A DNA stretch of 55,384 nt from positions 1-55,384 of the forward strand of contig JASFYR010000020.1 in NCBI GenBank assembly GCA_045047115.1. Reading direction: 5' to 3'. The position numbers and the translations under genes are program-made. The notes below the pieces were generated by a model. That model had not been told where the DNA came from. It saw nothing but the letters and a program-made list of their open reading frames with translations, and did no database searches. Positions 1-55,384 of this stretch are shown here, one piece after another (positions within the stretch are counted from its first letter, which is position 1; each line of letters begins with the position of its first letter). The stretch is from Sulfurospirillum sp. Lineage in GTDB: Bacteria; Campylobacterota; Campylobacteria; Campylobacterales; Sulfurospirillaceae.

Positions 1-99
1 AGCTTTGATGATGAAGTTGACTTTCCCAACACTGTAGCCTATCTTTTTAGCAATCTTTGGTTGAGATGTATCTTGTGTTATAGATCTGAGTACTTGCAA
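1..99 (-). CDS. MarR-family EPS-associated transcriptional regulator, partial (runs off the window; possibly a 5'-truncated remnant)
   Basis: Manual minus-strand translation LQVLRSITQDTSQPKIAKKIGYSVGKVNFIIKA resembles the wHTH motif SQR..A..LG.S.GKVN..LKAL. Only TTG at 99 is available as a start after an in-frame TAA at 168-166. Confidence 0.55.
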   Translation of the reverse strand, partial: MQVLRSITQDTSQPKIAKKIGYSVGKVNFIIKA

Positions 100-207
100 A
101 GGTTGAAATTTAAACTTGAAAATTCTCTTTAATTCTAGCCGGTTTAACTGTAGTGATTTCTTGGGTTATACAAAGTATGAGTTGATTTTATAATTGTTGT
201 CGATTAG

Positions 208-282
208 TGGATGGGGTGAAGGGATTCGAACCCCTGAATACTGGTACCAAAAACCAGTGCCTTACCGCTTGGCGACACCCCA
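208..282 (-). tRNA. tRNA-Gln (TTG)
   Basis: 75-nt cloverleaf, anticodon stem CTGGT/ACCAG with loop TTTTGGT, GGTTCGAATCC T-arm, encoded CCA. Confidence 0.97.
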
Positions 283-301
283 ACAATAAGTTTAAGTAAA
301 T

Positions 302-378
<77 letters not shown>

Positions 379-392
379 TTAATTGAGGTGAA

Positions 393-421
393 ATTATAGT
401 CGTTTTTATCTTAATTGTCAA
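393..421 (-). promoter_or_regulatory. sigma70 promoter of the tRNA-fMet/tRNA-Gln operon
   Basis: TTGACA (421-416), 17 bp, TATAAT (398-393); perfect consensus. Confidence 0.8.
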
Positions 422-468
422 GGGATTATGGTACAATTTCACGAAAATAAATCTATTTGGAGAAATTT

Positions 469-1491
469 ATGTCTAAAAACAGGGTGGAAAGGGCAATTGA
501 GGATATCAAGCAAGGTAAAATGGTCTTGATGGTTGATGATGAAGATAGAGAAAATGAGGGGGATCTAGTCTATGCGGCTACTTTTTCTACTCCTCAAAAA
601 GTGAATTTTATGGCTTCCATGGCAAAAGGGCTCATATGTGTCTCTTTAACAAAAAAGATCTCAGACAGTCTTGACCTGGCTCCCATGGTTGCAAACAACA
701 ACTCTCAGCACGAAACAGCTTTTACGGTGACTGTCGACGCAGCAACATGTACGACAGGAATCTCTGCTTATGAAAGAGACATGACTATCAAGGTGCTTGC
801 TGATTGCACCAGTAAGCCTGGTGATTTGGTCAGACCTGGTCATATATTTCCATTGATAGCGAAAAAAGGCGGTACTCTTGTGAGGACAGGACACACAGAG
901 GGTTCAGTCGATCTTTGTAAGCTTGCCGGACTAAACAGTGTCGCGGTCATCTGTGAAGTGATGAAAGATGACGGTACGATGGCAAGAAGGGCTGATTTGG
1001 ATCTTTTTTGTAAGCAAAATGATATAAATATGATCTATATATCTGACATAGTAGAGTATCGCATGGGACACGAATCCCTGGTCAGAGAGATCTCTTCTTC
1101 AAAAGTCTCTTTTTTAGGAGCGGAAGCAAGACGAATCGATATGGTCGATCATGAAGGAAACCATCATACTATATATGAATTTGGTGAGTTAAAAGACACT
1201 ACAGCTGTCAAGTTTCATAATATCATGTGGGATGATGAGCTTTTTGCAGATCAGGCAAAATTTGAAGGGATGGTTAAAGCTGTGGATTATCTCAAGAAAA
1301 ATGGTGGAGTTTTAGTCTTTATAGGAAGTGAGAATTCTTTTAGTAGAGAGATAAGAGAGTATGGAGTAGGGGCTCAAATCCTCAGTAAACTAGGTATCAA
1401 AAACATAAAACTGATCTCATCCCTAAAAGGGTGTGAGTTTATAGGACTTAGTGGTTTTGGCTTGGATATAGTCGAAAACATAGAACTATAG
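469..1491 (+). CDS. ribB: 3,4-dihydroxy-2-butanone-4-phosphate synthase fused to a degenerate GTP cyclohydrolase II domain (RibBA/RibBX)
   Basis: DDEDRENEGDL, RPGHIFPL and GHTEGSVDL motifs. ATG 469 follows GGAG; the ORF track starts at TTG 457. Confidence 0.9.
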   Translation: MSKNRVERAIEDIKQGKMVLMVDDEDRENEGDLVYAATFSTPQKVNFMASMAKGLICVSLTKKISDSLDLAPMVANNNSQHETAFTVTVDAATCTTGISAYERDMTIKVLADCTSKPGDLVRPGHIFPLIAKKGGTLVRTGHTEGSVDLCKLAGLNSVAVICEVMKDDGTMARRADLDLFCKQNDINMIYISDIVEYRMGHESLVREISSSKVSFLGAEARRIDMVDHEGNHHTIYEFGELKDTTAVKFHNIMWDDELFADQAKFEGMVKAVDYLKKNGGVLVFIGSENSFSREIREYGVGAQILSKLGIKNIKLISSLKGCEFIGLSGFGLDIVENIEL

Positions 1492-1502
1492 GACAGTAAA
1501 AA

Positions 1503-1877
1503 GTGAAGATAAGAGTCTATTACGACGATACCGATGCGGGAGGTATCGTCTATCATGCAAATTATCTGAAGTACTGTGAGAGGGCAAGGAGCGAGTTGTT
1601 TTTTGAAAGAGGGAAGATGCCGAGTTTTGAAGGAGCCCACTTTGTCGTAAAGCATATAGATGCCGAGTTTTTAAGATCTGCCAAACTGGGAGATATGATC
1701 GAAGTGAAGCATAAAATCCTGCATATCGGTGCTGCTTCTATGAAACTGTATCAGTCCGTTTGGCTTGATGGTGTTAAGCTCTTTGAGATGACTTCGGTTT
1801 TGGTATATGCAAAAGAGGGTAGAGCAAAACGCATAGATGAGGAGATGAGAGACTTTCTCACATCCCTTCGTCTGTAA
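1503..1877 (+). CDS. ybgC: YbgC/FadM-family acyl-CoA thioesterase
   Basis: RVYYDDTDAGGIVYHANYLKYCERARSE signature. Confidence 0.9.
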   Translation: MKIRVYYDDTDAGGIVYHANYLKYCERARSELFFERGKMPSFEGAHFVVKHIDAEFLRSAKLGDMIEVKHKILHIGAASMKLYQSVWLDGVKLFEMTSVLVYAKEGRAKRIDEEMRDFLTSLRL

Positions 1878-3054
1878 GAGTGTTTATGGTGTATCTCTTT
1901 GGTGAGACTATATAAGTGTTGTATTCTACTTGATTATTAAGCACTTCTTCACCAAAGCTTCTGTTTTCATTTTGCAAGAAGAATCTGTTGTATAGTATAT
2001 CAAGCCCCAAAGAAGTCGAATAATTCACCCAATTGTACTCTATGTCGCTGCCTAGAAAGTTATTTGACATCGTGATTTCTTCATTTACATTTCCTATAGA
2101 GTTTGCTATCAAGAGCGATTTTCTATCTGCGTATTGGGTCAGGGTCAATATCATAGGATTGTAGTTTATCTGAGTCGAGAGCAGGTTGTACGGCTTTCTA
2201 TCATAAACTCTCAGCTGCGATGCCAAAAGGCTGGCTTTTACAAGAGGAAGATTTAAAAATATAGACGAATTGTCCAATTTTCTGTTCCATTTTAAAATCT
2301 TTTTAAAATTTATATTTGAGTTTTTAAACTTCTTTTCGTATATTATAAGCTTTTGACTGTTTTGTACTTCAGAATTTAGCTCATTTGCTATGCTGCTATC
2401 GTCTGAAAATATTGCTATCTTATTTGTAGCGTACAGCAAAAGTTTATCTACCTGTTGCTTATAGTTTATGCCTCCAAAGATAACATTTGGGCCGGGATTT
2501 TCTATCTTATTGGAGTTGACAGTTGGTATATATACGATAAGTCCCTTAGAATTTTGCACTACTATTTTTGCCCCTTTTTCTGTTAAAGGTGCTAAAATAT
2601 ACTTGTAGCCGTCCTTCCTTATCTTTGCTAAAGAGTTAAGTAGAGAACTTTCACTTTCGTCATTTGAATTATAGATTTTAAGGTCAAAATTGTACTTTTT
2701 GTACAAAAGATATGCCAAAGCCGAATCAACAGTGCTCACAGCATATCTTCTTATGACTTTTTGTGGTATGAGCATAGCTAGTCTTATATTTAGATTGTCT
2801 TTTTTGTTTATACCAAAAAGAGCGGTGTATTTATCGTATTTGTTTTGGATATTGTCAAATTGCGAATGATTTTTGTAGATACTCAAGAAGGAAAATATCT
2901 TGCCGTTTGCCAACAAGGCATTTAGACATGTTGTGTTACAATCTTCTACTTGTAGATTCATAAATACATTTTTGACAGGAGGTATTTGCGATAAAATCTC
3001 ACTTTTTGAAAAGAGCAAACTTATAAAGAGTGCTGTTAGGAGTATTTTTTTCAT
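1858..3054 (-). CDS. Exported hypothetical protein, possibly periplasmic-binding/LppC-like fold
   Basis: 398-aa ORF with signal peptide MKKILLTALFISLLFS; ATGA-type overlap with the UDG gene. Confidence 0.6.
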   Translation of the reverse strand: MKKILLTALFISLLFSKSEILSQIPPVKNVFMNLQVEDCNTTCLNALLANGKIFSFLSIYKNHSQFDNIQNKYDKYTALFGINKKDNLNIRLAMLIPQKVIRRYAVSTVDSALAYLLYKKYNFDLKIYNSNDESESSLLNSLAKIRKDGYKYILAPLTEKGAKIVVQNSKGLIVYIPTVNSNKIENPGPNVIFGGINYKQQVDKLLLYATNKIAIFSDDSSIANELNSEVQNSQKLIIYEKKFKNSNINFKKILKWNRKLDNSSIFLNLPLVKASLLASQLRVYDRKPYNLLSTQINYNPMILTLTQYADRKSLLIANSIGNVNEEITMSNNFLGSDIEYNWVNYSTSLGLDILYNRFFLQNENRSFGEEVLNNQVEYNTYIVSPKRYTINTLTDEGM

Positions 3055-3704
3055 AATAATTTTTTAACCTTTAACATATCAGCAAATACATCTTTTTTCG
3101 CTGATGGATTTCTCAAGAGATAGCTGGGATGATAAGTAGGTATGAGCTTTGCATCTCCATACTCAAGTATCTCTCCTCTGATTTTTGATATCGACATATT
3201 GTAATCACCACTCAAATGGTGATAACTCGTAGAGCCCAGCGCCACTATGATTTTGGGTTTTATCATAGCTATCTGCTCTTCAAGGTATGGTATGCAGACT
3301 GTGACTTCCTCTAGTGTCGGTACTCGATTGTTTGGAGGTCGGCATTTTACTATATTTGCTATGTAGATATCTTTTCGCTTTAGATTTAGGACATTTTCTA
3401 TGATTTTTGTCAAAAGCATTCCGGCTCTGCCGACAAAAGGTTTTCCACTTTCATCTTCATTTGCCCCGGGACCCTCTCCTATAAACATCAAATCTGCGTT
3501 TTTATCACCTTCTCCAAAAACAACATTTTTTCTAGTCTTCGACAGAGGACAGAGGTGGCAGTTGCTTACTTTTTCTTCTATCTCTTTGAGATTAGTCGAT
3601 GAAATTTTCACTTTGGCCGCATTTGGTTGTTTGTAGTCTCTAAAGTATTCAAAGCCCATAGAGCGATACTGGTATAGTAATTTTAATAATTTTGCTTTTT
3701 CCAT
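3051..3704 (-). CDS. Uracil-DNA glycosylase family 4
   Basis: CHLC, GEGPG, KCRPPNNR and YHPSYLLRN motifs. Confidence 0.92.
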   Translation of the reverse strand: MEKAKLLKLLYQYRSMGFEYFRDYKQPNAAKVKISSTNLKEIEEKVSNCHLCPLSKTRKNVVFGEGDKNADLMFIGEGPGANEDESGKPFVGRAGMLLTKIIENVLNLKRKDIYIANIVKCRPPNNRVPTLEEVTVCIPYLEEQIAMIKPKIIVALGSTSYHHLSGDYNMSISKIRGEILEYGDAKLIPTYHPSYLLRNPSAKKDVFADMLKVKKLL

Positions 3705-3770
3705 TTCAAATATTATCCAAGATGCGATTAATATCTGCTATAATTGTCAAAAAAATAAAGATAGATTTAC

Positions 3771-5075
3771 ATGCTAGACAAATTAGAGAAGATATTGGAA
3801 AAAAGAGATGTGCTTTTGACTGGTGGTGGAGGGGTCGGAAAGAGCTATCTCTGCGTACAGTTGGCTAAAAATTTTAAAAAAAACACGAGACAAGTTATTG
3901 TCTTGGGGAGTACGGGAGTCAGTGCTGTAAATGTAAATGGTCAGACTATTCACAGTTTTTTTGCATTTGGAATTAACAACTCTCTTGCAGAGTTGAAAAA
4001 ACATGACAGATATGTTAAAAACAGACTAGGAGAGATCAAAAAGATACTGAGCAAATGCGAACTGCTGATAATCGATGAAATCAGCATGGTTTCATCATCC
4101 TTGCTTGATATGATACAGTACAGATTAAGAAACGGGGCGTTTAGAGGAAGGATTCTTTTTGTTGGTGATTTCTTTCAGCTGCCTCCTGTGTTCAAGAAAA
4201 AGAACAGTTTACTTCTGGAAGAAAACGGATATGCTTTTGAAAGTAGTGCCTGGAAGTTTTTTGATCCTGTTGTGATTGAACTGACAAAGACCAAAAGAAC
4301 AGAAGATTTGAAATTTTTTAAAGTTCTTAACAAGATAAGATGGGCATATATAGATGATGAAGTTGATGAGTACCTGGGAAAACTGAGTACAAATACTTCA
4401 GTCTTAAACTCTGATGCCACGATACTGTTTGCCAGGAATGCAGAGGCAGACAAAATGAACCTGAAAAAGCTAAAAGAGTTAAAGGGTGAGCCGGTTTTGA
4501 TCAAGGCAAAAGAGAAGTTACATGTAAAGAGTCTGCACGAAAACAAGATAAAAAATTGGAAAAATTCACTACCTGTGCCTTGTGATTTGACCCTGAAAAT
4601 TGGTGCTAAAGTTCTATTTTGTACAAACAAATGGCAAAAATACTACAATGGCGAAAGAGGCATCGTGCGAGAGATAGGGGATGATTATATCCTGGTCGAA
4701 AAAGAGGATGATTTTGTCAGAGTTGAGAGGATGGAGTACACGATGAGTGAAAATATTGTCCTAAATGAAGAGATAGAGGAAAAACCACTCGTCTCTGTAG
4801 AACAGTTTCCACTCAAACTGGCCTACGCTATAACCATACACAAATCTCAAGGAATGAGCATAGAAGAGCTTGTCTGCAATATCGATCATATATTTGAAAA
4901 GAGTCAGTTTTATGTTGCGATTTCCAGGGCTAAAAATCCTGCTAAACTATATCTTGATTTGAGTTATGGAGATTTTCACAATAAACTTAGAAATATCACA
5001 CAAATCTCCCAAAAAGTAGTAGATTTTTATAAAAACAGCAAAGTAGTAAAGATAGAAGAGGAAAATTTGCTATAA
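3771..5075 (+). CDS. Pif1/RecD-like SF1B DNA helicase
   Basis: GGGGVGKS Walker A, IIDEISM, GDFFQLPPV, QFPLKLAYAITIHKSQGMS, YVAISRA. Confidence 0.88.
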   Translation: MLDKLEKILEKRDVLLTGGGGVGKSYLCVQLAKNFKKNTRQVIVLGSTGVSAVNVNGQTIHSFFAFGINNSLAELKKHDRYVKNRLGEIKKILSKCELLIIDEISMVSSSLLDMIQYRLRNGAFRGRILFVGDFFQLPPVFKKKNSLLLEENGYAFESSAWKFFDPVVIELTKTKRTEDLKFFKVLNKIRWAYIDDEVDEYLGKLSTNTSVLNSDATILFARNAEADKMNLKKLKELKGEPVLIKAKEKLHVKSLHENKIKNWKNSLPVPCDLTLKIGAKVLFCTNKWQKYYNGERGIVREIGDDYILVEKEDDFVRVERMEYTMSENIVLNEEIEEKPLVSVEQFPLKLAYAITIHKSQGMSIEELVCNIDHIFEKSQFYVAISRAKNPAKLYLDLSYGDFHNKLRNITQISQKVVDFYKNSKVVKIEEENLL

Positions 5076-5097
5076 TTTGAAAAAAAGGTTGATAGAT

Positions 5098-5484
5098 ATG
5101 AGAAAAATTGTTTTTGTTTTGTTTTTATTAACAGCAAGTTTGATGGCGCAAATGTTAAGTATCGATAATTTTAGTGCGGAAGTTTTTTCAAGAGCTACAA
5201 AGAAACCCGTCACAATCAATCTAAAAATGATGATTGAGGGGAGATATGTCGAAGAGGAGAGTTATAAGATCATAGATGCTCTAAATATCGTCGTAGGAAG
5301 TTTTTATCTCGAAGATTTGATAACATCCCAAGGCAAACAAAAACTAAAAGAGGCTATAAAATCCTATACGACAAGTAAATACAGCATAGATATAGACAAC
5401 ATCTATATACTAAAACTTCAATCCCAACCAAATACACAAGAAATCATAGATGCACTAAAAAAAGAGGGTATGTGCGTGAAGTAG
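5098..5484 (+). CDS. Exported FliL-like domain protein
   Basis: Signal peptide MRKIVFVLFLLTASLMA; DLITSQGKQKLKEAI resembles the FliL C-terminus. ATG 5098 preferred over TTG 5077. Confidence 0.55.
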   Translation: MRKIVFVLFLLTASLMAQMLSIDNFSAEVFSRATKKPVTINLKMMIEGRYVEEESYKIIDALNIVVGSFYLEDLITSQGKQKLKEAIKSYTTSKYSIDIDNIYILKLQSQPNTQEIIDALKKEGMCVK

Positions 5485-5487
5485 TCA

Positions 5488-6003
5488 CTACTGAGTGACT
5501 ATATCATACTCTTTTGGGATATTTAGTTTAAATAAAACATCGTCTAAGATTATATTTTTCTCCATATTTTTTAGTTTTATGACAACTCTGTTTTCCAGTT
5601 TGTCTTTGTAGTTTATGGAAGTAATTTCACCATTTTTTACATCTATATAGTAGTTAGTATCTTCAAATTTTGCCATATACCTGTTTTTTGAAACCTGTTT
5701 GGCGCTTTTTATGATTGTTGCAAAATTTGGACTGTTTTGCAGATTGGTTATGATAGCTTGTTCGAGTTCTGGCTCTATAATCACGACTTTACTTTTGATA
5801 AAATAGACTTTTTTACTTATGGGTGTCTTATATATCCACAGTGCTATCTGTCTGTCAGTGGCATAAAAAATACCTGTATATGTTATGGTGCTGTTTTGTT
5901 CATTTGTTATAGTTTGAACGAAATCGGACTTAAGTGTTTTGAAATCAAAAATATTTGCGTAAATATTTAAGAAAAATATAGATAAAAATAGTATAATCTT
6001 CAT
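5488..6003 (-). CDS. lolA: Outer-membrane lipoprotein chaperone LolA
   Basis: Signal peptide, SDFVQTI and IIEPELEQAI motifs; divergent from secA. Confidence 0.85.
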   Translation of the reverse strand: MKIILFLSIFFLNIYANIFDFKTLKSDFVQTITNEQNSTITYTGIFYATDRQIALWIYKTPISKKVYFIKSKVVIIEPELEQAIITNLQNSPNFATIIKSAKQVSKNRYMAKFEDTNYYIDVKNGEITSINYKDKLENRVVIKLKNMEKNIILDDVLFKLNIPKEYDIVTQ

Positions 6004-6113
6004 AAAGATAGAACTCCTGATTGTATTATGATGGTATTATAGTAAAGTTTTAGCAAATAGATAGTAAAACTATGATAAAATTACAAGTTTATTTTAAAAT
6101 AAGAGGTAGATTA

Positions 6114-8705
6114 ATGTTTGTAGAGACCGTAGCAAAAAAGATTTTTGGAACCAAAAATGATAGATTGGTGAAAGCCTATCTTAAAAGAGTAAAAAAGATA
6201 AATGAGCTCGAAGAGTTATATGAAAAGATGAGTGACGATGAGCTTAAAGGCACATTTGATGGCTTTAAGCAAGAGGTAAATGAGCAGAAGAAGAGTTTGG
6301 ACGATATAGTCTATGATGTTTTTGCAATCGTTAGAGAAGTAAGTAAAAGAACCATAGGTTTGCGTCATTTTGATGTTCAGATGGTTGGTGGTTTGGTTCT
6401 TCACGAAGGTGATATAGCAGAGATGAAAACAGGTGAGGGTAAAACCCTGGTTGCCACACTTCCGGTAACTCTAAATGCCATGACCGGCAAAGGTGTACAT
6501 GTAGTAACAGTAAACGACTACCTGGCAAAAAGAGATGCTACAGACATGACTCCTATATATAGTTTTCTGGGACTCAGTGTCGGAGTGATTACAGCCGAGC
6601 TTGAAGATGACGCAGTAAGAAAAGAGCAGTATGCCTGCGATATAACTTATGGTACAAATAACGAATACGGTTTTGACTATCTAAGAGACAATATGCGCTA
6701 TTCCCTGGAAGAGAAAGTTCAAAGAGATTACAATTTCGTCATAGTTGATGAAGTTGACTCTATCTTGATAGATGAAGCAAGAACACCTCTTATAATTTCC
6801 GGACCTACAAACAGAACACTTGACGGATATAAAAAAGCTGATAAAATTGCAAAACAGTTAAAAAAAGATATTGATTTTAAAGTGGATGAGAAAAACAGAA
6901 CCATTTTGATAACAGAAGAGGGGAATGAAAGGGCTGAAAAGCTTTTTGAAGTAGGCAATCTGTACAGCTTGGAAAATGCCATCTTGGCACATCATTTAGA
7001 TCAGGCATTAAAGGCACACAATCTTTTTGAGAAAGATGTTGATTATGTTGTAAAAGATGGAGAGATAGTTATAGTTGATGAGTTCACAGGTCGTCTTAGC
7101 GAAGGTAGAAGGTTTAGTGAAGGACTGCACCAGGCGTTGGAAGCAAAAGAGAGTGTGGAGATCAAAGAGGAGTCTCAAACTCTTGCGGACATCACATTTC
7201 AAAACTATTTTAGACAGTATGACAAACTAGCAGGTATGACTGGAACTGCACAAACTGAAGCTACGGAATTTGCTCAGATATACAAACTCGAAGTCATAAC
7301 CATACCGACAAATCTTCCTATGGTAAGAGAAGACAATAACGATCTAATATATAAAACAGAAGCAGAAAAATTTAATGCTACCATGGAGGATATAGAGGCT
7401 TGTCATAAAAAAGGTCAGCCTGTACTGGTTGGTACCGCATCTATCGAAAAGAGTGAATTGTTGCACTATCTATTGAAAAAAAGAGATATTCCTCATACCG
7501 TGTTAAATGCCAAAAACCACTTCAAAGAGGCTGAGATTATAAAAAATGCCGGAGAAAAGGGAGCTGTTACTATAGCAACAAATATGGCGGGTCGTGGTGT
7601 TGATATAAAGATATCCGATGAGATTAAGAAGCTGGGCGGTCTGTACATCATAGGTACTGAGAGACACGAAAGCCGAAGGATAGACAATCAGTTAAGAGGC
7701 CGTTCAGGTCGTCAGGGAGATCCCGGAAAGAGTAGATTTTATTTGAGTCTTGAAGACAATCTTCTGAGAATTTTTGGCAGCGATAGAATCAAAAACATCA
7801 TGGAAAGACTAGGCATAGAAGAGGGTGAGCATATAGAATCAAAGATGGTAACAAGAGCTGTTGAAAATGCTCAAAAAAAGATAGAAAATATGAACTTCGA
7901 ATCAAGAAAACATCTTTTGGAGTATGATGATGTTGCAAATGAACAGAGAAAAACCATATATGCCTTTAGAAATCATCTCTTGGATAAAAATTATGATATA
8001 GGTGCAAAACTTGATGAGATAAGAGCAGAGTTTGTGGCAAATCTACTTTTTCAAGCAGAAATTTATGAAGGTGCGACAAAAGAAGATATAGAGTTAGAAA
8101 AATTGGTTGCCAACATAAATGAAGAGTTACAGGAGAGATTTAGTGTTGAAGACTTGGAAGGCTTGGATTATGATGAGCTTAAAGAGGCTGTTGAGAAGAT
8201 ATTGCAAGATAGTTACAATGAAAAGATGTCTGTTATAGATGATGAACAAAGAAGAGAGATAGAGAGAGTTTTATACCTCCAAGTACTTGATAATGCATGG
8301 AGAGAGCATCTTTATCAGATGGATATACTAAAAACAGGTATCGGGCTTCGTGGATACAATCAAAAAGATCCACTTGTTGAGTATAAAAAAGAGAGCTATA
8401 ACCTCTTTGTTGAGCTGGTTGAGCAGATAAAATTTGAAAGTTTCAAGACTCTATATATAGTACAACTTAAAGATGAAAATGAAGAAGAACAAAGAAGAGT
8501 TATGGAAGAGATGATAAAAAATATGGAAGATGAGGCATCACAAGGAGTTACACTTAAGCACGAGAGTACACTTGAGCCTCAAAACAATGAGCCAATCATA
8601 GCTGAAAAAAAGATACCAAGAAATGCTCCTTGTCCATGTGGCAGCGGTAAAAAGTATAAAAACTGCTGTGGAAAAAGTGGCCCTAAAAAAGGTGCATTAG
8701 CATAA
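6114..8705 (+). CDS. secA: Preprotein translocase ATPase SecA
   Basis: [36 protein letters not shown] and C-terminal [16 protein letters not shown] 6114 follows GAGGT. Confidence 0.98.
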
Positions 8706-9901
8706 AAACACTTAGTGGATATCTAGTAAGAAAATACCTGAGATTTGATAAAACTCAGCCCTTTATCACTGTTAGTGCTGTCTTGGCATTTTTGGGTGTC
8801 TGCATCGGAGTCATGGTGCTTATAGTCGCTATGGCGATAATGAATGGCTTCGATAAAGAGTTTGAAAAGAAACTCTTTACTATGAACTATCCCCTCAGTG
8901 TCTTTTCCAGGACATTTCAAAAAGTAGATAATAAAGATTTGGATTTGTTGAAAAGGAAGTTTCCAAATCTAAAATTTAGCCCTTACATATCATCTCAGGT
9001 GATTATTAAAAAAGGTAATAGGCTCGAAGGCGGGCTTCTTTTTGGTGTAAATTTTAAAAATGAGATGGAGATAAACTCTGTTTTAAAAAAAGCCCTAAAA
9101 GACAAAAAAATAAGCAGATATGATGTCATAGTGGGGAAAGAGATAAGGGACAGAAATTTTCTTGAAAACGGAGATAAGCTGACACTTATATTTACAGCAA
9201 CCGATCCTAGCGGTTTTTCTCTTTTGCCAAAGATGAAAAGATTTAGATACAAAGGCTACTTTGAATCTGGGCTTATAGCTTACGACAAAGTTTATATGTA
9301 CACTACTTTAGGGTCTATAAGACGGGTGCTAAGATATAAAAAAGGCATATATGATGGCATACATATATACTCTGACACTCCATTTGTTGATATAAAAAAG
9401 ATAAAAAAAGTACTCCCGGGCAATCTGGGAGTAGTCGGCTGGTGGCAGATGAACGGTAACTTTTTTTCTGCATTGAAGCTTGAAAAGAGGTCGCTTTTTA
9501 TAGTGTTAATGCTCATAATTCTAATCGCATCCCTAAATATAGTCAGCTCACTACTTATGACAGTTATGAGCAGAAGAAAAGAGATAGCTCTTCTTTTTGC
9601 ACTGGGTGCCACAGCAAAGGAGATCAAAAAGACATTTTTTCTTCTAGGCTCCATCATCGGGGGAGGAGGGATAATTGTTGGGATGATGCTTGGACTTATA
9701 TCTATATATATACTTGGTTCATTTGACATCATATCTCTTCCTGCGGATGTATATGGAACTTCAAAATTACCTCTTGATTTGTCTGTGATTGATCTCTTTT
9801 TGATACTTTTTGGATCTGTTATGATAGTGCTTTTTTCTTCATACTATCCGGCATATAAAGCTACAAAAATAAATGTTTTAGATACTCTTAGAAATGAGTA
9901 A
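8702..9901 (+). CDS. lolE: LolC/E-family lipoprotein-releasing ABC permease
   Basis: FtsX-type permease. The frame is open upstream of TTG 8783 ([21 protein letters not shown]); start inferred at ATA 8702 (see findings). Confidence 0.85.
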
Positions 9902-9913
9902 GATTATAAACAT

Positions 9914-9936
9914 CTAGCTATCTAATAGTTGGTTTT
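9914..9936 (+). terminator. Weak candidate intrinsic terminator after lolE
   Basis: CTAGCTAT-cta-ATAGTTGG stem with G-U pairs followed by TTTT, between convergent genes. Confidence 0.3.
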
Positions 9937-11173
9937 AAGTACTCAATAGGTTTGATATGTGTTCAAAGCTAAAATAGTTATGGCTGTTTTTATACTCGTA
10001 AGTAAATTCCACATTGTGAGCTTTTAGGATATTTGAGACTATATATAGCCCCAAACCAAAGCTTTTATGCGAGATATTGTCTTGCGTAAAAGGCTCTATA
10101 TAGTGTTCTAGTGTATCACCAAGAGGGTTTCCCTGAGATATAAAGGAGATCCTGTCGTAAGTTGTTTCTATTATAACCTTTTTGTCTATTGAGTATTTTA
10201 TGCCATTGTCAAGTACATTTTTTATAGCTGTTGTAAAAAGCCTGAAATCCACATTTAGAAGCAGATTTTTTTCTATATTTATATCTACCTGTTTTACTGG
10301 AATCATCGCTAAGTCTATGGCTTCATCAAGTATATCGCTGAGTCTATATGGCTTTATATTTCTAAGACCCTCTCCAGATGTAATTTGTTCGATAGATACA
10401 AATTCATTTATCAAAAGTTCCAATTTTTCAAATACCTTTATTAGCCTCTGTTTTTGCTTGGTATTTTCGATCATTTCAACACTGATTCTGCCTTTTGTGA
10501 TAGGAGTTTTTAACTCATGCATGATATTTCTGAGAAAAAGTTGTCTTGATTGATTTAGTTTTTTTATCTGATTTACGGCATTTTGAAAGGAGTTTGATAC
10601 TTGAGAAATCTCATCTTCACCCTCGCTTACGCACGATATGTCAAGATCTCCTTTTGCAAATTTATCCATTTGTCGCTTAAGCTTTCTTAGTGGTTTAATT
10701 TTTTTGATGGTTAGAATATATCCCAAAATAATTATAAACAAAACCAATGCAAATATACCCCTTATAGTATGATACCTGTAAGGCTGATAATCCATATCTT
10801 TCAAAAGTAAAACTGTATCATTGTGCTCTATCAGGAGATAATTGTTTTTTTCATAAACCAGTATGGCAGTTGAGCCTATTTTACCCACAATTTTCTGCAA
10901 AACTTCTGCTTTTTTTATAATTTTTTTCTTTAAAACTTTATCCAGAATCTCTTTCATATTATAATTTTTGACTTGTGCTTCCAGTTGTTTTTTGGTTATG
11001 AAGTTGTTTAGATGAAAAAGTGTGGCTTTTGCAACAATTGTGTACTTGTTGTTAAGTTTTTCGGTATAGTTTTGTTTGTCATAATCCATCAGAAATATAA
11101 ATGCCAAAATGATGCTTACAACAGATATGATCGATATGAAAGTAATGCTGTAAAATATAGAATTTCTGTTCAT
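9935..11173 (-). CDS. cprS: ArsS/CprS-type sensor histidine kinase
   Basis: Two TM segments, HAMP, HELKTP H-box, NGIKYS and GLGL; same gene order as C. jejuni cprS-cprR-htrA/cbpA-hspR. Confidence 0.8.
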   Translation of the reverse strand: MNRNSIFYSITFISIISVVSIILAFIFLMDYDKQNYTEKLNNKYTIVAKATLFHLNNFITKKQLEAQVKNYNMKEILDKVLKKKIIKKAEVLQKIVGKIGSTAILVYEKNNYLLIEHNDTVLLLKDMDYQPYRYHTIRGIFALVLFIIILGYILTIKKIKPLRKLKRQMDKFAKGDLDISCVSEGEDEISQVSNSFQNAVNQIKKLNQSRQLFLRNIMHELKTPITKGRISVEMIENTKQKQRLIKVFEKLELLINEFVSIEQITSGEGLRNIKPYRLSDILDEAIDLAMIPVKQVDINIEKNLLLNVDFRLFTTAIKNVLDNGIKYSIDKKVIIETTYDRISFISQGNPLGDTLEHYIEPFTQDNISHKSFGLGLYIVSNILKAHNVEFTYEYKNSHNYFSFEHISNLLST

Positions 11174-11853
11174 TGTATAAGTTTGTATCCTATCCCTCTT
11201 ATGGCATGTATGTATTTTGGATTTTTTGAATCTTCGTTTAGTTTATTTCTGATTCTGCCTATCATAACATCTATACTTTTGTTGCTGGTATCTTCATTGA
11301 TAGCATCTATGTTGTATATGAGCTCTTCCCTGGAGACTACACCGCCGCTTTTGTTGATAAGATATGCGAGTATTTCATATTCTGCTACAGTAAGATTCAA
11401 CTCTTTTTCTAGAAAAGTTATGCTCATCTTTTCCTCGTTTAAAATCAAATCTTTCTTTGCTTCTTTGGTAGTGTTGTCTGCCTTAAAATCCTGATGATGC
11501 CTTCTTAAAAGGCTCATAATTCTGGCTCTAAGCTCCAAGGGATCATATGGTTTGGGCAGATAATCATCTGCACCATTTTCCAAAGCGGTGACTTTATCAT
11601 CCAAATCATGTCTTGCCGAAGAGATGATGATGGGTATGGTGTGTCTTTTTCTTATCTCTTTACAAACTTCCAACCCGTCAAGTCCGGGTAGAGTAAGATC
11701 TAAAATAACAAGTTCAAATTTTTCATTGTCAAGATAGGAGATACCTATATATGGCTCTTGGGCAATTGTTGTGTGTATATCAAATTGCTCTAGATACTCA
11801 GCTAAAATTTCAGCCAATTCTAAATCATCTTCAATCATCAATAACTTAATCAT
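11170..11853 (-). CDS. cprR: OmpR-family response regulator (CprR-like)
   Basis: IEDD, ILDLTLPGLDG, GADDYLPKP and IRGIGYK motifs. ATG 11853 has an AAAGG SD. Confidence 0.85.
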   Translation of the reverse strand: MIKLLMIEDDLELAEILAEYLEQFDIHTTIAQEPYIGISYLDNEKFELVILDLTLPGLDGLEVCKEIRKRHTIPIIISSARHDLDDKVTALENGADDYLPKPYDPLELRARIMSLLRRHHQDFKADNTTKEAKKDLILNEEKMSITFLEKELNLTVAEYEILAYLINKSGGVVSREELIYNIDAINEDTSNKSIDVMIGRIRNKLNEDSKNPKYIHAIRGIGYKLIQ

Positions 11854-11891
11854 ATACAATAACCTTTTAAAAAAATAAAAGGTTATTGTAT
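11854..11891 (-). promoter_or_regulatory. Perfect 16-bp hairpin covering the response regulator RBS, overlapping an extended -10
   Basis: ATACAATAACCTTTTA / 6-nt loop / TAAAAGGTTATTGTAT, immediately followed by ATG on the minus strand. Confidence 0.7.
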
Positions 11892-11910
11892 CATAAGCGA
11901 GCTAAGAGTA

Positions 11911-13323
11911 CTATTTTACCACAAGATATGTGACAAAACCGCCTCTGTTTATATATACCATTTTTATTTTGTTTTTGTATTTTTTAAAAACATTGTTTAG
12001 ATCTTTTATGCTACTAATATTTTTATTTTGCACCTGTATGATTATGTCACCTCTTTTAAATCCAATCTTATCAGCCTTGGAATCAAGTTTGACATCTGTA
12101 ACCAAAACTCCATTTATATCTTTTGGAATTTGATATTTGCTTCTTATTTGATTATTGATCTGAGTGACGGTTAGTCCCTTGATGTAGTTTTCTTTCAAAT
12201 CTCCCCCGAAACTTTTACTACTACTCATATTTGCGAGTTGCGCTGTAGCCGTCTTGATCTCTTTGTTTCTCTCAAATTTTATAGTAATCTTCTTTTGAGG
12301 GAGTATGGAGCCAACAACATTTTTAAGGTCATTTGCATTTTTGATCTTTTTACCATTTACCTCTATGATCAAATCTCCTCTTTTTAAGCCTGCTTTTTGG
12401 GCTGAAGAGTCTTTTTCGACTGTAAGTATCAATGCACCAAAATTATCTTTGTACAGACCTTTCATATCTGGTTTCAAGTCAGTGATAGATACACCAAGGT
12501 ATCCTCTTTTTATCTTTCCGTTGTCTATTAGAGATACAGCTATTTTTTTTACCATATTTGAAGGTATCGCAAATCCTATTCCGTTATTTCCACCACTTCT
12601 GGAGATAATCGCACTGTTTATACCTATCAAGGCGCCTCTTGTATCAACCAAAGCTCCTCCTGAGTTTCCAGGATTTATGGATGCATCAGTTTGGATAAAA
12701 TTTTCATATTGGTTTAGCCCAATGCTACTTTTGTTGAGTGCTGATACGATGCCTTGTGTTACGGATTCACCGACACCAAAAGGATTTCCTATTGCAAATA
12801 CTATATCTCCTGTTAAGAGTTTGGATGAGTCACCAAATTTTGCGACAGTCAGTTTTTTTGCATCGATTTTTATAACTGCTATATCAGTTTTTGGATCTTG
12901 TCCTATAATTTTTGCCTTATACTCTTTTTTACTGCCATGTATAGTAACTACTATCTTATCTGCTCCGTCAACTACATGGTTGTTTGTGACTATATATCCG
13001 TTTTGAGATATGATAACGCCAGAACCAAGTGAATATGCCTTTCTTTTTTGGGGTTGAAGTTTAGGTAGTCTGTTGCCAAAAAATTCTTTCAAAAATGGAT
13101 TGTTAAGCATCTCCTGGATGTTTTGATTTATGCCTATTTTTTTAGTGCTTGCTATATTTACTACAATTTTTTGCATATCTTTTATGGCATTATTGTATGA
13201 GAGTATAACATTTTTATTGGTTGCATTTTTTCGTTGCGGATTTCCTGGCATAGACTCTATCTGTATGCCGGCCATTAAAAGCGAGCCACTTAATAGTAGC
13301 GAAAATATCATAATCTTTTTCAT
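11911..13323 (-). CDS. htrA: HtrA/DegP periplasmic serine protease
   Basis: TNNHVV, DIAVIK and GNSGGAL catalytic motifs, two PDZ domains, signal peptide. Confidence 0.96.
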   Translation of the reverse strand: MKKIMIFSLLLSGSLLMAGIQIESMPGNPQRKNATNKNVILSYNNAIKDMQKIVVNIASTKKIGINQNIQEMLNNPFLKEFFGNRLPKLQPQKRKAYSLGSGVIISQNGYIVTNNHVVDGADKIVVTIHGSKKEYKAKIIGQDPKTDIAVIKIDAKKLTVAKFGDSSKLLTGDIVFAIGNPFGVGESVTQGIVSALNKSSIGLNQYENFIQTDASINPGNSGGALVDTRGALIGINSAIISRSGGNNGIGFAIPSNMVKKIAVSLIDNGKIKRGYLGVSITDLKPDMKGLYKDNFGALILTVEKDSSAQKAGLKRGDLIIEVNGKKIKNANDLKNVVGSILPQKKITIKFERNKEIKTATAQLANMSSSKSFGGDLKENYIKGLTVTQINNQIRSKYQIPKDINGVLVTDVKLDSKADKIGFKRGDIIIQVQNKNISSIKDLNNVFKKYKNKIKMVYINRGGFVTYLVVK

Positions 13324-13484
13324 TTTATTTTCTCCTTGATTGTATTTTTCTTAATTATAAATTATAATATTAAATATTGTTTAAATAGATTTTTAACTGA
13401 TCTTACTCACTATATCGTACCTATGGTGAGATGAGAAAGTGTTTACTGTGTTAGTCAAAGTTTTTAATTTAACAATATTGTAAC

Positions 13485-13519
13485 CTTGATTGACATAGAC
13501 TAAGGTTTTATGGTATAAT
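13485..13519 (+). promoter_or_regulatory. cbpA-hspR sigma70 promoter with overlapping HAIR (HspR operator)
   Basis: CTTGATT-N7-ACTAAGG (13485-13505) matches CTTGAGT-N7-ACTCAAG at 11/14; TTGACA 13490-13495; TG-G-TATAAT 13511-13519. Confidence 0.75.
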
Positions 13520-13551
13520 GCCTATCAAATTTAATACAAGAGGTAAAGAGG

Positions 13552-14442
13552 ATGAGCGCAAGTTTATACGATACATTGGGTGTAACAGAGAGTGCATCTG
13601 CAGATGAGATAAAAAAAGCATATCGAAGACTAGCTAGAAAGTACCATCCGGATATCAACAAAGACAAAGGTGCAGAAGAGAAGTTTAAAGAGATAAATGC
13701 AGCCTATGAGATACTGAAAGATGAAGATAAAAGAAGACAGTATGACCAGCATGGTGACAGTATGTTTGGTGGACAAAATTTTCATGATTTTGCTTCTTCT
13801 CAAGGTGGTGCAGATCTCGATGAGATACTTAGAAATATCTTTGGCGGAGGTATGGGAGGAAGTCATGCAGGCTTTGGCGGATTTTCCGGAGGATTTAACA
13901 GCGGTGGCTTCGCAGGAGGATTTGGAGGTCATCAGGCCCCAAATCTAGATGTTGAAGCCAAGATAACTGTGCCATTTAATGTCGCAATTCTAGGTGGAAA
14001 ACACTCCATCTCTTATGGTGGAGAAAATTTTGATATAAAAATCCCGGCAGGCATCAAAAATGGTGAGAAGATGAGGCTTAAAGGCAAAGGCAAATCATAC
14101 AACGGACAAAAAGGTGATCTCTTCTTGCATGTAGAAGTAGCGAAAAGCCCGGAATACAAGAGAGACGGAAATGATTTGAGCAAAAACCTGGATATCCCTC
14201 TCAAAACTGCACTCTTTGGTGGAAAAGTAAGTGTTGTTACCCCATACAAAGAGGTGACACTAAAGGTAAAAGAAAATACAAAAAATGGTCAAAAGTTTAG
14301 AGTTAAGGGCTATGGTGTTGAAAATAGAAAGACACACGAGAAGGGAGATCTGTATCTGAGAGCAAATATAGTTCTTCCAGATATCAGCAGCATAGACGAA
14401 GATCTGAAAAAACAGATGAAAGAAAAATTACCGGAGAAATAA
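13552..14442 (+). CDS. cbpA: CbpA / DnaJ-class co-chaperone
   Basis: J-domain with HPD, G/F-rich linker, no zinc finger; upstream of hspR. Confidence 0.92.
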
Positions 14443-14443
14443 A

Positions 14444-14806
14444 ATGCATGGATACGAAGAACCAGTATATTTAATCAGCGTAGTAGCAAAAGTTTTAACG
14501 ATACATCCCCAAACTCTTAGGCAATACGAAAGGGAAGGGCTTATTTGTCCATCAAGAACCGATGGCAAGATGAGACTCTACTCTCAAAGAGACATAGACA
14601 AGATAAAAATGATACAAAGACTAACCAGGGATTTGGGTGTAAATCTAGCAGGGGTAGATATCATCATAAGACTAAAAGACAAGATAAATGCTTATGAAGA
14701 TGAGATTGAAGAGCTTAAAAAGCATCTGGATGGAAATAATTTGAGCACGATCAGAAATCCTTTAGTCAAAAGGGAGAGTTATGAGATTATCCTTTTTGGA
14801 GAGTAG
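14444..14806 (+). CDS. hspR: Heat-shock repressor HspR (MerR family)
   Basis: YEEPVYLISVVAKVLTIHPQTLRQYEREGL and LGVNLAGV. Confidence 0.95.
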   Translation: MHGYEEPVYLISVVAKVLTIHPQTLRQYEREGLICPSRTDGKMRLYSQRDIDKIKMIQRLTRDLGVNLAGVDIIIRLKDKINAYEDEIEELKKHLDGNNLSTIRNPLVKRESYEIILFGE

Positions 14807-17083
14807 ATTAGTCATATCCTTTAGGCATAATGGCTTCGAATAGAGGTAGCCTTGTGCATTTTCACAGCCATTTTCCAAGAGAAATTTTTGCTGTTTTGTG
14901 TTTTCTACTCCTTCGGCTATGGTTTGCAGGTTTAATGTTTTTGATAAAGCTATAATTGCTTTTACGATTCCGATACTTTCATTGTCTGCCGGTATATCAT
15001 CTATAAAAGATTTATCAATTTTGATTTGATTTATCGGCAGTTTTTTCAAGTATGACAAGGATGAATAGCCAGTCCCAAAATCATCTATAGATATCTCTAT
15101 TCCTATGCTGTTTAGAAGCAGTAATTTTTCTATCGTTGCTTCTGTATTTGTCATCAACTGTCCCTCTGTTATTTCAAAACAAAGCCATTTAGGATCAAAT
15201 CTTATCTTTTTCATCCGGTTTTTTAAATCGTCTATGAAGTTTGTGTGCATAAGCTGTTTTGTAGTTAAGTTAAGATTGAGTTTTCCGGGATTTTGATTTT
15301 GATTTATCCATTTGGTGTATTGGGTCATAGCTTCATCTGCTATAAGACTGTCTATCTCTATAATCATTCCGTTTTCTTCAGCAAGTGGTATAAATTTTTG
15401 AGGCTGGATCAGTCCTGCTTGAGGATGTTGCCATCTTGCCAGTGCTTCTACTCCTATGATTTTGTTTGTCTTTATGTTGTACTGCGGTTGATAGTAAACG
15501 ATAAATTCATTTTCATTTATGGCATGACGCAAACTTGTCTCCATGATAACTCTTTCAAATGCACTTTCTGTCATGTCTTTGGTGTAAAAATTAAATGTAT
15601 TTCGACCTGATTCTTTAGCTCTGTACATGGCTGCATCTGCATTCCTAATCAGTAAGTCAACCTGTTTTGCATCCCGAGGGAAAAGGCTTATGCCAATACT
15701 GCAGGTTATATAGAGTTCGTGATTTTTGATAATAAAAGGTTTTCTGATATTTTTTAAAAGCTTATTTGCCAAAGCAGCTACATCATCTGATGATTTTATA
15801 TTTTCCAATACGATAGTGAACTCATCACCGCCCAGTCTTGCAAAGGTATCTTCTTTTCTGAGCATCTTTCCAAATCTATTGGCTACTTCTTTTATAACCA
15901 AATCACCAATCTCATGTCCCAAAGAGTCGTTTATCTGCTTGAATTGATCCAGATCCAAAAAAAGTACAGCAAATTTCATATGATTTCTATCTGCTCTGTA
16001 GATTGCCTGTGAGAGCCTATCTAAGAGTAAAACTCTGTTTGGCAGACCTGTCAGACTGTCGTGATGCGCCAAATGTTCAAGCAAGTCTCTTTGATGCAAG
16101 AGTTCTTTTTGTACTTTTTTCATTTCACTTATATCATTCCCATAGACAGCATATGCATCTTTATTGTTAAACTTGATCTCTTGCACCAAGGCCTGCGATG
16201 TGTATTCGCTTCCATCTTTTCTTCTATGTATCGATATGTTTTGTATAGAGTTTGCACCTCTGTCTTTCGCAACTTTTTTTAATTCTTCAATATCTTCAAA
16301 AGTTAAATATGGATTTATATCAAAAATATTCATTTTCAGCAAATCTTCTCTACTAAACCCAAGTTCGCTGATTACACCTTGGTTTACATATACAAAGTTT
16401 AGAGTTTCAGCATCCATTATATATAGTTCTATATTGGATTTTTCAATTATATTTGCCAACTCTTTGCTTTGCTGTGAAAGTTTTATTTTTTCCTGTGTCT
16501 TCTGTTCAATTTCAATTTCCAGAGAACTGTTTTTATCCATAAGAAGGTTTTTTGCATATAAATTTCTTTTTTCATATAAAATTATGAAAATTATGCTGGA
16601 CACCAGAGGCATTGATACATAAAAATACTCTATGGGTGTATACTGTTTAGTCATAAATGAAGAGAGTACAAAGACAGAAAGAAGTGAAAATACAGTGCTG
16701 ATTAGCCCTGTCTTTTTTCCTCTGAGAAAAAAAGCACACATTAAAAAGACCATATACCAGCTGGCACCAACCAAAGAACCATTTTTTCTTAAAAATGTTT
16801 CAGATACCAAGAGAAAAAACACGACAAGAAGTGTGTATGTAACCGGTTCTTCGTATTTTTTGGATATTCTAAGAATCAATATACTCACAACACTGATAAT
16901 AACTATGAACATATCTATATATGCCTGTATCATTTCCTTGTTGATGAACCTTGTGTAGGCCAGGATGAGTAGCATAAATACAACTATTAACAATATACTA
17001 TTAAAAAGGTAATAGTGTAGTTTTTCTTCATACTCATTTTTAGAAAAATCAAAACCACTTGTTAGAAAGTTGCGTATAATCAT
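14762..17083 (-). CDS. Membrane-bound PAS-GGDEF-EAL c-di-GMP cyclase/phosphodiesterase
   Basis: N-terminal TM helices, PAS (HRRKDGS), RKED I-site, GGDEF, EAL and DDFGTGYSS. ATG 17083 follows GGGGG; TTG 17095 is the alternative. Confidence 0.92.
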   Translation of the reverse strand: MIIRNFLTSGFDFSKNEYEEKLHYYLFNSILLIVVFMLLILAYTRFINKEMIQAYIDMFIVIISVVSILILRISKKYEEPVTYTLLVVFFLLVSETFLRKNGSLVGASWYMVFLMCAFFLRGKKTGLISTVFSLLSVFVLSSFMTKQYTPIEYFYVSMPLVSSIIFIILYEKRNLYAKNLLMDKNSSLEIEIEQKTQEKIKLSQQSKELANIIEKSNIELYIMDAETLNFVYVNQGVISELGFSREDLLKMNIFDINPYLTFEDIEELKKVAKDRGANSIQNISIHRRKDGSEYTSQALVQEIKFNNKDAYAVYGNDISEMKKVQKELLHQRDLLEHLAHHDSLTGLPNRVLLLDRLSQAIYRADRNHMKFAVLFLDLDQFKQINDSLGHEIGDLVIKEVANRFGKMLRKEDTFARLGGDEFTIVLENIKSSDDVAALANKLLKNIRKPFIIKNHELYITCSIGISLFPRDAKQVDLLIRNADAAMYRAKESGRNTFNFYTKDMTESAFERVIMETSLRHAINENEFIVYYQPQYNIKTNKIIGVEALARWQHPQAGLIQPQKFIPLAEENGMIIEIDSLIADEAMTQYTKWINQNQNPGKLNLNLTTKQLMHTNFIDDLKNRMKKIRFDPKWLCFEITEGQLMTNTEATIEKLLLLNSIGIEISIDDFGTGYSSLSYLKKLPINQIKIDKSFIDDIPADNESIGIVKAIIALSKTLNLQTIAEGVENTKQQKFLLENGCENAQGYLYSKPLCLKDMTNLLSKKDNLITLPFD

Positions 17084-17120
17084 AATAACCCCCAAATTTA
17101 AAAAAAATATTTACTTGGTA

Positions 17121-18049
17121 GGGACTGTAAACCAAACTGTGTAAACCACCTCTAACCTTAAATCCTCACTTTTCATATTTTACCATAATATCTTGAAAAA
17201 ATATGAAGAGCTGAGGATAGATCTCACTCCAATTTCTTATCTTAGTCCTGTTCCATTTATTCTGTACCTCCTGGGTTGAAAGATAGAGCATTTTAAAGGC
17301 TGAGTCTATTGTAGGAAATGAGCCTTTGGATTTAGTTTTTCTTTTAATATTTGAATTTAGTGATTCAATTGGATTTGTAGTATAAATAAGTTTTTTTACA
17401 GCCTCCGGATATTTAAAAAATGTAGAAAGTTCATTCCAGTTATTTGTCCAGGATTGAGTGATATGAGGATATTTTTTGCCCCAGATATCATGAAACTCTG
17501 TAAGTGCAAGCTGTGCATCTTCCTCTGTTGGTGCGGTATATACTGTTTTTAAATCTTTTGCTACTTCTTTTCTGTCTTTCCAAGATACATATCTTAGAGA
17601 ACTTCTAATTTGATGAACGATACATCTTTGTACTTCAGCTTTCGGATAAACAGCTTCTATAGCTTGATTAAATCCATTCAGACCGTCTATGGCAAATATG
17701 AGTACATCTTGAACTCCTCTGTTTTTAAGTTCATTAAACAGAGTTAGCCAATATTTACTTGTTTCATTTTCTCCAATCCAGATACCGAGTATCTCTTTCT
17801 TGCCCTCAAGTGTGATGCCAAGCATTATGTATGCTGCGATATTCTTTACTTCTTTGATAAAACTCTTTTAGCATACCTTTAAATTCATCCAGGACATCTT
17901 CAACATTGATGCCTTTTCCACTTCTTATGGCTTAAGCTATCTCTTCTTTGTTTATATATTTCATTGTGTAAATCCTTGAATATTTTAGATATTTGATATT
18001 TTACCAAATATCTATATTTTTGGATTAACACAGTTGGTTTTACAGTGCC
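17121..18049 (-). mobile_element. IS256-family insertion sequence, internally deleted
   Basis: Terminal IRs GGGACTGTAAACCAAACTGTGT and GGCACTGTAAAACCAACTGTGT (19/22); flanks ACTTGGTA and ACTTGGAG as a degenerate 8-bp TSD; 929 bp. Confidence 0.85.
17166..17964 (-). pseudogene. IS256 transposase pseudogene
   Basis: ATG 17964, TAA at codon 11 (17934-17932), out-of-frame junction after EFYQ. The C-terminal part retains DGL, QRCIVH and YTTNPIESLN. Confidence 0.85.
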
Positions 18050-18065
18050 ACTTGGAGAGCAACAA

Positions 18066-18230
18066 GGTTAATTATAATTATACTGTGAACTACCATTTGG
18101 TTAAAGAGCCAAAGGCTTCCTAACTAGCAACTTCCAACGAAGTTGAGCGAAAGGCTTTATGTTTTAAGTCCATAGGGATAGTTCCTAGCCCAAACGACTC
18201 TAATCCTCTTTTCAAGATAGTTTGTGATGC
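18066..18230 (-). ncRNA. Predicted TnpB omegaRNA (reRNA) with flank-derived guide; 5' boundary approximate
   Basis: Hairpins in the tnpB 3' end (CAACTTC-gttg-GAAGTTG; GGGCTAG-gaa-CTATCCC) plus the right-end hairpin. The guide would begin at 18084. Confidence 0.5.
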
Positions 18231-19538
18231 TTGAATATCTGGGTTTGTTTCATATCCACATTTAGTGCATTTAAACTTATCTTGTTTAGGACGATTAGCT
18301 TTATCTCTATTCCCACACTTACTACACTCCATGCTTGTATAAGCTGGGTTAACTTTAACAAATGGTTTGTCATTAAGCATAGTTTGTTTATATTGTAGCA
18401 TAGCTACAAATTGATAGAATGAAGCATTTAATATTGTTCTATTAAGCCCTGATTTTTGTTTAACCATTTTTCCATGATTAATCTCATTGCCTTTAGAACT
18501 TTTAGACATATTTTTTGTCTTTAAATCCTCAACTGCTATCAACTCAAACTTATCTGTTAAAGTTTTAGATATTTTATGATACAAATCTTTTTTCTGATTT
18601 GCTAATGTTTTTGTTTTTATGTTTAATCTTTGTTGTGTCTTTTTATGGTTTGCTCCCAATTTTAATTTAGCTTTTTTAGCCTTTAAAACTCTTCTTGATT
18701 GTTTTCTCTCTAGCATTTTTACAACTTTTGCATAACGAATCTTCTTTCTGTCTTCCGCTCCATTACTTATAAGATGACCCTTTGTTACTTTTATTTGATT
18801 GTTATGCTTGTCTTTAAAGATATTGTTTGCATTTTGAGACACTGCTATAGAGTAACCATTCAGGTCTATACCGATAGATTTATAAATATCAAGATTATCT
18901 TTTGATACTACTAAATCTATCTCTTTTTGAAACTCGATTCCAAATGATACGAAATAACCTATACCATCTTTAGATATACTAATTGAAGACAACTTATAGC
19001 CTTTTGGTAGTTCTCTATGGTATCTTAGCTTTAAATCATTTTTTAATAATCTTAATATTTTAAACTTATCATTATTGTTTTTATTATTGATTTGATAGCC
19101 TTGATTATTCCAATTGAATGATTGACAAAGGTCTTTACTTGATTTAAAAGTCGGCATACCCAAATTATAAGCTTTTGCTTTTTCTTTTGGAGTTATTGCA
19201 TTTTCAATAGCCTTTAATCTTTTAGAAACAGTATCTTTACTAAATGCTTTTTTTACTGCTTTTAAAAAGTTTATTCTTGCTTGTTGAGTTACTACTGTTT
19301 TGAAATTAATCTTTCTATATCTTAAAGCTCTTTTAACTACTTTATCATAACTTGTAGCTTTTCAATGTTCTTTTTTATCTAAAATTCTGTTTTTCTCTTG
19401 TTCTTTTTGCCAAAGATTTAAACAGATATTATAGGCTTGATTATATACAAACATTTGATGATTTAAGAGTTGTTGTTGTTCTTGCGTAGGTAATAGCTTG
19501 TATTTGTATCCAAGATTAACAGTTTTTAGATAACTCAT
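18120..19538 (-). pseudogene. tnpB: RNA-guided endonuclease TnpB with one in-frame TGA at codon 59
   Basis: ATG 19538 overlaps the tnpA stop; N-terminus GYKYKLLPTQEQ; TGA at 19364-19362 in the same frame as ORF 18120..19163; GIDL, VEDL, CSKC/CTKC and NPDIQAS motifs intact. Confidence 0.85.
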
Positions 19539-19951
19539 TTATTATTTTTTCCTTGATTTTCTACATATTGTTTTAAAACTTCTAAAGTAACTCCACCAGT
19601 TGTAGCTAAAAAGAAACTTCTACTCCAGAAAGCTTCTTGCCATAGTTTATTTTTGATTTGAGGGAACTCTTTTTTTATCAATCTGCTACTTGCACTTTTA
19701 TAGGCATTTATGAATTTTTTTAATTCGCTTTTTGGTTCTGCTTTAAAAAGTATATGCAAGTGGTCATTATCACTATTGAACTCAATTATTTTTAGTTTAT
19801 ACTGCTCTTTTTCTCCAATATATTCAAATATCTCTTTTAATCTATTGCATATCTTATCATCAATTACTTCTCGTCTATACTTAACGACTAAGATTAAGTG
19901 ATATTGTAATAGATAGACTGAATGCTTATTTGTATCGTATATTGACTTCAT
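19535..19951 (-). CDS. tnpA: IS200/IS605 Y1 (HUH) transposase TnpA
   Basis: YHLILVVKYRR, DHLHIL (HUH), FWSRSFF and YVENQ (catalytic Tyr). Confidence 0.95.
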   Translation of the reverse strand: MKSIYDTNKHSVYLLQYHLILVVKYRREVIDDKICNRLKEIFEYIGEKEQYKLKIIEFNSDNDHLHILFKAEPKSELKKFINAYKSASSRLIKKEFPQIKNKLWQEAFWSRSFFLATTGGVTLEVLKQYVENQGKNNK

Positions 19952-20106
19952 GGCAGTATTATACTATAATTTGACTGAAACTACAAGAGAGAACAAAAGT
20001 CTATCGACTTGTTCAATTCATCCCCGTCTTAGAGTTCGGGGTTTTCTTGAAAAGTTTGTGATAAAATAAAAATGAAACAAAATTATTATACTATATATGG
20101 TGTATT

Positions 20107-21024
20107 TTACCCATAAATCCCTGAACTAAGGTATCTTTCTCCTGTATCGCATAAAATTGTTACTATGGTTTTATTTTGATTTTGCTCTTCTTTTGCTATT
20201 TGTTGGGCGGCAAAAACATTTGCCCCCGCACTTATACCAACCAAAAGACCCTCTTCTTTTGCCAAATCTCTAGTAGATTGTAGTGCATCTTCGTAACTGA
20301 CTTTCATCACTTTATCATAAATATTTGTATCCAATACTTTTGGAACAAAACCTGCCCCTATGCCTTGAATTTTATGTGGACCAGGCTTTCCACCCGATAA
20401 GACAGGTGAGAGTTTGGGCTCAACTGCATAAATTTTTATATTTGGGTTTCTCTCTCTCAAGACCTTTCCTACTCCTGTAACTGTACCACCTGTGCCAACT
20501 GCTGCTATAAATATATCTACTTTTCCATCACAATCTCTCCATATCTCCTGTGCTGTTGTTAGCTCATGGATTTTTGGATTATTCGGATTGTTGAATTGTT
20601 GCGGAATAAATGAGTCTTTGATCTCTGTTTTTAACTCCTGTGCTTTTTGTATCGCTCCATTCATTCCAAGATTCGCATCAGTCAGTACCAGCTGTGCACC
20701 AAAACCTCCGAGTAGCTTTCTTCTCTCTATACTCATGGATGACGGCATTGTAAGAATCAACTTTATGCCATAGCTTGCACAAACCATCGCCAACCCTATG
20801 CCTGTATTTCCGCTTGTTGGCTCTATGATAGTCGTACTTTTGTCGATATCTCCGTTTTTCAATGCATTATCTATCATATTTAGGGCGATTCTGTCTTTTA
20901 CAGAGTGTGACGGGTTTAAAAATTCACATTTTCCCAATATGATATTTCCTGTTTGATTTGAAATTTTATTTATTTTTACCAGAGGTGTCTTACCTACTAA
21001 GTCTCTTACATTGTCTGCATACAT
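20107..21024 (-). CDS. cysK: Cysteine synthase A
   Basis: NPSHSVKDR (PLP Lys), EPTSGNTG, GTGGT, PHKIQGIG, GERYLS. Confidence 0.95.
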   Translation of the reverse strand: MYADNVRDLVGKTPLVKINKISNQTGNIILGKCEFLNPSHSVKDRIALNMIDNALKNGDIDKSTTIIEPTSGNTGIGLAMVCASYGIKLILTMPSSMSIERRKLLGGFGAQLVLTDANLGMNGAIQKAQELKTEIKDSFIPQQFNNPNNPKIHELTTAQEIWRDCDGKVDIFIAAVGTGGTVTGVGKVLRERNPNIKIYAVEPKLSPVLSGGKPGPHKIQGIGAGFVPKVLDTNIYDKVMKVSYEDALQSTRDLAKEEGLLVGISAGANVFAAQQIAKEEQNQNKTIVTILCDTGERYLSSGIYG

Positions 21025-21034
21025 GTCGTCTCCT

Positions 21035-21451
21035 TTATATGCTATAATTTATCTGTTTTATGAGCTTTTGCTCATACTCCTCGATAAACGAGAGAGGCTT
21101 TTCAAATACACGAACCAGTTGTTTGTCGCAATCATCAAAAAATAGATTGAAAATTGGATTTATCGTTTCATTTTTGATGGTACAAATTTCTCCATCCAGG
21201 ACAGTTATGATATCCTTGATCAGTATTTCTCTCTCATTTTTGGATATTTTATATCCGCCCTTTGCTCCTCTGATACTATATACCAAGTTTGCTTTTTTAA
21301 GTTCTATAAATATCTGTTCAAGATAATTTTGAGAAACATTGGTAGCCTTTGAAACATCTTTTAACTGCAACGGTTTTGAATCTTCTTTGGATTTATACAG
21401 TTCATATATCGCCATAAGGCCATATATACTTTTTTTAGTTATAAGTGCCAT
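21035..21451 (-). CDS. Rrf2-family transcriptional regulator (CymR-like)
   Basis: YLEQIF..LKKANLV.SIRGAKGGY; no three-Cys Fe-S motif; C-terminus INYSI. Confidence 0.9.
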   Translation of the reverse strand: MALITKKSIYGLMAIYELYKSKEDSKPLQLKDVSKATNVSQNYLEQIFIELKKANLVYSIRGAKGGYKISKNEREILIKDIITVLDGEICTIKNETINPIFNLFFDDCDKQLVRVFEKPLSFIEEYEQKLIKQINYSI

Positions 21452-21454
21452 AAT

Positions 21455-22717
21455 TTACTCCAAGGCCTGCTCTAAATCCTGTATCAAGTCATCGATATTT
21501 TCAAGCCCTACGCTGACTCTTATGGAACCTGGATTTACTCCTGCTTTTTTCAATTCCCAGATAGGCACTTGATTGTGTGTTGTGCTGGCGGGGTGGGTTA
21601 TGATAGATTTGGAATCGCCTATATTTACAACTACTGAGAAGATTTTTGTACTGTCTAAAATCTTTTTTGCATATTCAAAATCTTCAACTTCAAAATTAAG
21701 CAGTCCCGAACTCATACTCTCTTTAAAATATTTTTTCACGAGATGATGCTGCGGGTCATCTTCCAAGCCCGGATACGATACACTTTTTACTTTTGGGTGT
21801 GATTTTAAGAATTTAGCTACTTCATAGGCATTTTTAGAGTGTTCTTTCATCCTTACATGCAGAGTTTCAAGACCTTGTATGAAAAGCCAGGAGTTGAAAG
21901 GAGAGGGTGTTGCGCCAAAGTCTCTCATAAGAGCCAGCCTTGCCCTTAAAACAAAAATAGGAAACTCAAGGTCGGCATATACGAGCCCGTGATAGCTCTC
22001 ATCCGGTTCATTAAAATCAGGATATCTTGCATTATCTATAAGTTTGTCATTTAAACCGACTCTTTGAATCAAAACTCCGCCAAGTGCACTGCCTTGTCCA
22101 TTTATGTATTTGCTTGTGCTGTGTACTACAACATCAATACCATGTTTTAAAGGCTGAAACAATATAGGAGTTGCTACGGTATTGTCGCAAATAGTGACTA
22201 TGTTATGTTTGTTTGCAACCTCTGCTATCTTGTCTATATCTGGTATGGCAACTTGTGGGTTTGAGAGAGATTCAAAAAATATGGCTTTTGTATCTTTATC
22301 TATCAAGTCTTCCAGGTTATCCGCACTGCTGCTGTCAAAAATTTTACAATCTATACCAAATCTTTTCAGTGTATGGGTAGTTAGGGTGGTTGTGCCTCCA
22401 TAGACTTTGTTTGATACTATTATATTGTCACCCGCACTTGCGAGATTTATAAGAGCGAACAAAACAGCAGAGTGACCACTGGCTGTAGCAAGTGCAGCTT
22501 CGCCACCCTCAACAGCAGCAACTCTTTTTTCAAACACATCTGTTGTGGGATTGTTTAATCTTGTATATATTGGCCCCAGCTCTTTTAGAGCGAAAAGATT
22601 TGCAGCGTGATCTGCTGAGCCAAAATCATAAGCAGTTGTCTGATAGATTGGAACTGACATAGTTCCAAAATCATTTTTATCATATCCTGTATGTAGAGCT
22701 TGTGTTTCTTGTTTCAT
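21455..22717 (-). CDS. metY: O-acetylhomoserine sulfhydrylase (Cys/Met PLP enzyme)
   Basis: PIYQTTAY, YTRLNNPT, HSTSKYING, NIGDSKS, HPASTTH. ATG 22717 follows AAGGA; the ORF-track start at 22795 is the -35 box. Confidence 0.92.
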   Translation of the reverse strand: MKQETQALHTGYDKNDFGTMSVPIYQTTAYDFGSADHAANLFALKELGPIYTRLNNPTTDVFEKRVAAVEGGEAALATASGHSAVLFALINLASAGDNIIVSNKVYGGTTTLTTHTLKRFGIDCKIFDSSSADNLEDLIDKDTKAIFFESLSNPQVAIPDIDKIAEVANKHNIVTICDNTVATPILFQPLKHGIDVVVHSTSKYINGQGSALGGVLIQRVGLNDKLIDNARYPDFNEPDESYHGLVYADLEFPIFVLRARLALMRDFGATPSPFNSWLFIQGLETLHVRMKEHSKNAYEVAKFLKSHPKVKSVSYPGLEDDPQHHLVKKYFKESMSSGLLNFEVEDFEYAKKILDSTKIFSVVVNIGDSKSIITHPASTTHNQVPIWELKKAGVNPGSIRVSVGLENIDDLIQDLEQALE

Positions 22718-22766
22718 ACTATTTGTCCTTTGGTGGGGCAGGGTAGCCCAAATTTTTATTTGACGA

Positions 22767-22795
22767 ATTATATAGTTATTTAAAATTAATGTCAA
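22767..22795 (-). promoter_or_regulatory. sigma70 promoter of metY-rrf2-cysK
   Basis: TTGACA (22795-22790), 17 bp, TATAAT (22772-22767). Confidence 0.8.
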
Positions 22796-23233
22796 GTAAA
22801 CTTATAAAAAAAGTATAGTATGATTTATCTTCTTTGACAATAATTTATAAAATCATTGTTGTTAGTTAGCAAGCAGAAATTTAATAGTTAGCCATATTAG
22901 CAATAATACATAAAATTATACATATAATAATATATAAACCCCTAAATATAGGCGAATAATAACCAGTATATATACGATATTTTGCCAACTAACACGTTAG
23001 TAAATATGTAGATTTTATATAAATGTTTCACGGATTTTAAATATCTATCTCTCTTAAAAAGTATCTATATCAAAATAATAAGATATAATGCAAATATATA
23101 TTTTATACCATCGTGTATATTGACGAAATAAATAATTTGATATTTTTATTATTTTTCCAGATATGTTGTAATCTTATATTTCTTTATGAAACTATATGGT
23201 ACAATCCCTTTTTTAACTGAAGGATAAAAGTTT

Positions 23234-23515
23234 ATGTTTTTAAATGATGAAGATGATTTTTTGATGGGTAGCCCCAGAAGTAAATTTTACGATATAGTTT
23301 ACAATGCAAACAGGTCATTGGCTGAACAGTCGATAGATGGTGTTTTTGATAAATATTGTGCTATGGAGTTGTTGTTGGAGGAGTATATCAAGGATGATAT
23401 GGAGTTGGAATATCGCTTAAACGAGATACTACTTGGCAAAGCCGATGAACTTAATGAGCGAAAAAATTCTCTATATATTGCAGCAACGGGAGATGTTTTA
23501 ACCCAGCATGAATAA
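23234..23515 (+). CDS. DUF2018-family protein
   Basis: DEDD..GSPRSKFYDIVYNAN N-terminus; AAGGA RBS; TGGTACAAT upstream. Confidence 0.7.
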   Translation: MFLNDEDDFLMGSPRSKFYDIVYNANRSLAEQSIDGVFDKYCAMELLLEEYIKDDMELEYRLNEILLGKADELNERKNSLYIAATGDVLTQHE

Positions 23516-23945
23516 AATCCTTTTTCTGTTTTTTATACTATTTAGCATCTTCTCTTCTGCGGCGAATCAAAAGGTGTGGGAGTATCAATATAGTTTCAAT
23601 CTCAAAAAAGACAAAATTGCAACTGTTTTGGTAGATAAGCAGGCAAATAGCAAAAAAAACAGCAAAAGGTATATTCTTAAATTTAGATGGACACTTTATG
23701 CAAACAAAAATTTGATACTATTGTCCGAGTACATGAAACATCCAAATCAGTATGTAATGAAAAGGATAAGGTCACTGGATAAAGTTCGTATAAAATTATT
23801 ACAAAGTGAAAGTGATTATGGTAATGCGCCTTATGCTCTGATTATTTTTTCCGGTTTTGATGAGAAAAAAAGAGTCGCTACCCTTGATGTCTATATAAAA
23901 GATCGCAAGAAAAGAGTGCAAGTAGTGTTCAAAGCACCACAATAG
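23508..23945 (+). CDS. Exported hypothetical protein
   Basis: Signal peptide; overlaps the upstream gene. Confidence 0.65.
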   Translation: MNKILFLFFILFSIFSSAANQKVWEYQYSFNLKKDKIATVLVDKQANSKKNSKRYILKFRWTLYANKNLILLSEYMKHPNQYVMKRIRSLDKVRIKLLQSESDYGNAPYALIIFSGFDEKKRVATLDVYIKDRKKRVQVVFKAPQ

Positions 23946-23960
23946 CAGTAAGGAAATGAT

Positions 23961-24857
23961 TTGTTAAAAAAAGTTGAAATTTTAATGACTCAAATGGTTG
24001 AATCGCTAGATGATACTTATATCTTGGAGTTATTTCAAAAAGTACCAAAAGGAAAAAGATTAAGAGCAAAACTGATACTCAGGATTGCCGGATTAAATGA
24101 TGATGCCTATAAATTGGCGGCAATCGTAGAGCTTATACACGCAGCAAGCTTGTTACATGATGATGTTATAGATGATGCACTGACCAGAAGAGGTAAAGAT
24201 TCTATAAACGCACTCTTTGGAAATAAAACCTCTATAATGCTGGGTGACATACTCTACTCTAAAGGTTTTACTGAGCTGACTGCTCTGCCAAACACGGTAG
24301 CCTATAAAGTATCAAATGCCGTTGCACTGCTCTCTGTCGGAGAACTTGTTGATATGGAGCTTTCAAAATCTTTTAATAGCAAAGAAGAGCTATATATGGA
24401 TATGATTTATAAAAAAACAGCGTCATTGATTGAGGCGGCAAGTGCCAGTGCAGCATTGTTGGCAAAAAAAGATGTTAAGATTTATGAGCTATATGGCAGA
24501 AATCTTGGATTGGCCTTTCAAATTATAGATGATATTTTAGATATCACTCAAGACAGCAAAAAACTAGGCAAACCATCTCTTCACGATTTTAAAGAGGGCA
24601 AAACCACGCTGCCTTACATGTATTTGTATGACAGGATAGATGACAAAGAGAAGAAAAAATTGCTTAGTCTGTTTAAAAAAGATTTATCCCAAAATGATAG
24701 AATTTGGATTAAAAACAAAATGCGGGAGAGTTCTAGTTTGGATGATTCTTTCAAGTATGCTAAAAAATTGGGTTTAGATGCTCTAGGAGCTATCAAAGAT
24801 GAGAAAAACGATAGCCTGAGCAAGATAATCAAAGAGATGATAGAGAGAGATTTTTAA
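23961..24857 (+). CDS. ispB: Polyprenyl (octaprenyl) diphosphate synthase
   Basis: GKRLR, HDDVID...RRG and FQIIDDILD motifs. Confidence 0.88.
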   Translation: MLKKVEILMTQMVESLDDTYILELFQKVPKGKRLRAKLILRIAGLNDDAYKLAAIVELIHAASLLHDDVIDDALTRRGKDSINALFGNKTSIMLGDILYSKGFTELTALPNTVAYKVSNAVALLSVGELVDMELSKSFNSKEELYMDMIYKKTASLIEAASASAALLAKKDVKIYELYGRNLGLAFQIIDDILDITQDSKKLGKPSLHDFKEGKTTLPYMYLYDRIDDKEKKKLLSLFKKDLSQNDRIWIKNKMRESSSLDDSFKYAKKLGLDALGAIKDEKNDSLSKIIKEMIERDF

Positions 24858-26173
24858 TGCACTATCTTACTATCAGCTTTACCCATAAAAATACTGACAT
24901 TACCATAAGAGAGAGACTCTCTTTGACAGATGAGAAAAAGAGATCTCTTTTTCAGGAGAGATTAAATAACTTTGAGCACACAAACGAATCCATAGTTCTT
25001 TCAACCTGTAATAGAGTGGAGATAATATTAAGCGTTGCAAATTGCGAAAATACTATAGACAAAGTATTTTTAGAGCTATCAAAAATCTCCGGTGTTCCAA
25101 AGAATGAGTTAGAGAGTAGAGGTGACATATATGAAGACAACAGTGCGATTCATCATCTTTTTTCTGTGATATCATCCCTGGACAGTTTGGTTATCGGCGA
25201 AACCCAGATAGTAGGCCAATTAAAAGATGCATATAAATTCTCTTATGAGAAGGGATTTTGTGATCAAAAACTGAGTCGTGCTATGCACCATGCTTTTAAG
25301 TGTGCCGCATCTGTTAGAAGCAATACAGATATATCAAAAAACTCTATATCGATATCGAGCGTAGCAGTTACCAAAGCAAAAGAGATATTTGGAAACCTTG
25401 GAGGCCTGACTGCTTTGGTTGTTGGCGCAGGCGAGATGGGAAGACTTGCCGCAAAACACCTTATAGCAAACGGTGTAAATGTCATCATTCTAAATAGAAA
25501 TATGAACAGGGCCGAGAAGTTGGCAAATGAACTTGGAGAGATGGCAACTGTCGCATCTTTTTCCAAGCTTAACGAATACATAAATAGATACAGACTTCTT
25601 TTTAGTGCCACAGGTGCACCACATACGATAATAAGTGAAGATATAGTTGAGGCAAAAGAGTTCGATAGACACTGGTTTGATATAGCAATTCCCAGAGATA
25701 TAGAGGCAATAGAGATGAAAAATCTATATATCTATGCTGTAGATGATCTCAAAGAGGTTGTAAGCAACAACATAGCTCAAAGAGAGAAGCAGGCAAAGAC
25801 AGCATACTCTATCATCAGCAAGTCAACTATGGAGTTTTTCAAATGGCTCCAAACACTTTGTATCGACCCTATCATAAAAGAGATGAGGATGAGAGCCCAG
25901 AGTTGTTCGTTGCATGAGATAAACAGAGCTGTCAAAAAAGGGTATATAGATGAAGCACACAAAAAAGAGATTATAAAGATAGTGCACCATGCTTTTAACG
26001 GTTTTTTACATACACCTACCATCAGACTAAAAGAGGTAGCAGAAAAACCGGAAGCTGATGTTATAGTGCAAGCCGTTCAGTATATCTTTGATATAAATGA
26101 AGACCAGGCAAAAAAATTAAATATGTACAAATGTGAATACCAAATGGAAAATAATATGATGGAGACAAAATAG
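24857..26173 (+). CDS. hemA: Glutamyl-tRNA reductase
   Basis: STCNRVE, GETQIVGQ, GAGEMG, DIAIPRDI. Confidence 0.96.
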   Translation: MHYLTISFTHKNTDITIRERLSLTDEKKRSLFQERLNNFEHTNESIVLSTCNRVEIILSVANCENTIDKVFLELSKISGVPKNELESRGDIYEDNSAIHHLFSVISSLDSLVIGETQIVGQLKDAYKFSYEKGFCDQKLSRAMHHAFKCAASVRSNTDISKNSISISSVAVTKAKEIFGNLGGLTALVVGAGEMGRLAAKHLIANGVNVIILNRNMNRAEKLANELGEMATVASFSKLNEYINRYRLLFSATGAPHTIISEDIVEAKEFDRHWFDIAIPRDIEAIEMKNLYIYAVDDLKEVVSNNIAQREKQAKTAYSIISKSTMEFFKWLQTLCIDPIIKEMRMRAQSCSLHEINRAVKKGYIDEAHKKEIIKIVHHAFNGFLHTPTIRLKEVAEKPEADVIVQAVQYIFDINEDQAKKLNMYKCEYQMENNMMETK

Positions 26174-27880
26174 ATGAGATTTTCAAAACTCTACGCACCA
26201 ACAACAAAAGATGCACCCAAAGATGCAACACTGCCAAGCCATAAATTTCTACTTAGAGGGGGTTTTGTAACTCAAAGTGGAAGTGGACTGTACAGCTTTT
26301 TGCCTTTGGGTAAGATTGTGTTAGACAAGATAAGAGATATAGTAAAAGAAGAGATGGACAACTCCGGTGCCCAAGAGATACAGATGGGTGTCGTAACAAA
26401 TGCTGAACTTTGGAAACAAAGTGGCAGATATGATGTTTTTGGGAAAGAGCTTTGCCGTCTAAAAGATAGAAAAAACAATGAATTTGTCCTTGGACCTACT
26501 CATGAAGAGGTTGTGGTCGATATAGTCAGAAACATACTTACCAGCTATAAACAGCTACCATTGCACCTATATCAGATAACTACAAAATTTAGAGATGAAG
26601 CCAGACCTAGATTTGGACTCTTAAGAGGTCGGGAGTTCATCATGAAAGACGGATACAGTTTTCATGACTCAAGTGAATCCTTGAAAGAAGAATTTGACCA
26701 TATGGGAAAAACATATAGAAAAATCTTCACCAGACTTGGACTTGACTTTAGAGTGGTTGATGCAGACAGTGGAGCAATCGGAGGAAGCGGAAGCAAGGAG
26801 TTCATGGTTTTAGCTGATAACGGAGAAGATGATATAGTCGTTTGTGAGAGTTGCAAGTATGCAGCAAATATCGAAGCAGCAAAGAGAGCTAAAAAAACAA
26901 CCGATACAGAGCCGCCAGAGGCTGATTTTGCCAAGTTTTATACACCGACTCCTGTTAAAGACAGCATCAAACATATAGCCGAGTTTTTCAAAGTTGATGA
27001 ATTCTACACTATAAAATCTGTCATAAAAAAAGCCATATATAAAGATGAAGAGAAAATTATCTCATTTTTTATTCGTGGTTGCGATACTCTCCAGGAGACA
27101 AAGGCGCAAAATGCCTGCGGTGCTTTAGAGCTTGTAGATGCAAGCGAAGAAGAGGTGAGAAATGCCGGATTTAACCCTGGGTTTTGCGGACCTGTGGGAT
27201 TGGGTAATGAGGTAGAATTTTACATAGATAATGAACTGAAAGAGGGAAAAAATCTAATCTGTGGTGCAAATGAAGATAACTATCACTTTGTCGGTGTATC
27301 TATGTTTAACTTTAAAGACTCCAGATATAAAGATTTAGCGCAGGTGGGTGCCGGAGATATATGCCCGAAATGTGACGGAAAACTTAGCGTTACCAAGGGT
27401 ATAGAAGTAGGACACATCTTTCAACTTGGACAAAAATATGCCGCTGCAATGGATGCAAAATTTTTAGATAAAAACGGAAAAACACAAGCTTTTTATATGG
27501 GGTGTTATGGCATCGGAGTGAGCAGATTGGTCGCAGTGATGATTGAAGCCAGTCACGATGAAAAAGGCTGTATTTGGAACAAGCAGACTGCTCCATACCT
27601 TCTTGAGATAATCATCTCAAATATAAAAGATGAGGAGCAGAGCAGCTTTGCAAACGAACTCTACGAAAAGCTGGATAAGAAAAAAGTTTTGATTGATGAT
27701 AGAAAAGAGAGATTTGGTTTCAAAATGGGAGATTTTGAGCTTTTGGGATTTCCTTATGCTTTAATTGTAGGTAAAGGACTGAAAGACGGTGAAGTGGAAC
27801 TTGTAGAGCGAAAAACTCTTAAAAAAACAAAAGTGAGTAAAGATGAGATTTTACCTCTTTTGCAAGAGTTACTCTCTTGA
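26174..27880 (+). CDS. proS: Proline--tRNA ligase
   Basis: LGPTHEE, FRDEARPRFGLLRGREF, GIEVGHIF, MGCYGIGVSR. Confidence 0.97.
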   Translation: MRFSKLYAPTTKDAPKDATLPSHKFLLRGGFVTQSGSGLYSFLPLGKIVLDKIRDIVKEEMDNSGAQEIQMGVVTNAELWKQSGRYDVFGKELCRLKDRKNNEFVLGPTHEEVVVDIVRNILTSYKQLPLHLYQITTKFRDEARPRFGLLRGREFIMKDGYSFHDSSESLKEEFDHMGKTYRKIFTRLGLDFRVVDADSGAIGGSGSKEFMVLADNGEDDIVVCESCKYAANIEAAKRAKKTTDTEPPEADFAKFYTPTPVKDSIKHIAEFFKVDEFYTIKSVIKKAIYKDEEKIISFFIRGCDTLQETKAQNACGALELVDASEEEVRNAGFNPGFCGPVGLGNEVEFYIDNELKEGKNLICGANEDNYHFVGVSMFNFKDSRYKDLAQVGAGDICPKCDGKLSVTKGIEVGHIFQLGQKYAAAMDAKFLDKNGKTQAFYMGCYGIGVSRLVAVMIEASHDEKGCIWNKQTAPYLLEIIISNIKDEEQSSFANELYEKLDKKKVLIDDRKERFGFKMGDFELLGFPYALIVGKGLKDGEVELVERKTLKKTKVSKDEILPLLQELLS

Positions 27881-28299
27881 TATACTTTCTTTTATATATC
27901 TTTTTGGAGGTGATGATTAGCACAAAGATTACTTCGATGATCGGTGGTTTTTCAACATTTTTAGAGGTAGTAGTTTCGGCTATGGTTGGATTTGGTTTGA
28001 TAGCAAATTTTAGATATACATTTTTTGAGAGTCTAAATACCCTAAATAACAGATCCATATCGGTAGAGGAGTTTCAAAAGTTAAATGCTTTCTCATTACT
28101 TGGTGCATTTTTGTTGATACTGCCCGGATTTTTTAGTGATTTTTTAGGTTTGATGTTGCAATTTAGCTTTTTTGCAACACTTTTTGCACGAAAAATTCTA
28201 CATGTAAAGAGTAAAGATAGATATGAAAATTTTAATAATAAAGGAATAGATGATGATGTCATTGATGTTGAGATTATTGAGCATAATTCTGATAAGTAG
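27877..28299 (+). CDS. fxsA: FxsA-family membrane protein
   Basis: GAFLLILPGFFSD motif; acidic DVIDVE tail. Confidence 0.8.
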   Translation: MIYFLLYIFLEVMISTKITSMIGGFSTFLEVVVSAMVGFGLIANFRYTFFESLNTLNNRSISVEEFQKLNAFSLLGAFLLILPGFFSDFLGLMLQFSFFATLFARKILHVKSKDRYENFNNKGIDDDVIDVEIIEHNSDK

Positions 28300-29107
28300 T
28301 GTATTTGCCAATGCAAGCGTAACAACAGAACAGAAACTAATCAAATTTATAAACAAAGCTATAAATACAGGAAGAGGCTTTAAATTTAAAAAAGCAGAGG
28401 TTATATATAAAGAGGTGGTTCCTTCAAATAAAAATTGGGAAGCATACTTTTTGAAGATAGATTTGCAGGTTCCCAGCAAGCATAAAGATATATCTGTAAA
28501 AGATATCATCTTTTCAAATGGAAAACTTATCAGTAAAGATTTTATAGATATAAATACAGGAAGAAGTATAAAAAACTCTTTTTCATTTCCTGCAACCCCT
28601 GAGATGTATGATGATGAGCATCTGCTTACAGGGAGCAAAAATGCAAAAAACAAGCTTATTTTGTTTAGTGATCCACAATGTCCGTTTTGCATGGAGTATG
28701 TTCCGGAGTTGTTAGAGTGGATGAAGAAGCATAAGAAAAATTTTGCGCTTTATTATTATCATTTACCGCTCTCTATACATCCTACAAGCAAGGCATTGGT
28801 AAAAGCCGAATTGGCTGCTGAAAAATTGGGAATTATGAGCAATGCTGATTTAAACTTGAAAGTTTACACAGAGTTGTTTGATTTTAAAGACAATAGTGAA
28901 GCCAGTGTTTTAAAAGAGTTCAACAGAATTTTTAAGACTCATTTGACAAAAAAAGATATAAATACAAAAGATATATTAGAGAGACTAAACGGAGACATAA
29001 GAGTAGCAAGAAATTTGATGATAAATTCAACTCCGACCCTCTATGTAAATGGCAAAAAAGATCCAAGCAGATCACTATATAAGAAATTGGCAAAAGAGGG
29101 TAAATAG
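28250..29107 (+). CDS. DsbA/DsbC-like periplasmic thiol-disulfide oxidoreductase
   Basis: Signal peptide, FSDPQCPFC, cis-Pro loop STPT. Confidence 0.85.
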   Translation: MMMSLMLRLLSIILISSVFANASVTTEQKLIKFINKAINTGRGFKFKKAEVIYKEVVPSNKNWEAYFLKIDLQVPSKHKDISVKDIIFSNGKLISKDFIDINTGRSIKNSFSFPATPEMYDDEHLLTGSKNAKNKLILFSDPQCPFCMEYVPELLEWMKKHKKNFALYYYHLPLSIHPTSKALVKAELAAEKLGIMSNADLNLKVYTELFDFKDNSEASVLKEFNRIFKTHLTKKDINTKDILERLNGDIRVARNLMINSTPTLYVNGKKDPSRSLYKKLAKEGK

Positions 29108-29109
29108 AT

Positions 29110-30054
29110 ATGGACAAATTAGTTATAGCTACAAGAAAAAGCAAACTGGCTCTTTGGCAATCCGAGTATGTACAGCAGGTTTTGATGGATGCTCATACCG
29201 GCTTAAAGGTGGAGTTGGCAAAAATGCTTACAAAAGGCGACAAAATACTAGATACTCCACTTGCAAAAATTGGTGGAAAAGGTCTTTTTACAAAAGAGCT
29301 TGAAGAGTCTATGCTAAGAGGTGAATCACACTTGGCGGTTCATAGTCTAAAAGATGTACCTATGGAATTTCCACAAGGATTAAAACTGGCGGTCATAACA
29401 AAAAGAGAAGATGTCAGAGATGCTATGCTTTCAGAAAAATACTCAACTCTCGATGAACTGCCAAAAGGTGCAGTGGTGGGAACTACAAGCTTAAGAAGAA
29501 GAATGCAGCTACTTGAGATAAGACCTGATTTAGAGATAAAAAATCTAAGAGGCAATGTAAATACGAGAATCAGGAAACTAAAAGAGGGTGAATATGATGC
29601 TATTATCCTAGCAAGTGCCGGCATAAAAAGACTCGGGCTTCAGGGCGAAGTTAAATACTTTAGCCCAATAGATACATCCATCATGACTCCTGCCAGCGGA
29701 CAGGCTGCTCTAGGAATTGAGATAGTGGATAACCCGGAAGTTCAAAAGCTGGTCTCTGTTTTAAATGATGAAGAAGCGATCATAGAGACTACGATAGAGA
29801 GAGATTTTGTAACAGTTTTAGAGGGTGGTTGCCAAGTGCCAATCGGCATAAATGCAAAAGTAAAAGGCGATAAAATAGACATATCCTGTCTCATAGGATT
29901 ACCTGACGGAACAGAAGTTTTAAGAGAAAAAGTAGAGATAAAAAGAGATGACTACAAAGGAACAGGTAAAAAATTAGCTCAAAATATGATAGAGCGGGGT
30001 GCTAAAGAATTACTTCAAAGAGCGGAAAATATGGCATTGAACGAGATATTGTAA
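29110..30054 (+). CDS. hemC: Porphobilinogen deaminase
   Basis: ATRKSKLALWQ, GGKGLFTKELE, VHSLKD, GGCQVPIG. Confidence 0.97.
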   Translation: MDKLVIATRKSKLALWQSEYVQQVLMDAHTGLKVELAKMLTKGDKILDTPLAKIGGKGLFTKELEESMLRGESHLAVHSLKDVPMEFPQGLKLAVITKREDVRDAMLSEKYSTLDELPKGAVVGTTSLRRRMQLLEIRPDLEIKNLRGNVNTRIRKLKEGEYDAIILASAGIKRLGLQGEVKYFSPIDTSIMTPASGQAALGIEIVDNPEVQKLVSVLNDEEAIIETTIERDFVTVLEGGCQVPIGINAKVKGDKIDISCLIGLPDGTEVLREKVEIKRDDYKGTGKKLAQNMIERGAKELLQRAENMALNEIL

Positions 30055-31863
30055 ATGAAAAGAGTGATAGAGTTACTCAAAGACAATAACCTTCTTAGGG
30101 TGATAGAAGAAGAGGTTGATATCGACCTCGAGATGGCTCATATCGCTTATATAGAAGTTAAGCAAAAAGATTCCAGGGCACTGCTTTTTACGAAACCGGT
30201 GAGTAAAAAATTGGATAAAAAATTTGACATTCCAGTACTCATGAATGTTTTTGGCTCTTATGAAGCTACCAAATTGATATTTGAAAAAGAACCTGACGAG
30301 ATAGCAGACAAAATAGAGAGTCTTTTGCATTTGAGACCACCTTCCGGATTTATGGATAAAGTTGATATGCTCAGAGAACTTTTTAGCCTAAGGACTGTTT
30401 TTCCAAAGAGAGTCGATGCTAAAGCTCCTGCCCAAGAGGTTGTAAAAAAAGATATAGATCTTTTTGACTTGCCGATTTTAAAAACCTGGAGCGAAGACGG
30501 CGGTCCTTTTATCACCATGGGACAGGTCTATACTCAAAGTCTGGATGGTAAAAAACAAAATCTGGGTATGTATAGACTACAGGTTTATGATAAAAACAGA
30601 CTGGGAATGCACTGGCAGATACACAAAGATGGGGCTCACTTTTTTAATGAATACAAAAAAGCAGGTAAAAAGATGCCCGTGAGTGTGGCTATTGGTGGAG
30701 ATCCGCTCTATATCTGGTGCGGTCAGGCTCCTATGCCAAATGGTGTATTTGAACTGTTGCTCTATGGTCTCATCAAAGAAAAGAATGCAATTTTAGTGAA
30801 ATCAAAAACAAATCCTATATATATCCCAAGTGACAGCGATATAGTGATAGAAGGATGGGTAGATCCGTCAAAAGAGGAGATAGAAGGACCTTTTGGGGAC
30901 CATACGGGCTACTATACTCTTAAAGAGCCATATCCTGTAATGGATGTTACATGTATAACTACAAAACAAAAACCTGTCTTTCAAGCTACCGTTGTAGGTA
31001 AACCTCCTTTGGAAGACAAGTATATGGGTTGGGCAACTGAGAGGATATTTTTGCCGCTTTTAAAGACTACCGCACCTGATCTTATCGACTACCGTATGCC
31101 TGAAAATGGTGTTTTTCATAATTTAATCTTAGCTAAGATGAAAAGTTGCTACCCAGGACATGCAAAGCAGTTTATGCACGCATTTTGGGGTGTGGGGCAG
31201 ATGAGTTTTGTCAAACATGCCTTTTTTGTAAATGATGATGCACCCAAACTTGAAAACTACGAAGATATAAGTGATTATATATGCGATCGGGTGAGCGTAG
31301 AAAATATCCTCATAAGCGAAGGTGTTTGCGATGCACTGGACCATGCGAGCCCAAATGCCTGCTATGGTGGAAAGCTTGGGGTTGATTGCACAAAGGACAA
31401 TGTCAGGTATCCGAAGAAAGATATATTGGAAGATAAGGAGCTTTTGGATATAATCAGCTCTAAAATCACAGAGATAAAATCTCTTTGTCAGTATAAAACC
31501 CATACAAAGACTCCTATTTGCGTTTTTGGAGTGAAAAAAAACAGAGATATCAGAGAGATTTATGAGGAATTAAAAGAGTTCAAAGAGCATCTGAAACTTT
31601 TGGTTTTTGTGGATTCCGGTAAAAATGATATAACAAATCCCTATATGCTCATTTGGCGTGTTGTAAACAACATAGACGCCCAAAGAGATATATTTTTAGA
31701 GATGGAGTATATAGGAATAGACGCTACAAACAAGAACAAAAAAGATGGCTACAATAGAGAATGGCCGGATGATACTGATTGTGATAAAGAGGTGTTAAAG
31801 AGTTTGATGAAGCGAAAATTGATACAAAATAACAAGGAGTTATTAAAACACTACAATGTCTGA
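30055..31863 (+). CDS. ubiD: UbiD-family menaquinone biosynthesis decarboxylase (futalosine pathway)
   Basis: NLGMYRLQ, EGPFGDHTGYY, GGKLGVDCT. Confidence 0.88.
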   Translation: MKRVIELLKDNNLLRVIEEEVDIDLEMAHIAYIEVKQKDSRALLFTKPVSKKLDKKFDIPVLMNVFGSYEATKLIFEKEPDEIADKIESLLHLRPPSGFMDKVDMLRELFSLRTVFPKRVDAKAPAQEVVKKDIDLFDLPILKTWSEDGGPFITMGQVYTQSLDGKKQNLGMYRLQVYDKNRLGMHWQIHKDGAHFFNEYKKAGKKMPVSVAIGGDPLYIWCGQAPMPNGVFELLLYGLIKEKNAILVKSKTNPIYIPSDSDIVIEGWVDPSKEEIEGPFGDHTGYYTLKEPYPVMDVTCITTKQKPVFQATVVGKPPLEDKYMGWATERIFLPLLKTTAPDLIDYRMPENGVFHNLILAKMKSCYPGHAKQFMHAFWGVGQMSFVKHAFFVNDDAPKLENYEDISDYICDRVSVENILISEGVCDALDHASPNACYGGKLGVDCTKDNVRYPKKDILEDKELLDIISSKITEIKSLCQYKTHTKTPICVFGVKKNRDIREIYEELKEFKEHLKLLVFVDSGKNDITNPYMLIWRVVNNIDAQRDIFLEMEYIGIDATNKNKKDGYNREWPDDTDCDKEVLKSLMKRKLIQNNKELLKHYNV

Positions 31864-31905
31864 ATATTCGTCGAATATGCAGTGTGGTATCTTGGGAGTT
31901 AAGAT

Positions 31906-32949
31906 ATGACACTGCTAATAATATACTTTGCTCTTGCTGTTAGCATTTCATTTTTGTGCTCAATGCTTGAGTCAATACTTCTATCTTTAAACATGTCACA
32001 CATCAATGTTGTAAAGAGATCAAACCAAAAAATTGGCAAGTCTTTAGAGAAGCTAAAAAAAGAGTTAAATATCTCTTTGGCATCTATCCTGATTCTGAAT
32101 ACCATAGCAAATACGCTTGGAGCTGCTGGAGTCGGTGCACAGGCAAGTAAGCTTTTTGGCAACGAATATATGTTTTATGTATCAGCTGTCCTGACTTTGG
32201 TTATACTGTTTATTTCTGAAATTATTCCAAAGACTATCGGAGCTATGTATTATAAAGAGTTGGCACCCCTTGCTTCATATCTGATCAATTTTTTCATTTT
32301 TGTAACATATCCCCTGATAGTTGTCTCTATTTTTGTAACAAAAAAGATAGCAAATGATGAAAATGCAAATATAATCACCAGGGAAGAGCTTTTAGAGAGT
32401 ACGCTCATAAGTGAAAACGAAGGTGTGATAGATGAAAAAGAGTCTGATTACATAGAAAATATCTTAAGCCTGAATAAAAGTAAAGTTCATGAGATTCTAA
32501 CTCCCAGAAGCGTTATATTTGCGCTTGAGAAAGAGAAGCAAATCAAAGATATCATAAATAGACCCGGAATCAGAAAATTTTCCAGGGTTCCTCTGTATGA
32601 TGGCACAATCGACAATATAATCGGAGTAGTGCTAAGTAAAAAGATTTTTGAAGAGGCGATAAATACTCAGGATATCAAACTCGAAGAGCTGATGCAACCT
32701 ATATTTTCCATCAATGAAAATATACCGGTATCCTATACGCTCGATCTCTTTATTAAAAGAAAAGAACATATGTTTTTAGTAACCGACAGCTATGGACAAA
32801 CAGAGGGTATTGTAACGCTTGAGGATTGCATAGAGACCCTGCTTGGTATAGAGATTATGGATGAACTTGATACAACAGAAGATATGCAAAAACTGGCAAA
32901 AGAGAAAATGAAGAGTAAAAAAAAGAGGAAAAGCAGTCAGAAAGTTTGA
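31906..32949 (+). CDS. CNNM/CorC (DUF21 + CBS) membrane protein
   Basis: SFLCSMLES, SEIIPKT, ILTPR, GIVTLEDCIE. Confidence 0.88.
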   Translation: MTLLIIYFALAVSISFLCSMLESILLSLNMSHINVVKRSNQKIGKSLEKLKKELNISLASILILNTIANTLGAAGVGAQASKLFGNEYMFYVSAVLTLVILFISEIIPKTIGAMYYKELAPLASYLINFFIFVTYPLIVVSIFVTKKIANDENANIITREELLESTLISENEGVIDEKESDYIENILSLNKSKVHEILTPRSVIFALEKEKQIKDIINRPGIRKFSRVPLYDGTIDNIIGVVLSKKIFEEAINTQDIKLEELMQPIFSINENIPVSYTLDLFIKRKEHMFLVTDSYGQTEGIVTLEDCIETLLGIEIMDELDTTEDMQKLAKEKMKSKKKRKSSQKV

Positions 32950-33054
32950 TTTTTGTATAGGTGAACTAGCTTAAAGCCAAAATTTTATTATTTTTGTGAT
33001 AAAATTACATAAAAGGTATTTTTGATAAGCCTAAAAGTATAATTGGAGCTAAAA

Positions 33055-33639
33055 TTGGACAAAAAACTTAAAAAAACTGAACTTATACTTGAGAAATCAT
33101 TGGTTTTATTTTCAAAAAAAGGTTTTTACAGTACAACTATTCCAGATATCGCAAAAGCCATGAACATGAGTGTTGGAAATTTGTATAACTATTTTTCTTC
33201 AAAAGAGGAGTTGGCAAGAAGTGTCATAAGATACTCTTCTGATATATTGGGAGCAAAGATAAGAGTTATAAATGAGAGGGATATAGATACAAAGCAGAAG
33301 ATATATGAAATTGTAAAGTTATACTTTACTATGGCGATAGAACAACCTGAACATTTAGAATTTTTTCTCAGAGTCTATCTTTCAAATAAAGAGATTTTTA
33401 AAGATGGCTGTGAGGGCATGGTCTGTGTTGCTGCATTTGTTACAGAACTTATGATATTTTTTGAAGAGGGCGTTAGAAGAAAAGAGCTTAGAAATCAAAA
33501 CTTTTTCTCTGCTTTTGGCCTTTTTATGGGCTATTTGGGTGGTTTTGTATTTTTAAATGGAGAAGGCATACTTGATGACAAGCTTGAAAACTATGTAGAT
33601 GATATATCCGAAAATATATACAGAGCTCTAAAAATATAG
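33055..33639 (+). CDS. TetR/AcrR-family regulator, hydrogenase-associated
   Basis: GFYSTTIPDIAKAMNMSVGNLYNYFSSKEEL HTH. TTG 33055 follows GGAG; TTG 33043 is the alternative. Confidence 0.9.
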   Translation: MDKKLKKTELILEKSLVLFSKKGFYSTTIPDIAKAMNMSVGNLYNYFSSKEELARSVIRYSSDILGAKIRVINERDIDTKQKIYEIVKLYFTMAIEQPEHLEFFLRVYLSNKEIFKDGCEGMVCVAAFVTELMIFFEEGVRRKELRNQNFFSAFGLFMGYLGGFVFLNGEGILDDKLENYVDDISENIYRALKI

Positions 33640-33646
33640 TCAGTAT

Positions 33647-34537
33647 ATGTCCTGTTATCAATCTAAACAAACTATTATCTGGATTCAAGGTATCACTTGC
33701 AATGGAGACTCACACTCTTTTTTTAACTACTCACAAATGAAGAGTTTTGCTAAAAATTTTGAGATTCTTTATCATCCCCTGCTTGTGATGGATTATGATT
33801 TGGAGACTATTTTAAAGAGTAATGAGAATTATGATTATCTGATAGTGGAGGGTTCTTTTACGAAAGTCAAAGAGTATGTAGATAGAAGGGGATACTCTTT
33901 TAGCGAGTTGATTGATAATTTAGCCAAAAGAGCAAAATACATAATATGCGCCGGTAGTTGTGCAAGTTTTGGTGGACTTTTTAGGATCAGGGATGAAGAA
34001 AATATATATGGTGCCCTCTATGCAGGAGAAGAGAGAGGCGGATATTGGGATAAAAACCACAAAGTTATAAATATACCAGGATGCCCAATGCACCCAAAGT
34101 GGCTGATTGATACTCTTTTTGCACTGAAAAATGGAAAAGTCTTGTTATTGGATGAGTACTTGAGACCCAAAGAGATTTACTCATATTTTGTTCATCATGG
34201 CTGTATGAGAAATGAGTATTTTGAGTGGAAGATAGATACAAAAAATTTCGGTGAAAAAGAGGGTTGTCTCTTCTATGACCACGGATGCAGGGGTCCTATG
34301 ACTCATGCAAACTGCAATAAAATCTTATGGAACGAAGTAAGTTCTAAAACAAGAGCAGGTTCACCTTGTCTTGGATGCACCGAGCCTGATTTCCCCAGGG
34401 ACAATGTGTACGAAACTAAAAAGTATATGTCGCTTCCTGCCACTCCGGTTGGAGTCAGTAAGAGAGCATACTACTCTATAACCGGTGTGGCAAAAAGTTT
34501 TAAGATAGATAGGCTTGAGAAGAGGTTGATAAGATGA
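33647..34537 (+). CDS. hupS: Cytoplasmic [NiFe]-hydrogenase small subunit (group 2d-like)
   Basis: TCNGDSHS, GSCASFGG, PGCPMHP, HHGC and PCLGC; no Tat leader or TM anchor. Confidence 0.85.
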   Translation: MSCYQSKQTIIWIQGITCNGDSHSFFNYSQMKSFAKNFEILYHPLLVMDYDLETILKSNENYDYLIVEGSFTKVKEYVDRRGYSFSELIDNLAKRAKYIICAGSCASFGGLFRIRDEENIYGALYAGEERGGYWDKNHKVINIPGCPMHPKWLIDTLFALKNGKVLLLDEYLRPKEIYSYFVHHGCMRNEYFEWKIDTKNFGEKEGCLFYDHGCRGPMTHANCNKILWNEVSSKTRAGSPCLGCTEPDFPRDNVYETKKYMSLPATPVGVSKRAYYSITGVAKSFKIDRLEKRLIR

Positions 34538-35877
34538 TAACCAAAGAGATTATAGAGCGTATCGAGGGTGAAGCTACGCTTGAACTGGAGTGGAAGGGGA
34601 GTAAAATATCCTATGCAAAAATCAAGTTTTTAAACTACAGGGCTATCGAAGATATCTTGGTGGGCAGACATTTGTTAGATGCCTTGATGATAACTCCCAG
34701 AGTCTGTGGCATATGTTCACATTCGCATGTAAATGCAACCATACTTGCCATAGAGAATTGCTATAAAAACAGTGGTGTAGAGCTGAATCTCACAGAAAAA
34801 GCCAAACAGATACGAGAGCTTGTTATAAATGCCGAAAAGATACAAAACCATATAAAATGGTTCTATTTTTTGATACTGCCAGAGCTTTTCAAGATAAACA
34901 AAGATAAATTTCTTGCAACAGAGCCTTTTAAAGACAAAGAGTGGTTTGAAGCACAAAATGCCCTGAGTGACATACTGAAAATGGGAGCTATTTTTTCCGG
35001 ACAATGGCCTCATGGCTCCTATGTAATGACAGGCGGTGTTACATGCGATCCTCTTCAAAGCGATATATCAAATGCACAGAATTTCCTGTCAAATGTCTAT
35101 GATTTCTGCGAAGAGAGACTTTTCGGATGCAGTATCGATGAATTTTTAGAGTTGGACTCTATAACGGATTTGATGAATTTTGACTCTACTTTGGATATTG
35201 CCGTGACTTTTATGAAAGAGATGGGGTTTAACGGGATTGGAGAGAGCTATGATAGATTTATCTCTTTTGGCGAGAATCAAGGCATAGATATGCCAACCAA
35301 AGCGATAAAAACAAGACTCTACAAGGCAAATGTAAAGTTTGTTGAAGAGAGTTTGAAAAACAGCTTTTTCGAGAGTAAAAAGAGTGGTTTTACATACTCT
35401 AAGAGTGCTGTATATAAAAATGATTTTTATGAAGTGGGACCACTCGCGAGACTTATGATAAGCAAAGACAGTATGATACGAGATTGTCACAGAAGGTGTA
35501 CAGATTCTGTTATCACAAGAATTATAGCCAGAGTAAAAGAGATAGCTATACTTCTAAAAAGATGTAAATATATACTTGAAAACATAGATATAAAACAACC
35601 ATCCCTTCAAACTCCAAGATTTATGCCAAAACATATCACAGCAGAGGGCATAGGTGTGGTAGAGGCAGCGAGAGGAACTCTTATACATAAGATTAAAGTA
35701 GAAAAGGGAAGGATAGAAAGATATGATATCATCCCACCGACTGTGTGGAATCTTGGCAACGGAAGTCTACAAAATCCGTCTATTGCACAAAAAGCTATCA
35801 TAGGACTTGACAGTGTGAAAAAAGCAGATTTTGTTTTTAAAAGTTTTGATATATGCTCTGTCTGCACTACACAATAA
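34534..35877 (+). CDS. hupL: Cytoplasmic [NiFe]-hydrogenase large subunit (group 2d-like)
   Basis: RIEG, L1 RVCGIC, L2 FDICSVCTTQ at the very C-terminus. Confidence 0.88.
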   Translation: MITKEIIERIEGEATLELEWKGSKISYAKIKFLNYRAIEDILVGRHLLDALMITPRVCGICSHSHVNATILAIENCYKNSGVELNLTEKAKQIRELVINAEKIQNHIKWFYFLILPELFKINKDKFLATEPFKDKEWFEAQNALSDILKMGAIFSGQWPHGSYVMTGGVTCDPLQSDISNAQNFLSNVYDFCEERLFGCSIDEFLELDSITDLMNFDSTLDIAVTFMKEMGFNGIGESYDRFISFGENQGIDMPTKAIKTRLYKANVKFVEESLKNSFFESKKSGFTYSKSAVYKNDFYEVGPLARLMISKDSMIRDCHRRCTDSVITRIIARVKEIAILLKRCKYILENIDIKQPSLQTPRFMPKHITAEGIGVVEAARGTLIHKIKVEKGRIERYDIIPPTVWNLGNGSLQNPSIAQKAIIGLDSVKKADFVFKSFDICSVCTTQ

Positions 35878-35964
35878 AATAATCACAAAAAAATTATCTT
35901 TCTTATGCCAAACTTAAGAAAAACTCTTTAATTTTCTATAGTTTTGTTACTTTTTTACCCACCA

Positions 35965-36048
35965 AAGTGAATATTCATTCGATAAATTAATATTCACTTG
36001 TATTTTAAGTAAAATTATGCTTTAATTTTACTAATAAATAACTATTCA
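35965..36048 (+). promoter_or_regulatory. hydA promoter with candidate operator repeats
   Basis: Perfect IR AAGTGAATATT-N13-AATATTCACTT (35965-35999); TTGTAT-17-TTTAAT with extended TG; TAAAT-N4-ATTCA at 36035-36048. Confidence 0.6.
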
Positions 36049-36092
36049 TTCATTTATGGATAAATATAAACTCAGTTATTAAGGAGAGTTGA

Positions 36093-37247
36093 ATGGAGCA
36101 AGAAAAACTGTACCAGAGTCTAAGCGATAGACTAGGTAAGCTTTCGAAATTTCCAAGGATGAAAGATGATGGCAAATCAATCTCGTCTCTATTGGAAGAG
36201 CATGGTTTCTCAAGAAGAGATTTTATGAAATGGGCCGCTAGCATGACTGCTATGTTGTCCCTTCCGGCATCTTTTTCACCATTGATGGCGCAAGCTGCGG
36301 AGTTGACCGACAGACTGCCTGTTATATGGTTGCATATGGCGGAGTGTACAGGTTGCAGCGAGAGTCTGTTAAGAAGCGCTGCACCGACTATAGACAGCCT
36401 CATATTTGATTATATTTCACTTGAATATCATGAAACACTTATGGCAGCGGCCGGTTGGCAAGCTGAACAAACGCTGGAGGAATCAATCAAAAAATATAAA
36501 GACAAGTATATTTTGATGGTTGAGGGCGGAATACCTTCAGGAAAAAGTAGTTTTTATTTGACTGTTGGGCCTCAGGGACAAACAGGCGAATCTCACGCAA
36601 AAGAGGCAGCAGATAATGCTTTGGCTATATTTGCAATTGGCACATGTTCGAGTTTTGGTGGAGTTCAAGCAGCTGCTCCAAACCCTACAAATGCTCAACC
36701 TCTCCACAAGGTCACGCAAAAACCTGTCATAAATGTACCTGGTTGCCCTCCAAGTTCAAGAAATATAGTAGGAAATGTACTGCAATATATACTCTTTGGC
36801 ACACTTCCTGCCCTTGATGCCTACAATCGTCCAAAATGGGCTTACGGAAAGAGAATCCACGATCAGTGCGAGAGAAGAGGTCATTTTGATGCGGGTGAGT
36901 TTGTACAGGAGTTTGGCGATGAGGGAGCAAAAAAAGGATATTGCCTATATAAAGTGGGGTGTAAGGGTCCTTATACATTTAATAACTGCTCAAGAGAGAG
37001 ATTCAATCAGCACACATCTTGGCCTGTCCAAGCCGGACATGGCTGTATAGGTTGTAGTGAACCGGATTTTTGGGATAAAATGGGACCATTTGAAATGCCT
37101 CTGGCCGATAGACTTTACAGTAGTGTGTTTAGAGGCTTGGGTGCTGATGCAACAGCAGATAAGATAGGTGCAACCATACTCACAGTAACAGCATTGGGTA
37201 TAGCTGCACACGCTGCAATCTCTGTAATAAAAAAACCGAAGGAGTAG
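36093..37247 (+). CDS. hydA: Membrane-bound uptake [NiFe]-hydrogenase small subunit (group 1b)
   Basis: Tat motif SRRDFMK, ECTGCSES, PGCPP, C-terminal TM anchor with His. Confidence 0.95.
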   Translation: MEQEKLYQSLSDRLGKLSKFPRMKDDGKSISSLLEEHGFSRRDFMKWAASMTAMLSLPASFSPLMAQAAELTDRLPVIWLHMAECTGCSESLLRSAAPTIDSLIFDYISLEYHETLMAAAGWQAEQTLEESIKKYKDKYILMVEGGIPSGKSSFYLTVGPQGQTGESHAKEAADNALAIFAIGTCSSFGGVQAAAPNPTNAQPLHKVTQKPVINVPGCPPSSRNIVGNVLQYILFGTLPALDAYNRPKWAYGKRIHDQCERRGHFDAGEFVQEFGDEGAKKGYCLYKVGCKGPYTFNNCSRERFNQHTSWPVQAGHGCIGCSEPDFWDKMGPFEMPLADRLYSSVFRGLGADATADKIGATILTVTALGIAAHAAISVIKKPKE

Positions 37248-37251
37248 ATAA

Positions 37252-38973
37252 ATGTCAAAAAGAGTAGTAGTTGATCCAATCACAAGGATAGAAGGACATT
37301 TAAGAATAGAAGTGGTTGTGGATGATAATAATGTAGTACAAGAGGCATATTCATCTTCGACCTTATGGAGAGGAATAGAGACAATCCTAAAGGGAAGAGA
37401 TCCAAGAGATGCCGGTTTTTTTACTCAGAGGATTTGTGGTGTTTGCACCTACTCTCATTATAGAGCAGGAATTGAAGCAGTTGAAAATGCACTTGGTATC
37501 AATCCTCCTTTAAATGCAAAATTGGTTAAAACTTTAATGAATATAGCCTTGTATCTGCATGATCACACCGTGCATTTTTACCATCTTCACGGACTTGACT
37601 GGGTAGATGTTGTATCTGCTTTGAAGGCTGATCCTCACAAAGCAGCGCAAGAGGCATTTAAGTATAGCTCAAACCCTATGGCGTGTGGTGCAGATGATTT
37701 GGTGGAGACACTAAAAAGAGTAGGCGACTTTGTAAAAAAGGGAAATCTCGGACCATTTGCAAATGCTTACTGGGGGAATAAAACCTATAAATTTACACCT
37801 GAGCAAAATTTGATAGCTCTTTCACACTATCTAAAAGCTTTGGAGATGCAGAGAATTGCTGCTCAAATGATGGCTATATTTGGCGGAAAACAGCCACATC
37901 CTCAAAGTTTGAGTGTTGGTGGAGTGACTTGTATAATGGACTTGCAAGATCCTGCAAGACTCGGTGAGTTTTTAACGAAATTTAAAGAGATGGCTGATTT
38001 TGTGAATCGTGCATACTATCCTGATCTCGTAATGGCTGCCAAAGCATATGCTACAGAGCCTAGTGTAAATGCAGGCTTGGGAACGGCAAATCTCATGACA
38101 TCAAAAGAATTTTTACTAAATGCAGATGAGTATCTATTTGATAGTGGTATTATTTTAAATGGTGATATATCCAAGGTCTATGAGATAAACGAAGATAAGA
38201 TCACGGAAGAGGCGACACACTCATGGTATGTTGATAATGAACCTCTTCACCCTTATAACGGAAAGACAAATCCAAACTATACCGGATTTCAAGATGCTCA
38301 AACAGTAAACGGAAAAGGTGAGTTGGAGACAACTAAAGTTTTAAAAGAGAATGAAAAATACTCTTGGATAAAATCACCCAGATATGATGGCAAACCTATG
38401 CAGGTTGGTCCACTTTCAAATATAGTTATAAACTATGCAAAAGGAAACAAGAGAGTTACAAAGGTTGTTGACCAGTTCTTAAAAGATACAGGACTTCCTC
38501 TAAAGGCTGTATTTTCCACTCTTGGACGAACTGCTGCCAGAATGCTTGAAGCCAAGACTATAGCAGACAATGGGCTAGAAACTTTTAACTCTTTGATCCA
38601 AAACCTAAAAGTTGATGACTCAACATATACTACATATCAAATAGATAACAACAAAGAGTACAAGGGTAGATTTATGGGGAATGCACCAAGAGGAATCCTT
38701 AGCCACTGGGTCAGAATAAAAAATGGTGTTATAGAGAATTGGCAAGCAGTCGTACCATCAACATGGAATGCCGGTCCAAGAGATGCCAAAGGAGTCAGGG
38801 GACCTTATGAAGAATCTTTGATTGGTCTTAAAATTGCAGATTTATCTCAACCGCTTGAAATCATAAGAGTCATACACTCTTTTGATCCGTGTATCGCCTG
38901 CGCTGTACACTTGATGGATACAAAAGGCAATGAGTTAAGTGAGTACAAAGTAGATTTAAGCTGTTTTTGCTAA
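37252..38973 (+). CDS. hydB: Uptake [NiFe]-hydrogenase large subunit
   Basis: RICGVC and DPCIACAVH, followed by a cleavable C-terminal extension. Confidence 0.96.
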   Translation: MSKRVVVDPITRIEGHLRIEVVVDDNNVVQEAYSSSTLWRGIETILKGRDPRDAGFFTQRICGVCTYSHYRAGIEAVENALGINPPLNAKLVKTLMNIALYLHDHTVHFYHLHGLDWVDVVSALKADPHKAAQEAFKYSSNPMACGADDLVETLKRVGDFVKKGNLGPFANAYWGNKTYKFTPEQNLIALSHYLKALEMQRIAAQMMAIFGGKQPHPQSLSVGGVTCIMDLQDPARLGEFLTKFKEMADFVNRAYYPDLVMAAKAYATEPSVNAGLGTANLMTSKEFLLNADEYLFDSGIILNGDISKVYEINEDKITEEATHSWYVDNEPLHPYNGKTNPNYTGFQDAQTVNGKGELETTKVLKENEKYSWIKSPRYDGKPMQVGPLSNIVINYAKGNKRVTKVVDQFLKDTGLPLKAVFSTLGRTAARMLEAKTIADNGLETFNSLIQNLKVDDSTYTTYQIDNNKEYKGRFMGNAPRGILSHWVRIKNGVIENWQAVVPSTWNAGPRDAKGVRGPYEESLIGLKIADLSQPLEIIRVIHSFDPCIACAVHLMDTKGNELSEYKVDLSCFC

Positions 38974-38982
38974 GGAGTAGTT

Positions 38983-39675
38983 ATGGGAAAGTTTAAAGAT
39001 TTATTGGTGAAGCGACATACTGAATTCTCACCTTTTTACAGATGGCACCATTGGATAAGATTTTTTTCAATCATGTTTTTGATTGTTAGTGGATTTTATA
39101 TAGCTTATCCGTTTTTGTCACCTGAAGTAGATCCGAATCCTACTGGATTTTTATATGCGAAGGGTAGAACATTTCATGAAATTGCAGGTTTTATTATGAT
39201 CTCTATGTTTATAGGAAAAATGTACTATTTTTTCTTTGTAAAATCAGATAGAAATGAGATGAGATCTTTTAAGGATCTCTTTAGTGTTAAAAAATGGATG
39301 AAGCAAACGGGATATTATCTTTTAGTAAGCAAACATCCTGTTTTGAGTGGTGCATACAATGTTATACAACTGGCTGCATATCTTGCTTTATATATCATGC
39401 TTACACTCTTGATATTAACAGGGCTAATTTTGTATATACACAATTACCATGATAGTTTTTTATCGTTTTTAACCACTCCGCTTATCTCTCTTGAGGTGAT
39501 GTTCGGAGGATTGGCCAGTGTTAGAGAAATTCACCATATATTAACTTGGGGAATAATTATATTTATCATAGCGCATGTCTATATGGCAGTTTTTAATGCT
39601 GTATACGGAAAAGAAGGAACAATAGATGCGATAGTCAGTGGATACAAGTGGGAAATTCCGGAGTCTGAAAAATAA
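38983..39675 (+). CDS. hydC: Ni/Fe-hydrogenase cytochrome b subunit
   Basis: RWHHWIR, FHEIAG, IHHILTW and AHVYMA heme-ligand segments. Confidence 0.93.
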   Translation: MGKFKDLLVKRHTEFSPFYRWHHWIRFFSIMFLIVSGFYIAYPFLSPEVDPNPTGFLYAKGRTFHEIAGFIMISMFIGKMYYFFFVKSDRNEMRSFKDLFSVKKWMKQTGYYLLVSKHPVLSGAYNVIQLAAYLALYIMLTLLILTGLILYIHNYHDSFLSFLTTPLISLEVMFGGLASVREIHHILTWGIIIFIIAHVYMAVFNAVYGKEGTIDAIVSGYKWEIPESEK

Positions 39676-39677
39676 TT

Positions 39678-40217
39678 ATGAAAATTTTAGTACTGGGGAT
39701 TGGCAATGTGATGTTCTCTGATGAGGGTATCGGAGTTCATCTTTGCCACTTTTTGGAAGAAAAATATGAGTTTTATTCGCAAAAGCATACTATTGATTTT
39801 ATAGATGGTGGGACATTGGCTCAAAGGCTAATTCCTATCATCTCCAAGTATGATTATCTTATAGTTCTTGATTGTGTGGATGCGAATGACGGAGTAATTG
39901 GGGATGTATATTTTTTTGATTTCGAAAATATCCCCGAATCCATCTCTTTTCAGGGAAGTGCACATGAAGTTGAAATGCTTCAGACTCTAAATATGATGGA
40001 TATGATTGGCGATAGACCACCTACCAAGATTATAGGAATCATACCTGAGATTGTGAGCGAGACGACACTCTGCTTGACAAAAGCTGTTGTTGAAGGTAGT
40101 GAATTGATGCAAAAGATATTTCTTAAACATATAAAAGAGCTTGATGTTGAGTACAGGGTGAAAAAAGATATAGATATACAAAGCGTAGCAGACAAAGCCT
40201 GCGCAAAATATAGGTAA
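39678..40217 (+). CDS. hydD: Hydrogenase maturation protease
   Basis: LGIGNVMFSDEGIG, DGGT, SAHE. Confidence 0.93.
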   Translation: MKILVLGIGNVMFSDEGIGVHLCHFLEEKYEFYSQKHTIDFIDGGTLAQRLIPIISKYDYLIVLDCVDANDGVIGDVYFFDFENIPESISFQGSAHEVEMLQTLNMMDMIGDRPPTKIIGIIPEIVSETTLCLTKAVVEGSELMQKIFLKHIKELDVEYRVKKDIDIQSVADKACAKYR

Positions 40218-40221
40218 AAAA

Positions 40222-41913
40222 ATGATTTTAGCATATGAGTTTGAATATGTATCAAAAAATTTGGTATTAGAAAGTTTTTTAAGAGTTATCAGCGAAGAGT
40301 TTGGCGCAAAATACAAAATTTGCAAAGAAAAAAATATAACCATACTTTATATAGATGAAGAGGAGGAAAGACAGCATGAGTTTGCTGATTTTCTCTCTTC
40401 AAGTCTTCCCGTATCTGTTTTTTTAAAATCTTCTAATGCTAAAGTAACAGATAGCATTAAAGGCAAAGAGTTAGATTTTTCAGATACTGCCATCTCTTTG
40501 CCTTTCACCAGAAGAGCGATAGAATTAGCAAAAGATGAAAATTCATTTTTTTACAGATCTCCATTTGTTCCAAATGAAGTTGGTTTCTCGAAGATTTTTC
40601 AAAGGATTTCTTTAAGCTTAGAAAATGCCAACGGACTTATGGTTGTAAACAACTCTGAAGGATACAATGATATATATAAGAGTATAGCAAATTCAATTAA
40701 AAATGGAGAGAAAGTAAAGATAAAAACTCCAAATGGTAATTTTGTATTTTTTAGAGTGAAAAAGGGTGCTTTTAAAGATATAGAGAGTTTTGAGATTATT
40801 CCAACAGATCTGTCTTTGGTGCAAAAGATGGTAAATCTAAGAGAAAACGAGATACAAGCCCTGGCTTTTTTGGAAAAACCTCTCATAAGAGCAAAAGTAA
40901 ATATGGTTTTTGAGACATTTGATATATTGCCCTCATCAAGAGTTAAAATTTCGATGCCAAAGACACCTATGTTGCAATTTATCTGCGAAGAGTTGTATAA
41001 AAACGGTGTAGAGTTTATAGCTAAAAGCAGTGATGATGTGGAGTATTCACACTTTTTGAGTTGCGATATAGATATTCCAAAAATTGCAAGTATGGAGGTT
41101 TCAATCCTCGAAAACGGTGAGATTTTTATCTTAAATGCAGATGGATTCAGCACACAAGAGTCAAAAAAAGGGCTAGAGAATTTAAAAGTTCCATCAATCA
41201 GACAATTTGTCTCAATTTTAAAAGAGAGAGAGCTTTTTAATGACAAAGCGAGCTGTTTCTATTTCAGTAAAAAATATGATGATGCCATAATGTACCATGA
41301 TGAAGAAAAATATAGTGTTCTCTCATTGGTTGAATTCCCAACTTTTTCTACTGTTAGAGAGCTTTTTAACCATATAAAAAAAGAGGATGAGAGTGGAGAA
41401 AAACTCATAGAGAACTATAAAAAAACATATCCCCAGCTTTACAAATCTATACAGAGGGTAAAGATTCCTAAAAAACTCTCAAATAATCTTTTCAACACAT
41501 TAAGATTTGTCTCCATAATCGTTGGATTTTCAGATGATTTTAAAAAGGCAGCCGATACTTTGATAGAGAAAGCGGAGGATTTTGGCGGACAAAAGGGAGT
41601 AAGGATAGACTTTAGGCTAAAAGATGAAAAAAAGATAAACTCCAAGTTCAACCCCTATCGTCTCTTGCGAAGTGCGATGAGTTTCAAGCTTGCAGGAGCA
41701 GATGATATGACTATGAGTTTTGGCATACTGGAGAGCTTTTCTTACTTTATATCAGACATTGCAGATTCTCACAAAGAGACATTAGGAAGCAATAAAATAA
41801 CATTGGGCGGCTCACTATTTGGTTATCCCCTCATAGCGGAGTTGGTTGCAAAAAATCTTCTACCTAATCATAAGATATATTTTAACCAAGAATTACCAAT
41901 CGATAATCTATAA
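40222..41913 (+). CDS. hydE: HydE hydrogenase accessory protein (epsilonproteobacterial, HypF-C-like)
   Basis: Position after hydD; KGVRIDF, SAMSFKLAG and LGGSLF segments. Confidence 0.75.
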   Translation: MILAYEFEYVSKNLVLESFLRVISEEFGAKYKICKEKNITILYIDEEEERQHEFADFLSSSLPVSVFLKSSNAKVTDSIKGKELDFSDTAISLPFTRRAIELAKDENSFFYRSPFVPNEVGFSKIFQRISLSLENANGLMVVNNSEGYNDIYKSIANSIKNGEKVKIKTPNGNFVFFRVKKGAFKDIESFEIIPTDLSLVQKMVNLRENEIQALAFLEKPLIRAKVNMVFETFDILPSSRVKISMPKTPMLQFICEELYKNGVEFIAKSSDDVEYSHFLSCDIDIPKIASMEVSILENGEIFILNADGFSTQESKKGLENLKVPSIRQFVSILKERELFNDKASCFYFSKKYDDAIMYHDEEKYSVLSLVEFPTFSTVRELFNHIKKEDESGEKLIENYKKTYPQLYKSIQRVKIPKKLSNNLFNTLRFVSIIVGFSDDFKKAADTLIEKAEDFGGQKGVRIDFRLKDEKKINSKFNPYRLLRSAMSFKLAGADDMTMSFGILESFSYFISDIADSHKETLGSNKITLGGSLFGYPLIAELVAKNLLPNHKIYFNQELPIDNL

Positions 41914-41919
41914 ATTTTT

Positions 41920-41928
41920 TGATATAAT
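41920..41928 (+). promoter_or_regulatory. Extended -10 promoter for the dab operon
   Basis: TGATATAAT 32 bp upstream of the dabB start. Confidence 0.5.
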
Positions 41929-41960
41929 AAAACTCTAAAAATAAAAAAGATGGGGATTTT

Positions 41961-43640
41961 TTGGAAAAGTTTATAACTGTTTTTACACTTATCTCTTTTT
42001 TTACACCTCTCATCTCGGCTATTTTGGTTTTGGGAACTTTTAAAAAGATAGATTATAATGTCTATAAGATATCGGTGTTTTTCTCTTTTGTAGCAGTTTT
42101 GCTCTCTTTTACATCTTTGGTTCTCTTTTTTTGGGCAGAGATTTCTTCTGTTACTCTCTTTTCGCAAACTCTCTTTTCTCTTTATATTACACCACTTAGC
42201 ATAGTCGTCACTTTTTTTGTTTCACTTGTCTCCTTGGTTATACATCTATATTCGATAAAGTATATGTATGATGACGAGGGATATGTCAGATACTTTATAC
42301 TTTTGGATTTGATGATATTTGTCATATTTGGGCTCTTAAGTGTAGGCAATATCATCTTAATCGCATCTTTTTGGCACATGATGGGAGTTGTGTTGTATTT
42401 TCTACTTATACATAATTTTAGAAAAAAACAGACATACAGATATGGATTTTATACACTTTTTACACATCTTTTGGCTGATATTCCATTTTTGATAGCTCTT
42501 TATCTTATCTATAACTATTATAATACCACAGATTTAAAACTCTTTTTAGATACTGTTTCTACACATAAACAACTATATTTTGATGGTACAGATGTGAGCA
42601 TCGCTTCTGTTATAGCACTCTTTATCATGTTTGCTGCCATCATAAAATCAGCTCAATTTCCTTTTCATATTTGGCTTCCGTTTACACTGGAAGGTCCAAA
42701 TCCCATATCTGCTCTTATGCATGCGGGTATAGTAAATGCGGGTGCTTTCATAGCCAACAGATTTGCACCGCTTTTTATCCATGGCGAGATAGCTCTTCAT
42801 ATTGTTCTTATCACAGGCTTCATAACTGCGATACTGGGCTCCGCCTTGATGCTTATGCAAAATGATATAAAAAAAGCATTGGCCTACTCAACAGTCGGAC
42901 AGATGGGATATATGATGCTTGAAATAGGGGCAGGAGCTTTTGCTCTGGCTATATATCATATGATGGTACATGGTATCTTCAAGGCTTCTTTGTTTTTGGG
43001 CTCAGGCGGTGCTATACATGAAGCAAGAAATAAGTCAAATATTGATAAACAATCTGTATTTGACATATTTTTTTCAAAAACAAAATATAAAAAACCGGGC
43101 TTTTTTGAATACCTTGTGTTTGTGTTTGTAATTCCTGCTGCTGTAGCAATTTTTATCTTTTCACCACTTATCAAAGAGAATTCATTTGACAGTACTATAC
43201 TTTTTTATCTTTTTGCATGGGTTGGTGGGGCACAGGTTGTATATACTATGTATCATAGCCATAAAAGATTCAAAGCTCTGTTTTTCACAACTATAGGTTT
43301 TGCTCTGGCTCTCTTTGTTTATGTTGAGGCTGAACACTTTTTTGGAGGAATTTTGTATCCGAACAGAGAGCTTTTTAAAGCACTGTTTAGCTCAGCATCC
43401 TGGAGTAGTGCTCTGTTTTTTATGATTTATGGTGTTGTTTTTACTGTAGTTGTCCTGGTCTGGATTTTTGCATATCAAAAACTAGTCGATAAAAGTCCTT
43501 TTTTTTCACGATTTGGAGACCTGTATGATTTTATTTACAGAGTATTTGGCAGGGAGTTTTATATCCTTGATTTTTGCACATCCATATCAAAAAAGATGGT
43601 TGATTTTGCCGGATTTATAAACTTTAGGATGAAGTACTGA
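41961..43640 (+). CDS. dabB: DabB / NuoL-like membrane subunit of an inorganic-carbon pump
   Basis: KSAQFPFHIWLP, SALMHAGIVNAG, DIKKALAYSTVGQMG; lies upstream of a DUF2309 gene. Confidence 0.85.
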   Translation: MEKFITVFTLISFFTPLISAILVLGTFKKIDYNVYKISVFFSFVAVLLSFTSLVLFFWAEISSVTLFSQTLFSLYITPLSIVVTFFVSLVSLVIHLYSIKYMYDDEGYVRYFILLDLMIFVIFGLLSVGNIILIASFWHMMGVVLYFLLIHNFRKKQTYRYGFYTLFTHLLADIPFLIALYLIYNYYNTTDLKLFLDTVSTHKQLYFDGTDVSIASVIALFIMFAAIIKSAQFPFHIWLPFTLEGPNPISALMHAGIVNAGAFIANRFAPLFIHGEIALHIVLITGFITAILGSALMLMQNDIKKALAYSTVGQMGYMMLEIGAGAFALAIYHMMVHGIFKASLFLGSGGAIHEARNKSNIDKQSVFDIFFSKTKYKKPGFFEYLVFVFVIPAAVAIFIFSPLIKENSFDSTILFYLFAWVGGAQVVYTMYHSHKRFKALFFTTIGFALALFVYVEAEHFFGGILYPNRELFKALFSSASWSSALFFMIYGVVFTVVVLVWIFAYQKLVDKSPFFSRFGDLYDFIYRVFGREFYILDFCTSISKKMVDFAGFINFRMKY

Positions 43641-44380
43641 TGAATCTGCTATATACTACGGCTGTTTTGTTTTTATTGCCTCTGTTTCCACTGAGCTTGA
43701 TAACAAACAGAGTTTTGTCTGCTCTTAATCCAAGACTTTTTTCAACCACTCTGCTGGTACTGTTTATTGTCGGCAACATACTATTAAATTATGCGGATAT
43801 AGAGTCAAAAACCATCCTTTTTTTGGCGATTTTTACTATCTTGTTTTATAGTTTTAGACTACTTGGAGTAAAGAGTTTAAAAAATTTTATACTCTATCTC
43901 TATCCCATTGTCTCCTCTATTTCGCTTGTTTGGTATATGGTTGGTGGTGATGTTTTAGAGATTTTAGCTCTCAAAACTCCTGTTTTGGTACTGTTTTTGA
44001 CCCTTTTTACATTTTTGAGCGGACAATTTAGTGTTATTCATCAAAAAAGTATAAGTGGGCTAGGAGGAGTTATGCCAAGATTTTCCATACTTTTTATACT
44101 CTCTTTGCTTGGGCTCTCTTCATCTTTATTTTTTTGGGGCTATGAGCTTTTAGAGTTGGAATTTTCCAAGCTTCCTCTTTTTTATACCATTTTGCTTATC
44201 ATATCCTGGATTTTCATAAATTGGGGCAGTATAAAACTGTTTGAATGGCTTATATATGGAGAGTATAAACAAGATACTACATATGAAGACTTGAATGCCT
44301 GGCAGACTCTAGCTCTCTCTTTGATACTCTTTGGCAGTGCCGTGTTTTTTATCTTTTATGGCGCGAAAGGTCTGGTATGA
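43640..44380 (+). CDS. Polytopic membrane protein, partial antiporter-like; probable extra DAB subunit
   Basis: About 8 hydrophobic segments; SGLGGVMPRFS resembles NuoM/MrpD GGL...MP; overlaps both neighbours. Confidence 0.65.
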   Translation: MNLLYTTAVLFLLPLFPLSLITNRVLSALNPRLFSTTLLVLFIVGNILLNYADIESKTILFLAIFTILFYSFRLLGVKSLKNFILYLYPIVSSISLVWYMVGGDVLEILALKTPVLVLFLTLFTFLSGQFSVIHQKSISGLGGVMPRFSILFILSLLGLSSSLFFWGYELLELEFSKLPLFYTILLIISWIFINWGSIKLFEWLIYGEYKQDTTYEDLNAWQTLALSLILFGSAVFFIFYGAKGLV

Positions 44381-47300
44381 TTGTATCAAATGCAGAGATT
44401 TTATATATAAATTCGCTAATAGAAAATGCAGTTGATCTTTTTCATAACTTTTGGCCTATGACCTCTTTTATACACCACAATCCACTACATGGTTTTGAAG
44501 ATATACACTTTGAAAAAGCTATTTGCAAGGCAAGGACTTACTTTCACAATAGAAAATTTTTATCAAGGCAAGAGTATCAGAATTTTTATCAAGATGGAAA
44601 GATTAAGCCTGAAAAAATCAAATCAGAGATTGAGGATTATTGCAAAAAGAGAGGTTTGAGTCAGAGTTATGAGAAACTCTTCTTTCATATATTTGTCAAT
44701 GTTAAACACTCAGACACAAATCCAAAAATCCAGAATCCAAAAATAAAACTAATAAAAGAGAAACTAGGCAATACCTGTGCCTCTCGTCGTCACCAAAAAC
44801 TAGGTGTTAATTTTGGTTTTTGCGATGCCCTGGATTTACTCTATGGCAGTGAGCTTTGCGAGCATATAAACGAGAGACTAAATAAGATGGCTATGAGACA
44901 TCTTGATGAAGGTCAGGCAACTTGGCTTCCTGCAGATAAAGATAAGGGTATGTTTCTCTCATGGAGGAGACTGGTTACAAAAGATAGTCTCTTTTTCGAT
45001 AAATCTCTTCAACTCTGTAGAGTCTTAACTCAAAGTGACAAGCCCGAAGATGTGATATATTGGGTTTTAAATGAGTTGAAGATACCAAAAGATGAATGGG
45101 AAGATTTTTTTGTGTTACAATTTGGAAAATTGCATGGATGGACCGGTTTTCTACGCTGGAGAAGTACAAATAAAGACTATCTTCATCAGAGAAAATGCCC
45201 TGCGTACCTAGAGGATTTTTTAGCTATAAGACTCTACTTTCTCTACATGTATCTTCTAAAAACTGAAAAAAAGATAGGATATTTTCCTGATTTTGAGAGA
45301 CTAAAGCTTGAACTTTCCAAAAAAGAGAGTTTTTTAAGGATCGAGTACAACAGTAGGAAAATAGTGCCCAAATTTATAGACAGGTATGAGCAGGCACTGC
45401 AAAGCAACACTCTAGAGGATATATATGAAGAGTATATGATCTCTTACAATGAAAACTATAAACAAAAGAGTGCCCAAATTTTATATGCAGTTTTAAAAGA
45501 CTTTGGTGAAGATTTTAGTGATTATGTTGAGCTTTCAGACAATCTAAGAGAGTTTGAAGAGTACGAGGGTTTTATATGGCTTAAAGCGATGGAGGAGGGG
45601 TATATAGAAGATTTGATGAGAGAGATGTTGCCGAATATACAAAACCAAAGATTGTGCAATCCCAATGCCCAACTCTTCTTTTGTATAGATGTAAGAAGTG
45701 AAAGTATCCGAAGAGAGATAGAGAAGAGTGGAAATTTTGAGACTTATGGTATAGGCGGATTTTTTGGCATACCTCTGAAGCTTATAGATATGTCCAAAAA
45801 ATATGAATCCAATCTCTGTCCGGCTGTTATCAAACCTAAAAATATAGTCTATAAACTTGAAGAAGGAAAAGAGGCACAGAGTATAAAATTAAAAAAAGCA
45901 CTAAAGCATATATATCATGACCTGAAATACAACACAATGTCACCATATATAACGGTTGAAACCATAGGACTTCTGTTTGGTTTTGATTTTTATGGAAAGA
46001 CACTTTTGCCAAACTTTTATATGCCCCTAAGAGAAAAGCTTTTCAGCAAGGAGTATAGAGGCAAACTTTTGATCGACAAATACAACAAAAAAGAGATTTT
46101 GATCAAGATTGACTCTTTGCAAAAAGAGATTGCTAAAATCGCCATAAAAGAGAATTTTGCCTTAGATTGTAGCGGCTTAGATGGTGAATTGGAAGAATTT
46201 TTACAAATTGCCACCTCACACGAAGATACACTCAAGCTTCAAAAAGGCAGAATTGAGCCACTAACCAGCTTGGCACTTCGTCTCAATCTTATGCATTATG
46301 AAGAGATAAGACTTTTAAAATTGCTTCAAAATGAGTATCAAATCTCCTATTTTTATAAAACTAAACAAATAGAGCTGCTATCAAAAGTAGGATTTACCTT
46401 CCAAGAACAGCTCTTTTATGCCAAAAATGCACTAAAGCTTACAGGTTTGAGTGAAAATTTTGCTCCTGTTGTTATTTTTTGCGGACACGAAAGCAAATCT
46501 GAAAACAACCCTTATGAGTCTGCACTTGATTGCGGGGCATGTGGTGGAAAAAGCAGCGATACAAATGCGAGAGTTTTGAGCTATATCTTAAACAAACAAG
46601 AGATACAAGATGCACTAAAGCCTGACATCAGCATTCCTAAAGGTACGATTTTTGTAAGTGCTCTACACAATACAGTAACAGATAAGGTTCAAATCTATAC
46701 CGGTAATATTCCAAAAAACAGACTTCAAGAGATAGATGAGATTCAAGCAAAACTGTATATTGCCAGTGAAAATTCTGCACTACAAAGAGCTAAAAAACTA
46801 CCTTTTGCCAAAGAACTAAAGAGAAAAAAGGCTTTGGCATTTATGCGAAAAAATTCACAAGACTGGTCACAAACAAGACCGGAGTGGGGTTTGGCAACAA
46901 ACCACTCTTTTGTCATAGCACCTAGAGATATAAGCAGAGGTATAGAGTTTGAAAATAGAGTCTTTTTGCACTCTTATGACTACACTAAAGACAAAACCGG
47001 ATACTATCTGGAAATAATTCTCTCTGCACCACTTGTAATTGGTGAGTGGATAAATATGGAGCACTTTTTCTCATCTTTGGATAACCGCTCTTTTGGAAGC
47101 GAAAGCAAGGTTTACCATAATGTGGTAGGCAGATTCGGTGTAATAAGTGGCAATATTAGTGATTTAAGAACAGGTTTGGCAGCTCAAAGTGTCCATAAAA
47201 GAGGTAAAATATATCATGAACCCATAAGATTACTGACCTTTATAGATGCACCTTTTGGCAAATACAGAGTTAGCATAGACAAGATAAAAAAAGTTTCACA

Positions 47301-47418
47301 ACTGGTCTATAACGAATGGATAAAAATGGTATTTATAGACAGAGTTGAGGAAGCGTTTTTCTACTATCATGGAAATTCGCAAAGATGGAAAAAAATAGAG
47401 TTTAAGGATATAAAATGA
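44377..47418 (+). CDS. dabA: DabA (DUF2309) beta-carbonic-anhydrase-like subunit
   Basis: WPMTSFIHHNPLHGFE, FCIDVRSE, CGHES, DCGACGG, RPEWGL, FLHSYD, YHEPIRL. Confidence 0.92.
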   Translation: MIVSNAEILYINSLIENAVDLFHNFWPMTSFIHHNPLHGFEDIHFEKAICKARTYFHNRKFLSRQEYQNFYQDGKIKPEKIKSEIEDYCKKRGLSQSYEKLFFHIFVNVKHSDTNPKIQNPKIKLIKEKLGNTCASRRHQKLGVNFGFCDALDLLYGSELCEHINERLNKMAMRHLDEGQATWLPADKDKGMFLSWRRLVTKDSLFFDKSLQLCRVLTQSDKPEDVIYWVLNELKIPKDEWEDFFVLQFGKLHGWTGFLRWRSTNKDYLHQRKCPAYLEDFLAIRLYFLYMYLLKTEKKIGYFPDFERLKLELSKKESFLRIEYNSRKIVPKFIDRYEQALQSNTLEDIYEEYMISYNENYKQKSAQILYAVLKDFGEDFSDYVELSDNLREFEEYEGFIWLKAMEEGYIEDLMREMLPNIQNQRLCNPNAQLFFCIDVRSESIRREIEKSGNFETYGIGGFFGIPLKLIDMSKKYESNLCPAVIKPKNIVYKLEEGKEAQSIKLKKALKHIYHDLKYNTMSPYITVETIGLLFGFDFYGKTLLPNFYMPLREKLFSKEYRGKLLIDKYNKKEILIKIDSLQKEIAKIAIKENFALDCSGLDGELEEFLQIATSHEDTLKLQKGRIEPLTSLALRLNLMHYEEIRLLKLLQNEYQISYFYKTKQIELLSKVGFTFQEQLFYAKNALKLTGLSENFAPVVIFCGHESKSENNPYESALDCGACGGKSSDTNARVLSYILNKQEIQDALKPDISIPKGTIFVSALHNTVTDKVQIYTGNIPKNRLQEIDEIQAKLYIASENSALQRAKKLPFAKELKRKKALAFMRKNSQDWSQTRPEWGLATNHSFVIAPRDISRGIEFENRVFLHSYDYTKDKTGYYLEIILSAPLVIGEWINMEHFFSSLDNRSFGSESKVYHNVVGRFGVISGNISDLRTGLAAQSVHKRGKIYHEPIRLLTFIDAPFGKYRVSIDKIKKVSQLVYNEWIKMVFIDRVEEAFFYYHGNSQRWKKIEFKDIK

Positions 47419-47726
47419 TAATGCAAAAGATGAAAAAAGTGGAGATAATAACAGAGGGATCGAACCTTGAGATGTTAAAGAGGATACTGGGCAAGATCGA
47501 TATACCGGGTTACACTATATTTCACAACCTTGAGGGCATGGGCAAACATGGCTTTCACGAAGGGCATCTGCTCTTCAATGACGAAGATGCCCTGGTGATG
47601 CTTATGAGTGTTGTCGAGCCTGGGCAAGCTGAAGATATAGCTCTTGGACTGGAGCCTTTTTTGCAAAAACACTCCGGTGCTATATTTTTAAGTGATACTA
47701 TCAGAGCAAAGGCACAAAAAAATTGA
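47415..47726 (+). CDS. P-II-like (SbtB-like) signalling protein
   Basis: MKKVEIITEG...GYTI...GMG.HG...SGAIFLSD P-II-type pattern; ATGA overlap with dabA. Confidence 0.8.
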   Translation: MIMQKMKKVEIITEGSNLEMLKRILGKIDIPGYTIFHNLEGMGKHGFHEGHLLFNDEDALVMLMSVVEPGQAEDIALGLEPFLQKHSGAIFLSDTIRAKAQKN

Positions 47727-49234
47727 GTGAGATAGTTTTATGCACATTTAATGCAAGATATTTACATACTTCCATAGGCCTTAGATATATCTATGCAAAT
47801 TTAAAAGAGTTGCAAAATAGAGCAAAGATAATCGAATTTGTCATAAATAGCAGTGTAGAAGATGCGGTAGAGCAAGTACTCAAAGAGAGACCCAAAATAG
47901 TAGGGATTGGAGCATACATATGGAATGCCATAGAGGTCGGAAACTTTATAAATATACTTAAAAAAGTATCCCCAAAGACTATAATCATTACAGGTGGACC
48001 AGAGGCCAGTTACTTTCCTCATAGAGTCGATTTTAGTGGCTCGGACTACTTTATACAGGGCGAGGGAGATGTGGCTTTTTATGAGTTGTGTAACAATATA
48101 TTTAAAAAAAATCCTCCAAAAAACAGAGTCATTAGAGCTGAAATGGTTGATTTGAGTAAAATCGAACTACCGTATCAATTTTACAGCGATGAAGATGTAG
48201 CAAATAGGTATATATATGTTGAAGCCAGCAGAGGCTGTCCTTATTCGTGTGAATTTTGCCTCTCTTCTCTGGATAAAAAAGTGAGAAATATAGAGATAGA
48301 GAGGTTTTTAAAAGAACTTCAGATTTTGTGGGACAGGGGAGTGCGGAGTTTTAAATTTATAGACAGGACTTTTAACCAAGGCATAGAGAGAGCAAACAGA
48401 TTTATGGATTTTTTTCTTTCAAAAGAACCACCATATTTTATACATTTTGAAGTAGTACCCGATAACTTTCCAAGCTCACTCAAAGAGAGAATAAAACTAT
48501 TTCCATCTGCTTCTTTACAGCTTGAGGTGGGTATCCAGACGCTAGATTCTGCGATTTCACAAAATATATATAGAAAATTAAACATAGAAAAGATCCAAAA
48601 AAATTTAAACTTTTTGGAGAACGAAACCAAAGCACATCTGCATGTAGATCTCATAGTTGGTCTGCCGGGCGAGAGTTTAGAGGGATTTGGTAGAAATCTC
48701 GATAGACTCTATGCCATGACAAAATGTGAAATCCAAATCGGAATCTTAAAAAAACTCTCAGGCACCACCATAAACAGACATGATGAGATTTATGGTATGA
48801 AATATAGTGACAAACCACCTTATGACATCTTGCAAAATGATCTTATATCTTATGAAATGATGCAAAAAATGAAGCGGTTTGCAAGGTTTTGGGATTTGGT
48901 TTACAATAGTGGAAATTTTAAAAAGAGTGTTACATATCTCTTTAAAGAGGGCAGGGTTTATGATGGATTTCTTAGTTTCAGTGAGTGGATATATGTCCAA
49001 ACTCTCTCAACATGGAAGATTTCACTCGATAGACTTGCAAAGTTGCTCTATGATTATATCTTGTATATGCAGTACACAAGCAAAGAGGAGCTTAAAGAGG
49101 TGATGATAGAGGATTTGCTTGTTGTAAAAACAAGAAAACTCCCCAAGTTTTTAAGATTTGATGAGCAAAATATAAAATCAAATCTGAACAATCACCCTCG
49201 CTTCAACAAAAGACAGCTGAAACACTCTGTATAG
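47723..49234 (+). CDS. B12-binding-domain radical SAM protein
   Basis: GGPEAS, QGEGD, RGCPYSCEFC, DRTFN, DLIVGLPGE. Confidence 0.88.
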   Translation: MSEIVLCTFNARYLHTSIGLRYIYANLKELQNRAKIIEFVINSSVEDAVEQVLKERPKIVGIGAYIWNAIEVGNFINILKKVSPKTIIITGGPEASYFPHRVDFSGSDYFIQGEGDVAFYELCNNIFKKNPPKNRVIRAEMVDLSKIELPYQFYSDEDVANRYIYVEASRGCPYSCEFCLSSLDKKVRNIEIERFLKELQILWDRGVRSFKFIDRTFNQGIERANRFMDFFLSKEPPYFIHFEVVPDNFPSSLKERIKLFPSASLQLEVGIQTLDSAISQNIYRKLNIEKIQKNLNFLENETKAHLHVDLIVGLPGESLEGFGRNLDRLYAMTKCEIQIGILKKLSGTTINRHDEIYGMKYSDKPPYDILQNDLISYEMMQKMKRFARFWDLVYNSGNFKKSVTYLFKEGRVYDGFLSFSEWIYVQTLSTWKISLDRLAKLLYDYILYMQYTSKEELKEVMIEDLLVVKTRKLPKFLRFDEQNIKSNLNNHPRFNKRQLKHSV

Positions 49235-49245
49235 TTAGGTAGGTT

Positions 49246-51471
49246 ATGAAAAAAAGATATAAATACAAGATAGAGGGCATTGTCCAAGGAGTAGGTTTTC
49301 GCCCGTTTATCTATCAAATCGCCCACGCCAATGCTTTAAAAGGGTATGTGCTAAACAACTCTTTGGGAGTTGAGTTGGAGGTGGAGGGCAGCACAGGGAG
49401 TTTGAGCAGTTTTGAGAGAGCTCTACATATAGAGCTTCCCCCACTTGCCAGAATTGACCATATAGACAAAGAGGAGTTGGATTTTTTTGGATTTAAAGAG
49501 TTTTCTATCAAAAAAAGCAATACCCAGGAGAGCAAACACACTCTTGTCTCTGCCGATATGTCCATTTGTGATGATTGTCTAGCAGAACTTATGGATAAAA
49601 ATAACTTTAGATATAACTATTTTTTCATAAATTGCACAAATTGCGGTCCTAGATACTCTATCATCAAAACGGTTCCTTATGATAGAGTAAATACATCTAT
49701 GAATAGTTTCGCCATGTGTGAAAAATGTGAAAATGAATACACAGACCCTATGAACAGAAGATACCATGCCCAGCCTATAAGCTGTTCAAAATGCGGACCT
49801 GAACTTTTTTTAAAAAATACAAAAGGCAAATTGCTTGCAAAAAATACAAAAGCTTTGTGTTTGCTCTCAAATTTGATACAAGATGGAAATATCGTAGCCA
49901 TAAAAGGGATGGGCGGATTTCATTTGGTTTGCGATGCCTCAAATGACAAAACAGTTAAAGATTTGAGACAAAGAAAAATGAGACCGACAAAACCCTTTGC
50001 TGTTATGTTTAAAAATATAGACGAGATAAAAAAGAGTTGCACTGTATCAAATGCCCAGGAAAAAGCTATCACTTCACAACAAAGACCGATAGTGCTTGTC
50101 AAAAAAGCCAAAAATGAACTTTTCATCAGTACTTTAGTCGCCCCTTATATCGATAGACTGGGAGTTTTTTTGCCCTATACACCTCTACATGTACTACTCT
50201 TGGAAAAATTGGACAATCCTATAGTAGCTACCAGTGCAAACAGATCCGCAGAGCCTATCATAACAAATGAAAAAGATCTAAGAGAGTCACTTGGGGATGT
50301 GATTGACTACTATCTTGATTATAACAGGGATATTATAAATGCAAGTGATGACAGTGTCTTGCAGATTGTCGGAGATAAACAGTTGATGATGAGAGCTTCT
50401 CGGGGTTTTACTCCTATGAGTTTTCGATATATTAGTGCCTGTACAAGAGATGTCCTGGCAGTCGGTGCCCATCAAAAAAACTCACTTGCACTGTATATAG
50501 ACAATCAAATCATACTGAGTCCATATATCGGTGATTTGGACAGCGTGAAGAGTTGTGATTTTTTCCTAAAGACTCTAGAGACTTTTAAGAGATTTTACAA
50601 TTTTGAGCCAAAAGTGATAGTTTGCGATATGCATCCAAACTATTTTACAACAAAATGGGCAAAAAAACAGAATCTGAAAATCCATCAAGTACAACATCAT
50701 TATGCACATATACTCTCTTGTATGTTTGAGCATAAACTGGATAAAAAAGTCTTGGGTGTTGCGTGGGACGGTACGGGATATGGGGATGACGGAACTATCT
50801 GGGGTGGTGAATTTTTACTCTGTGATAGAGACTCATATAAAAGAGTAGCACATTTTGAGCCTTTTTTACTTTTGGGTGGAGATGCGAGCATAAAAGATAT
50901 AAAAAGAGTGGCACTTTCGATGATTTTTGATATCGCAGAAGACGAGAGACTTGAAAAATTTGAAAAACTGACAAATCTTTTTAATAAAAATGAACTCTTG
51001 GTTTTAAAGCAGATGCATAAAAAAAGAATCAATGCCATAGAGTGCACCTCTGTTGGCAGAATTTTTGACGCAGTAGCTGTTTTTAGCGGGATTTGTAGTG
51101 AAGTGAGTTATGATGGTGAAAGCGGACTTATAATAGAGAGCCTGTATGACGAGAATATAAAAGAGAGTTACGAATTTTATCTTGAAGGCGAGCTTATAAG
51201 ATATAAGCACATTTTTTCTCAAATGCTAAAAGACAAAGAGCCAAAGCTTATAGCCACAAAGTTTATAAATGCTCTGGTTGATATATTTTTTAAGATTTCA
51301 GATAGTTATGATTTTGACATTGCACTAGGAGGCGGGGTATTTCAAAATCGAACGATTTTGGAAAAAATTCTCAAACAATCAAAGAGTAAAAAGATATATT
51401 TTCCACAAATGACACCCATAAACGACAGTGGTATCGCATTGGGACAACTATATGGATACTTGAACGATTAG
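49246..51471 (+). CDS. hypF: Carbamoyltransferase HypF
   Basis: GIVQGVGFRPF, CDDC/CTNC and CEKC/CSKC zinc fingers, QHHYAH, DGTGYG, GGVFQN. Confidence 0.96.
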   Translation: MKKRYKYKIEGIVQGVGFRPFIYQIAHANALKGYVLNNSLGVELEVEGSTGSLSSFERALHIELPPLARIDHIDKEELDFFGFKEFSIKKSNTQESKHTLVSADMSICDDCLAELMDKNNFRYNYFFINCTNCGPRYSIIKTVPYDRVNTSMNSFAMCEKCENEYTDPMNRRYHAQPISCSKCGPELFLKNTKGKLLAKNTKALCLLSNLIQDGNIVAIKGMGGFHLVCDASNDKTVKDLRQRKMRPTKPFAVMFKNIDEIKKSCTVSNAQEKAITSQQRPIVLVKKAKNELFISTLVAPYIDRLGVFLPYTPLHVLLLEKLDNPIVATSANRSAEPIITNEKDLRESLGDVIDYYLDYNRDIINASDDSVLQIVGDKQLMMRASRGFTPMSFRYISACTRDVLAVGAHQKNSLALYIDNQIILSPYIGDLDSVKSCDFFLKTLETFKRFYNFEPKVIVCDMHPNYFTTKWAKKQNLKIHQVQHHYAHILSCMFEHKLDKKVLGVAWDGTGYGDDGTIWGGEFLLCDRDSYKRVAHFEPFLLLGGDASIKDIKRVALSMIFDIAEDERLEKFEKLTNLFNKNELLVLKQMHKKRINAIECTSVGRIFDAVAVFSGICSEVSYDGESGLIIESLYDENIKESYEFYLEGELIRYKHIFSQMLKDKEPKLIATKFINALVDIFFKISDSYDFDIALGGGVFQNRTILEKILKQSKSKKIYFPQMTPINDSGIALGQLYGYLND

Positions 51472-51508
51472 AGAATTTAGTGTATACTTTTGGTTAAAAA
51501 GGCAGTAT

Positions 51509-52087
51509 ATGCAAACGAGTAAAATTTCAGAGATAGCAGATCAAATAAAAGCATTGGAGCTTCAACTCGAAAATGAACTTCAAAAAAGAAGAGAAGAGTA
51601 TTACTGCGATATAGGAAAGTTTTCAGTATTTAAAGATGATGTGATAAAAAGGCATAGAAAAGATGTTGAAAATGTCTTTAAATATCTTGCAAATGCACCA
51701 ATCCTATATGTTATCACCGCTCCGATTATCTGGTCTGTCATCTTTCCTGCTATGTTTTTGGATCTCTTTGTATCTCTCTACCAGGCTGTATGCTTCCCTG
51801 TTTACAAAATAAAAAAGGTAAAAAGAGGCGACTATATATCTATAGATAGAGGCAAACTTAAATATCTAAATATAATCGAAAAGATAAACTGCACATACTG
51901 TAGCTATTTTAATGGACTTTTAGGTTTTATAGTAGAGGTAGCATCACGCACGGAACAATTTTGGTGTCCTATAAAACATGCAAGAAAGATAAACTTTCTT
52001 CACTCAAAATACCAAAACTTTTTCGACTATGGAGATAGCAAAAATTTTAGAAAAGAGTTGAAAAACTTAAGAAAAGAGTTAGATTAA
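51509..52087 (+). CDS. Hypothetical membrane protein with a Cys/His motif
   Basis: Coiled-coil N-terminus, hydrophobic segment, NCTYCSYFNG and EQFWCPIKH. Confidence 0.7.
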   Translation: MQTSKISEIADQIKALELQLENELQKRREEYYCDIGKFSVFKDDVIKRHRKDVENVFKYLANAPILYVITAPIIWSVIFPAMFLDLFVSLYQAVCFPVYKIKKVKRGDYISIDRGKLKYLNIIEKINCTYCSYFNGLLGFIVEVASRTEQFWCPIKHARKINFLHSKYQNFFDYGDSKNFRKELKNLRKELD

Positions 52088-52121
52088 ATCGTCTTGCAGG
52101 CAATAAAAATATAAAAACCGG

Positions 52122-52143
52122 AAGCTCTACATATAGAGCTTTT
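52122..52143. terminator. Candidate bidirectional terminator
   Basis: AAGCTCTA-cata-TAGAGCTT between convergent genes, with T-rich tails on both strands. Confidence 0.45.
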
Positions 52144-52783
52144 CCAATATGTCTTTTTGCTCCTTTGATGTATAGTTAAATTTGAACTCTATCTCTTTTA
52201 AGTAGTAGAAAAAATTCTCTCTTTTTATGCCTTTATATTTAAGTATCTCTTTTTCAAAATAGAGCCAAAACTTAGTGATTATATTGTCAAGTTTTTGAAT
52301 TTTAGCTATCTTGTTTAACATCATATTTCTTGAAAACTCTTTAAAATATGTCTTATTAAGACCATCATTTAAAAACTCTCTTTTGTATTGGTGCAGATCG
52401 GTCATGGGTAGATTAAAAACTTTTTCATCAAAACAAAATGTAAGAAAATTTTGTGCATCAAATATGTTTTCATCTATCTTCTTCTTACTGTGTTCAAGAT
52501 ATATATACTCATCATACTCAACAATCTCTTTTCCTATGTAGTTGTCCTCCAGATATTGGGCTATGAGTTTTCTAAAGTCATCGAATCTCTTTTTTACTGT
52601 TGCATAGTTTAGTTTCAACTCTTGTGAGGTCTGATATATTGTCTTGTCTGCACAAAAACTCTTTATGATTTCAAGATCTCTTTGAATCTTTTTCGGACTG
52701 AATTTTCTTTTACATTTAGAGCATTTTAGTTGGTTTGATTTTAGTTTATATATAATTTTACTGTTACAATATGGACATTTCAT
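52127..52783 (-). CDS. IS1595/ISXO2-transposase-like protein (Zn ribbon + HTH), no IS ends visible
   Basis: MKCPYC...KCSKC, VEYDEY, NIITKFW...KGIKRENFFYYLKEIEFKFN. ATG 52783. Confidence 0.75.
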   Translation of the reverse strand: MKCPYCNSKIIYKLKSNQLKCSKCKRKFSPKKIQRDLEIIKSFCADKTIYQTSQELKLNYATVKKRFDDFRKLIAQYLEDNYIGKEIVEYDEYIYLEHSKKKIDENIFDAQNFLTFCFDEKVFNLPMTDLHQYKREFLNDGLNKTYFKEFSRNMMLNKIAKIQKLDNIITKFWLYFEKEILKYKGIKRENFFYYLKEIEFKFNYTSKEQKDILEKLYM

Positions 52784-52847
52784 ACTGTAATGGTACCAAA
52801 AATATATAAGAAATTGATTAATTAATATCTTTTTTATAAAAAATATG

Positions 52848-52869
52848 TAAAATACTGAATAATAATTCA
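52848..52869 (+). promoter_or_regulatory. hypB -10 box plus palindromic candidate operator
   Basis: TAAAAT 52848-52853 followed by TGAAT-AATA-ATTCA 52856-52869. Confidence 0.55.
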
Positions 52870-52886
52870 TTCATTAAGGAAAAAAT

Positions 52887-53639
52887 ATGTGTGCAGATTG
52901 CGGATGCAGTATAACAGATCACGAAACAGAGCATCACCATCATCATAGCCATAACCATGAGCATTTACAAGATAACCCCCAGCTCAATGACAAAAAGACT
53001 ATAGAGGTGATAACAAAGATTTTAGATAAAAATGACCACGAAGCAGCTCACAACAGAGCTCATTTTGAGGCACATGGGGTTTTAGGTATAAATCTTATGA
53101 GTAGCCCAGGAAGCGGAAAGACAACACTTTTAGAGTATTTAACTGATGTTGCTGAGTTTAAATTTGGAGTCATAGAGGGAGATTTAGAGACAAATAAAGA
53201 TGCGGATCGCCTCAAAAGTAAAGGTATAGAAGCTCATCAGATCCAAACCGGCTCAGCTTGTCATTTGGATGCATTTATGGTGCATAAAGCACTTCATCAT
53301 ATAGATTTGGACAAGATTGATGTGTGCTTTGTAGAGAATGTCGGCAACCTTGTCTGTCCTGCCAGCTACGATGTAGGAACACATCTAAACATAGTCTTGG
53401 TCAGCATCCCTGAGGGTGAAGACAAAATAGCAAAATACCCTGTTATGTTTAGAAAAGCCGATCTTATACTCTTCACCAAAACAGACCTTTTACGATATTT
53501 CAAATACGACATAGAGGCAGAGAAAAATAGTGCAAGAGCCCTAAAACCAAATGTCGATATCCTGGAGATAAATATAAATGACAAAGAGAGCATAAAAAGG
53601 GTGGCAAATTGGATAAAGTTTAAAAGGGAGATGAGATAA
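52887..53639 (+). CDS. hypB: Hydrogenase nickel-insertion GTPase HypB
   Basis: CADCGC, His-rich stretch, SSPGSGKTT, CHLDA, ENVGNLVCP. Confidence 0.97.
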   Translation: MCADCGCSITDHETEHHHHHSHNHEHLQDNPQLNDKKTIEVITKILDKNDHEAAHNRAHFEAHGVLGINLMSSPGSGKTTLLEYLTDVAEFKFGVIEGDLETNKDADRLKSKGIEAHQIQTGSACHLDAFMVHKALHHIDLDKIDVCFVENVGNLVCPASYDVGTHLNIVLVSIPEGEDKIAKYPVMFRKADLILFTKTDLLRYFKYDIEAEKNSARALKPNVDILEININDKESIKRVANWIKFKREMR

Positions 53640-53911
53640 TGTGTCTTTCCATACCAAGTAAAGTAGTAGCCATAGATGAGAACAATATGGCAACAGTAGA
53701 TACCATGGGAGTCAAAAGAGAAGTGACACTTGACCTTATAGGCGAAAAGGTAGATATAGGCGATTACGTACTTATACATGTAGGTTTTGCTATGAATAAA
53801 ATCAGCCAGGAAGAAGCATTAGAGAGTATAAAAGTCTATGATGAGATTGTGAAGAAGATGAAAAGCGAAGAGATAGACCCGGCAGAGGGAGATGCAAACT
53901 ATGCAACTTGA
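53639..53911 (+). CDS. hypC: Hydrogenase chaperone HypC
   Basis: MCLSIP and GDYVLIHVGFAM. Confidence 0.97.
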   Translation: MCLSIPSKVVAIDENNMATVDTMGVKREVTLDLIGEKVDIGDYVLIHVGFAMNKISQEEALESIKVYDEIVKKMKSEEIDPAEGDANYAT

Positions 53912-55010
53912 TTTGATAAATGGTTTTAGAAATCCCGAGCACATAAAAGCACTCTCGAAAGCTATAAAAAAAGAGTGCAAATCCAAGATAAATGTCATGG
54001 AGGTTTGTGGAGGTCACACTCATACTATTATGAAATTTGGTTTACCTCAAATCCTGCCTGAACTCATAGAGTTTATACATGGCCCAGGGTGTCCCGTATG
54101 CATCATGCCTAAAGAGAGGATAGACCATGCCATAGCACTAGCAAGCATGGACGATGCAATCCTGGCAACTCTAGGAGACATGATACGAGTTCCCGGGAGC
54201 AAAACATCTTTGCAAAAACTAAGAGCAGAGGGCAGAGACATAAGGTCTCTATACTCTCCTTTGGATGTTTTAAAAATAGCAAAAGAGAATCCTGATAAAA
54301 AGGTGATATTTTTTGCCATAGGGTTTGAGACTACAACTCCTATGACTGCCTCTGTTTTGCAAGAGTGTATAAAACAGGACATAAAAAATCTATATTTCCA
54401 CATCAACCATGTAACAGTTCCCGAGCCAATTGACGCAATAATGTCAGGAGGAGACTCTCGTATAAACGCATTTTTAGGACCTTCGCATGTAAGCGTTATA
54501 ACAGGATACGGTATATTTGAACCTATATCCAAAAGATACAATACTCCCATAGTCGTAGCAGGTTTTGAGCCAGTCGATGTGATGGAGGGTATCTTGATGT
54601 TAGTCAGGCAGTTTAACAATGGAATTTGTGAAGCACAGAACCAATACACCAGAGCCGTATCCAAAGAGGGAAACATAAATGCCCAAAATCTCATAGATAA
54701 GTATATGGATAGAAGAGATCACTTTAAATGGAGAGGTTTGGGAGATATAAAAAACAGTGCACTAAAACTTAGAGGTGAGTATGCAAAGTATGATGCAGAA
54801 GTCGTCTTTGATGAGATTTTATCAAAAGAACCGATAGACGACCATAAACTCTGTATCTGTGGAGATATACTCAAAGGAAATGCCAAACCGTTTGACTGTA
54901 AGGTCTTTGGCAAAGCATGCACACCAAACTCTCCTATGGGCTCTTGTATGGTTTCTAGTGAGGGTGCCTGCGCAGCATACTATAAGTATGGTCAATTTAT
55001 AAAGGAATAA
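53901..55010 (+). CDS. hypD: Hydrogenase maturation protein HypD
   Basis: MEVCGGHTH, GPGCPVC, GFETT, CMVSSEGACAA. Start at 53901 or 53892. Confidence 0.97.
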   Translation: MQLDLINGFRNPEHIKALSKAIKKECKSKINVMEVCGGHTHTIMKFGLPQILPELIEFIHGPGCPVCIMPKERIDHAIALASMDDAILATLGDMIRVPGSKTSLQKLRAEGRDIRSLYSPLDVLKIAKENPDKKVIFFAIGFETTTPMTASVLQECIKQDIKNLYFHINHVTVPEPIDAIMSGGDSRINAFLGPSHVSVITGYGIFEPISKRYNTPIVVAGFEPVDVMEGILMLVRQFNNGICEAQNQYTRAVSKEGNINAQNLIDKYMDRRDHFKWRGLGDIKNSALKLRGEYAKYDAEVVFDEILSKEPIDDHKLCICGDILKGNAKPFDCKVFGKACTPNSPMGSCMVSSEGACAAYYKYGQFIKE

Positions 55011-55013
55011 GAT

Positions 55014-55384
55014 ATGCATATACCTGATGGTTATCTCTCACCCACTACAGTAGTGGCTACCTATGCTGTTGTTGCCCCATTGTGGGTCTATGGTTTTAAA
55101 AAATTAAAAGCCTCTCTAAACGAAGAGACTCTGCCTCTCATCGGAGCATTGAGTGCTATGAGTTTTATAATTATGATGTTTAACATACCAATACCCGGAG
55201 GTACAAGTGGTCACGCAGTAGGTGCAGCACTCATCGCTATACTCTTTAACCCCTGGATTGGTTTTGTATCGGTCTCTTTGGTTCTTTTGATTCAAGCTGT
55301 TGTTTTTGGAGACGGAGGAATATCCACATTGGCGGCAAATGCACTCTCTATGGCATTTGTTGGCTCTTTTGTGGGGTATTATAG
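55014..55384 (+). CDS. cbiM: NikM/CbiM ECF-type nickel/cobalt transporter substrate subunit, partial
   Basis: Manual translation MHIPDGYLSP...NIPIPGGTSGHAVG...FGDGG; runs off the window. Confidence 0.9.
   Translation, partial: MHIPDGYLSPTTVVATYAVVAPLWVYGFKKLKASLNEETLPLIGALSAMSFIIMMFNIPIPGGTSGHAVGAALIAILFNPWIGFVSVSLVLLIQAVVFGDGGISTLAANALSMAFVGSFVGYY

Follow-up and report, generated by a model that had tools for sequence, protein, structure and literature searches.

In Proteobacteria, H2 is sensed through the HoxBC/HupUV-HoxJ/HupT-HoxA/HupR cascade, the input of which is a group 2b hydrogenase: a cytoplasmic enzyme of two subunits, without leader or cleavable tail, with a bulky Ile and a bulky Phe at the gas channel. 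Group 2b enzymes turn over slowly, are insensitive to O2 and are required for expression that depends on H2. The group 2c hydrogenases, linked to diguanylate cyclases, are putative sensors defined by an adjoining signalling gene; they keep a cleavable tail and a protease of their own, and their output is c-di-GMP, not a repressor. Group 2d includes HuaSL/HupSL of Campylobacterota and hydrogenase III of Aquifex; the HupSL studied here is of this enzyme family and shares the position before hydAB (PMC12286921). HydDB describes the role of group 2d as unresolved, with generation of reductant and regulation both proposed (PMC5037454); genome papers and reviews call the Campylobacterota enzyme H2-sensing and give metabolic alternatives (PMC2628731, PMC4584964), the sensing proposal being credited in one review to Nakagawa et al. 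2007 (PMC4584964), and the parts of the group 2d literature consulted name no output partner. Kruse et al. recorded that a TetR gene immediately precedes hupSL in S. multivorans, and considered it a possible repressor of hupSL (PMC5357620). Among TetR-family proteins of other function, Bacillus FadR (YsiA) senses long-chain acyl-CoA and controls fatty-acid breakdown; its box, WTGAATGAMTANTCATTCAN, is bound by a dimer of dimers via Gly42 and Tyr45 (PMC5397183). A tetR gene beside hupSL and a sensing role for the hydrogenase are therefore already in print; new here are co-inheritance counts, the invariance of a Cys pair in two phyla, and a DNA box that tracks TetR.

The window, a stretch of 55,384 nucleotides of Sulfurospirillum DNA, contains the features listed in Table 1. 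The open reading frame coordinates bear out the tight linkage of tetR, hupS and hupL upstream of hydABC that the preliminary description reported, with 7 bp between tetR and hupS and an ATGA overlap joining hupS to hupL; a 215-bp spacer separates hupL from hydA-hydB-hydC-hydD-hydE. Family scans of the locus identify TetR_N, two hydrogenase subunit families, a cytochrome b and a maturation protease. The hydE product has no Pfam or NCBIfam match, and we assume its label from gene order; the membrane protein encoded 3' of hypD is presumably CbiM/NikM-like. The named homologs of the window are from Campylobacterota, near Sulfurospirillaceae, and tetR-hupS-hupL-hydABC is a conserved Campylobacterota module. 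The order hoxJ-hoxB-hoxC-hoxK-hoxG-hoxZ of Afipia is the same, with TetR in the place of the kinase, and both systems (ours probably) target the uptake hydrogenase and maturation genes.

Table 1. Hydrogenase-related genes and candidate operators in the window
Feature	Position	Strand	Remarks
tetR	33043..33639	+	198 aa from TTG; likely start TTG 33055 (residue 5), preferred by homologs and the Atlas record
hupS	33647..34537	+	296 aa; small subunit; family scan
hupL (HuaL)	34534..35877	+	447 aa; group 2d large subunit
Candidate operator, distal hydA site	35964..35981		AAAGTGAATATTCATTCG, score 14.5
Candidate operator, proximal hydA site	36035..36052		TAAATAACTATTCATTCA, score 18.1; best site of the genome
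hydABCDE	36093..41913	+	Group 1b membrane-bound uptake hydrogenase, cytochrome b, protease, hydE; probable regulated operon
Candidate operator before hypB	52856..52873		TGAATAATAATTCATTCA, score 13.0
hypB-hypC-hypD and start of presumed CbiM/NikM-like membrane protein gene	52887..55384	+	Second probable regulated unit; truncated by contig end

HupS begins at once with its catalytic domain and has neither an RRxFxK leader nor a HydA-type anchor. HupL ends in DICSVCTTQ without extension, and 91/91 HupL frames of the family stop at this point; the unprocessed, cytoplasmic character first ascribed to the enzyme was thus confirmed. With this location and intact Ni-binding L1 and L2 motifs, the pair has the features of group 2d, the class given to the Sulfurospirillum and Aliarcobacter genes at the same position (PMC12286921). 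With its Campylobacterota kin, HupL forms an 18-row clade (support 100/100, long branch) separate from the other rows of the tree, which comprise one 2a-like row, one 2c-like row and two rows each of 2b and group 1, with no Aquificota large subunit included. HupL retains four Ni-ligating Cys, Glu13 and Arg380, and the catalytic Glu, Arg and Cys are conserved in 73-74 of 74 sequences; HupL is therefore an enzyme and not a relic.

The lack of a leader and of C-terminal processing is also a group 2b trait, and does not alone show that HupSL senses. Membership of group 2b was rejected: HupL lies outside the 2b clade, and HupSL is linked to no PAS histidine kinase or NtrC-type regulator and has CxGN/D instead of CGGC as its proximal motif, the medial Pro being kept. 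Of the two gas-channel positions, located in HupL by alignment, Ile60 is invariant yet also present in 2a and 2c rows, and the Phe column holds Leu in this HupL and mostly Thr, Val or Ser across the family; the missing bulky Phe counts against HupSL as a sensor. The statement that the window has no HoxJ/HoxA-type pair agrees with the data: the one kinase/regulator pair tested in the window, at 9935-11859, is of the OmpR type, not the NtrC/PAS type. Across the whole genome, HoxJ/HupT queries matched generic kinase domains only (at most 36% identity, none across the N-terminal 139 residues) and a HupR query matched two generic sigma-54 activators (32% and 26% identity), so that no HoxJ/HupT or HoxA/HupR ortholog was found. 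Where group 2b signals through a kinase, the output here would be a one-component TetR with a candidate sigma-70-type operator.

The TetR protein combines an N-terminal helix-turn-helix (PF00440, 53.8 bits against a cut-off of 24; TetR_N is the sole Pfam match) with nine helices in its AF2 model (pLDDT 91, falling to 73-77 in the helix 6-7 loop), which places it in the TetR/AcrR family. Foldseek matches of the model are TetR-family proteins, the best being Bacillus FadR (TM 0.78-0.81). Identity to FadR is 16-19%, and the protein was rejected as a FadR equivalog (NCBIfam NF053878, 38.5 bits against a cut-off of 200); unlike FadR, it has an invariant CxxxxC loop and, probably, hydrogenase targets. 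By alignment its invariant Gly45 and Tyr48 correspond to FadR Gly42 and Tyr45, and the box described below is nearly identical to that of FadR. A profile search of 1.84 billion representatives returned 12 matches at E<=1e-30, followed by generic TetRs; judged by these relatives, the protein belongs to a tight subfamily of Campylobacterota and Aquificota with a sharp boundary. Orthologs carrying the names Aquifex aeolicus, Hydrogenivirga, Hydrogenobacter, Thermocrinis and Persephonella were reached through the best profile match. Aquificota is the other phylum known for group 2d.

The sequence DGCEGMVC, singled out in the preliminary description, is indeed present (C123 at 33409, C128 at 33424), and its CxxxxC is invariant in all 78 loci covered (two of 80 rows stop short of the motif), in 120/120 proteins of each of two homolog lists and in the Aquificota orthologs; three paralogs lack it in that form. 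In the AF2 model both Cys sit in the helix 6-7 loop, where confidence is lower, and the matching region of FadR changes shape upon ligand binding (PMC5397183). A predicted complex of HupS, HupL and one TetR chain scored 0.26 and 0.29 against a mark of 0.32, controls not having been folded, and is given no weight here.

The co-occurrence of tetR with hupSL was examined across 401 genomes of the order. TetR and HupS are found together in 172, TetR alone in seven, HupS alone in four and neither in 218, so that 172 of the 183 genomes with either gene have both. These counts are to be read with the caveat that related genomes are not independent and that neighbouring genes are co-inherited for non-functional reasons as well. 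Linkage of the two genes exceeds chance, since tetR is immediately 5' of hupS in 75/80 loci; it is next to hypF in three, and two end at a contig edge. Where tetR has parted from hupS or hupL, both subunits are kept elsewhere in the genome (5/5). Two of the four HupS-only genomes were checked, and both are broken by a contig end. Among the TetR-only genomes, hupSL has truly been lost from G334, G256 and G235 (99-100% complete), all with an intact TetR that has both Cys, and G202 has a divergent large subunit. Where hupSL has been lost, TetR departs from conserved columns at 3, 5 and 3 positions in the three genomes, compared with a median of 1 and a range of 0-10, and in every case one of the changes is next to Cys123; this offers a post-hoc hint that selection may have relaxed. 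Presence and absence of the TetR-HupSL pair alternate within families f1, f4, f7, f8, f11 and f12. In a sample of the phylum, hydA occurs in 147/151 genomes and TetR in 29; because hydA is so much more widespread, the pair is an optional accessory to the uptake hydrogenase.

Of the 11 Aquificota-type loci, seven have the TetR ortholog next to hyp genes, two long ones have no hydrogenase neighbour, and two are uninformative. L183 combines the ortholog with a group 2d pair, and co-inheritance in Aquificota refers to this locus only. L168 and L169 have TetR and no hydrogenase gene within the fetched DNA, an observation that counts against a dedicated H2 role of TetR.

Upstream of hydA and hypB lies an 18-bp palindrome with the consensus TGAATGA-N4-TCATTCA. 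The three top-scoring sites of the 2.14-Mb genome are the two at hydA and the one at hypB, as scored with a matrix trained on 26 sites, which was also applied to fetched upstream regions and read there at a cut-off of 8.8. Three sites score at least 13, and shuffled matrices give 2-26 such sites, so their number is not raised; for high-scoring sites in this genome, only position is informative. An exact IUPAC pattern matched 36 of 151 genomes, this one not among them; it was too strict and too noisy for counts, and the matrix was used instead. At least 14 of the 18 consensus positions match in 50/53 hupL-hydA spacers, against 5/80 regions upstream of tetR. In many genomes a second box precedes the membrane-protein/hypB operon for maturation and nickel uptake, and where hydA has been moved or inverted (L055, L087, L100) the box stays with hydA.

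The box tracks TetR. A site of at least 8.8 precedes hydA in each of the 28 further TetR-bearing genomes in the phylum sample (at least 14 in 25), two of the 28 sharing contigs with training loci, as against 4/97 hydA genes of TetR-less genomes, some of these genes perhaps lying further inside an operon. The 97 divide into 0/47, 1/44 from further families, and 3/6 from the family of the window itself. The 44 leave out L277, which has too little upstream DNA, and 13 long-frame-type small-subunit genes, which have no box (0/13). The first search for hydA passed over 19 loci: seven TetR-less ones, which were scored otherwise, and 12 TetR-bearing ones, of which seven were read and five have no hydA. 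The box persists in TetR-less genomes in three members of family f1 and one of f4; G229, G370 and G198, with box scores of 16-19 and no TetR ortholog, count against the pairing of TetR with the box. Fur is an unlikely reader of the box: the centre of a Fur box is 3 nt and that of this box 4 nt, and TetR-less genomes mostly lack the box.

The boxes in TetR-less genomes raise the alternative that another protein reads the box, or that it is a promoter element, and that TetR does something else, such as repressing only hupSL as Kruse et al. suggested. The near silence of hupL in S. multivorans would suit this (PMC5357620), as would the minority of loci that have a box ahead of tetR (L062, L085, L091, L093, L110, L179) and the base-reading Gly and Tyr being common to many TetRs (PMC5397183). 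We nevertheless consider it very unlikely: the other 93 of the 97 hydA genes in TetR-less genomes, some of them from the same families, have no box, no conserved site precedes tetR-hupSL in 75/80 loci, and box and TetR co-occur in a second phylum. Binding of TetR to the candidate operators at hydA and hypB has strong comparative support, and its regulon is very probably hydABC, the hyp/nickel-uptake genes and, in one family, group 4 hydrogenases. Such a regulon would correct the published suggestion that TetR serves hupSL alone.

Because the box tracks TetR, precedes hydA and hypB, and is rare before tetR-hupSL, TetR very probably represses the hyd and hyp genes. As to the sign of control, the commonest end point of a TAnAAT hexamer is 2 nt ahead of the box (11/76 flanks; 22/76 within 0-5 nt), a modest signal that indicates repressor geometry; the hypB site lies 2 nt 3' of a TAAAAT hexamer and 2 nt 5' of an AAGGA ribosome site. 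A generic sigma-70 scan gave no useful placement of the hydA promoter. Repression is the probable mode of action, in preference to activation.

A repressor placed before nickel-uptake and hyp genes could instead be a sensor of nickel or another metal that replaces NikR, with the two Cys as ligands. No NikR_C domain was detected in this genome or in 3/4 other TetR-bearing genomes tested, and hydABC of H. pylori is under metal regulation according to a review. On the other side, NikR and TetR coexist in G070, a NikR-like gene lies close to tetR in L170, the TetR alignment has no invariant His, and the tie to HupSL would go unexplained. Moreover, the repressor geometry is the same at nickel import and at nickel enzymes, whereas sensing of a metal should presumably push the two in opposite directions. 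Metal sensing therefore seems to us most improbable.

What the repressor senses is a more evenly contested matter. TetR may repress hyd and hyp through the box in response to something other than H2, such as cell thiol or quinone redox state, sulfane sulfur or O2, with HupSL a metabolic enzyme (reducing ferredoxin for the reverse TCA cycle, or recycling H2) that travels along through the shared operon. TetR and box outlast hupSL in G334 and G256 (the box has decayed in G235), the catalytic residues of HupL are kept, its closest solved structure is Huc, a respiratory group 2a enzyme, a reductant role has been proposed in print, and thiosulfate represses the hydrogenase activity of S. denitrificans (review, PMC6682613). 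Against this stand the persistence of the TetR/HupSL pair where the operon is broken, the finding that HupS without TetR arises, in the two cases checked, only through an assembly break or fragment, and the fact that no partner subunit for HupSL was found. Little HupSL protein or activity has been seen where sought: S. denitrificans has the transcript but no soluble H2-uptake activity (PMC4149538), Aquifex Hase III is difficult to detect (PMC10052474), and HupSL is absent from Sulfurospirillum proteomes (PMC6242987), so that published data hint at low abundance or activity. In A. butzleri under H2, huaSL falls, also contrary to a metabolic role, and hynAB rises 2.3-6.2-fold, a contrast that is not H2-specific because 1191/2260 genes changed; in Sulfurospirillum hDNRA2 hynAB does not differ, though formate there gives H2 (PMC12286921, one supplement of which makes no mention of TetR). 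A metabolic HupSL is a possibility to be taken seriously, if an unlikely one.

With H2, hydB of S. multivorans rises about twofold, which is not significant (PMC5357620); such nearly constitutive hydB and nearly silent hupL count against reading HupSL as a sensor.

Of the early claim that HupSL relays H2 or redox state to a TetR controlling hyd and hyp genes, the regulatory half has fared well, through co-inheritance, the Cys pair and the box before hydA and hypB; the sensing half, in which HupSL would contact and signal to TetR, fits the gene order, the co-inheritance and the published hints that the enzyme is scarce or barely active, and the three 99-100% complete genomes that keep TetR after losing hupSL count against HupSL as input. 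We judge the case for HupSL as the input of TetR to be evenly balanced, and that the CxxxxC loop receives the signal is a tentative suggestion.

The model we propose, to which as a whole we give an even chance, is that TetR is a dedicated repressor of H2 metabolism that would sit on the box, which would usually overlap the points where transcription of hydABC and the hyp/nickel-uptake operon begins, with tetR-hupSL mostly outside box control at a low standing level. HupSL would serve as input in the form of a competent, low-abundance cytoplasmic hydrogenase: when H2 is present, it would reduce a site, redox or metal, that the invariant CxxxxC loop forms at the entrance of the pocket, either directly or by way of a small carrier, and TetR would then leave the DNA. 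That group 2d hydrogenases in general are H2 sensors needing no kinase or second messenger, their electrons passing from HupSL to such a site in TetR, is a speculative extension that we regard as rather doubtful.

Free-living Campylobacterota and Aquificota are major oxidisers of H2 in vents, sediments and aquifers, and the system points to a kinase-free switch for H2 metabolism in vent and sediment bacteria of these two phyla. If electrons are indeed handed from HupSL to TetR, H2 sensing would gain a third route, a one-component one common to both phyla, and TetR would have as its effector an electron from an enzyme. Even if HupSL is not a sensor, the probable regulon would make TetR a regulator of H2 metabolism that was not found described: in the literature searched, outside which most subscription journals lie, we found no operator or TetR-controlled hydrogenase regulon for Campylobacterota. 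With a regulator, an 18-bp candidate site, target promoters, two invariant Cys and natural loss variants in hand, the regulation of H2 metabolism becomes a direct experimental question.

Boxes beyond hydA and hypB suggest how far such a regulon might extend. Ten matches of the pattern away from the main cluster were followed up: five precede membrane-subunit genes, one a complex I-like operon and one a rhodanese gene, one is near a transporter gene, and two are inside genes. The two box-led membrane-subunit operons examined throughout encode group 4 hydrogenases with Ni ligands, which in one family would also come under TetR. In Aquificota-type loci, boxes precede hyp units and, in L170 and L174, the small subunits of uptake hydrogenases, with scores of 21.8 and 18.5.

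The entire tetR-hupSL-hydABC-hyp cassette is borne by a 49.8-kb element of Sulfurimonas paralvinellae (NZ_CP041407.1) with a site-specific integrase alongside, which suggests that the cassette moves as one unit. Many close relatives have a CNNM/CBS (CorC-like) transporter gene upstream of tetR. HupL ends in Gln (window 35869-35877) rather than in the His of most hydrogenases; across 74 family members the last residue is His in 45, Gln in 26 and Lys in the other three, and the usual His-x-x-His is replaced by an invariant His-x-Lys-Trp.

Features of the window and the TetR paralog of genome G000
Feature	Location	Strand	Remarks
Mobile-element genes	window 17166-19951		partial Mutator-family transposase; adjoining IS200/IS605 element (tnpA and TnpB/Cas12f-like gene)
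CNNM/CBS (CorC-like) transporter gene	window 31906-32949
DAB inorganic-carbon pump unit	window 41961-47726		NuoL-like DabB, unknown membrane protein, DabA, P-II-like protein
247-aa ORF	window 52127-52870	-	no Pfam match; divergent from hypB
TetR paralog	G000 C21:32666-33247	-	43% identity; also in L111, L112 and L113

Within the window, hydE and hypF are separated by the inserted DAB unit; because the gaps are almost nil, this unit may be co-transcribed with hydABC. No match to dabA was found among the relatives' loci listed. The 247-aa ORF is, we presume from its appearance, transposase-like (IS1595-like); since similar ORFs are positioned between hypF and the hyp operon at two loci (L001 and L106), ORFs of this type are conserved as residents of hydrogenase clusters.

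The recognition helix of the TetR paralog is identical to that of TetR; its Cys pattern differs. Its divergent neighbour is a gene labelled rhodanese-like from its sequence, and it is adjoined by genes read in the same way as tungstate/molybdate transport and formate dehydrogenase-like genes. A strong box, the candidate TetR operator, lies upstream of the paralog in L112 (score 22.8), and a similar rhodanese gene carries a box in L285; the paralog is possibly a sister regulator of formate or sulfur metabolism.

Several free-living families encode HydA-like small subunits whose open frames span 806-871 aa and include a long N-terminal part (L247, L249, L250, L267-L273, L275, L276 and L278); these possibly represent a fused or unusual hydrogenase. 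At two further loci (L280 and L281), a box-marked hydrogenase operon diverges from a methyl-accepting chemotaxis gene that bears a box as well, a hint that this regulator may also govern taxis linked to H2.

Follow-up and report, generated by a model that had tools for sequence, protein, structure and literature searches.

The DAB inorganic-carbon pumps are the closest described relatives of the locus analysed here. DAB1, known from Thermocrinis albus and Halothiobacillus neapolitanus, is a DabA-DabB-DabC complex whose trimer structure has been solved (PMC13684180; bioRxiv 10.1101/476713); its DabC is described in the main text as folding like half of NuoM (PMC13684180). Surveys report in their main texts that DIC transporters are commonly co-located with carboxylase genes (PMC13147460, PMC10880623), and a carboxysome-associated P-II-like protein, CPII, is described from Thiomonas intermedia (bioRxiv 10.1101/762807). 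The mark of CPII-like regulators is bicarbonate-modulated adenylate binding. The word hydrogenase is absent from the main texts of both DAB1 papers (PMC13684180, bioRxiv 10.1101/476713) and of both surveys (PMC13147460, PMC10880623), whose supplementary tables may list further neighbourhoods, and no paper describing a dab-hyd or dab-hyp linkage was found in the literature searched, which covers few subscription papers. Here we analyse a dab locus lying between hydE and hypF in a Sulfurospirillum genome (GCA_045047115.1; 41 contigs). We think it likely that its DAB1 pump feeds bicarbonate cell-wide in a predicted rTCA autotroph, and that its placement reflects one old insertion and not service to HypF.

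Organization of the dab locus

The window is the whole 55,384-nt stretch of contig JASFYR010000020.1. The original prediction had described a block from dabB to a radical SAM gene, overlapping by 1-4 bp and set between hydE and hypF, and the ORF calls bear this out: dabB and dabC overlap by 1 bp, and dabC/dabA, dabA/P-II-like and P-II-like/radical SAM by 4 bp each.

33647..40217, + strand: hydABCD and, before them, a second [NiFe]-hydrogenase small/large pair; upstream context from family searches
40222..41913, + strand: hydE, the gene that closes hydABCDE and borders the insertion on its upstream side; no Pfam match, presumably hydE from its position after hydD
41920..41928, + strand: extended -10 TGATATAAT, predicted promoter of the dab cassette, from sequence and the same place in relatives
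41952..41956, + strand: Shine-Dalgarno-like GGGGA before the dabB TTG start; relatives have a similar purine run
41961..43640, + strand: dabB, NuoL-like membrane subunit, 559 aa, TTG start (PF00361 and PF00662)
43640..44380, + strand: dabC, the membrane ORF of the original prediction and putative third membrane subunit of DAB1, 246 aa, with about eight hydrophobic segments and no Pfam family
44377..47418, + strand: dabA, long DabA1-type buried beta-carbonic-anhydrase subunit, 1013 aa (PF10070, E 1.8e-215)
47415..47726, + strand: P-II-like gene, companion of dabA (PF00543)
47723..49234, + strand: radical SAM gene, B12-binding/DUF4080 (PF02310, PF04055 and PF13311)
49246..51471, + strand: hypF, carbamoyltransferase and downstream border (TIGR00143), single copy in the genome
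52887..55382, + strand: hypB, hypC, hypD and the start of cbiM, which is cut by the contig end; downstream context from family searches

The 47-bp hydE-dabB spacer holds the extended -10. This motif alone is not rare, with 339 sites genome-wide against 292 expected from base composition, and the promoter scan returned 71 sites against 71.7 in shuffled sequence. Although near background in frequency, it is conserved in position, as TGnTATAAT is placed alike in four of the five hydE-dabB spacers of the genus (shared with G003, G009 and G012; G005 has TATAAT only). The extended -10 credited to the block is confirmed as a sequence feature. TGnTATAAT also precedes dabB, at the same position, in G148, a member of another family whose locus has no hyd genes. 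The terminator scan found none between hydE and dabB and none in the 11-bp gap before hypF; candidate internal hypF promoters within the final 400 bp of the radical SAM gene were at background level, and none was matched in G003. Because of this short gap, which is a 4-bp overlap at the same junction in G003, and because no terminator was found, it is likely that in this genome hypF is co-transcribed with the dab cassette, a side effect of the insertion; in this sense the block probably does run into hypF, as had been claimed.

The DabA, DabB and DabC subunits

In DabA, residues C436, D438, R440, H704 and C719 align with the Zn site of the solved DabA2, which confirms the Cys/Asp/His/Cys ligands noted earlier and adds the arginine. 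The strict NNPYESALDCGACGG motif lies at 710-724, GI(A/G)GFFG at 458-464 and DWxxxRPEWGL at 829-839, and all three motifs recur in 7/7 congener DabA proteins; the protein is 36% identical to a 1046-aa Halothiobacillus protein over 1030 columns. DabB matches 9rd0_B in a PDB sequence comparison (E 7.7e-37), its K229, S250, H254, K304, S310, H333, H337, K341 and R356 are invariant in 11/11 aligned homologues, and this PF00361 membrane gene with proton-path residues shares an apparent operon with dabA. DabC has no Pfam match above cut-off in any of 11 homologues and no useful PDB sequence match; its profile matches a fused DabB of 790 aa over the C-terminal 227 residues (probability 96.4%, E 1.3e-9), and at another locus (L113) dabC is fused to dabB in one frame. 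With the active-site, coupling and proton-path residues known from the solved DAB1 complex all present, the product of dabB-dabC-dabA is predicted with confidence to be a DAB1 vectorial carbonic anhydrase, and the DAB-type pump of the original prediction is intact by domains and residues.

It is extremely improbable that the complex works unlike the solved DABs, for example by Na+ coupling as proposed for MpsAB, or that the cassette is dispensable and partly decaying. Such a reading could draw on His139 and Leu170 of DabB, mapped via NuoL-like alignments to positions where the DabB2 of DAB2 reportedly has Ile151 and Arg182 (PMC13144422, main text), and on the six of 13 congeners in which dabA was not found, but no Zn ligand, DAB motif or proton-path residue is lost here. 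In G009, dabB and dabC are each split in two; rpoB is also broken in that genome, which points to assembly error.

Companion genes of the cassette

The P-II-like protein belongs to the P-II fold family, and its best PDB matches are 5d4n/5d4l and their sister entries (E 3e-22 over 91 residues), which we take to be CPII. Its gene follows dabA in 8/8 genus loci and has a match in 30 of 47 distant dabA loci. Closest in sequence to 5d4n/5d4l and encoded beside a DIC-uptake gene, it is probably a bicarbonate/adenylate sensor of the CPII kind. The radical SAM gene occurs in 34/36 family genomes with or without dab, lies close to hydE in the dab-free G007 and G013, and has no match in the 47 distant dabA loci. 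A role as pump or maturation subunit was rejected on this distribution, by which the gene is predicted to be a passenger at the insertion site.

Carbon metabolism of the host genome

None of the 50 window ORFs scanned belongs to a RuBisCO, carboxysome or rTCA family, in agreement with the original prediction; rTCA genes are missing from the window because the contig ends, and the rTCA cluster sits on contig C6. By synteny with one genome, G003, that contig follows the present one, which places the rTCA cluster about 15 kb downstream, as a continuation of the hyd/hyp cluster. The genome carries idh-mdh-fum-sucCD-oorDABC, OadA/OadB-like genes and PEPCK. The proposed check of the genome for aclAB and carbonic anhydrases returned aclAB, and the host has an rTCA set of aclAB, oor, por (assigned as a BLAST paralogue of oor and by its place in the gene order), idh, fum, mdh and sucCD, with no RuBisCO found in the genome search. 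A beta-CA was not found by family search or by tblastn with two enzymes from congeners, the corresponding G003 site being closed in mid-contig, and neither alpha-CA nor SbtA was found in the genome; a gamma-CA-like protein with three His and a SulP are other possible bicarbonate routes. Since no beta-CA, alpha-CA or SbtA was found, the DAB1 pump is probably the main bicarbonate source of this genome. The supply of bicarbonate to carboxylases, one of the functions first suggested, is its likely job.

Five of the eight dab-bearing genus genomes also carry beta-CA, so mutual exclusion of the two is unsupported and dab does not simply replace CA. The enzyme is missing in the other three (two of them 85-91% complete) versus none of four well-resolved dab-free genomes, a count that leaves out G006 (63% complete) and G011 (radical SAM gene cut by a contig end). 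With an intact DAB1 and none of these enzymes or SbtA found, the present genome is a clean natural case in which to ask where the bicarbonate-using carboxylases of an rTCA autotroph get their substrate.

We propose that the three subunits, assigned to their families by domains and residues, act as in their solved relatives: DabB would conduct protons, DabA would hydrate CO2 one way only, DabC would be structural, and the proton gradient would drive CO2 to cytoplasmic bicarbonate. The P-II-like protein may tune the pump to bicarbonate/adenylate status, and the bicarbonate may serve an OadA/OadB-type carboxylase, acetyl-CoA carboxylase and CarAB, HypF gaining only via the shared carbamoyl-phosphate pool.

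Probable insertion into the hydE-hypF junction

DAB genes are rare in the phylum, found in 1/400 evenly sampled genomes and in 10/400 of the order, and the genus, with 8/14 genomes, is a pocket of them. dabA is present in 7/13 congeners and 0/47 other family genomes. In 9/9 family outgroups, and also in G070 and G010, hydE directly precedes hypF; this junction is, by synteny, ancestral and older than dab. DabA proteins of the genus fall into a single clade (69-83% identity) and the GC and GC3 of the cassette match those of neighbouring genes, on which grounds a recent horizontal arrival was rejected. Among the eight dab-bearing genomes, dabA-PII-rSAM is kept in all, hydE-dabB (40-50 bp apart) in five and rSAM-hypF in two, and a metagenome contig (L118) also has hydE-dabB; G002, G004 and G008 keep dab with hydE-dabB broken. 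The region is often rearranged in the genus, tetR-hupS being broken in four genomes, and trees resolve part of the branching order inside the genus. From gene order, the likely history is a single arrival in this genus, in which the cassette and the promoter it carries were inserted between hydE and hypF; in the present genome hypF would thereby have become the final gene of the cassette, and elsewhere dab would have been lost or either junction broken. Uniqueness of the linkage to one genome, which had been named as telling against the original prediction, does not hold, as hydE-dabB is genus-wide, yet all instances appear to stem from the one event.

A module co-regulated with hydrogenase maturation, in which the pump feeds bicarbonate through CarAB into carbamoyl phosphate for the cyanide ligands made by HypF, was the original idea, and we regard it as very unlikely. 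It is consistent with the close junction with hypF here and in G003, with the single hypF copy in a genome where beta-CA was not found, and with the lack of an internal hypF promoter above background. The rSAM-hypF junction is missing, however, in 6/8 dab-bearing genomes, the hydE-hypF adjacency is older than dab, the promoter travels to the G148 locus that has no hyd genes, and carB lies on another contig. G007, G010 and G013 have hydE and hypF and no dabA was found in them, which speaks against supply of HypF by the pump. HypF uses two carbamoyl phosphates per enzyme, far below the draw of pyrimidine and arginine synthesis, and the bicarbonate pool is diffusible and shared. As a maturation accessory dab fails both on conserved linkage (hypF in 2/8 genus loci, no hypF match in 47 distant loci) and on co-presence with hyd/hyp (hypF in 31/36 family genomes, dabA in 7/60). 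The suggested survey of dabA near hyp genes gave any hyd/hyp match in only 1/47 loci outside the genus.

A second alternative, rather unlikely in our judgement, is that the position was selected for H2-linked expression, with hydABCDE read-through adding to the cassette's own promoter in a module of hydrogenotrophic autotrophy and not of maturation; CO2 pumping would then rise when H2 oxidation gives proton-motive force and reductant for rTCA. This reading agrees with the continuation of the hyd/hyp cluster into the rTCA cluster and with the gene order in G012, and probably in G009, where dab stayed with hupSL-hydABCDE and hypF was left behind tetR. That hydE-dabB persists throughout the phylogenetic depth of the genus, and that the scan placed no terminator between its two genes, counts against the single-insertion reading that we prefer, and some selection for hydrogenase-linked expression, and hence coupling of dab to H2 regulation, is possible. 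On the other side, there was a single event only, the link is broken in three genomes that keep dab in a region prone to rearrangement, and 36 of 37 Aquificota dabA loci examined have no hyd/hyp match. The genome also carries soxB, an alternative energy source, and the label "H2-powered" given to the module is therefore not specific. More doubtful still is a two-way link, in which a genus of rTCA chemolithoautotrophs would have wired its CO2 pump into the hydrogenase operon and hypF would have come under the pump's carbon-responsive promoter in the present member, where no CA of the alpha or beta type was found; H2 availability would then switch on CO2 capture, and hydrogenase maturation would be tied to inorganic-carbon status. 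The DAB papers cited above make no mention of such a link. The genus, in which some members have the hydE and hypF junctions and others do not, offers a ready comparison set on H2 control of CO2 pumping.

Comparison with known systems

The complex is close to DAB1 as described in the main text of its structure report (PMC13684180): it is encoded by three genes, dabB and dabA being separated by a membrane gene that has no Pfam family, and it has a long DabA, a 559-aa DabB and exact copies of the three DabA motifs. DabB H254/H333/H337/K341/H353/R356 correspond to DAB1 H229/H308/H312/K316/H328/R331 at a constant offset of 25 (PMC13684180), and eight proton-path residues are shared with DAB2 at a constant offset of 6 (PMC13144422), both sets being mapped by offset to the published numbering and not by direct alignment. 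With DAB2/DAC of Halothiobacillus neapolitanus (PDB 9rd0), as presented in the main text of PMC13144422, the locus also shares the C/D/R/H/C Zn site and the finger glutamate (E528 here, E444 in DAB2), whereas DAB2 is made of only two subunits, and its DabA is shorter. The P-II-like protein resembles CPII in its best PDB matches and in lying beside a DAB; unlike CPII, it is not accompanied by a carboxysome.

Unlike DAB1, which is described beside carboxysome genes, the present locus lies in the hydrogenase cluster of a Campylobacterales genome, and unlike most relatives, which keep beta-CA, this genome was found without it. Elsewhere in the Campylobacterales, dab adjoins idh/mdh/sucCD/por (G447), sbtA and idh (G074) or a beta-CA gene (L075), and in the genus the cassette is five genes from idh in G002 and eight in G012. 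In having aclAB and a DAC near an idh-mdh-fum-suc-oor cluster, the genome resembles the rTCA autotrophs of Campylobacterota and Aquificota covered in the main texts of the surveys (PMC13147460, PMC10880623). The dab locus is a known pump at an unusual address, the complex itself being a textbook DAB1 and its mechanism ordinary.

Organization of the dab locus and its putative promoter

The window corresponds to contig C20 of the Sulfurospirillum genome (G000), an assembly of 41 contigs (2.14 Mb, rated 100% complete). ORF coordinates confirm exactly the originally predicted order of genes between hydE and hypF, with its overlaps and its gap:

end at 41913, hydE (presumably; named from gene position; no Pfam/NCBIfam match)
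41961-43640, dabB
43640-44380, dabC (membrane ORF, 246 aa; no Pfam/NCBIfam match)
44377-47418, dabA
47415-47726, P-II-like gene
47723-49234, B12/radical SAM/DUF4080 gene (rSAM)
start 11 bp after rSAM, hypF

Gene labels are backed by Pfam and NCBIfam, the membrane ORF and hydE excepted. The motif TGATATAAT at 41920 is the sole TGnTATAAT among the matches listed on the + strand between 33000 and 55384, and the same motif stands at the equivalent place in the congeners G003, G009 and G012 and in G148 from outside the genus (TATAAT in congener G005). Because this position recurs in relatives, and despite a near-chance genome-wide count (339 versus 292 expected), TGATATAAT is taken as real but unproven, a putative promoter belonging to the dab cassette.

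Several neighbouring features are recorded here. A 192-aa Cys-rich ORF after hypF (51509-52087, + strand) has no Pfam match and was found elsewhere only in G003 among the loci examined. A 247-aa ORF antisense between hypF and hypB (52127-52870, - strand), with no Pfam match and an N-terminal Cys pair pattern, is kept between these genes in most family loci examined; by eye it looks like a domesticated transposase-like DNA-binding protein and is possibly a hyp regulator. In 17166-19951 lie a fragmentary Mutator-family transposase and, with a tnpB gene (Cas12f1-like TNB domain), an IS200-like tnpA.

Predicted components of the pump

Our bioinformatic analysis of DabA revealed matches to PF10070 (E 1.8e-215) and to the solved DabA2 (E 2.8e-89); it is a long-type protein, 36% identical to a Halothiobacillus protein of 1046 aa in an alignment of 1030 columns. 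The zinc ligands predicted earlier are all present (C436, D438, H704, C719), and R440 and the finger glutamate E528 are retained as well. The available text of PMC13684180, which reports the solved DAB1 structure, names three DAB1 motifs; all three occur in DabA and in 7/7 congeners. CIDVR is exact in six of the seven. DabB possesses K229, S250, H254, K304, S310, H333, H337 and K341, invariant across 11/11 aligned homologues; these eight match the DabB2 residues given as mutated in the available part of PMC13144422 (constant offset 6), and residues of Thermocrinis albus DAB1 in that of PMC13684180 match H254, H333, H337, K341, H353 and R356 (offset 25). His139 and His169-Leu170 of DabB lie at the positions of NuoL Glu144/Arg175 and DabB2 Ile151/Arg182; H169 is invariant in all 11 homologues.

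The membrane ORF is assigned from its sequence as DabC. It has no Pfam family, shows about eight hydrophobic segments, and in a profile comparison aligns with the C-terminal 227 residues of a 790-aa DabB fusion (probability 96.4%). In a close metagenomic relative dabB and dabC form a single frame (L113:3-2036), and natural fusions also occur in Aquificota (L074:5826-8177, L141:11434-13806). In G009 (L013:6220-8633) each of the two genes is split in two, probably a sequence error because this assembly's rpoB is broken too.

The P-II-like protein has its best PDB matches in 5d4n/5d4l (E 3e-22), which we take to be CPII. The available text of bioRxiv 10.1101/762807 describes CPII as a bicarbonate-binding P-II-like protein. 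The P-II-like gene lies 3' of dabA in 8/8 genus loci and has a match in 30 of 47 distant dabA loci. The rSAM gene is a passenger: it is present in 34/36 family genomes, sits one gene after hydE in the dab-free G007 and G013, and has no match in the 47 distant dabA loci.

Probable origin of the dab insertion and its relation to hypF

The hydE-hypF junction is taken as ancestral because hypF directly follows hydE in 9/9 family outgroups examined, in G070 (outside the genus) and in congener G010. dabA occurs in 7/13 congeners versus 0/47 other family genomes, and in 1/400 phylum and 10/400 order genomes sampled (G000 excluded); DabA proteins of the genus group in a single clade. In the hydE and hypF trees G005, which has hydE-dab-rSAM, clusters with G007 and G013, both dab-free; we therefore suggest that dab was gained by the ancestor of the genus and subsequently lost in some lineages. 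G005 is missing from the rpoB tree, in which three forks are open.

The order dabA-PII-rSAM is kept in all eight dab-bearing genus genomes, hydE-dabB in five (G000, G003, G005, G009, G012; broken in G002, G004, G008) and rSAM-hypF in two, the pair G000 and G003, which are sisters in every tree. The hypF gene lies behind tetR in G004, G008, G009 and G012; in the window tetR (33043-33639, + strand) is 5' of the hydrogenases, and in these four genomes it remains beside hypF instead of the hydrogenase genes. In G012 hupSL-hydABCDE-dab is placed after hypE, and the cassette is 8 genes upstream of idh (5 in G002). Of eight metagenome loci five were mapped; L118 has the hydE-dabB junction, and in L116 a non-hyp gene follows rSAM.

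The original prediction of a pump co-regulated with hydrogenase maturation and serving HypF is not borne out by this distribution: six of the eight dab-bearing congeners dispense with the rSAM-hypF junction, which speaks for tolerance of this junction and against a need for it. With its ancestral position after hydE gone, hypF probably owes its transcription to the dab promoter or to read-through; neither the hydE-dabB nor the rSAM-hypF junction yielded a terminator, and the latter is a 4-bp overlap in G003. That the position of dab is coupled to H2 is a minority reading, unlikely in our estimate yet kept because the hydE side of the cassette is better conserved than the hypF side; a regulatory link running in both directions between H2 use and CO2 capture appears somewhat more doubtful still.

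Host carbon metabolism and bicarbonate routes

The original prediction had proposed a check of the genome for aclAB and carbonic anhydrases (CA). aclAB is present in G000, and aclB in 14/14 genus genomes; RuBisCO was not found in G000, and soxB is present. Contig C6 reads hypE, hypA, two unrelated genes, idh, mdh, fumarase, sucCD, oorDABC, and G003 bridges the C20 and C6 ends across about 1.75 kb, a join that would place idh about 15 kb from dabA. The break is probably explained by another copy of cbiM at one end of contig C41, where a ferredoxin-like gene, a protein of 634 aa and an ATPase precede it (35950-39431); by eye this trio looks like cooF-cooS-cooC (CO dehydrogenase).

A beta-CA was found by family search in 31/36 family genomes and not in G000, where tblastn with two congener enzymes gave no match and the site corresponding to the 656-bp CA slot of G003 lies closed in mid-contig, within C10. 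Neither alpha-CA nor SbtA was found in G000. A SulP is encoded, and so is a gamma-CA-like protein that has three His and falls under the family cut-off; these count against the pump as sole bicarbonate supplier. Congener beta-CA genes (L061:9439-10086 in G003; L160-L169) occupy different sites and fall into two groups of identity to that of G003 (80-85% and 45-54%; G007's, 65%), a pattern suggestive of repeated relocation or replacement.

Bicarbonate users in G000 include CarB, a biotin carboxylase and an OadA/OadB-like pair adjoining PEPCK. The pump product would enter one cytoplasmic pool for bicarbonate-using carboxylases and CarAB, and HypF would use carbamoyl phosphate derived from this shared pool; carB is on a different contig from dab. 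HypF needs two carbamoyl phosphates per enzyme, and pyrimidine and arginine demand is far larger.

Comparison with known dab systems

The 47 dabA loci outside the genus (45 distinct, 34 with at least 5 kb on each side) comprise 10 from Campylobacterales, L074, and 36 of 67 matches in L074's phylum, hand-picked for long flanks. A hyd or hyp match turned up at only 1/47, a divergent hypB roughly 5 kb away from dabB in L141, in a survey whose kin are not independent and whose queries were G000 proteins, so that distant hydrogenase types could escape. Five Aquificota loci (L145, L146, L147, L149, L150; dabA about 8400-11350) and L123 have dabA without a dabB match in the fetched stretch; the five have a carB match about 6.5 kb away, and L154 carries both dabB and carB. 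This neighbourhood is more directly relevant to carbamoyl-phosphate supply than the G000 locus.

Several Campylobacterales dab loci instead adjoin idh-mdh-sucCD and por (G447), sbtA and idh (G074) or beta-CA (L075); dab loci beside carbon genes are the pattern reported in the available text of PMC13147460, which with PMC10880623 already records DACs in rTCA Campylobacterota. A dab-hydrogenase linkage was not found described in the literature searched, main texts with incomplete coverage. In the solved relatives, as the available parts of PMC13144422 and PMC13684180 have it, proton flow via DabB remodels the buried DabA zinc site for one-way CO2 hydration, and DabC is needed and non-catalytic. 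The machine is known; its address among hydrogenase genes is, as far as we have seen, new.
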